The notes: generated by a model not told the origin, from the sequence alone. Counted from the first letter of the whole stretch, positions 1 to 59,982 are shown. The stretch is 59,982 nt of DNA, filler included, from Sphacelaria rigidula (GCA_964200075.2; 10 parts of 10 records of this genome joined end to end with filler, not necessarily neighbours in it), one strand, 5' to 3'. Numbers and translations: made by a program.

Positions 1-13241: not shown

Positions 13242-16200
13242 TTCAGGATCTCCACGGCTGTTGGGGCCAATCAACGGCCGGAAGTAAGGAGCGTGAGATG
13301 TTGTTGAGGGTTGAGATGGTCCGGTGATGAGTGATATTCCCCCTCCCCCCCCTCCCCTTGTCTTTTGTGATCCCTTGTTCTCTGGAGTTGTAGGTCGTTT
13401 CGTCGTCGTTCGAGAGCGTGAAGCACATCTTTTTCATGATGGTACGTGTGTGTTTGCCAGCGATGATTGACAGTACTTTGCTTCGTCTTCGTTATTTCTA
13501 TTTTCCCTTGATAGCTCTGGTGCAAGGTTCCACCAAAGGCTATCGGGGGGACGGAGGCGCCCGCGCAGGGGAGGGGGGAGCGGTTGGGGGGGGGAGTACT
13601 CAGTTGTTGCTCGCCTTAGTCGTTCGACCATTGACATCGTATCTCTTTCGAGACGGAGCAAGCAAGGGACGGCGGGGATAAAAAGAGAGAGAACGAATGT
13701 AGAGGGTGTTCGTGTGTCTCTTCGCACGCCTTTTTTGCGTTGCGGAGTCGTATTTGAGTTTTGGGATTGCACTCGTCAACGCTCAACAATCAGGTGATCT
13801 TCCAGAAGGCCTGCGCTTTCGATTCGGATAGTTTTTCCCGCTCGTGTGTCGGTAGGTCTCCGATGTTCATCGCGAGGCTGATCACTGAGTCTGTAATCGG
13901 GGGCTCGGGGAAAGAAGTCATGGGGAATGATTTTTTTTCATTCGCAGTGATGGTGGGCCCCGAACAATGCTCCGTTTTTCTCCTCGAGCTTCGGGCGTGC
14001 TCGGCGTTGAGAACTGTGGGAGAGGACGATCGTTCAAGGGCAACGACCGTGAGATTGCTGCCCCGATCTCCCGTCGTAATAGTTGAGCCTCGTTTAGCCA
14101 GGTCTTGTTAGGAGATCTCGTCCTCCGCCTCCGCACTCTGCAGTACTCTCTAAATAACCTTTACTGTACCTTTGGCAAGTCAAACGGGGGCGTAGTGCTC
14201 GCAGCCATATTGCATTTTGATATGTATAATATGTACATGGTCGTGCCAACCAGTACATGTATTCGCAAGTGGGATCCAGCAGGTGATGGACAAAAAAGTT
14301 CTGGAATGCTGATGGATGGCACTCTTCACCGCACTATTTTACCTTCTCTCCACCTCTTGGGTGCGTACCGTTTTCCCTCAGATGCAATAATTCAACACTA
14401 GTGATGAGCCACGGCAGACGCACGTGGAAGCAGTGCCGCAGGTATCCACGTGGCATGTCTGGGGTGCGTCGAGGTGTCGAACACCATGGCGAAAAACGAA
14501 CCAATGGCCCTGTCATTCAGCATAACGTATCATTGGAAGATGAGGCCTTCCAATCGCACGGCAAACCGTACCCTCTACGAAAGAAGAAAGGAAGTCTCAC
14601 CGCTAGGGATGCGAGGGGGAGGGGGAGGGGGAGGGGGGGGTGGGGGGGGGGAGGGAGGGGGTGTTGGCCTTCGGGAAGTGTTCGGGCTGTCCGATATTTT
14701 ACCGACCATAAACCACTTGTTGGTTTCCGAAGATGCCCTCAATTTCCTTTTTTGTGCTGCAGTTTTGCCTTGTCGATGAAGCAAGAGGCAGGGAGAGGCT
14801 GGTGGGTTGCAACAAATATGTGAAGGTGTCGTGAGAGGTGGGTATAAGCCACAACAGCGACGGTGTGTCCGCCACTATACTGTACAGTGTAGTTGTGCTA
14901 CCACTGTACATATCAAACTATTGCACCGATTGCGCCGACTCCATGTTCTTGTAGGGACCTTTTTGACATGCGGAGTGAACAAAGATACCGATGTTGGTGA
15001 CCTAACTGTTACTAGGGTGGCGCATAGGCAACCTGCAACACACATACGGTGGTCGCGTCGACAGCTCGGTACAGCACGAGTACCTCCCCATAGGTGATGA
15101 CTATTCCGATGTCAGGAGGTCATTGATTATCACCACTCGAAAGGAGAGACGAGAGTGCTCTACGATCAACCGCATGTCGTTGCGTTCGAGACCCACGCCA
15201 TCAACGGCCGACAGCAAGGGTCTTGCAGCTTTCACGCGACGCTATCGGCAGTACGCCAGGCAAACCGGATCATAGCTACCTCTCGTCTGCGCAGTGGTGG
15301 TCACGCTAACTGCACCGATTTTGCAAGACCTGAGAAAGCTAGAGAGTTTGATTTTCATGAGCTGCATGCACAAGATGAAAACGGTTCCTAAAACCTTAGG
15401 GATGTTAAATACCGTGAGCTCCTGAGTATACGCACGATGCCCGTTCTTGCAGCGTGCTCACTGCTGCAGTCAGCAGGACGTGAAAGGGAAGCGCACGAAG
15501 TACAGTACAAACAGTGCAGGACTGTATATATTTATGTTTTTTGCTCAGAGTGCGCCGTGAAAAGGACTTGAACAGTGTGCACAGCTTTGTCTGCCTGCAC
15601 TGTTCATGGGTGTGTATGCAGTGAACCGCCCGTTGTTGCTCGCACCATACCCCGCTGCTCAAGTTCAAACTTCCACCAACAAGACATACATCATGCTCAA
15701 CTACTGCAGCGTGTATCTATATCCCTGTGCCCAACCCGTGCTCTTTGCTGCAGGGTTATCGTGGTGGTATTATAGCTGGGGATAAGTGTTGTCGGGTTTG
15801 CAATTCAATCTGTGAACGGCGGGTGATACATATATATATATTTTGGCGTGATGGTCCCAAAGGTCCCCTGGAAGCAGTTATAGGACACAAGTGCACAAGT
15901 GCTAATGTACACGCTAGAGGATACTGCACGGCTATGTCTTCCGGAGTCGCAACAAATGCCTTAGAGGCCATAGTCGGTCCCTCCGCCAGAGGAATGATGC
16001 TCATATTTTCCCTTTAAGGGACGTTCACGAAACCCACGTGCTCCGGTGCACCATATTTCTGGTACCTTGGAGGGATTCAGACCTCAGAAGTCACTGAAGC
16101 ACCAGATGCCCTCCAGAGTATTCGTTTCATGACCGGGACCGAGTATGAAATATCCTCTAGATGATATTTTTATCCTCCCGAGGGTCACTTTACCCTCGAG

Positions 16201-17488
16201 AGGGTGAAAATCGCCGAATGGCCGCGTGTGTGGCAAGGATAATCATACGAGTATGCACCTCATGTATCTGTCGACGGCTTAGTACTGTATTTTCAGTACA
16301 AGTTAAGCCTTACTTTGCTTGTGGATTTATCCGCTGTGTCTGAACGAACCAGCCTGAAATTGGCACAGAGGTAGACCACAACACAGACAGCACATTCCCG
16401 CATCGGCGGCACGTTTAACCCTTAGACAGCGAGAGTATGTTATGTGTGGAATCGGCTTCAATTTCACTTGAAAAAAGTATGCATGATCCAGGTAGACTAC
16501 CCTCGCGGTCTGAGGATCAACGTGGTGCGCCAGACGCACGATGAATATGGATTCTGGGCAATGCCGTCGATACGCCCTCAAAACAAACTCCCCTCGGCCC
16601 AGACTGTGTGAGACGTCAGTGGATGCATATGTGGACACGCAGATGCGCTCACTTTCACATCATGACCTGCTGGGTGGCTCCTTCCCGGGCAAACAAGCAT
16701 CGATCCGTATTGGGTACACTCTGGATGATGTCATTCTACACGATACCTGTCTTGGTATCGCCTGTAGGGGTACTTACTTCAGGAGGCACGGTCGTGCAAG
16801 CGCTGTCAGTGCTTTTACGCGCAGTGTATATTAGTATATTATATACATGTATTATTTCACCGCTTTTGCCGAGTTTTCTCTGGCCGCAAGGCATTTTTTT
16901 CCACACGTACTATTACGGCGCACCGAGAAGGCTCATCGGTACATTACCGTTCAGGTTTTGGCGCCATCTGATACCTGTGGCGCGTGTTCTGGCCGCCTAA
17001 AGTCGCTCAAACTGGCCTTTTTTTGCGGGGTGCCAGGTCAATGGTGTTATGACCATGGCATGCATGGTCATGAGTATTGCTCCGTCTCGAAAGGGATGCC
17101 AGGTCAATGGTGAAACGACTAAGACAAGCACTAAATGAGTACGCCCCCCCCGTCCCGTCCCGTCCCGATCGTTTCCTTTTACTTGTATCGTATTCGATCA
17201 ACGATCCTGCGCCACCGTCGAAGAAACGACTTGAACACTTCCTCCCCGCGATGTCGATAACAATACGGTGTTTCCTGTCTCCTTGGTTTGATTTTGATTT
17301 TTCCTGCTACCAATTTGCATTGTTCCCCGTGGTTTCTGTTTTCACCACCCATTTTTTTTCCTATTCGTTTTGTCTTCTTTTCTCCTCCTCTTGTCAGGCA
17401 TACGACAACCTGGCAGCGGCCTCCGCCTTCGCCGAGAAAATTCACGCCAGGATGCGCCTGCAGCACATGCAACGACGTCACACTATCG
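13242..17488 (+). CDS. Hypothetical spliced gene, partial; candidate exons 13242-13283, 13794-13851, 14112-14174, 17398-17488
   Basis: The first three exons chain in phase (FRISTAVGANQRPE-VIFQKACAFDSDSFSRSCVG-DLVLRLRTLQYSLNNLYCTF; the third needs a GC donor). 17398-17488 (AYDNLAAASAFAEKIHARMRLQHMQRRHTI) has a strong polypyrimidine acceptor but is not in phase with the third, so an exon is missing or the model is wrong. Confidence 0.35.
13586..13660 (-). mobile_element. Family A LINE 3' tail
   Basis: G-run + agtactcagttgttgctcgccttagtcgttcgaccattgac...tttcgagacggagca. Confidence 0.8.
16419..16516. mobile_element. piggyBac-type MITE, older copy
   Basis: TTAA|CCCTTAGACAGCGAG ... CTCGCGGTCTGAGGA|TCAA; shares the aatcggc.tcaatttc..gaaaaaagtatgcatgatccag core with 28350-28447. 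Confidence 0.78.
17030..17150 (+). mobile_element. Family B tail fused head-to-tail with family A tail
   Basis: gggtgccaggtcaatggtgttatgaccatggcatgcatggtcatgagtat followed directly by tgctccgtctcgaaaggg...aaatgagtacg-(C)n. Confidence 0.8.
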
Positions 17489-17868
17489 GTACGATGAGGA
17501 CCTGTCCCTTCAACATCCTGGATAATGACTATACATCACGCTGTCAAAAAGCGTACACTGCGTGCAGTATGGAATTGAATTGTTTATTGCAAGAGACGCA
17601 AGAGTCGATGCTTTACGCAGTACACTTTTTGACGATGTAATCTACTGTCATGATGCAGCAGGGTGTGGTCCCTTTTGCCCCCGTCATTAGAGTTGACCGA
17701 TTGATGAATTGACTGGTTATGGGGAACCAATGGGTGCAATTGCGAGTCAGAGAAGAGCCCCAAGTTTTTATCGTTGGGATCAAGTCTCCCAGGCGCAGGT
17801 TCTTCGTGATGTCTCATTCACGTTCCGAAAACATACTGGAAACAGTATGAAATTAGTATTACATCCTT

Positions 17869-17871
<3 letters not shown>

Positions 17872-17923
<52 letters not shown>

Positions 17924-17926
17924 CCC
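17872..17926. repeat. Poly-C tract at contig end
   Basis: ~50 C; the length may be a sequencing artefact. Confidence 0.85.
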
Positions 17927-18026
17927 NNNNNNNNNNNNNNNNNNNNNNNNNNNNNNNNNNNNNNNNNNNNTTAATTAATTAANNNNNNNNNNNNNNNNNN
18001 NNNNNNNNNNNNNNNNNNNNNNNNNN
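17927..18026. other. Artificial contig-joining spacer
   Basis: N44-TTAATTAATTAA-N44. Confidence 0.98.
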
Positions 18027-18044
18027 CTCTCCACTGTTGAGCGT

Positions 18045-18143
18045 GGTGTGAGAAAAGATTCCAGATCACTTCGGGAATCGAACCCCCCTACTCAACCATC
18101 AGAGGGTTACGAGGTTACCAACTGAGCCACCGGAGCGACCGGC
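18045..18143 (-). mobile_element. tRNA-derived SINE head
   Basis: The minus strand has A box TGGCTCAGTTGG and B box GGTTCGATTCC; a second copy is at 43630-43720. Confidence 0.78.
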
Positions 18144-18254
18144 TTGCGAGTAGTGCAGGTTTTTATCATCATCCCGTCTGGTGCCTGTTGTTTGGACACA
18201 CACATGAGATTATTTTTATCTTTATCTTCATCTTGATCATTATTTTTATTCCTG

Positions 18255-18400
18255 TTTCTATTTCTATTTCTATTTCTATTTCTATTTCTATTTCTATTTC
18301 TATTTCTATTTCTATTTCTATTTCTATTTCTATTTCTATTTCTATTTTTTATTTTTATTTTTTATTTTTTATTTTTTATTTTTTATTTTTTATTTTTTTC
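18255..18400. repeat. (TTTCTA)n / (TTTTTTA)n microsatellite
   Basis: Direct observation. Confidence 0.95.
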
Positions 18401-19261
18401 TCTTCTCTTTATTGGCGCCGTGTGTGCCTTAACGGCTGTCCTTTCGTTCCTGCATGATCAGGTTGTCATTCCGCCTGGTGCAGAACTGAGGCCTTGCTCT
18501 TGTTCGGTTTGTTCGGTGGTTATTTTCCATTGATGTTCGCAAGGTTGTGTTCTGAAGGGTATGCGTACGTTCCGTATGGTATGAGATATCTTACAAAACT
18601 TGAAGAACTGTCGGTGCCGGGATGAAAGTCGTACAGAACTTCCAGGATTTGTCGGGTATGGGATGGAAATCGTACAGAAACCCTCACCCGCAACCGGGTA
18701 TTTCTACAAGGGTATATCCGCATCCCGGGGAAGGATGAACTTCTCGGACAGATCTGGCCGTACGGTCGGGTACCTGTACGCGAGACTTACAGAACTCACA
18801 GAACTATCGGCTACGGGAAATACTCGGGTAGAATACCCCAGGTATACAAGAATCATATCCTACAGAACATAAACTTGGATGTGCTGTGTTTTCTTTGCCT
18901 TTCGAGACGCAAGACGACGTCTGTCTTTACAGAGTGGTGCTTCACTACATCCAGTAGTAGCTGGGCGCGTGTTTTGCCGGCTTTTCTTCTGTCGCACGTG
19001 TAGTTGATGTACTGCTACACATGGAAGTCTCGAAATGTTTCATAGGAGAAGGGTATGATTTGAGACAGGTGAAGGGAACCCAGGTTGAAATCGTCGTCTC
19101 TTGGGGGAAGAGGGGGTTCGTGAAGCCATGGTTTTTTGCTTTCTGCGAGAACCTCACGTGTGTGCACGTAATAGAACTAGTTTCCTTTCACTGTTTTGGT
19201 GAAACGACAGTTTTTTTTTACAGTAGTAGTGCCCCCCCCCACAAAAAAAAGAAGAGAAAAA

Positions 19262-19680
19262 AGAAGGGGTATGTCGGTAGTCGAGGGCAGGCAGAAGCAG
19301 ATGCACAGAATTGCCCCCGTGGCAAAGCAAGAGAGGGTAGAACTCGTATAGTGGCAGAATGTGAACTATACGAGGAGGAACGGGACGTGGTAACGGGGGA
19401 AATGTGGGAAATGTGGGAGGAAAACGAAGGTGGCATGAAACCGTTTGATAGGTTAGACAGTAGCGGGAAAACGATCGCTATACTAGCAGATGGATGGTGG
19501 TCACAGACGGCAAAACAGGAAGGGGGTACGAGAAGGATTGAGGTGTTTGTGTCATGTATGAGATAAACGTGATGAGCGCGCAAATTATAGGAGTCTCTAT
19601 TAGAGGTAGGAACGGTGCTTCGTCTCGCAAGAAATGTGTAGTCAATGGTCAAACGACTAAGGCAAGCAACAAACGATTAC
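19262..19680 (+). mobile_element. Longest copy of family A non-LTR retrotransposon 3' end (degenerate C-terminal CCHC zinc knuckle)
   Basis: QNCPRGKAREGRTRIVAECELYEEERDV...LDSSGKTIAILADGWWSQTAKQEG resembles a decayed C-x-C...H-x4-C LINE knuckle. It runs into the ~65-nt tail (..NGAPSRKGCVVNGQxTKASNK*) that recurs at least 12 more times in the window. Confidence 0.75.
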
Positions 19681-20148
19681 CCATACACACAAATACACAC
19701 GTATCTACTCTGCTGCCCTGAATCCCTTGGGCTTTTTCCTTTTTTATTATTATCTCATTATTATTATGTTTTGTAATTTTTTGTTCTTCCCTTTCCTTTT
19801 TTCTTTCCTCTTTTCCTTTTTATGCTGTAGACCGGCCATTTCCTCCTGTGCTTTACTTTTGTAGATTTTTTTTTTTACGTCTTAGTATACTCTGTCGTTC
19901 TGTTCCACTTTTTTTCTGTTACTTATTTTTTCCTTCAGCGAGCATTTCAGTTTTATTATTTCTATGGTACGTCTTTCATGCGATCACGGCTGGACCGGGG
20001 TCAGTTAAAGTGCGACGATCAATCAATCAATTAATCAATCAAATCATGCGGTTCTTTCTCACAAGCCAAACTGCCAGCCGAGCCCTTTCCACCCCCTCAA
20101 GAACGAAGTGGATAATGACGATACACGCTACACGCCACACACACGCAG

Positions 20149-20418
20149 GTACCGGCCTTCACCAAGGCCGGCTTCCTCCACCGAAAAGGTCTGCAATACC
20201 ATTGGCGGAATAGGGATCGAGGTGGGGATGCGAATCCTGACAGCAAGACCGGTGGGCAAACCTCTGCGCCAGGAACAGTGGCAGCAGGAACCGGAACGGG
20301 GTCTGTAACGGAAGCGTCCGTTGATGCAGTAGGCGATGTTGTCGGCGGAGGGCGACCGCGGAAGTATCGAGATTTCGATGGGTACTTGGGGAACTTCGCA
20401 TCGAAGCGAAGGAGCAAG
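20149..20418 (+). CDS. Internal exon of FemAB-like / peptidoglycan biosynthesis-recognition (PF04339-type, GNAT fold) protein
   Basis: cag|...|gtaata, 270 nt, phase 0-0, no stops. GFLHRKGLQYHWRN...YRDFDGYLGNFASKRRSK matches the family pattern QYHWxNxGYxxFDxFLxxLxSxKRK, here with a Gly/Thr-rich insert. Neighbouring exons were not located. Confidence 0.72.
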
Positions 20419-20489
20419 GTAATATTTTGTATTTGCAGTGGAACTTCAAGCGGCTTTTGTTCCTCAAAAGTAGGGGTTTGATGGGTGCG

Positions 20490-20536
20490 GTTGTTGTTAT
20501 TGTGATTGTGATTGTGATTGTGATTGTGATTGTGAC

Positions 20537-20598
<62 letters not shown>
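20490..20598. repeat. (GATTGT)n + (GTT)n microsatellite
   Basis: Direct observation. Confidence 0.95.
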
Positions 20599-20599
<1 letters not shown>

Positions 20600-20949
20600 G
20601 TGTACTGCCCGCCTTTAGCTTAACGGCGTCGCGAGTCGTTTCGGCAGAAGGAGGCGGCCTTCTTCGCGTTTGCAAATTCTGTCTTTGGGCTCATCTGTTC
20701 CTCTTTCCTTTTCATTTTTTCAACACTTTTCAACGCCTCTCCTTCCTGTATTTGTATAATTGATTGATTGATCGATCGATTGATTGATTATCTCACATTA
20801 GCTGATTGCAACAATCCAGCCCGTGATCAGGAGCAGCAAAAATAGAACATAATGATGAAAAATAAAAATAAAGAAAGAAAGGAACAGAAAACGACAGAAG
20901 CAACGGCCTCAGAAAGGAAAGAAAGGGGGCAGCGATAACAACAAAAAAC

Positions 20950-20981
<32 letters not shown>

Positions 20982-21910
20982 CAACAAACAGCAACAGCAA
21001 CAGCAACAACAAAAATAATAAGCGCATGTACAACACGTGAACATGTGAGAATCATATATAGAAAGGGGAGGATAGTTGTGTGTGTGTGTGTGTGTGTGTT
21101 GCGATCTAGAGACTCGATCGAAGCAGATGCGCCGTTGCCGCGTGCAACTCGCTGGGAGGACTGAACACTGCACGCGAAATTGTGCGTTTTGTCAGCCGGA
21201 GGTAACGCCAGTACGCACCTTCCCTCGAGTGACAACTTTTCGAACTCAAAATTTCCATTACCCATGTTGGTATTTTGGGAGACGGGTGATATACTACTGG
21301 CTCCAATGCCGTACTGTTTGGGATGTTGATCGGGGGGAGAGGGGGGTGGCCTCCGACAAGTATCCGAGCTGTTCGACGACATTTTCGCGACCATAGATGA
21401 CTCATCTTATCCTCCGTTTTTCTCATAAGGATACACTTCATTTCATACTGTGATACCCCCCCCCCCCCCCCCCCTCTCCCTCTGCAATTCATCCATCACC
21501 TTCCCCCCTCCCTTCTACTCCTCNNNNNNNNNTTTTCGCCACCATAGAGGACTCTTCTTCTCCTCCGTTTTTCTCATAAGCATTCCCTTCATTTCATTCT
21601 GGGATACCCCCCCCCCCCCCCCCTTTTGATGGAGAAATCGTGCGACGTTCTCCCCGCTCAGACACTACATATATCCACACACCCCTGACACATAGTGGGC
21701 GCGAATATATTTTTTCAAGTGCTTTCATAGCGTAACCTCATAACCCTCACAAAAAATGTCATTTTTTCGGATTATTCTGCTGAGTGCGGGACGCGCCCTG
21801 AAACAGGGACCTCACCTGCATTCGGATTTCAAGCACGCAATGCAAAAAAAAATCGCTCGGATCGCACAGGTCGCCGAGGAGATTTGGGGTGCCAAAGTCG
21901 GAGATCAATC

Positions 21911-22251
21911 TACCACTTGGTAGTTATGGAACTTTGGTGGAAATTTATGATTTCGAATAACTCTAACCCTAACCCTAACCCCCTAAAACCCTAACCCTCA
22001 CCCCAACGAAGGCATACCGAGGGCCCTGGGGCAAGGGGGGTGCAACGTGTCCCGTAGGCAAAGTGTGCGGTGCCAGACCTGAAATCGGCGCCTGACGCTT
22101 CGATTCGGACGAAAACGCGTTCTGCGCACGCCAGGAGCAAAACCCCCATTGAAGATCCGGATTTCGGAGTCCACGCTAACACCAAGTCAGAAAATTTTAT
22201 TCCTACCAAGCGTTAACCTGGGTCAGAAGTTTCCATACCCACCAAGTGGTG
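21911..22251. mobile_element. MITE-like element with ACCACTTGGT TIRs carrying telomere-like (CCCTAA)n
   Basis: taccacttggt ... accaagtggtg; ctaaccctaaccctaacc at 21963-21998; a related copy starts at ~10334 and runs to ~10545. Confidence 0.6.
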
Positions 22252-23197
22252 AACTCTACTGCGAAGTCGGTTCCTCGGAATAGGCTCCCAACCAACCCGC
22301 TGTCCTGAACAAATACAAATGAAGAAAAACACCACGGTTAGGACGACTAAACTCGTGATTCAACTCATAGTCATCGTTTCAACGAATAAATCATATTATT
22401 CGTTTATCATCTGTAATTCACACAGCTTCTCAGCTCGTGCGTCGAGCAGCATAACTCAAAGGTACCCGCTTGCTACCTTCCATGAATACCGGGGTAGATA
22501 ATGGGCATATAGTCAACCCTGCACTGCAAATTTGAATGCATCGATTGTACATGCCACACACTTCTTACCATCATGAGTCGGGAACGTCATGTACAACTTG
22601 CTTCACCAAGTCGTTCGAGGTGAGCGCCCGTATATTTTTCCCACGTTCGGGCTAATGCGGGATCAACGAGTTGTACAGGTTGAATCTTCACTTCCNNNNN
22701 NNNNNTCACAGCTGTAATGCGCGCAAGATGACTGCGCTGCATATGTGTTATCCACCTCGACTCAGCGGTACCAACAGGTTATACAGCATGACTGTTTTCG
22801 CATCATGAGGAGTCGACTCGTATGAACTCTGATTTGTCCTAACCGTGAAAAACACAGACGGAGGGGGCGAAGGGGAAAATATAGAAAGAGAGGCCTGACT
22901 TGGAGTAATTTTGTGTCGGTGACTGCGTGTCTCCATGTACGATGCACTTCGACAATTCATGAAGAGAGAAGCGCTGCCGCTCGTGCACCCAGCCGCACGA
23001 TGAACCCGAGGAAAAGAGCGTGGTGTGTGCTGGAACAGACAATGTCATGGTGACTTGTGTTATGTACGGTCTTGTTTCTGGGTTATGTTGAGTCTATCGG
23101 TACTGCCATGTGCGCCGTACCTTTTGTACAGCATCCGTCTGCCGCGACAAAGATCCAGCTTTGTTAGAAAAACATGAGAGCAAGTGTCACCCCCCAC

Positions 23198-23303
23198 GGG
23201 GGGGGTGTACTCATGATATTGCATGCCGCAATCATGTGACTATTGGCCTCGCATCCCTACAAAGCCGGGACGGAGCACGCCGGGTTTTCGCTTGACCGGG
23301 CTC
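23198..23303 (-). mobile_element. Family B SINE-like element, 3' fragment
   Basis: gggggggtgtactcatgatattgcatgcc...cgcatccctacaaagccgggacggagcacg. Confidence 0.82.
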
Positions 23304-23822
23304 TCCCAGGGTGGGTCGTGTGCTGCATCGGCGTGGTTTTCACTTGGAAAATGAATGCAAGTTTCACGTGACCCAACGTGGCGGTCAAAAGGTTCCATTT
23401 TAGAGCTGGTGGCAGGCAGAGGTCACGCTCTCCAAAGGTTTCGTGCAATACGATCCTCGATGATACCATAGACGACGGGAAGGAATGCAGGGGGGAGAGA
23501 GAGAAGACAGCACTGTACTGACTCTACTGCATTGTGCTACTGTGGCACTGGGCGTTTTGTTTTGGTTCAGTTTCGTTCATCTATAGAGACAATCGCTTCC
23601 AGGGTAGGTCATCCGTTGCTCCGGCAGAGTTTCAACTTGAATTCATGAGTGCGACACCCAGATGACCCTCCATGGCTGTCAAAGGGTTCCATTTTAGAGC
23701 TGGCAGCAGGAAGAGGTGACGCTCTCCACAGGTCAAGTGGAATCTAATTCTTGGTGACATCCATAGACGAAGGGAAAGAACGCAGCGGGGAGAAGAGAAA
23801 GGACGACACTGTGCTGTACTCC
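23303..23822. repeat. Diverged tandem duplication, period ~295 bp
   Basis: ggttccattttagagctgg..gaggt.acgctctcca and ccatagacga.gg.aa.aa.gcag shared by both units. Confidence 0.7.
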
Positions 23823-23862
23823 CTAGCATTGTATTGCGTTGCAGTACTGTCGTGCTGCGGGT

Positions 23863-23934
23863 GAGTCATCCTACGATAGGGGGGGGGTATTTGGTTGCAC
23901 GAAAAAAGAGGCTCATGAGTGTGTCAAACATCCT
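23863..23934. mobile_element. Family C MITE terminus, cut by contig end
   Basis: gagtcatcctacgatag-(G)n-tatttggttgcacgaaaaa. Confidence 0.8.
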
Positions 23935-24034
23935 NNNNNNNNNNNNNNNNNNNNNNNNNNNNNNNNNNNNNNNNNNNNTTAATTAATTAANNNNNNNNNN
24001 NNNNNNNNNNNNNNNNNNNNNNNNNNNNNNNNNN
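23935..24034. other. Artificial contig-joining spacer
   Basis: N44-TTAATTAATTAA-N44. Confidence 0.98.
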
Positions 24035-24134
24035 CCCCGTCCCCGGGGGGCAGGGAGACGAAAAAAGTGGACAAAAGAATACAGCGCGCCAAAAACAAAA
24101 TAAACCCCCCCCCCCCCCCCCCCCCCACTGGAGC

Positions 24135-24639
24135 ATCCATCCTCGAGAGTTGGCGTCAGTCGGCAACGACGCTGTAAAAGACGCCACACACTACGTAAGC
24201 TAGTCGATCAAAAAGTCACTTCTTTTTTCACGCTTACGTTCTTTGTTTTGCTGTAGGCATGACGGTGGTAGAGCTAAATCATATCGCGCGGGGTGGAGAA
24301 CTCGAAACCCGCATAGAGGGAACGACGAGGTGCTTACATGGTGAGACACACATGAGGCAATGTGTAACCCGTGGCTTGTCTCTGGAAGTGGCAATACCGA
24401 AAAATGGAGCAACTCATTGGAGACTGTCATTCGAATACAAGATATTCAGTATGCTTCGGGCCGAACAATCTTCGGATGCAGGTCACCCTTCGCGCGACTC
24501 TCCGAACACATAACGGCGCTTCGCGCTTGGTGATTGATTGCGAGCCTTGTCCGCCGAAAACCAGGCGTGCGCCGTCCCGGCTTTGTAGGAATGCGAGGTC
24601 AAATGCCATGTGTACGGCATGCAAGATCATCATGAGTAA
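24135..24639 (+). mobile_element. Family B SINE-like element, near full length
   Basis: Collinear with the reverse complement of 56170-56672; preceded by a C-run. Confidence 0.85.
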
Positions 24640-25130
24640 CTCTAAGCCGGCCGATAACCATCGCTCCGACATCACCAGCACGCCTCCTTCCGTCAAAGGA
24701 GCGAACAGGGAAGTGCCGACTGCTCGTGTTCCCAGGATCTTGGAGAGATGGACAAAGTTGAGCGTCTCCCACCATTGTTCTTCTACAGGACTCGATAAAA
24801 AAACTGAACGGCATCGTGTTTCCTTCATTACCCCCGGTCTTGCGTAGCCTGCGCGCGAACAAAACGCGACGAGTTCCTTTGTTCCTCCCTGATGATTTGC
24901 ACGTGAAGAGAAGCCAAAAAAATCGCGCCGAGAAACAACGCAGCACTTCTTGTTCTCCAGGGCAGCACATGAAAAAACTCAACATCCAAATCGGCAAATC
25001 AAAAGTGGCATACAGGCTGTAGGGCTGATGGGGATGACGGTGCACCGCTCTCCGCGCCACTAAATTTCCCCACGAGCCATGGTACACTGTCGAAGGCGGT
25101 GCCCCTTTCACTTCTTCAGCGTTGGAGCGC

Positions 25131-25245
25131 GGGGGGGGTGGGGGCGTACTCATTTATTTATTTCCCTAGTGGATTGACCATTGACTGCGCGTCCCTTTCG
25201 AGATGAAGCACCGTCCCTAATCCTAATAGAGACACCTCCAACATT
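25131..25245 (-). mobile_element. Family A LINE 3' end (longer fragment)
   Basis: Translates PNVGGVSIRIRDGASSRKGRAVNGQSTREINK*; G-runs on both sides. Confidence 0.8.
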
Positions 25246-25358
25246 TGGTGGAGGGGGGGGAGCGTGGCTATGTATGAAAAAAAAGTATTGACCTCGTTGC
25301 AGCGAGCGACCAAGGCGAAGACGCTGAAGCGTCATCAAGATCAACTCGATCGCGTAGC

Positions 25359-25408
<50 letters not shown>

Positions 25409-25412
25409 ATTA
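25359..25412. repeat. (TAT)n microsatellite
   Basis: Direct observation. Confidence 0.95.
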
Positions 25413-25974
25413 TTTTTATTATAATATATTATTACATCCGCACATTAGTCCGATCTCGCGAACCCGTGGTCACAGACGTAGGCTCGCCTTTCCAATACCG
25501 TCCTTGCTTTTCCTTACAAGACATATTACCAAAAATAAACATGAGAGAGACGCCACGAAAACCGGTGAGAAGTAGCTCCCCAGAGTTCAACGGGGAGAGA
25601 AAAGAAGGAAGGAAAAACAAACAGTAGCTTAGTAGTCGATATATACATATATCACCACCAGCCCAGGGAACACAGCCCACTCTTGGAGTACAGAACAAAC
25701 TCGTCCACGACATACCATACGCACAACTCTTCTCCCTTTCCAGGAAGTTGAAAACACATCACAACGAAATAAACATGTGCAGGCAATCTGCAGGACACCT
25801 CGACGCACGTCAGAGGACTATTCTAAAGCGAAAAATAAAACAAAACAAAAGATGACATTCGTGAATGCCCACTGCTTGCCTCACCCTACATCACAACCAG
25901 TGATCAGTAAAACCACACATGCATCAAAATGTACAGGCAATATTTTCTTCTCATAAGCTCTCTTCCTCTATCAG

Positions 25975-26129
25975 GTGGTGAACTAAAGAAGCTGAACAAA
26001 GCCGGAGGGAAAAAGCGGTGGTCTTCAACAGTTGATATCAATGACGCATCAAGAGCGTACTGGCTCAACACTACACTGGTCCTGGAATATGACATCAGTG
26101 CTAATCTTATCTTCGACACAAAGTCGTGA
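25975..26129 (+). CDS. Candidate terminal exon of a gene convergent with the GNAT gene
   Basis: Long pyrimidine tract + tcag| acceptor, then GELKKLNKAGGKKRWSSTVDINDASRAYWLNTTLVLEYDISANLIFDTKS*. No upstream exon confirmed. Confidence 0.3.
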
Positions 26130-26139
26130 CAAACAAATA

Positions 26140-29100
26140 TCAGGGAATTCTCTTCGTCAAGAGCTGGAACTTGACATCAAGTCCCTCCTTTATAAGATCG
26201 GGTACGGGAAAAGGAATTTGGCGACTTGGAACGTAACCCTGATCCTGATACCATTTCAGCAATTGTGACCTCACTATGGAAATTTCCATAACGTAGTCTC
26301 TGCCCAGCTCCTCCCGACACCTCCGCTCTGCCAGAATACCGTTTTGTTGTCGCCATTCACATGTCGAGTGCGTGTAGAGAGGAGAAGCAGGGCGATGACA
26401 ACGAAAGGGCCGAATTACGTTGTATCATACTCCGAGTGTTCCAACGTGCGAGCCATGCGTGCGGCGCAATAAGTGCCAGTCCAACACATTCAAAAAAGGG
26501 AAAAATAGTCCAGTGGGTGCTACGAGTACAGTAAACGTGCACTCTTTGATTTTGTAATCGCCCTTTAAATACAAAGGGCTTTGATCGAGCGCTTGGCTGC
26601 AACCTTACCCGCTTCCAGTATAGAGCTACACATCTCAATGTCAATCTCTGGTGGCTCGATAAAAAATAATGTGATATCAAAATTGACGTTGTATATATCT
26701 GCTTCCCAGTCAAGAGGGGTATATCTTCACATGGAGATTGAACATGTTGTTGTCATCTGAGATAAATGGGTCACCCGAATAAGTTAACGAAATGAGCAGG
26801 AATTTTCGATCAGGTAATTCCCATGAGAACCGAGAACATGAATCACGTACCCTTTGACCGCCAGGGAGCATAACCTGCTGAATGCGCATCGTGTTCACTC
26901 TCAAATGACTAAAATACCCTGTAGTGTTTCACCTGCCGACGCTACGAGAAGCTGCCCAATCCCTCGTCGTGTGTGCTCCGGCTTGACGCTCAGCATGCCG
27001 AATATCGCGTCCACCTCCGGCACCTTGCGGCCGCAGTTGGCCGTCCCCGACCAGTTAATATGCACGCAACCCAAGACTTCTTTACATTCAGAGCTACCAC
27101 TGTCGTGAGCACCGGCGGGTTCATTGTCATGCGCTGTACGTACTTCCTCTGCCACCAAGAAGGCGCAGCAAGGCTTCTTTATCAAGTCCTCAACTGCGAA
27201 CACCGATCGGCAGGGGTACGAGGAAAATTGCAAGGTGGTATGTTAGTACGGAGACAAGTTGTCATTTTCCACGTAATGGAACACAAAAGCACACAGTGTC
27301 CTTGACAAGGTGGAGTGGGGGGGCGGGTGTCTTCCACTCACCCGTGATTTTCCCGCACAAAGTACCACAGTGACTTCACCAACTCCTCTCTCAGGACAAC
27401 GTGATTCAAACCGTGGTTCGCTTCACGTCTTGTACGAGTACTCAATCCTCGCCTTGTATAATGCGGTCGGCTGCTCGTCTTTTGCATGATCACGACAGAG
27501 ACCGTGCCCTCCCGAGTGGAGGAAGGAAAATGTTGTCGGCAGCACCATCCCCCATCGCGTTTCGAAGACGCACGATAGTACTGACCAATAGGTTGGTGCC
27601 GTGTTGGTGATTCTCATATGATGATGCTAGGGTTGCTGCTAGAGCTGCCGCCGCCCAAGCAATGTAAACGGTACTACCCTCAGAGCTGGAAACACGGGGG
27701 GATCGGGTGAGATGGCGGGTTGGGAGTGCAATAGCCAAGAATTTCGAAGGCCCCAAAACATGCCACAGTGCAGTGTAGGAGCAATGACTGCGTATGCTAT
27801 GTTTCAGCCACAACGATTGACAATGGAATCTTGTTTGCTGCTTCGTTTGTGTAAACGGGAGGTTCTTGGTCGACAGGGTGGCCTCGTCGCCAGTCCACCA
27901 GAGAAGAAACACTATCGAACACATCGACTGATGAGCGCGTGTATAATCCAACCACTCCGCGGATAACGGAGTAACTAGACATCGAATAAGTGGATCCGGC
28001 GTCGGGCATCGTACAACTCGAGTCAGACTCGCTTCATCTTTTGCCAGCAATACGTATGATCAAGGCAGGATCGCTGTCATGTTACATTTTAGCCAATGAC
28101 GCGTCTGATCCGAGTCAGACTCATGAGTGCCCAGTCAGACTCACCCTAGTTTTCCCGAACGAGTCGTGTGACTCGAACTACACCCGCCCTCAAATCGTGA
28201 CATGACCCGTTGAGTCGGGTCCGTCAAGATCGATCATTGTGCCTATTGATCGACGTCTCGCATGTTGCGGCACGTGCGTGTCCGATTTTCTGAGCCTAGT
28301 TAACCAAGTAAATATCAACCATGGGCATTTGTAGCACAACCCCGGTTAACCCTTAGACCGCGAGGTGAGTCTTCTGTTGAATCGGCATCAATTTCGAGTG
28401 AAAAAAAGTATGCATGATCCAGAAAGACTAATCTTGCGGTCTAAGGGTTAACTCTACTGGATTTTCTCGGCACTTCCACGAATGTCCGATGGCACGATAC
28501 TTGTTTCTAGTCGGTTTTTGAGGGCTTCCCGCAGAACCTGGTTTGCAGCAAAGATGAACAGTATATTTATTATCCTCGGCTGCTTGAGCACGAAGTTGTG
28601 CTGCAAGCACCCACTCCCCACCGTGGAGGTGCGAGAAAATGATTGCTTCTGGAGTTTCGTCAACCATGGAATGCCCCTTCCACTATTGCTGTTGTCTGTG
28701 CGTCACGGTGCATAACACCCCGTTGTGAAAATGTGTTCAACCAAACTTGATTCTTCTCGAGCCGAGTGGTGAAACCTCTGTACCTTTACCTTTGGTTGCT
28801 CAAGTTCTTCACCGAATTAAGTTGACGATATTTTCTCCAATGCACAAAAGATTCGGCAGCAGATAGCAACCGTAGCCTTCCATCGACCACCATGCTTGAA
28901 GAACAGGGGAAACAGCTGCGGGGCAACACAATATACCTCGGTGATGGATCTGGGGATCAGCGAATACATGTTGATGATTATGGCAGAGATCACACCTTGC
29001 TTCCCGTCGGCCGTAACCCGATCCGCACAGCCATCTTTCTTCAAGAACGCGCAAACTTGGAAGGCGTCATTGATGATCGCGGTGAGGTGTTTCGCTTCGC

Positions 29101-29257
29101 TCAGCCTTGCGGTCCTGATAATCACGTTCCGGCTCAAAGGGTCGTCATTGCTGACGAGGCCATTTCCGGCGTTGCTACATGCACCTGTAACAGCACGCTT
29201 TAGTGGTGGTGGTGGTGATGTTGATGGTGGTGGTACGCCAGCAGCTGCGGTCATCAT
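26140..29257 (-). CDS. GNAT-family N-acetyltransferase, complete, 3 exons (29257-28996, 27193-26933, 26327-26140; 236 aa)
   Basis: GT-AG introns with matching phases (1/1). The spliced frame is 711 nt and ends in TGA. Motifs: IRTARLSEAKHLTAIINDAF; FLVAEE; FGMLSVKPEHTRRGIGQLLVASAE (acetyl-CoA motif A, RxxGxG); MEISIVRSQLLKWYQDQGY. An upstream in-frame ATG at 29329 is an alternative start. Confidence 0.9.
28350..28447. mobile_element. piggyBac-type MITE (98 bp) in GNAT intron 1
   Basis: TTAA|CCCTTAGACCGCGAG ... CTTGCGGTCTAAGGG|TTAA. Confidence 0.88.
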
Positions 29258-29942
29258 GTTGATCTTCCCACCAGAGCTGCTATTTCCTAGCGCAGCCGCT
29301 AAACACACTTCCGCTGCCAGTAATCGCATGTGGGAAATACATAGGCAGACGGCAGAGTGTACCGGTAGAGTGCAGGACGAAACACACCCAATTTATATCA
29401 TACGTAATTGAACCGGAGTCAGATATGTATTCGTCGTTGTCCAAAATGCTTGGACGGATTTTACTCCGAATTTTGATTCTGTGGTGGATACACGTCCGTC
29501 AGCTACTCAAGCTCCATCCACTCCGGGGAGCTCGTTAAGATTGCACTGTTCGGACATTTGTCGTCTGGGCCTAGTCTGGGCTTAATTTCTTTTCGCTCGC
29601 TTGCTACAGCCCAGGGCAGTTGCTGCTGTGGAGCTTGAAGAAAGATGTGCACCCAAGCATCTGTCGAATATTTCCCCCCAAACAGAGTATTGAGAACTAA
29701 TGGGGTTGAACTTGGTTGAACATGAAAATGAGGTTCAACCCCGGAGTCATGCTATCCAAAACAGCGCTCTCCCTGACCTCAAATCGTTATGAACAACTTT
29801 CATATGGACGACACCATCCCTCCTGACCTCCCCGAGACTAATTTATTGGGGGTTTTCCGTCTTCCGTTTCTCCAAAGAACAGCCGATTTTCGAAAATGGG
29901 GTTGAAAAACAAAATGAGGTTCAACTCAAGAGCCGTGCTTTC

Positions 29943-30042
29943 NNNNNNNNNNNNNNNNNNNNNNNNNNNNNNNNNNNNNNNNNNNNTTAATTAATTAANN
30001 NNNNNNNNNNNNNNNNNNNNNNNNNNNNNNNNNNNNNNNNNN
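29943..30042. other. Artificial contig-joining spacer
   Basis: N44-TTAATTAATTAA-N44. Confidence 0.98.
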
Positions 30043-30106
30043 TACGTAGTGAGTGGCGTGTTTTATAGCGTCATCGCCAACCGACGCCAACCCCATCGGG
30101 GGTCCG
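30043..30106 (-). mobile_element. Family B SINE-like element, 5' head (cut by contig start)
   Basis: Reverse complement is ggacccccgatggggttggcgtcggttggcgatgacgctataaaacacgccactcac. Confidence 0.8.
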
Positions 30107-30619
30107 GGGGGGGATCGAAGGATTGTTTTTTATTTTTGCAAGTATTCACATAAACAGGACGACATGAGCACCCCCCTTGGATTGGCGTCGGGGATAGGGA
30201 TGGCGTTAGCCTTAGCCCTAGCCTTAAGGCTAGCGCTTGCCACCATCAAAGTGCGCTCAACTATTATGTTTCGGAGCTGAGCTGGGGTGAGTTCGCCTCC
30301 TTTTTTCCATGTGCGTAGCCTGAGGGAGCCCGGTTCCGGTTTCTCAGGCACCATAGCCCATAAATTGGGCTCCTGAATTTGTCAAAATCAGTTCGGAGAG
30401 GAGGCTAAGAGCCATACCCTTACTCCGAAAAAGGCGCGCACTTGGGAGCAGGGAAGGGGGGGGGGGGGGGGGGTATGGTGCCTGATAACCGATATGTGAA
30501 TCCCCTTGCGTGAGATGGGTTGATCCCTTGAGGCCAAGGATTCGTCCGAGGGAGGGGACGGGTGGAAAGTGTAGGACAAGAAGACCAAGAAGACCACTAC
30601 AGGCTGTTTCAGGCATATC

Positions 30620-32115
30620 ACCCAAAAAAACTCATCGGCAAAACCTCACGCCGTTTTAAGGAGTTAGACCCTGAACTTTTGCACAGATTCTATGGGGCAA
30701 TACGCAACTTTCGAAGGTCGAGGTTTTACGAATTTTAGACTTTTTTCACCGTTTTTCGGGGGTCTCATTTTTTCTGGGAAATATCGGTCCAATCGGACCC
30801 CCGTAAAACGGTAAAGAAGGAAAAAATCGAAAAACCTCGTTTGTCCAAAGTTGCGTAATGACCCATAGCACGGTTGTGCAAAATTTCAGGGACTAACTCC
30901 TTAAAATGGCGTGAGGGTTTTCGCTTTTGTGCGATGAACTCTGACGTGTCGCGGTAAAACCGCAAACTACTTGATTTTAGTATGAAAACGGCGTTTTTGG
31001 GCCTTCTTTGACGAGAACATGAAAATTCAAGCATCAGTTGATCGACTTTTGCGACAAAAAATTGTGGGACCCTTTCTCGGGTTATGCGGGGACAGCTCGC
31101 TCACGAAAAAATGAAAAAAGTATCGTCGTGCCGGTTTTCCCGGGTCCCAGAATGGAGACTTCTTCGAAAAACGACTTGGACCCCCGTCGGACCCCCGAAA
31201 AACGGTGAAAAAATTAAGAAGTGGAAAAAATTATCCATTAAGAGTTGCGTAATGATACATAGCACATTTTTGCAAAGTTGCAGGATCTAACTCTCAAAAA
31301 TGGCGTGAAAGTTTGCGCGTTTGTGGAGGACGTGGGCTTGAAACGTGCAACTCCTAACTACTTGGGTTTAGTACGGAAACGTCTTTTGAGGTGAACTTTA
31401 CGTCAAGGCAAGAAAAACTGTAAGAGACTTTCGAGGTTCTGCACCAAACTTTGAACATGTATTCCTTGGACGATCCCAGGACGCATCATTTAATTAATCT
31501 TCTTTCAGGGCATTCTGTACCGCCTTCCGGGGGTCTTCATACTGGGACCCTCGAAAGCCGGTAGTGAACGGAGAAAACATGAAATATTGCCAACAATACC
31601 ATTTTTCCACATGGAGCATCAATACCTACGTAACTGCCAAGTTTGAGGGCGATCTGAGCTTTTCTACAACAGATATAGACGACACCGTCAAGAGGCTCCC
31701 TGGGTCTTTCGTGCGTATCATCAGTGAAAATTAGACGACGCCAACACCCGATATCACCGAAACATCCATACCCTGGACAATAGAATACACGGTCAAAAAA
31801 TGTACTGCGTACAGTATGGAATCTAGTGTATGTATGCAATAGACAATAGATTCCATACTGTACGCAGTACATTTTTTGACCGTGTATTCTATTGTCCAGG
31901 GTATGGAAACATCACGGTTTCGGGTATAATTCGACCCCGTAGCAATCGTTTTCAGATATGTTTTTTCCGTTAGATTCCCGAGCCGATGACGGTTACTACG
32001 ATTTGAAGCATGTGGAGATCGGGTGAAAATGGGGCTTGGAATTCGTAATTTCGATCTCGGAACAATTCGACGGGTGCTGATTGGTCGATATACCTTTTCG
32101 CGCTTAGCGCCACCA
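30620..32115. repeat. Family E long non-coding interspersed repeat
   Basis: Collinear similarity to ~49070-50770 (e.g. ggggtcttca.actgggaccc.cgaaagccgg; ccaa.tttgagggcgatc; ctgattggtcga). Internal inverted repeat at ~30643-30918. Ends are approximate. Confidence 0.72.
31767..31905. mobile_element. 139-bp foldback MITE, perfect 59-bp TIRs, 8-bp TSD GAAACATC (hAT or P type)
   Basis: TSD at 31759-31766 and 31906-31913; arms are exact reverse complements; the homologous host site near 50545-50565 is empty. Confidence 0.92.
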
Positions 32116-32897
32116 CCATGGCCTTACACTAAAATCCGGCTATGTCACGCTCTTCAGCTGTCCATGGCAGTCAGTATGATATCATGTATGCGACTATTGG
32201 GTAGGTATTGCGGAAGGCATTTGCTGGTGACACAATTTTGGGTGATGAGCATGAATCAGCCTGTACGCACCCGGTGGTTTGTTTTGAACTGTGCTCTGCC
32301 TTGACCGTTTATTTATCCAACCTATGTCTAAATTAGAGTCCTTCGGACGACTAACTACCGCACTTTATTGCCATCATCGTCTCATATCCCTCCCCGAAAA
32401 CATTGACCCAAGAAGCGACCACTGTCGTCCATTTACTGGTGCAAGTCAGTGCTCGATCAGTAGAGTGATATAATGTGGAGATCTACTTGGAGGTATTCAT
32501 CATATCTCACGATAGTTCGACGGTAGAAGAGAGTAGTTATGTCACAAAAATCCGTAGCGAAAGGACGAGAGGTCGGGTTCCTTTCGTGAGAGGGAGACAA
32601 AGCGTGAAGCTGCAACCTATCGTGTTATGTGGGTTGTGGACAGAACCGACAGACGTGGGCGGAGCAACCCGACCCCAGCCCACAGGGGTTTGTGACTGCA
32701 TCCACGTCAGCTGGCCTCGGACCAATCAAATTCGGTCACGTCCCACGTTAGCATGACACATGTCATGCAGAGCGAACATGTGTAGGGAGGTACGGCGGAA
32801 CATGAGGATAGGTGGTATTTACGAAGAAGGGTATTTTCTCATTGTAGAGTTAGTTTGATAGTAGCCGGAAAAATGGTTCGGATCTGGGGTGAATATT

Positions 32898-33265
32898 ACA
32901 ATCCCTCTCGGCTGCGCCCCGGTCCCGTCCGTCTTTTTCGAGGGTCTCGGTATTCTTGCCCTGCCAAGCCCTCGTGAGAATAGATCCTCTCTCGAAATGT
33001 TCATTCCCGCCGGAAACATTGCAGGACCATTGCGATCGCGCGTCCGTTTGAACGGTCGCGAACGCATGTGTACCCCCGCATAAAGTAAAGTACGCACCTG
33101 CTCACCGGGCCCCTAGCATTAGCACTGATCCGAACAGTCATCTCCCGGGGCGGTTGCGGAGGAACTTGCACACTAAAATCAGCATTGAATCTCGTGGACG
33201 CCTCGTTACGAAGTATGCTTGACGCTCGTGAGTTCGAAATATTCTATATATATATATACTATAGG
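32898..33265 (-). mobile_element. Family F interspersed repeat (~365 bp), possibly non-autonomous Helitron
   Basis: High similarity to 43738-44108; no TIRs or TSD seen. Confidence 0.6.
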
Positions 33266-33765
33266 TGAAGGAAGAGGAGGGGGTTCCGCAGAAAAAACAA
33301 GAAAAGAAGAAAATATACACGATTCCCTGCCGATTTTTCACGTGTCCCCATGCCAACATTCAATTTATATCCATGGATCTTGTACTTGTGTGTGTGTTTT
33401 GCTGTTGTAAACCGCCCGCGTATTCTGATGCTCATTGACTTCTTGTCATGCCCCCATGTTGTCGTTGTCATGATCCAAAATTTGTTGCCGCTGCTGCTGC
33501 TGTCGTCGCTGTCTGTGCAGGAAGCTCGTTAATCTTTTGCTCCGGGTGGTTGGAGTGTCCATGTGCGCATTTTATCTGAGACATATTCACAACATGTGGT
33601 TTGTCAAGTTTGACTACGGCTACAACATGAAGGTGTGCGTGCGCGAGTGTTTGTACAAGTCATATTTCAATATTTTTTAATATACCTTTGGCTAGGGCGG
33701 GTACAGGAGGGGCAGGGGGGGGGGGGATTATCCCTCCCTCTCCCCCCAAGAGACTGAAGGGGCGA

Positions 33766-33980
33766 GACCAGAAAATGAAGCAACTCATTGGAGGCTGTCA
33801 TCTAAATGCAAGATGATCAGTAGGCTTCAGGCCGAACAATCTTAGCAGGATGCAGCTCACCATGCGACTCGCCGAACACACCACGGCGCTTCGCGCTTGA
33901 TGGGTGATCCGTTCCGGCCTTGTAGAGGTGCAAAGTCAATGTCCTTATGACTACGACATGCAATATCATGACCACACCCC
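33766..33980 (+). mobile_element. Family B SINE-like element, 5'-truncated with internal deletions
   Basis: accagaaaatgaagcaactcattggaggctgtcat...atgactacgacatgcaatatcatgaccacacccc. Confidence 0.78.
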
Positions 33981-35864
33981 AAGAAACTGATACCAATCCT
34001 GCTTCGTTTCATTACTGCGGTGCCCACCTACCCATAATCCTGTGACGGATATTTCTATCATGGGGGGGAGCAAGAAGACAGTCCGCAGTGCTAGACTCTG
34101 CCTCCGCATGCAGCCTAAAATGCTACAGTACTGGTGGAGAACATGCGCCGTGAGAACTGAAATCGGACTGAAAATAGAAACAAAGCGCCTACAGACGCTA
34201 TGAAAAGCATGCTGGGGCGGGGTCTACATTCTGTGTACTGAAACATATGTATATATATATATATATATATTTATCAACCTTGAACACTGGTCTCGTCACT
34301 GCCTGCAGAGCCAGCCAACTGCTGTTGAAGGCCCAGGCTCGATCCTTTTTCTTGTGCTGGTGTCAGCCAAATGTGAGCAATATCTTGATTTTTTATTTGA
34401 TTTTGATTGTCGCACTTGAACTGACCCCCCCAGGGGTCCAGCCGTGGTCTCACGGTAGACGTACCCAAGAAAAACGAAACTCAAACACGCTCTAAGAAAA
34501 AGCAAATTGGACAGTATGTATGTAGGTATGTATGTATATATAGTATGATACTTCGATCGGACCTTCGCCACAAAACGAGAAGCGGCAGCGTTGAAAGCCG
34601 CCTCCGCTGACACAACAACAGCCACAGCTCGCAAGGTAGAGATGAATGGGGAAAGCGGGGGTACCACGGAAACTGATGTACCCCCCTTGACTTTCATGAT
34701 GGGTTGTTGACGTTTCCTGGTTTATGGTCTTGTGGTGTTTCTGGTTGTTCTCCTGCACATGTACTTTTATTGTCCGCGGGTTTCAGTGCTTCCGTCTTTT
34801 CTTCTGTTCCATCATTTTCTCTGTCTCTGTCCTTCTGTGTTTCTGTCTGTCTCTTTATGTTTCTCTTTGTGTCTCTCTCCCTTTTCTCTCAGCGTTACAC
34901 ACCAGCAGTTCGGTGTCTCGCTTCCGTAGGGCTCATGATTGAGAGTCTAAGGCCAAATAGAGTGATCCGAAATAGCTGAGCGGCAGTGTGCTCCCACGCC
35001 TCCATTGTTTAACCTTGTGTATTGGTGCATGTGTTTTTTGCGCATGACCTCTTTTCACTTGAGGCCATGCTCCAGGGGCCGACCATGTCTAGCTGTATTT
35101 CTGAACTTATTCATCCGTTTGGTTCATTCATCTGTTAGTTTATTGATTCATAGGGACCGTTTCTTTCGCAAGCGTGTCCGTTTTTGTTTACATTGTGACC
35201 ACCGCTGGATCCCTCGGCGATGAGTCAACATACAATGTGTTCGACGATCAAGCTACCAACATACAATAGATCCCCGCCAGTGGTCGCACTTCAACTGACC
35301 CCCAGGGGTCCAGCCGTGGTCGCATGATGGACGTAGCCAAGAGAAGCAAAACCGAAACATTCGCTGAAAAAAAGAAGGAGCAGAAAAAAGTAGAAGATAA
35401 CGACCATGACGGTGGGAGAGTATGTTTTCGACGTCCGGTAGCTGCAACTCGAGTTTTTTTCGCTAAAAAAAGAATATCAAATTTCCGTACAGTAGCAAAA
35501 AATAGTTCACTTGACAATAGCCCACGCCGTGCGGGAGTGCTGACTCGATCCGCGAATCCCAAATGTAAGGCGTGTACTTCTGCAGGGGGGGGGAATATGG
35601 CTTGGTCCCTTGCGACCGCCAGGTCGTCCCGAGGAAGAAGGGTTGAAGATGTGCCAACAAAAAAAAAGAAATGGAGAAAAAAACAGGTGCCGCCGCGCCC
35701 CGGTGGTGACAATTAAAAAAGGTGCACCAGTAGCCGGACAGGGTGGAAGGGTTTGGGTTAGGAGTCCCCGATGGGTAGGCCGATAGGGTGGTCTTTTTGA
35801 CAGATAAATGTTGTCGTTGTCCTGTGGAAGCGCGAGGATACGAGTAGCGATAGACAGAGAAGAA

Positions 35865-35950
35865 GTCATCCTACGATAGGGGGGAGGGTGTACTCATGAT
35901 CATGCATGCCATAGTCATGAGAACATTGACCTCGCATCCCTACAAAGCCG
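35865..35950 (-). mobile_element. Family B tail inserted in the G-run of a family C MITE terminus
   Basis: agtcatcctacgataggggggaggg followed directly by tgtactcatgatcatgcatgccatagtc. Confidence 0.8.
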
Positions 35951-36050
35951 NNNNNNNNNNNNNNNNNNNNNNNNNNNNNNNNNNNNNNNNNNNNTTAATT
36001 AATTAANNNNNNNNNNNNNNNNNNNNNNNNNNNNNNNNNNNNNNNNNNNN
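35951..36050. other. Artificial contig-joining spacer
   Basis: N44-TTAATTAATTAA-N44. Confidence 0.98.
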
Positions 36051-36195
36051 CTTGAGCTGAAATTTCAGGAAGACCTTCTGCACCCAAGGAACGGATACGT
36101 CACGTGTCCAGCTGTAGATTCTCATTTTTTTCCTGGACTCACGACATTATCTTGTTTTTGCCGAAAGTTTAAATGCCTATAACTTCTTTTTTTTC
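36051..36195. repeat. Interspersed repeat, also at 54190-54335 (inverted)
   Basis: cttgagctgaaatttca.gaagaccttctgcacccaagg shared. Confidence 0.75.
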
Positions 36196-36526
36196 CCTCT
36201 TTTTCTTTGCTGGTCAAGCGATCTTCTGCATTTTGATCACTGAAAGCTGCTGTCAAAATTTCAGCGTCAAACTCCTAACATCGCGCCGTGCATCGCCTGA
36301 GCGAGGTTCACACCTGCTCCTGGCTGGCCCAGCTCGTATCTAGATTTTCCGTTTTGTACTCATACTTCTTGTGCTTGTTAGACGGGCTGAGGTGCGTGCA
36401 TATGCCCTCTGCTAGACTACATCCCTTCGGACGAGGCGCGATAACGTGTTCGCACTTGATGTAATCAATTCGCCCCCCGATCCCTCCCGCCATTTCACCC
36501 CGCCTTGTGCGTCGCATCCCCCTCAG

Positions 36527-39500
36527 GAGGCCTTTGGGGGGGGCGAAAAACATAGCAAGAGCCTCGAGGGTTTTGGAGGGGAAACGATGCCTATTCCCCC
36601 GCATCCATGGGAGCAGTCCACAATCGCCCCGACTAGACCGCCTCCGACCGACAGGAGTTCCCCCGCCGACGGCCTGGAGCTGGAGCGGATACATGGGTGC
36701 GTTTGGCCTTCTTTGATGTCGTGCTGGCCGGGGAGCACGTATTTGATGTCCGAGCGTCTTCTATTTGTGGATTGCCGTGCGCACAATGTCACGATGAAAT
36801 GTTGCTCCACTTTCCTACCGATCGAGATTCCAAGTATTTTGAAATATATTAACTCTTCACCTCACCGTAAAGATTGTGACCAGGTATCCCTCAAGCTTGG
36901 GCACGCGGGCACATTCATCAGCGAGCACTTGCGTAATGTTTGCCGTTCCATACTTGATTCGGTACAATGGCTTCATGTGGCCAGGCGTGACTGGGATGCA
37001 AATACTAGCGGAACTTAGGCTACACTGTTATTTTCCACTCGTGTTTCATCTCGGGCACGTCTATATCACGTGATCACGACTGCATTGTTGACGGATCAGA
37101 TATTGTGCGACAATCAATCAACCAACCAATCAATCAAAGTCAAGATCTCAATCAGTCAAGTACACGTTTAATATATACGTGATAACGTGCTGGATCGCAA
37201 TTCGCGTGGTAATTGTCGTTTTTCGTTGTTCGGAGTCCGTGCTACCGACCCGAGATGCTTTCCGCATCCACTGCACAACTGACCGTTCTATTTGCTTGCC
37301 TCGTGGTGTTTCGAAACCGACCAGAACGACACGTACTGTTCCACACAATCAAGTTAACGAATCCAGCTTGACGAGCTCCAGATATCTCGACGTGTACTCA
37401 CCAGATGCACTTCGCCCAACACGCTCTCTTGGCGTGTTGTCTTAGCATATCAACAACCGAACCCCCCCCCATGTCACCCTGCTCCGTCTCGAAAGGGATG
37501 CGTGGTCAATGGTCAAACGACTAAGGCAAGCAACAAATGAGTACGCCCCCCCCCCCCATGTCACCCGGCTCTTGCACAGATACCGAGGGCGAGATACGAG
37601 GAGCAGCGCCGCATATGCTGGGGCTAATGGGGAAAAGGCTGTTTACACGGCAGCGGCCACCGGTGTCAGCCTAGATCTCGTCAACCACACTCAGGTACCG
37701 AGCAAATAATGGCGCAAGACAGTGATCAATATTTCAAGGGTCGGATGGATAATGATTTGTCCCGAAAACTACTCGATTTCAGTATTGTTGATTATTACTG
37801 CACGAATCGATCACTGGGCTTCGTTTTCAGCGTTACATCCAAGAGACGCACAGCCCAGTAGGCACGTGGAATGGCGCAAAATTCGCATGGAGACTTTATT
37901 GACCCGCGGTCAACGTTTTTGTCTCTTTTAAGCGATCAGGACCCGAAGATCATACATTTGGTGATGTGAATCGGCGATAATTTGTCCGACCCTCGTAGGT
38001 TAACACTTGGTCCATATGGCATGCTTGCTTGCCGCAAGAAAATGGCGGTCTGGCCTTTCCTCCGCGCATCTCGCTATGGAGGTTTACATACTCGATCCAC
38101 ACGCACGTGCTGCATACCTCGGGGCGATGACTCCACAGAGGTTCCAGCTGGGCCATGCCGGAGATACTGCGTGCCTTGCCGTGTCGCCAGACGGTTTACT
38201 GGTCGCTACGGGCGAGGTTTCGAGAAGACCGAACATTATCGTCTGGAGTGCGGAAGGCGCAGAGGCTGTACAGGTAGGACATGAGCGGAGAGGGCCGCCA
38301 AGGGTGAAGGGAAAGGGTCACGGGGAGGGGCGGGGGTCACCTGTGGGCGCACAGTGTAGAGATACGCAGCAGATAATGGAAAGGGGAAATCGTGGAGTCG
38401 AGAGTGAGGTTGCGCACTGCTATTGCTACTCATAGAGAACGATACCCCGATATTGTGGTCGGCGGTATTATGCTGTGTGCATAGCTGGAACATGAAATGA
38501 CCCTTACACGGGGTACAGCAAGCTATGCAAAAGCGTTCGCGGCATGCTACATGCAGCCTACTTCCAGCAACCTAACGCAGCGTGAATGAATTCTTGACAA
38601 ACTGTCAGATCCGTTTCGGCGTGACTGCCTCGATGTTCACCCCAGCCCCACGCCCTTCGCACCACCCGCATTCTACTTTCCTTGTCATTTGTGCCTTTTA
38701 GACATTATCAGGCTTCCACAGGCGAGCCGTGACGACCCTTTCGTTTTCTCCTGATGGCCGCCATCTAGCATCTCTCGGGTGCGACGATGACCACAGCATC
38801 GCAGTTTACGACTGGAGAAACCGTCTAGTCAGGGTACGTACGTCGATGGTCGAGATGCGAGAGTATGCCGTTGTCCCTAGCAGTTGTACACACCCCGCAG
38901 GACGCCGTCGAAGGAACGTGCATCGCTTGGACCAGAAGGGAAAGGCTACAGACATAGTAAAATGCCCCAACAATAAGAAACAGTACAAAAAATATCCTGT
39001 ATCTGACCAAGGCACAGCAGACGACTACGTTTGTGGTACGGAAGGCAAGAACAGAGTTTCCCATGGCGGGATTACCACATAAGATCCCAAGTGCTTTGAC
39101 ACATGGGACACTGCAAAATGTTGTTCTCCTCAGGGTACAACCGCGAAGCGTCGCGTGACACTTTCTATGATAGCCCCTCCCCCCCGAAACCAGCCCAACA
39201 GTGTCACGGAAAAAGCGATCATACAGCGCCTGATGCTTGGGTTCAGGCTGAATGAAGCGCCTCATATGGGCGACATTGGCGAGGACGAACCCACGCGTGG
39301 GAATTTCCAGCTGCTCGTTGTGCTCGGCTTTTCCCATTTCGAGTTACGTGAAAATTCTGCCTCCCCAAACCAGGTATGGGTTTTTTTGGGGGGGCTATCG
39401 TAGAAAGTGTCACGTTCCAAGTTACCTCCCTCGATCTCCTGTCGCCGACTCGTGCAGGCAACCGCCAAGGGCGGTCGGCGCAAGGCCCTATGTGTTGCTT

Positions 39501-41765
39501 GGAACGGTCTCGGGACGCGCCTAGTATCGTGTGGTCTGAGGCACATAAACTTCTGGACGTTTGTCGGGCGCAACCTGGTTCATTGCAGAGGTGTCCTAGG
39601 GAACAAGGGGAGGAAGCAGACGTCTCCCGCTTGCGCCTTTATAGGAGATACTGCCGTGGTGAGAAACCTTATTTTGTCGCTGAAACATATCGTGTTCTCG
39701 GGTGTGTGTGCGTTATGTGTATTCAGTGTAACTAGGTATGGGTTTAATCCAATCTCATCGTTTACGGGTTCAAGTATACCCTCCACGCGGACGCTGTCAC
39801 GGTAAATATAAAAGATCGCAAAGTGATCGACATTCGACTGATCCTCGGGGAATTAGCCGTGGCCACAAGGTGGACGTACTCGAGGCAAACAAGATCAAAT
39901 GACAGATGCCATTGGATGCACGAATGTAGTGTACAATTGAAACTCCCAAGCCATGTGCTGGCGGACAGGCACAGAACATAGACGTGTACAAGTGCACGGG
40001 TCAGCCGTGGTCACAAGGTGGACGCACCCGAGGCAAACAAGGTCAAATGAAAGATGCCATTGGGTGCACGAATGTAGTGTACAAATGAAACTTCCAAACT
40101 ATGTGCTGGCGGACAGGCAGAGAACGTAGACGCCTACAAGTGCACGGAACCCCAGTAGAAGAGGCAGGCGAGGCATCCTACAGATTCCCCCGTGTCGATG
40201 TATCGCTGGAACAGAGAACGTACATCCGCCGTACTCGCCACGACGGAGACACGAAACTGCCTGCGTCCATTATGTCATGACGAGAACGCCTCTGTTGTCG
40301 AAATACCAACCCCATGTAGGTGGGCACAGGAGACGGACACCTGTACGTGTTCGAAGCTGGCTCCACGACTTTGACCAGATCGGTGAAGGCTCATACAGGC
40401 AAGTCCTTTCATGACAGGGAGGCATTTCTCTTCGTTGCCGGGCATACATGGCATTTCATCATCTTTGCCGCCGAGGAACGCTTTCACGCTTTCTCGCCGT
40501 TAACCCTTTTGGAACCTATTGACGATTTTTGTATTTGTTAATCGGCATCATTTTGACTCGAAAATAACTGAAAATGATATCGATTCACAAAAGAAAAAAT
40601 CGTCGATGCATTCCAAAAGGATTTATAATGTTTTTCCATAGCGTAGCACCACGTCGCCAGGGAAGCTTCGCTCATCAAGTATCATGGAGGAAACGAAGGC
40701 ATCCTTCCCGGGTTGATATTTCCATGGATTTGGTCATTCGATATTCTCGCCGTATCTTCGAACGTATCCAGGCTCCGTTTATGCCTTGCATCCCGTGGGA
40801 GGACCAGGGGGGCTGACTTCGGGCCCTCCAGGTGGGCTGTGGAGTGGGGGCAAGGACGGTCTGGTCAAGCACTACGATGATCAGGTGCATTTTCACGAAA
40901 GACGGCATTGCGCAGACGTGGTGAACCTCAGAGGCTGTGGAGTGCAGATTCAAACAGAATCAGAGGTGGCGAAACATCCCGACATCTCCAAGCAGGGCTA
41001 AGATTCGAATCTTTACATCGCTCCTGAATACATGGATGTCTTCAAATATTCTGAGCAAAAACCCATCACACCATACCGCCGGGGGCGCACGTCGATGGCT
41101 ATTCTGAATCCCCAACTGTTATGCAACTTGGTGATTACGACCTTTCTCACGAGGTCAGCATAGTTCTCGCTGTAGGAGCCACAAGGGTCCAGCCGCAAGG
41201 CTCGCACGAGAGCGGAGATCAGCGCAGGGATGGTAAAATATAGATGCGGTATACGACAGAAACAGTGCAGCGTAGAGGGGGTGTCTTGCACAGCCGGTGG
41301 GTGCGATGTTCATGGCTGGTACTGCAGCAGAGTGAGATCGTGAGTGCATACAGTACCAGTGGCACTAGGCGGTGACCAAGGAGCCCCGTTGACACGAATG
41401 TGCTGTTAATTCGAGAGAATGCCCTTGTTTGCGTTGTACTTACACACTCAGTAGCTGATGCCGATATCATGATGAAAAGCGATCCGTACACAGCGACATA
41501 TTACCCATCCTGAGCGCACACCCCGACGTGACAGCACGTCTCAATTACAACCACTGAACACAAATATAGCAAATGACGTTACAGCGCATGTTTGATGCTA
41601 TATCTGGGTATCTTTGCCCCCGCGCCCCTACCGTTTCTGGCCTGCGGTCCTTTCATACGCCATACCACACCACGCCGCTCCACGTAGGTTCGCGGGCTGA
41701 AGGAATATAGTGTAGCCACGATTGCCTCCAACGGCGCTCCGGGAGGTGCTGCGGGCGCGCTCAAG
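36527..41765 (+). CDS. EML: Echinoderm microtubule-associated protein-like (EML/EMAP, HELP + WD40) gene, partial; exons 36527-36696, 37580-37694, 38139-38273, 38702-38833, 39458-39658, 40320-40398, 40772-40884, 41688-41765
   Basis: All exon phases chain correctly. The HELP motif PADGLELERIHG|YRGRDTR is split by an intron. WD40 repeats: GHAGDTACLAVSPDGLLVATGE...IIVW; FHRRAVTTLSFSPDGRHLASLGCDDDHSIAVYDW; LVSCGLRHINFW; VGTGDGHLYVF; LWSGGKDGLVKHY. Truncated by the contig ends. The last exon is less certain. Confidence 0.9.
37480..37545 (+). mobile_element. Family A LINE 3' tail with perfect 18-bp TSD, in EML intron
   Basis: CCCCCCCCCATGTCACCC at 37462-37479 and 37549-37566. Confidence 0.92.
39156..39412. 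mobile_element. Family D MITE (257 bp), TIR TGACACTTTCTAYGATAGCCCC, TSD CG
   Basis: cg|tgacactttctatgatagcccc ... ggggctatcgtagaaagtgtca|cg; in EML intron. Confidence 0.88.
39855..40147. repeat. Tandem duplication, 2 x ~148 bp
   Basis: agccgtgg.cacaaggtggacg...tacaagtgcacgg twice. Confidence 0.85.
40504..40621. mobile_element. piggyBac-type MITE, related subfamily
   Basis: TTAA|CCCTTTTGGAA ... TTCCAAAAGGA|TTTA with an aatcggcatca core; a similar palindromic core is at 8911-8961. Confidence 0.65.
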
Positions 41766-41958
41766 GTCGGTGAACACGTATCCCGAAGAGCGTTTGATGT
41801 GGCTTTACGTCTCTGGCACAAATTTGTGCCGGTCGAACAAGGCGCTCGTCGAGCCCTGCGCAATACTTTAGAAACAATGTGTCGCTGAGGTATTCGTCAC
41901 CGGCACATCCGGCTTGAGCGGGAGGAGGGAGGGGGGGGGGGGGGGGGGCGCCCCTCGC

Positions 41959-42058
41959 NNNNNNNNNNNNNNNNNNNNNNNNNNNNNNNNNNNNNNNNNN
42001 NNTTAATTAATTAANNNNNNNNNNNNNNNNNNNNNNNNNNNNNNNNNNNNNNNNNNNN
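41959..42058. other. Artificial contig-joining spacer
   Basis: N44-TTAATTAATTAA-N44. Confidence 0.98.
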
Positions 42059-42869
42059 CCCTCCCCCCCCTCTCCCCGCCCAAGAAGACTAAGCGTTCGT
42101 CTAAACGTTCTACCACGCGTCGTCTGGGTGGCAGAATGGTTTGAGGGCTAGATAATTTCCGCGAATACCAAGCTCATTCGGAGTTTGGTCTATGGTATCA
42201 AATAGTTAAATACCTTTGACAAGTAATGAAAAAAGATAGCGCATGCCGCAAGTTCATCCGGGCAAGGAGACTCCAGTCCATCGAATGCCGTCAACTGCGT
42301 ATGTGCAAAGGAACGCTTGCGAGGGATACGATGGCCTGCGCGTTAGCGCTCCTCGCGCAACTCACGTTGCTTTGTTTCAGTGTGATGATAACATGCCGTG
42401 TCCGATCTAGACACGTTGCAGAGGCTATTGGCTCCTGCTCAATTGTTGAGCTCACGGAATTCTTGTGGGTATATCTTTGACCGCCCCAAGAGAGTTGGGT
42501 CGACTCTATACCTTGTCCGTATCCCCCGAACGCCGCAGCAGTAAGATGAATCCGCCCGTATGGTCGCTTTACGTTCATGCGTAACACGGCATGGCCAACA
42601 TCTGGCATGAGAGATGGCGGCGTCAGACCTCGTTTCCTGAACAACATCACCTTCGCCGACGGTGATCTAACTTCCGAAACTAAAAACCAGTTTGGGGGAA
42701 ATGTCGGGAGTTCGAATCCCGGAAGTGAGGTATGCGTGTTTTTTATTTTATTTTGAGAAGTTCCTGATATGTCGTCGTGGACAACGCGAGAATATGACCA
42801 GCAGAAGGAAGTTAATCCGACAAGGGTCGACGCGGTGTGAGAGTGGTCACCCAATGCGCGCTACCGACA

Positions 42870-43122
42870 TGACACTTTCTACGATAGCCCCCCCGCCAAA
42901 AAGTGCATGGTTTTGGGAGGCAAAATCTCCACATGAAGAAAAATGGGGAAAGTCGAGCGCAACGAGCAGCTGGGAATGCCCACGCTTGGGTTCGTTCTCG
43001 CCAATGTTACCAATATGAGGCGCTTCATGCAGCCTGAATCCAAACATCAGGCGCTGTATGGCCATTTTTTTCGGGGCACTATTGGGCTGGTTTGGAGGGG
43101 GGGGCTGTCGTAGAAAGTGTCA
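42870..43122. mobile_element. Family D MITE, TSD CA
   Basis: ca|tgacactttctacgatagcccc ... ggggctgtcgtagaaagtgtca|ca; opposite orientation to the 39156 copy. Confidence 0.88.
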
Positions 43123-43394
43123 CATGCAAGGCGTGTACATGGAGAGGAATGGGTGGGTGGATCGATAATTGATCCCTCGACGCCACGGACTCGTCTCGAG
43201 GAAGGAAAGGGATTCAAAGTGTGACGAAAAACAATATATATATATATAGATATAAAGATGTATACATGGACAGTATCGGAAGCCTGTTCCTTTCTCCGGT
43301 GTATATCCCGAAAATTATACAGCTTCGGCACCCCTCTCCTGATGACCGCATACGTGTTGTGTTGTATTGTCGTGCCATCTATTCTGCACGCCGG

Positions 43395-43720
43395 TCTACA
43401 GCTTTCGGTATATGTGGGCGCACCAGCCGGGGTCACACAGGAGGAAGGTCAACACAGGAGTTTTTTTTCTTCCTTGTTTGTTTTCAGTACTTCACCCTTC
43501 TTCTGCGGTGCTTGCTTGCCTTTATTTTTTTATCGCGAGAGGGGTGCAGCAGTCCCTTTCCCTCGTCGGCCATCATTTGTCGGATTTAGTGTACCCACGA
43601 CATGGTCGCTCTCGACTGTTGGGCATTGCGTGAGAAAAATTCCCAGATCGCTCCGAGATTCGAACCCACGACCCAACCGTCAGAAGGTTTCGAGGTTACC
43701 AACTGAGCCACTGGGGCACA
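43395..43720 (-). mobile_element. tRNA-derived SINE (~330 bp)
   Basis: A box TGGCTCAGTTGG, B box GGTTCGAATCTC. The body fragment gggtcacacagg..ggtcaacacag recurs at ~53874-53902. The 3' limit is approximate. Confidence 0.75.
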
Positions 43721-43737
43721 TATATATCGCATAAAAA

Positions 43738-44108
43738 TACAAGCCGCACGGGACCCAGGCTGCGCTCCGTCCCCGTCCGTCTTTTTCGAGGGTCTCGGTA
43801 CCCTTGCCTTGCCAAGCCCTCGTGAGAATAGATCCTCTCTCGAAATGGTCATGCCCGCCGGAAACATTGCAGGACCACCGCGATCGCGCGTCCGTTCGAA
43901 CGGTCGCGAACGCATGTGTATCCCCGCACAGAGTAAAGCACGAATCCGCTAACCGGGCCCGTAGCACTGGCATAGGCCTGAACAGTCATCTCCCGGGCCG
44001 GGTGCGGAGGAACTTGCACACTAAAATCCGCAATAAATCTCGTGGACGCCTCGTTACAAAGTATACTTCACCTTCGTGAGTTCGAAATATTCTACATGTA
44101 TACTATAG
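43738..44108 (-). mobile_element. Family F interspersed repeat
   Basis: Second copy of 32898-33265. Confidence 0.6.
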
Positions 44109-44455
44109 GGGGTGAGGTGGTTCCGAAACTGTCTAATTTATTGCGAATACACTGCACCGAGAAACGGATACTACGCTGAGATGGAATTGAGGGGTTTCGT
44201 CGTTTACAGACGCTCGTGGGAATCGTCCACACGCACGGTAGATTGGATGTCTTTGACAGATATGTCGCACAGAGCACGTAGTCATTCTCCAATTACTGCT
44301 GCAGCATCCCGTGACGAACAAGTACAGGGCTCCGGGCAACCCGAACAGATCAGCGAGAAGGTTTGCTGACGCCGAGTAAAACGACGGGATAACAAGGGCC
44401 GTTCTGGAGCATGTTCCAGAACTGCATACTAAAGCCGGTATATTTGATCTGATTT

Positions 44456-44506
44456 CATATGATATGATATGATACGATATGATATGATATGATATGGTAT
44501 GGTATG
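44456..44506. repeat. (ATATG)n microsatellite
   Basis: Direct observation. Confidence 0.9.
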
Positions 44507-44713
44507 ATCTGTAGTACGCGTGGAATCGTCTCCTGTTGTAGATCTTCAAACTACGCTGAGAAGCAAATGCGTTTACAAATATTAGTGGTGAGTACAGCAG
44601 GTTATTTGCGTTACGTCAGGTAGAACATCCAACAGTAGATTCGCCCGCATACCTTGTCAGGCTATCGACGTCCATCCTATTTTGCAGGTAGCACTACTGC
44701 TTGCATACCTCAC

Positions 44714-47713
44714 CTGCATGTACGCCGTATCTTTCCCCACAGCAGTGGCACCACTACCACCACCCGTACCGGTGATATCCTGTACCAACGCCGTGGCCAC
44801 AGCGAGGCTATCCCATGTGCTCATTAGCGGATACAACCGGATTCCGCCGCTCTGCAATAATAGAGAGCATTCAAGCAAGAAATTCGACAGGTTCTCGGCA
44901 ATTGTAGACATTACAAGACACTCATACATATATATATATACTTGACTGATTGGTTGGTTTTCGAACTTTCACTGATCGCCTAGGGATCCAGCCGTCGCCA
45001 CATGATAGACGAACCGGAGACAAAGCAAAACTGATACACTGTATATACATTGAGTGTAAATATGAAAAGCACATGTAAGCATAACCGACTTCACTTATGG
45101 CGCAGAGGAATGATAGGAATACGTAACGGACCCGCCAACGCCTCCCACGTAAAGTACGACGAAACCAACCTCCTGAGTACCATCGTGAAACGCATGCGGT
45201 ATAACCATATAATTCCTCAGGCATAATAGTATACCATGACAAAACTATTGCCAGCATAAATCTTGGAGTCGTCCTACGATAGAGGGGGGGGGAGGATTTT
45301 GGGACACTTCTTGCACGAAATTCCAAGTCAAATCGTCGTTGAAAGGAGCAGCAGTTGCTGGAACGAGCTTGTTATAGATTAAGAATGCTCATACATACCG
45401 ATTGACACCGTTTTGAACCAAACACAAGCGCACCGCGAGTGTGGCAGGCCGTCTGACACACTTTCGAGCCTCTTTTTTCGGGTAATCAAATACCCCCCCC
45501 CCCATCGTAGGATGACTCCTTGGGGGATGCTAACCTTTGATGCCTCGTGATGATTTCTGATGAAAAGAAACATTGAAAAAAGCTGCAAGCTCTGTGCCAC
45601 ACCTCGGTGTCTATGTACAAAGGATCTGCCGGGCCTTCATTTTTGCCCACATGCGACTCTTCCATGGCCAGAGATCGCCCGCTCAATCCTAACAACCTCA
45701 GAACAACATAAGGATCGCAAGGGGTGGAAGGTGCGGAGGGGGGGTTCATGCAACTCACAAAAATTCGCGATTGGCGCATACTTGCATTGTCGGACCCTCT
45801 CCACAAGACCATACGATTTGGACACCACCCTTTGCCTTGCCCAGCAATGTCCCTATGATCATCAAAAGGTCAGCCAAGACCTTTTGCACAGGCGAGCAAA
45901 TTGTGTGGAAGTACTTGCGCTCGGCACGTGCGCAAAGCGCGGGATTGAGAAAATGAATTACGGTCCAACTTTTCAATCGACACGGAAATCGGACATGAGT
46001 TTTAGGACAAATTTTCAATCTTACACACGAAAAAAATGACGATGAGCGCGCAATCCACGCGGAAATCGGGAATAGTGTTTAGTCCAAATTTCGATCCTAC
46101 GAAAGAAAAGAGGAAAGTGAGAGCGCAATCCACACGGAAATCGGGAAAAAAAAAAAGGTCCAAGTTTTCAATCCACGCTCAAGAGTTTTCCAGTCCATGT
46201 TTTCAATCCTATACAAGGTCAGGGGTCTACACGTTACACGTTCACGTTCACGTTCACGTTCACGTTCGTCAAATTTGGCCTTCACGTTACGTTTCGTTTG
46301 GCACGTTAAAAAAAATGTAACGTTACGATAACGTTTGATTCGAAGAATTAACGTTACGTTCACGTTTCGTTCAACACGTTAAAAAAATGTATCGTTACGT
46401 TTTGTTACATGTTACGTGGTATGAAACGTTTCATGTAACGTGTAACGTCTAATATGTCGTTTCATTGACACGTGTAATGTTCGAATGTAACGTTTCATTC
46501 CGTACATTTCGCCGCTCATTAATCAGTGTTTAAGGTGTTGTAACGTGTCGTGTAACGCGTGACGTTACCGAGTACGTGACGCTGACGGTGGCCCGTCGTA
46601 TGTTTGAGCATTATCTGATTGTGTAACGTTACCTTCTCTATAGTGTATCGTCCATTCGTTTTTTACCGTAAAATTTTCATAAGTCCTCTTTTCTTTTCAT
46701 CGTTTTGCTTTCAGTCTTCAATTTTCAAATGCGTGATCATTCCCACGACAGCACATAATGTACACACAACAGATCTTGAACATGATTGAACGCCGGCCTG
46801 AGTCGTCCTGGCATTTCGCAGACAAAACTATATCGGGTACTCCTGGTTCTATTTATGTATACATGGACAAATATGATAGTTCATCACGGCCGTTAAAGGT
46901 AAGCGTATGTATGTATGTAAATACTGCGGAATATGTATGTATGGCAGGCTTACACCACGGTCCACGCAATCAATGCATTTATCTACCTTGACAAGCTTTT
47001 GTTCCGCTGTACACAGACTAATGGATTCTTCACTTGGAAATTTAACGTTCACGTTACGTTACGTTTATTACGTAAAATAAATTGAGCGTTCACCTTGCGT
47101 TTAGGTGAAAACGTAACGTCGTGGCACGTGTAACGTGTAGAGCCCTGGTTTGTTGAAGCACAATTTTCTAGGATTTTAAAATTCATCGCAAATTTGAAGT
47201 GTGCACCGCTTCATGTAACGTGTTTGTAACGTTTCATGTAACGTGGAACGTAATATGAAACGTCTCATCTAACGTGAAACGTCTAATGCACGTGTAACGT
47301 GTTATATACGTGACACGTTTCATGAAACGTTTCATATTACGTGTTTGGACGTTTGGACAATTCAACGTTCACGTTACGTTTCGTTTGGCACGTTCAAACA
47401 ATATAACGTTACGTTAACGTTTCATTTAAAAATTTAACGTGACGTTCCCGTTTCGTTTGGCACGTGAAAAAAAAATAACGTTCACGTTACGTTTCGACCA
47501 AGACGTAAAGTGTAACGTTGTGGCACGTGTAACGTGTAGACCCCTGAAAAAAAGACAGTGAGCGCTCCGAATAACATAAAGTTTCCGTATTTTCGCTACA
47601 CTCATGAGGAGGAAATATCGCAGTATTGGGCAGCTCTGAGGGATACCGAAACGCCATCACTTCCACGGCTACTCTCAACACGGCATCCTTGAAAATGGCG
47701 ACGAGATATTCCT
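44714..47713 (-). CDS. Hypothetical spliced gene, partial; exons 47713-47647, 45852-45782, 45688-45603, 44851-44714
   Basis: Four AG/GT-bounded exons chain in phase (2,1,0): EYLVAIFKDAVLRVAVEVMAFR-DIAGQGKGWCPNRMVLWRGSDNAR-LSGRSLAMEESHVGKNEGPADPLYIDTE-SGGIRLYPLMSTWDSLAVATALVQDITG...AYMQ. A further candidate exon lies near 42513-42637. No family recognised. Confidence 0.5.
45265..45519. mobile_element. Family C MITE (255 bp), TIR GGAGTCRTCCTACGATAG(G)n, 2-bp TSD TT
   Basis: Both TIRs are present. Inverted-orientation copies are at 47729-47966 and 23863-23934 (cut by contig ends). Confidence 0.85.
45965..46215. repeat. Minisatellite, ~75-bp unit, ~3 copies
   Basis: caatc.ac.cggaaatcgg...ttt(t)caatc recurring. 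Confidence 0.65.
46220..47546. mobile_element. Non-autonomous hAT-like element(s) with ACGT-rich subterminal arrays
   Basis: TIR caggggtctacacgttacacg / cgtgtaacgtgtagacccctg. A second right end is at ~47125-47147. No TSD recognised. Confidence 0.75.
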
Positions 47714-47728
47714 CTAGGAGCGAACTGA

Positions 47729-47966
47729 GGAGTCATCCTACGATAGGGGGGAGGGGTATTTGGTTGCACGAAAAATGAGGCTCATAAGTGTGTCAGACAT
47801 CCTTCTACACTTGCGTTGCGCTTGTATTTGGTTCCAAACAGTGTCAAGCAGTACGGATGAGCGTGAGTAATCCACAACAAGCTTGTTTGAACAACCGTTG
47901 CTGCTTTCAACGACGATCTGGCTCGAAATTTCGAGCAACAAATGGCCCAAAATCCCCCCCCCCCCT
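47729..47966. mobile_element. Family C MITE, cut by contig end
   Basis: Reverse complement of 45265-45519. Confidence 0.82.
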
Positions 47967-48066
47967 NNNNNNNNNNNNNNNNNNNNNNNNNNNNNNNNNN
48001 NNNNNNNNNNTTAATTAATTAANNNNNNNNNNNNNNNNNNNNNNNNNNNNNNNNNNNNNNNNNNNN
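47967..48066. other. Artificial contig-joining spacer
   Basis: N44-TTAATTAATTAA-N44. Confidence 0.98.
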
Positions 48067-48113
48067 GGGGGTGTACTCATAATCATGCATGACATAGTCA
48101 TAATACCATTGAC
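48067..48113 (-). mobile_element. Family B tail fragment
   Basis: gggggtgtactcataatcatgcatgacatagtcataataccattgac, followed by a G-run. Confidence 0.72.
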
Positions 48114-48738
48114 GGAGGGGGGGGGGGGACAAGACCAACTGCTCTTAGTCGCAGCAGCACTGAACTCTTTCGAGTGGAGTGGCACACCATCAGATCTTTT
48201 TTATCTTGGTTACCGTGACACGAAAATACTGCAGTATACCAAAGACTGTACATCGTTCACTTAACGGCCTTGGATTTTTGTGCCTCGTGATGTTCCCGTG
48301 TAAAAGGGAATCACATACGAAGGAGTTCGACACCAGTACGAGAGCAGTGTCATGTTAAGGGAAAATTTCCCGTGTATGGTTCTGCATACTACTTTCGTAT
48401 ACGGCACTTTCGCCCTAATGAGTACTGCGGTACTGTACTGTCTTTTCCACTATTTTTCCCCAATCGAGTTTTCCTTGGCGATCATCCCTCCGATAATAGG
48501 CACGACTAGACTCGCAGCCGACAAGTTTGTGAGCGACAGTATATTGTCCTTTCCTTGTCCCAAAAATGAATTTCAACAAACAATCCAGCCACCCACTCCC
48601 AACCAACCAACCAATTAATTATTTTATTTAGTTCATCCATTCATTCGTTGATAAATATATATATAGAGAGAGAGAGATGAATCGACCAGTACTCAATTTC
48701 AGCTCCGATGCCGCCCTCTTCATTGCACCATTTCTTAC

Positions 48739-51700
48739 CCGAATTGTCTTCGCTGCGCGCCCGCGGCCTCGCCTGCCCATGCCGGCAGCAGCAGCAGCGG
48801 CAGCAGCCCTACCACGAGCCTTCTTCCTCTCTCCGCCCCGATAGTCATCCTCTGAATCGTGGTCGTTGCTGTCATCGGCGGCATCTCGTTCGCTCAATTC
48901 GTCCTTATCCTCGTCGTCCTCTTCTCGCGTCTGCATATGCCCCCCCCCCACCCCCCACCCCCCACCCAACCATCAAACAGACACGAGAAAAAATATTCCA
49001 CAACCAATAATTGACAAACCAAACAGAAGGGAACACGATGCTGGGTTAATTCAGGTGTGTTCATGCTCATCACCAAAAACATATCCATCCGGAAAGATTT
49101 GACGCCATTTTATGGAGTTCCGAAGACAACCAGAAGTTTTGCACCCGTATGCTGCGGGTCACTACGAAAATTTCGAAGGATGGAGTTTCTCGATTTTTTT
49201 CCGCAGATTATCGGAGGTCCCAGGATCCTGGCGGGTCACATGCCCTTCTGGGATCCCGAAAAACCCATCCCTCGAAAGTTTCGTCATGGGCCATACTAAT
49301 TATATATGTACAAAGTTCCAGAGACAAAAAATGGTGTGAAGTTCTGCGTTCTGCGCCTCTGTGCAATGAAGGGAGAGCATGAAAAGCACAAATTGCCGAC
49401 TACTTGCTTTCGATATAAAACCGACTTTTCGGGTACGTTTTGCGTGAAAACGACTCCGCACCACCAATCCTTGAGTTACGCAGCGAAACTCTGTACGATT
49501 GCTCCCAGAATTACCCCGGAGCGCATACACTTCAATTTTGTTTCAAGGCATAATGTACGGGCTTCCGGGGGTCCCGGCGTTGAGACCCCCGAAAGTCGGT
49601 ACATGAATGTACTGTGTACGGGTTTTTAGGGAACCTTTGATGAACGACGTTGTATTTCTACTTCTTCGTTCTTTCACCGGTTTCCGGGGGTCCGGGGGTT
49701 TGGGGGGGCCCTGTGCACTCCTCGAAAACCCGATAACCGATGAACACAAAAAATGAAAAACCTCGTGCATCGAAAGTTTTGTCATGACCGACAGTACAAG
49801 AGTAAACATTTCAGAGTCTGGTTCCAAACAACGGCGTGGAGTTTTGCGCCTTTGTGCGATATGATCTTTTCCGTGCCTGGTGCAAGCTCCGAACTACTTG
49901 ATATTAGTATAGAGGCGTCTTATTCGGGTAAATTTCACGTCAAAATGAGTAAAAACTGCGTCAGGTTTTCCAGTTACGCTACGAAACTTGGTACAAACGC
50001 TCATTAGGCAAACCCGGGACGCATAAGTTTATTTTGTTAATTTTGGGTGTTTTGTACCGCTTTCCGGGGTCTTCACACTGGGACCCGCGAAAGCCGGCAA
50101 AGTGCAGAGAAACTCTGCAATTTTCATCGATAATTATTTTCAGTTGGAGCAGCAATAACTATTAAACGTGCCAAATTTGAGGGCGATCGAAGCTTTTCTA
50201 CGATAGATGACACTTCCTACAAAAGCCCCCCCCCCCGAAAAGTGGCTGGTTCGGGGAAGCAAAATCTACTCGTAAATCGAAATGAAAAAAGCCGAGCACA
50301 ACGAGCAGCTGCGAATTCCCATCCTTGGGTTCGTTTTCGCCAATGTCGCCCATATGAGGCGCTTCATCCAGCCTATAACCAAACATCATGCGTTGTATGA
50401 CCATTTTCCTTGGGACAGTTTTGGGCTGGTTTTTGGAGGGGGGCTATTTATAGAAAGACTCAGATACAAGGGAAACCGTGGGGAGGCTTCATGGGTCTTT
50501 GGTATCTATCATCAGTGGAAATCCGGCGACGTCAAAACCCCACATCGCCGAAATACCACTGTTTTGAGTGTAAGTCGATCCTACAGTATAGTAACCGTTT
50601 TCACATCTATTTGTGCTTCCATTACATTCCTGAGCTGATGCCCGCCACTACGATTCGAAGCACGCATTAATGGGTGACATTTGTGTTGAGCGTTAGGAGT
50701 TCATATTTCTAAATTCAGAACAATTTGAAGGCCACTGATTGGTCGACGCACCTTTTCGCCCTCAGGGCACCCTTGTGACCTCAACCCTAAGACGATAACT
50801 TACTACTTTCACCAGGAAAAGAAAATGACAAGCTTTGACCTTGGCAAAAATAATTTTTCGGCTCCTGTGCGAAGCGGTCTTGCACCCATAGAGGCTACGT
50901 ATGGCAAAGGTCGTGTAACAACAGCGTATATCAGCCGAAAGCAACATCCGTATGACTGACCGATCTTGCTGACTATGGTCCATCCGAGCACATCATAATC
51001 CTTCGCCAACACTACCAAAGGCGTTAATAACCCTTCAGTCCAGTTCGCCGGGCCTACACATATTGTACCGACGTTATTATTTGTATGATTGATCGCCCGG
51101 GTGACAACATGAGCGAAGATAAATCCTCAAAATTCCATGCGCCGACGATGATGCTTGCGGTACTGGGGTGGGGTCTGCACCATGATAAGAATAGTGAGCC
51201 CTGTAGTGCGTCGTGACGGTACGGTACTGCGCTGCACTGTAGATCATGATATAGCTTACACAGAGTACGCATATCAATTTTTGCGTCTAGAGTCTCGAGA
51301 ACTCGCGGGTATATTTTTGAGAGGGTGTTATACAACGTGTACTCGTACAGTTACAACAGTGCGTACAGTCAGTATATTACGAGGACTGACATGGCACAAA
51401 AAAATAATTACAGTGGACGAAAACCCTCCTCCCTCGGGTGTTATTCAGGTTAGGGGAGGTCCTGTACACCGCCGTTCATGATACTACGCGGTAATAGCGT
51501 GTTCATATTGAAAAAAGCACCTTTTTGAACTAGACAGAGGGGGAACAACAATGACAACACGGTTCGAGGGGTTGGATGGTTGATCTAGAACTTACTACTG
51601 AGGAAGAATAAGAACTTGATTTCGAGTTTTATATTTCAACTGACTTGGTTTTGGTCTACTCTAGTCTTTATTGCAGTCATTAGGATCCAACGACAAAAAA

Positions 51701-52954
51701 AAAGGGAAAACCTGACCATTAGTTTGTACGTACAAATACGAACACCTCCACGATACTGGAGCTCGCGTTGGCCAGGGTGCATTCGAACAGCAGCAACCCC
51801 TGGTGATTTTATCGTAAATGCACAATCAATTAGGACCCAAATTACACCACCGGAAGAACTAGTATGGTGAGTTGTTCAAGGATCTACCTTTAAACGTGCT
51901 GTACGTATCGTAGTATAGATGGCATATGTAGCGAAGACAAACGAAAATCCATCACACGAGATGCGATAGAACCCTCAACGGAGGCCCATCGACCGGTACA
52001 AACACACACCCGATCGAACGGCCAGTCCCGAAAAATCAGGGGGAAGTCGGCCCACTCGTTTTTTGAACCGGCAACCAAAAACAAGCTAACACAGCACAAG
52101 AGAAATGCGCGCGCGCACGAACACACAGTAAGCGACCGCCCTGGAAACATGAGTGCAACGACACCAACCTCATCACCGCTGCCATCATCGGCTCCTGAAT
52201 ATTTGATAGGCTTCTGTCTCCTTGTAGTTCTCGTGTTTCCCCCCCACGAGGTCGGCGCCTTTTCGCTCTCCGCGTCGGCTGAAGGAGGACGGCCGCCCCT
52301 CACGCGACGCCCTGTCGCGGCCACACCTCGTCCGGATTTCGCTGCTGCAAGTGACTCTACCCTATCTTCCACATCTCCTGCAGCTGCTTCTGCAGCTGCT
52401 TCGTCCTCCTGGACGCCTTCTCCTCGCGTGGTCGACCCGGAGGTAGCAGTTGTCGCTATATCATGGTTGTTATCGCTGTTGGTGAGAGATTTTCGTCCGT
52501 CGTTTCCAGCAGCACCAACACCGTGAGCATTTTCAAACTCCTTTGATGAAACATCATCACCCTTGTCGCCAGATTCAGCCCTCTCTTTTGAGGAGACAAC
52601 ATCGCCGCTCGATGCTGCTGCTGCCGCCGCCGCCGCCGCCTCAGCTGCTGCATCACTGCGTTTTCCACGAGTTCCAGGAGAAGCAGTCCCAGCAGCCCCG
52701 GCTCCGCCACCACCGTTACTTCCATTTCCTGCCTGTTTCTTCTTGCCAGGAGTTGCCTTCTTCCCCCGGTTTGCACTAGCCCTGCTGCTGCGCCCTTTTC
52801 CCCCTCTGTCGCCATCGCTGGGACCGCCATCGCTTAGACTGCCATTCTCGTCCTCGTCCTCTGCAGCAGTAGCCACTGCTGCCGCAGTCGTAGCCTCCTC
52901 CTGCTGCCGTTGCGCAGCCGCCGCCGCGCCGCGAGTCTTGCGTACCCTGGGCAT
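48739..52954 (-). CDS. Hypothetical protein, N-terminal low-complexity charged region (probably nuclear); exons 52954-52169 and 48930-48739, partial
   Basis: 786-nt first exon from ATG (MPRVRKTRGAAAAAQ...RRQKPIKYSGADDGSGDE|gttggt) with coding-like GC content. Phase-0 second exon TREEDDEDKDEL...GRRGRGRAAKTIR|gtaaga. Acidic, basic and poly-Ala tracts; no folded domain is reached before the contig end. Confidence 0.7.
49070..50770. repeat. Family E long non-coding interspersed repeat (in intron)
   Basis: Homologous to 30620-32115. Confidence 0.72.
50208..50462. mobile_element. Family D MITE, TSD GA, nested in family E element
   Basis: ga|tgacacttcctac ... tagaaagactca|ga. The homologous host site at ~31655-31690 lacks the insertion. 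Confidence 0.82.
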
Positions 52955-53974
52955 GGCAACCCACACTCTCCCCAACAAGATAGACACAAGATGCCTGTGC
53001 AGGTGTTCCGAGTGTGTGTACACTGCTGTCTCGGAGCCGTGGCAATTTTTCAAAATCCGCCAAGTTTTCAAGACCGGTTTTAGACGCTAAAGAGTCATTC
53101 AAGCCCCTTTTAGTGCATATTTGTGGGGTGGGTGTTTCCAGAAACCCGACGGATTTCGCCGGATTTCATATGCGCGAATGCTGGGCGACGCCTTCCATGG
53201 TGAAATCGTGACGAAAAAAACGATTTGTGGGGGCGCCTGGCGATCGGGGTACTTGAACTGAAAAGAAGTGGCGCCTGAGGATGTTTGAATTTAAATTTTT
53301 GAATCCTCGGCGAAATCGACATCGCTAGTTAGTTATGCATTAACCTCTCAAGGAAGTCTCTGAGTATTGAGGCCCACTGCTGTTGGTGCAAGTAGCCATT
53401 ATTGCTGTACTGCACTACCGTACTACACTTTTATGGTGACTTCTGTATACTCACTGAATATGAGTATTTTCATGAATCATCGGTGAGTGTACTTCTTCAC
53501 TTTTTCCTTCCCTTGTATATACATACTGTTTTGTTATCGTTAGCTTGCGCAGTCACTACAGTATACTCCTGGTGGTATTACGTACAGTAGTGGGCGGTCT
53601 AACTATCCATTTTGTGGCATTTTGTGACTTTTTACTCATTTGCGATTTTCGTGAGGCCTTTTCGCTTGCCATCGCTTCTCCATCACGTTGGGGACCTGAG
53701 GATATTTGTATCCGCTCAACACTCCAAAAAAAAACATATGTACTAAATATTGAGTGACTTACGTACGGGCTGACCGGTGATCGGAGGTCCTGCCACGTTC
53801 CAACCCAGATTCCTACTCTTCGGTATTTTCGGTCGATCGAGCCTGTCTCGATCATATTTTTGAAGAAATGTTGGGGTCACACAGGAAAGAGGTCAACACA
53901 GCAATTAACAACAAATTGTGCGAATTGAGGTTTAACTTCGAGATGAGGCTCAAGCCCAAAACAGTGCTTTCCTC

Positions 53975-54074
53975 NNNNNNNNNNNNNNNNNNNNNNNNNN
54001 NNNNNNNNNNNNNNNNNNTTAATTAATTAANNNNNNNNNNNNNNNNNNNNNNNNNNNNNNNNNNNNNNNNNNNN
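53975..54074. other. Artificial contig-joining spacer
   Basis: N44-TTAATTAATTAA-N44. Confidence 0.98.
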
Positions 54075-54649
54075 AAAAAGAGAATTTTTCACTTGACTCA
54101 ATTCCATCGCTCGTTTTTTCGATCGGAAAAAAAAGTGCTAAGACACGCCCTGAAGAACATCCCGTGAGCAGGAAAGAAAAAAAGATGGAAAAAAAAAAGG
54201 AAGTTATGGGGATTTGAAATTTCAGCAAAAACAAGATAATATCTTGAGTTCAGGAAAAAAATGAAAATCTGCAGTTGCTCACGGGATGTATCATTCCCTT
54301 GGGTGCAGAAGGTCTTCGTGAAATTTCAGCTCAAGAGTCGTCGAATTGGGCCGTGCGTGCAACGTTTTGCTTGACGCTGCTGCATCCCTATAGTTCAAGT
54401 GATGGGAGACTCCAATTATGAAGTCATGAGTTCGAATCCCGACATATTCTCTTTTTTTTTCGTCCGCCGTTAAGGTCATACATCATGCAGTACATTTTTA
54501 TTCATTTTTTTATTCATTCAGCGGCGATTTCGTGTGTTACCAGGTTGGTCTGCACTTCACAGTGATATGCTTACATCGGGTTCATTCGGGAAACTGGAAA
54601 AGCTGTGGTGCGAGCAACTTTTAGCCGCTTTTAAGGTGGTCCAGCTCGT

Positions 54650-54840
54650 AGTACGATCATCCCCTCTGCGCGGAGGTCGGGTTTGGGTTCTCCCACCCTG
54701 CACAATATGATCTAGCTCGACCACCATCATGCCTACCACAAAAACACCACAAATGCTACGAAAATGGCAACCTCGCTGTCTAGCTTATGCAGTGAGTGGC
54801 GTGTTTTGAAGGGTCGTTGCCAACCGACGCCAACTCTCAA
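54650..54840 (-). mobile_element. Family B SINE-like element, 5' part
   Basis: Aligns with 56485-56670; followed by a G-run. Confidence 0.8.
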
Positions 54841-55872
54841 AAAGGGGGGGGGGGGGGAGGTCTTTCTTAAGAGTATAGGGAATAGATCAAGTGACCACGA
54901 GAGAGGATAACAGCGTAGCGTTGACAGTGCACATCAACACAATCCGTCACGGCACCGATTCCAGCACTTGCCGACGCACCCTTGTCCCCAGGACACCACA
55001 TGTACATCCCTTCTCCCGAGGTTCTCGGTACGCCTTAAGTTGGGGTCAGGGTTAGCGTTAGGGTTGAGGAGTCATATCCAGAATGGGCAATAACCACGGT
55101 GGTTTGACGACCAACTCGAGAAGAACCCGCCTCGTCCTACCTGTACGGCCAATGTTTACATGTACTACTGCGCACAGCAATAGGTTGCAGCTACTTGTAG
55201 TGTGTTGTACTGTACAACATAGAGCACGGGAAACTGTGGCGTACTGATAAACCATATATTATTTTGCTGCACTGCATGGTACGGTACGGTACGGTGCGGC
55301 TATACTGTATCATGTAGCAGCGAGCTGGAGGCGTGATGGATGGGAAAACCGTTTGATAAGACTCGCTTTACCCGACGACGGTCATCGACCTCTTGGGAGA
55401 GAAACTTCCTTATTCTTCTTCACAGGATGACAAGAGGAAAAAGCTATAATCTGGAGAAGAACAAGAACTCTCCTGATCTTCCAAGACAAGTTATTATGTT
55501 CACTGTAAGAACCAATGCTCTCATTCTAATATGACTGCCGGTGCACCAAATTCAAATATTGTAGCAAAAGCTTTCAACATTAAAAAAAAACTTGTATATA
55601 CCCAGAGAAGGGACCATTGAGAAAAGATTCGGCTTCCGTAGGTAAGCGACCTCAACACATAACTCGACTTCCCTCGAGCAACCTCGACCTGCCTGTATCC
55701 CAACGCACATGTGGCCCGGAACCCACCTCACAGAACCCCAGAACCCCAGCCGTCCCTCCCACTACAACAACCTCTTCAACGGCCATCCTGTATCCTACTC
55801 AAGACTTCGACCGACACGATGCGGCCCCGTTTCATTTCCTTTCTATTCATGCATGCCCGTTGGATAATTCAC

Positions 55873-55957
55873 CTTTGGAAGGATCCCCTCGCAGTGCCAA
55901 AATATTTTGTATGCCGGCCTCACGTGCCCGATTCAACGCCTCCTTGACATCTTCCAC
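55873..55957 (-). CDS. MTHFR: Methylenetetrahydrofolate reductase exon (early catalytic domain), opposite strand to the other MTHFR exon
   Basis: aag|...|gtgaat boundaries. VEDVKEALNRAREAGIQNILALRGDPSK(G) contains the MTHFR/MetF signature GIxNILALRGDP. Confidence 0.85.
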
Positions 55958-56169
55958 CTTTTTTTGATTGGTCCATACAAAAAACGAGTCCAATACAACG
56001 ATGAAACGAGCACAGACAGACATGATACATGCAACCATCCAATAAGAACAGACATTAAAAAATGAAAATAAAAAGAGAACAATAAAAATAACAACCGACC
56101 GACAAGGAGGCGTATGGATGAGGAGAAACTGTGATGGTACGAGTATAGGGGCGGAGGGGGGAAGGGGGG

Positions 56170-56672
56170 GGTGTACTCATGATCTTGCATGCCGTAGTCA
56201 TGTGACCACTGACCTCGCATCCTACAAAACCGGGACGGGTCACGCCGAGTTTTCGCCGGAGCAGGCTCGCGATCACCAAGCGCGAAGCGCCGTCATGTGA
56301 TCGGCGAGTCGCACGAAGGATGACCTGCATTCTGCTCAGAGTGTACGGCCCGAAGCGTACTGATTATCTTGCTTTTGGATAGCAGCCTCCAATGAGTTAC
56401 TTCATTTTCAGGTATCGTCACTTCCAGAGACAGCCAAGGCTTCCACACTGCCTCATGGGTGTCTCACCATTTAAACACTACGAAAGTACGATCATCCCCT
56501 TTGCGCCGAATCGAGGTGCTCCTACCCCGCACAACATTATCTAGCTGGACCACCATCATGGTTACCGCAAATGAACGCAAAGTGAAGAGAAACCGTTAAC
56601 CTGGTTGCCTAGCTTGTGCAGTGAGTAGCGTGTTTTATAGCATCATTGCCAACCGACGCCAACCCTCAAGAG
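56170..56672 (-). mobile_element. Family B non-autonomous retroposon (SINE-like, ~500 bp), near full length
   Basis: Head ttggcgtcggttggcaatgatgctataaaacacgc; tail ggatgcgaggtcagtggtcacatgactacggcatgcaagatcatgagtacac-(C)n; similar G-rich flanks on both sides (degenerate TSD). Confidence 0.85.
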
Positions 56673-56850
56673 GATGGGGAGGAGGGGGGGGGGGGTTGCG
56701 GACCCCAAGATAGAAGTTACCATCCATATATGTTGTAGAACAATCTATATTTGATACGAATGCATGGCGAATTCGCACATTTCTACACACACGCGCGTCA
56801 TCCTCTTGCACAAACTTTATTGTAACGTGACCTCACTTCCTCCCCCCCCC

Positions 56851-57097
56851 CGCTCCGTCTCGAAAGGGATGCGTGATCAGTGGTCAAACGACAAGGCAAG
56901 CAACAAATGGGTACGCCCCGTAGGAGTAGGAACGGTGCTCCATCTCGAAAGCGATGTGTGGTCAATGGTCAAACGACTATTAGGGCAAGCAACAAATGAG
57001 TACGCCTCCCCCCCTCCCCCCCGGTCCGTCTCGGAAGGGATGCGTGGTCAATGGTCAAACCACTAAGGCAAGCTAACAATCAGTACGCCCCCCCCCG
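56851..57097 (+). mobile_element. Three head-to-tail family A tails
   Basis: Units ~56851-56920, 56921-57020, 57021-57097, each ending in gtacg + C-run. Confidence 0.88.
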
Positions 57098-57156
57098 CCC
57101 TTCGGTGTTTTATCTTCTGCCTGCCGGTCGGGGTTTGGCTCGGGGGGAAAGTGCAG

Positions 57157-57322
57157 AACTACACAGCGTTCCGGCGCATGACCGAGTTCTGTCAGACCAA
57201 AGTGCCGGACCATGTGATCGAGGCCCTGCAGCCCATTAGCACAGACGACGAGGCTGTGAAGGATTACGGAGTGGGACTAGGCATCGAAATGTGTAAAACC
57301 CTCACCGAAGGGGGAGTTCCAG
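57157..57322 (+). CDS. MTHFR: Methylenetetrahydrofolate reductase exon (late catalytic domain)
   Basis: cag|...|gtgcgt boundaries. NYTAFRRMTEFCQTKVPDHVIEALQPISTDDEAVKDYGVGLGIEMCKTLTEGGVP(G) matches the eukaryotic MTHFR segment between MPIQ and HFYTLN. Confidence 0.88.
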
Positions 57323-57366
57323 GTGCGTGCGTGTGTGACAGAATGGGGAGGAAGGGGGGGGGGGGG

Positions 57367-57664
57367 GCTACTCATGATCTTTCATGCCGTAGTCATGTCA
57401 CCAGTGACCTCGCATCCCTACAAAGCTGGGACGGAGCATGGCGGGTTTTCGCCGGACCAGGCTCGCAATCAATCACAAAGCGCGAAGCGCCGTGATGTGT
57501 TCGACGACCCGCATGAAGGGTGAGCTGCATCCTGCTAAGGTTGTTGGGCCAGAAGCCTACTGATCATCTTGCATTTGGATGACAGCCTACAATGAGTTGC
57601 TTCATTTTCTGGTATCGCCACTTGTAGAGATAGCCACGGCTTACACACTGCATCATGGGTGTCT
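57367..57664 (-). mobile_element. Family B SINE-like element, 5'-truncated, in MTHFR intron
   Basis: Aligns with 56170-56465; preceded by a G-run. Confidence 0.85.
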
Positions 57665-59715
57665 TGGCGAGGAAGGGGATGCGGGAACTATCTTCAGTTT
57701 TGTGTTCATCGATTGATACCCTTGGTTTTGTTCTTGTGTACAATTGTATGCCATGTGGCTAATGCAGCACTGCTTGCAGACCTTGAGATGAAGAGAAAGC
57801 TACCACTCATCTTTCAGATTGGTTTGCATTTGACAAAAAAAAAATGAAAAAATATATATAAATATTTATATAAATAGTGCGCAAGGTTTCGGCTTTTTTT
57901 TTTCTGTTGTACACACAAAAACACGCCTCACGTTCTCGCACAAACTTGACGGAACTGTGACTCCACCAACCCCTCCCCCACCCGACGAGACAGACTGTAC
58001 TTTGGATGATGACCCTGGTTCGTTTCACTACTCTAGTTCTTCACCCTTACCCTGGAGGAGGGGAAACGGGGGGGAAACGGGGGGCTGTGTATGGGTCCTC
58101 TTCTGGTGTTTTTTCTGTATGTTTGGTATTGGTCTTGATTTGTACGAGCTTTTTTCGCCTCTTTCGCCATTTTGATTGACATCACAGGTTCTTCTTGCAA
58201 TGCTGCTGACGTTGTGCGTACGCAGCGCGTACAGTACAAGTGTAGTATACTTTGGTCAGTATTTGGTCATTTTTGCTTCTGTTCATGGGAGGTCGGTTGG
58301 TTGATGGGTCATGTATGTGTTCATTGGTTGATACAGAGCGATTGCATCCGCTACGGATCCAGCCGTGGGGCACGTGCACGGTAATCCAGGACACGTTTTT
58401 TCGCTTTTCGAGTTCGATACACGAAGAAAACTTGTGAAGAGCACAACGTTTTATAGGTGACACGTGATAGTACATGAGCAACATGAGCGCAGTCCGATCC
58501 GCGCAGAGGATGCATGGCGTCGCAGGGGGCGGGAAAAGGGTCGTCCCCAGGGGGTGGTTTCTACCGTGAATTCAGGGGGTGGTATCCAGCGTTTTGATCT
58601 ATACCGTGCGAATGGCAATACGTGAGTGATTTTGGAATACTTGGATTATCGAAATAATGAAAACATAAAAAATAGTTCTTTACTCCGAGATTGAGTCAGT
58701 GCCCCCCGCCCCCCCTCCAAACATGATCACACGGATTTAATATATCGTTTTGGCCTGTTACACACGAATGGCGATACGCCCAAACACACGAACGCATCGA
58801 TAGAACGTCTAAACAATGGCTTTTATATTCCCGACTCCCCGTTTGTCTCCACCCGCAGACGAAATCGCTCTATTTCCTCCCCATTCACGATGGATTTGTT
58901 ACCTACCGTTTCTGCGAGTTACAGGGGCATTCAGACATGAATGGCGATGCCCCTGAGCACGCGCGAGGTATATTTAGAACGTATTCACTGCGTGCTAATT
59001 ACTCATGACCCCTTCCTTCCCCCATTCTCCTTCCCGTAGATGAAGTCCACGCATTTCCTCCCCGAAAAACATGAGCTGAACGGAGGTGTTATCCGGCGTT
59101 CCAGAGATTCGGGGCCGGATGAGGATAAAATCTGAACACGTGACTGGTACCGGTTGAAAGCCTGAAACCTACCCCATGTAGTTATATACATCGGTTTTCT
59201 TAACGGGACTTTGGACACCCGAGGAAGATGATTCATGTCCTTCCTTCGTACGCGCAAGGGTCATTATGCACCGTCAATAAGTGTTATATAGAGATGGTCA
59301 CGCCCCTGAACACGCGGGGGGAACATCCGAACGTTCTTTCCTATCCTCCTGCTTTGTAACCCCTGCCCTGCCCCCTCCGCGCGCTCCTTCTTCTCGGGGA
59401 TGAAATAAATGTAGCCATTCCCCAAACCATTTCAGCGGGAAGGGGTTGTTATTCGACGTGTGAGCCATTTGCGACCGGAAAACTATGAATTCGAACACGT
59501 GACAGATACGCTTGTCGTTTGTTCTTGACGAACTTCAGACACCCCGGGGAAGATGTTATTCCATCCCCTGCTTTTGAGTACGTGCTGGTATCATGATCTA
59601 CGGTCAAGGCCTGGTAAATACCAATGCTAATGCCCCTGAGCATGCGAGTGGTAGCTATAACGTACGCATCCTACTTCTGGTCCGAGACGACTTCCCCGCC
59701 CCCCGCCTACCCCTC

Positions 59716-59772
59716 GTGGCCAATGGTCGAACGACTAAGGCAAGCAACAAATGAGTACGCCCCCCCCCCCCC
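59716..59772 (+). mobile_element. Family A LINE 3' tail with TSD
   Basis: C-run+TACCCCTC on both sides (59708-59715, 59774-59781). Confidence 0.85.
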
Positions 59773-59820
59773 TTACCCCTCCGGCCAGAAACCGGCGTGC
59801 TCCGTCCAAGCTTCGTAAGG

Positions 59821-59982
59821 CGGACCCTCGATGGGGTTGGCCTCGGTTGGCGATGACGCTGTAAAACACGCCACTCACTGCGTGAGCTAGGCAACCAGGT
59901 TACCGTTTTTTTCTGCGCGCTTGCGTTTTTTCTGCGGTAACCATGATGGTAGTCAAGCGAGATCATGTTGTGCGGCGTGGGA
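59821..59982 (+). mobile_element. Family B SINE-like element, 5' head (cut by window end)
   Basis: cggaccctcgatggggttggcctcggttggcgatgacgctgtaaaacacgccactcac... Confidence 0.82.

Follow-up and report, generated by a model that had tools for sequence, protein, structure and literature searches.

A probable RTE-X-type LINE tail inserted at a C-run in a brown-algal intron

The intronic insert and its relatives in the window

The analysed stretch of DNA (59,982 bases, hereafter the window) is composed of 10 segments of about 5.9 kb each, with N spacers between them. Pfam searches identified an EML-like WD40 gene through its exons at 38004-39802, marking the DNA as eukaryotic, and an MTHFR exon at 57067-57492, for which the closest protein is from the brown alga Scytosiphon promiscuus (71% identity). 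A query with a 398-aa ORF of the window matched only that ORF, and one of the read runs containing the locus bears the label "algae metagenome". At the WD40 locus, a spliced RNA contig (X5) connects exons 36526-36695, 37579-37691 and 38136-38271, with an ambiguity of 1-3 nt at the intron boundaries; X5 comprises spliced RNA contigs, whose reach covers neither RNA ends nor RNA levels. Since this contig is spliced across the locus, the sequence inserted at 37480 is intronic and lies about 20 nt from the acceptor site (Table 1). The insert codes for the final ~19 codons of a reading frame, terminated by TGA at 37538-37540 and followed by just 5 nt, GTACG. It is flanked by a duplication that opens with a C-run and is perfect over 18 bp, the 3' copy carrying three additional C residues. 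Both the duplication and the stop 5 nt before the end had been noted before, and the sequence confirms them.

Table 1. Host intron, insert and family members in the window
Feature	Coordinates	Strand	Evidence
Host intron with insert, EML-like WD40 gene	36696..37578	+	spliced RNA contig, GT..AG
66-nt 5'-truncated LINE tail, family A	37480..37545	+	sequence, blastn-short, ORF alignment
5' target-site duplication, C9 + ATGTCACCC	37462..37479	+	sequence, script
3' target-site duplication, C12 + ATGTCACCC	37546..37566	+	sequence, script
Family A, clipped by window start; C-run 59-73 after	1..60	+	21-mer match, blastn-short
Family A, ~33 nt; C/T-rich duplication with common T interruptions (by eye)	3578..3610	-	blastn-short
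Family A, within foldback repeat	5150..5218	+	script, repeat alignment
Family A, clipped by segment end; 5' end adjoins C6-A-C8-A-C8 tract	5865..5909	+	blastn-short
Family A, 66 nt, then C9	13595..13660	-	blastn-short
Family A, directly after family B tail (17021-17076), C8 3'	17078..17143	+	flanks, family B comparison
Family A, longest copy; without C-run after 3' end	19270..19681	+	ORF alignment
Variant-subfamily copy, ~92 nt; C-terminal peptide frame kept; C5-A-C8 after	25145..25237	-	blast, ORF alignment
Family A triple head-to-tail array; C10 before, C9 after	56852..57087	+	blastn-short
Family A, 45 nt	59715..59759	+	script
Family B full-length, ~494 nt	56172..56665	-	family comparison
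Family B, 297 nt; with duplications 57344..57685	57369..57664	-	script
Family B copy	2914..3222	-	family comparison
Family B copy	9743..9845	-	family comparison
Family B tail adjoining family A unit	17021..17076	+	family comparison
Family B copy	23206..23303	-	family comparison
Family B copy	24117..24637	+	family comparison
Family B copy	30048..30093	-	family comparison
Family B copy	33756..33971	+	family comparison
Family B copy, next to foldback repeat family's C-run	35889..35950	-	family comparison, repeat alignment
Family B copy	48072..48113	-	family comparison
Family B copy	54650..54860	-	family comparison
Family B copy	59834..59982	+	family comparison

Using the 66-mer as a blastn-short query, we recovered 13 copies of this tail, referred to as family A, at E<=1e-5. 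The original prediction had given at least 13 copies in seven contigs; the copy number stands, whereas the copies occupy six of the 10 segments, and weak tail matches in two further segments represent tails of a related family B. The 21-mer at the element end had 10 matches with up to three mismatches, as compared to 0.00 in 100 shuffles. At least 10 C residues were counted among the 12 nucleotides that follow 10 of the 12 visible family A 3' ends, so the tail is indeed nearly always followed by a C-run, as had been claimed. None of the 12 visible ends is followed by an A-run, setting the family apart from L1-type LINEs with their poly(A). Copy lengths range from 33 to ~412 nt. The variable 5' truncation that had been described thus holds as far as truncation itself is concerned, but the ends are not evenly variable: of 12 copies whose 5' end is visible, 7 begin no more than 3 nt away from one position, TGCTCC, and the remaining ones measure about 412, 92, 79, 45 and 33 nt.

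Target-site duplications, 15-22 nt long overall, were found by script at four insertions (about 18-22 nt) and by eye at a fifth (3578). Those recovered by script all open with a C-run and include, besides the one at 37480, both further examples named in the original prediction. For the copy at 5150, they lie at 5133-5151 and 5219-5240 (C-run + CAAACCAGC), and for the copy at 59715 at 59693-59714 (C4-G-C6-G-CC + TACCCCTC) and 59760-59781 (C13 + TTACCCCTC). The fourth flanks the family B copy 57369-57664: CCCGCATCCCC + TTCCTCGCCA lies 5' of it, C14 + TTCCTCCCCA 3' of it. The combination of 5'-truncated copies with target-site duplications of differing length is typical of LINEs and bears out the assignment to target-primed reverse transcription.

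Family B comprises 13 copies in the window and has a full length of ~494 nt. Over its final ~70 nt it shows homology to the family A tail, closing with ...CATGAGTACA plus a C-run; C-rich sequence follows 6 of 10 family B tails. A C12 run lies ~20 nt upstream of the 5' end of the full-length copy 56172-56665. The sequence TCCTCCCCATCCTC at 56172-56700 was considered as a duplication and rejected, since other full-length family B copies carry this stretch in the element 5' end. For the 66-nt unit and family B alike, no Rfam match to a SINE head of the tRNA, 5S, 7SL or snRNA type was obtained, either over the whole window (gathering score) or around the element (E<=10). At 17078 and at 24637, the expected C-run is absent on one side; in the former case, the family B tail and the family A unit behind it lack an intervening C-run, a junction that could reflect a template switch. 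In the triple array, the units span 56852-56915, 56926-57004 and 57025-57087 and are separated by C-rich spacers.

Coding capacity, conserved tail and abundance

None of the 95 ORFs of at least 110 aa in the window encodes a reverse transcriptase. Exact-match scans with the 21-mer, however, identified the metagenome contigs L001-L003, together with L004, which is filed under a bacterial MAG; the scan of viral contigs yielded no family A tail. In three of these contigs, the tail forms the end of an intact ORF, of 1412 aa in L002, 1382 aa in L004 and 1253 aa in L001, where the frame runs off the contig, and the TGA precedes a C8-C13 run by 5 nt. L003 (1045 bases, frameshifted) carries the tail as well, and the C-rich stretch behind it is interrupted. 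The domain scan, which covered L001 and L002, revealed Exo_endo_phos and RVT_1 in both (L002: E 6.7e-13 and 1.1e-30, respectively). The two domains share one ORF in the arrangement of a LINE, with the APE-like endonuclease on the N-terminal side of the reverse transcriptase. The L002 translation ends with a CPCG...H....C knuckle. The longest copy in the window aligns over 19270-19673 to residues 1281-1412 of the intact ORF with one frameshift and reads CPRG...R....C at this point, confirming that it reaches into a decayed CCHC knuckle. On the element strand, the ~750 nt upstream of the L002 ORF start contain no ORF of at least 80 aa, and both L002 and L004 stop short of the element 5' end. The full element is at least 5.2 kb long and, as far as these contigs reach, has one ~1400-aa ORF with APE endonuclease, reverse transcriptase and CCHC knuckle, and no poly(A). 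These reverse transcriptase and endonuclease ORFs upstream of the tail, found in L001 and L002 where the original prediction had called for a search of long copies, agree with its description as a poly(A)-less LINE.

As the ORF ends only 5 nt before the element does, its conserved 3' module lies within coding sequence. Comparison of L001-L004 gave an identity of 0.91-0.98 at positions 23-66, counted from the 3' end, and of ~0.8 in most windows upstream (0.47-0.92); the agreement of the final 21 nt is an ascertainment effect, the contigs having been collected with an exact 21-mer. In a second species (X8), the tail is retained at ~91% identity (6-7 differences over 78 nt). The last ~66-95 nt are thus coding, conserved at the nucleotide level and common to the ~494-nt family B, and we infer that they constitute an RNA module recognised by the reverse transcriptase. 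Of the proposal that the RNA 3' signal resides inside the coding sequence, the coding nature of the conserved module is observed, whereas its recognition would follow from conservation and sharing. The RNA fold of the tail was no better than that of shuffles (z = -0.02), and the alifold consensus contained a 3-bp stem only, lacking compensatory change, for which misalignment of families A and B by MAFFT is partly responsible. A search for self-cleaving ribozymes (HDV-like and others) at the 66-nt boundary gave no Rfam match at E<=10. With this fold score and no Rfam match, an RNA structure or ribozyme was rejected as the cause of the TGCTCC 5' hotspot. By eye, a 5-bp stem can be drawn (GTCTC/GGGAT in family A, GTCCC/GGGAT in family B) with differing loops, which we note as a hint.

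The reads of four runs were compared with the segment 36051-41958. In X3, the summed contig depth amounted to 1,334,740 over the element bin as against ~12.7 in single-copy bins, a figure that is not itself a copy number; contig depth of ~1e5 times that of the single-copy flanks gives a rough estimate of ~10^5 copies, and the density within the window (13 copies per 59 kb) agrees with high abundance. In many read contigs, joints go back by 72-77 nt and restart at 37480/37481, revealing tandem units, and in hundreds of contigs C-runs extend beyond the element. This periodicity, which the array at 56852-57087 shares, and the common 5' position of 7 of the 12 visible ends would suit a different account, according to which the 66-nt unit and its C-run form a satellite or mini-SINE that spreads by tandem duplication or from its own transcript, largely independently of the LINE. 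We consider this very improbable. The dispersed single units at 37480 and 5150 each have a unique duplication, pointing to retroposition rather than unequal crossing-over. Upstream of 37480, moreover, the plurality consensus of 578 X3 contigs continues as LINE sequence, although with an agreement of only 0.45, while 108 contigs break at a C-run, and the searches returned neither an Rfam family nor a polymerase III head.

C-runs at the insertion sites

The copy at 5150 allowed us to compare an occupied with an unoccupied target. Its left flank aligns to the arm of a foldback repeat and its right flank, over ~180 nt, to the repeat interior, and in the intact foldback paralogues at 39154-39414 and 42870-43122 the C-run + AAACCAGC is uninterrupted and devoid of the LINE. 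These paralogues represent a paralogous empty site and show that the C-run pre-exists in the target, in agreement with the predicted role of the run as the part of the target that opens the duplication. The L002 tail and the family B tail at 35889 (minus strand) likewise adjoin the foldback family's own C-run and terminal repeat. At 37480, no contig of the four read runs on 36051-41958 skips the insert, that is, none represents an orthologous empty site; the X4 run, from another strain or sample, carries the insert too, its sequence passing from the left flank into the element. C-runs are plentiful in this DNA: homopolymers of at least 7 nt in the window number 64 versus 4.8 for C/G and 73 versus 7.0 for A/T, and because A/T runs are enriched as well (~10-fold), the excess of C/G runs is not specific to the LINE.

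Wherever an insertion has a duplication (five cases), the run on its 3' side exceeds the one on its 5' side in length or purity, which keeps an element-borne C-tail under consideration. In its pure form, this alternative holds that the entire run is added by the element, either templated by its RNA or through slippage of the reverse transcriptase, like the microsatellite tails of other LINEs, so that 5' C-runs would arise solely when new copies land in older tails. The differences between 3' and 5' runs (12 vs 9; C13 vs C4-G-C6-G-CC; C14 vs CCCGCATCCCC), read contigs in which C continues 16-22 nt past the 12 C of the 37480 copy, and the frequency of tandem arrays among read contigs would all be accommodated. 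Yet the 5' runs at 37462, 5133 and 59693 are preceded by no recognisable older tail, the run duplicated at 5150 is that of the foldback repeat, whose intact paralogues possess it with no LINE, and interruptions within the run are common to both copies of the duplication at 5150 and at 3578. A purely element-borne run is therefore quite improbable, and we favour a run that derives from the target and receives a short addition via pairing or slippage. According to these data, the element inserts by target-primed reverse transcription at pre-existing C-runs of the sense strand, and the duplication starts with that run.

A tentative priming mechanism and related elements

How the C-run is used may be envisaged as follows. 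The endonuclease would nick the other strand at the point where the G-run ends on its 3' side, and the freed G-run end could pair with 3'-terminal C residues of the RNA and prime cDNA synthesis. These residues might stem from read-through into the C-run flanking the donor copy, and register or slippage could render the new 3' run longer by a few C. Alternatively, the endonuclease need not read the G-run at all if pairing between G-run and C-tail selects the productive nicks. Every insertion would double a C-run, and given that each copy with its runs thereby offers fresh targets, tandem arrays would be explained. We tentatively propose, holding it at somewhat less than an even chance, that the C homopolymer serves as a target-supplied primer-binding site renewed with each insertion, with a nick at the G-run edge and priming on read-through C. 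If so, it would be the first case of a LINE with a demonstrated mechanistic dependence on a C/G homopolymer, and the spread of C/G-runs and of tail-only arrays of the 66-nt unit through brown-algal genomes, to ~1e5 copies, would go back to it. Should priming from the G-run hold, the element would further provide a natural GC counterpart of the T-tract/poly(A) pairing of L1 and a clean setting in which the contributions of endonuclease specificity and primer-template pairing to target-primed reverse transcription could be told apart, and it would account for part of the brown-algal homopolymer load. For annotation, C-flanked 66-nt intronic units in this genome should be read as LINE tails and not as new genes or RNAs.

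A mechanistic parallel is offered by mammalian L1, in which a T-run is matched by poly(A) and the duplication opens with a homopolymer corresponding to the element 3' end. The present element resembles L1 in its APE-type endonuclease, its 5' truncation and a duplication opening with the homopolymer of its 3' end, here a G-run with C, and in both cases this geometry implies that nicking releases a complementary homopolymer as primer. It differs from L1 in having no poly(A), almost no 3' UTR and, apparently, one ORF rather than ORF1 and ORF2. Furthermore, a tail that is conserved and common to a partner family suggests stringent 3' recognition, in contrast to the tail-only mode of L1. Stringent 3' recognition together with short-repeat tails characterises CR1, L2 and UnaL2. 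As in those elements, a very short 3' UTR ends in a terminal repeat and the 3' module is common to non-autonomous partners; unlike in them, the repeat consists of a single base and the matching homopolymer is already present at the target. The same likenesses and differences apply to the Ectocarpus RTE with (CAA)n, likewise a LINE with a short-repeat tail (PMC12477816). Insertion into simple repeats that match the element 3' end also links our element to Waldo, Mino, Kibi and Koshi. These are reportedly R1-clade LINEs targeting di- to tetranucleotide repeats (Kojima and Fujiwara), whereas the target here is a C homopolymer.

With respect to lineage, 7999 candidates were scored against the reverse transcriptase region, of which 452 proteins reached E<=1e-3; the best named matches are proteins of Ectocarpus sp. 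CCAP 1310/34 (63% identity). At the C-terminus (...APSSRGRVVNGLTAK) these show homology to the tail peptide, and they bear no RTEX label in the database. In the curated Ectocarpus table, RTEX-1_Ec32 is described as "single EN-RT ORF; (C)n 3'" with a "C-rich" TSD, and the supplementary annotation table lists "(C)n termini/TSD" for RTEX-2_Ec32 (PMC12477816). The same source gives RTEX-N1 as a 607-bp element whose "60 bp 3' end 83% RTEX-1/RTEX-2" and which "can be present in tandem". "C-rich" has no occurrence in the main text, and the C-run is undiscussed there (PMC12477816). Since RTEX-1/2_Ec32, a described group with the same specificity, is already catalogued with (C)n and C-rich TSDs, the very match that the original prediction had named as counting against it, the claim of novelty falls. 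The Saccharina genome paper reports an RTEX-1 too. Among our literature searches on poly-C-tailed retrotransposons, only the Ectocarpus paper mentions RTE-X in brown algae (PMC12477816), and these searches found no C-homopolymer LINE outside brown-algal RTE-X. LINEs combining a terminal C homopolymer with insertion at C-runs are rare, and the searched literature holds only a supplementary-table note on them.

Matched features and protein homology make the RTE-X group listed as RTEX-1/2_Ec32 the most likely home of the element. By description, both have an EN-RT ORF, given as the single one there and apparently single here, similar lengths (~5.5-5.9 kb there, at least 5.2 kb here), a (C)n 3' end with C-rich TSDs and a brown-algal host. 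The ~494-nt family B finds its likeness in RTEX-N1/N2_Ec32, as these are listed, in that non-autonomous partners have a common ~60-bp 3' end and occur as tandem copies. The feature at 37480 is, in our estimate, probably a dead, 5'-truncated copy of an autonomous brown-algal non-LTR retrotransposon of RTE-X type that inserts at C-runs. In sum, the original observation is real and its mechanistic reading largely right, and elements of this kind are already catalogued in Ectocarpus. Compared by description rather than consensus with RTEX-1/2_Ec32, the present element represents a diverged family (63% protein identity to the Ectocarpus proteins) in another host species. Its apparent copy number is also far higher, at roughly 1e5 by depth, than the 16,418 copies of Ectocarpus RTE-X in the main-text table (PMC12477816). 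What is new here is the geometry of the duplication, the 5'-end hotspot with its tail-only units and arrays, the ~494-nt partner family and the rough copy numbers.

Homopolymer runs, foldback repeats and LINE targeting

Homopolymers are generally in excess across the whole window: for runs of at least 7 nt, we observed 64 of C/G vs 4.8 expected and 73 of A/T vs 7.0 expected. At the end of one segment (17872-17922), a C51 run was found.

The foldback, MITE-like repeats carry terminal inverted repeats of 27-32 nt, which come in two types, CTATCGTAGAAAGTGTCAC and ATCGTAGGATGACTCC, and a C- or G-run lies just internal to each arm. These C/G-runs are targets used by the LINE, whose autonomous family A is a brown-algal element most likely of the RTE-X group. 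In sequencing runs, the foldback repeat bin 39203-39399 reached a contig depth (the summed depth of contigs per bin, which is not a copy number) of 327,490 vs about 12.8 in single-copy bins. Another repeated unit is present in two copies separated by an N gap; its 3' end reads ...CATTTCAT(A/T)CTG(T/G)GATA and is followed by C19 in the first copy and C17 in the second. The two copies may represent an additional C-tailed retroposon family.

Coordinates of repeats and of an open frame in the window
Feature	Position	Strand	Size or number
Foldback, MITE-like repeats	39154-39414, 42870-43122, 45265-45519; also about 23860-23890, 50200-50240		~260 bp
Repeated unit followed by a C-run	21420-21474 and 21570-21623		2 copies spaced ~150 nt apart
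Family B copy	56172-56665	(-)	
Family B copy	24117-24637	(+)	
Further family B copies			11 places
Open frame	51893-53086	(-)	398 aa

A LINE insert beside a host splice site

In the stretch 37546-37578, within an intron of the EML-like gene, a WD40 host gene, the C12 run of the LINE insert at 37480 lies in sense orientation ~20 nt 5' of the AG acceptor, and the insert therefore contributes a pyrimidine tract beside the 3' splice site. According to a spliced RNA contig, the gene is still spliced normally.

An intact LINE ORF and a possible orphan frame

The contig L004, which bears an intact algal LINE ORF of 1382 aa, is filed under a record whose title describes an uncultured bacterial MAG, most likely reflecting eukaryotic contamination of that bin. 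The 398-aa open frame of the window contained no Pfam domain and matched only its own sequence in a database search; this frame could represent either an orphan gene or an ORF that arose by chance.

Family B as a partner of the LINE

Family B is a non-autonomous retroposon of ~494 nt with 13 copies in the window, and its final ~70 nt show homology to the tail of the LINE. The full-length copies start with GTTGGCGTCGGTTGGC, a little 3' of a C-run, and Rfam detected no head in this family. At 17021-17143(+), a truncated family B tail is joined by its 3' end straight to a family A unit with no C-run at the joint, the pattern expected if the reverse transcriptase switched templates from one RNA to another. 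Among known elements, family B resembles the RTEX-N elements of Ectocarpus.
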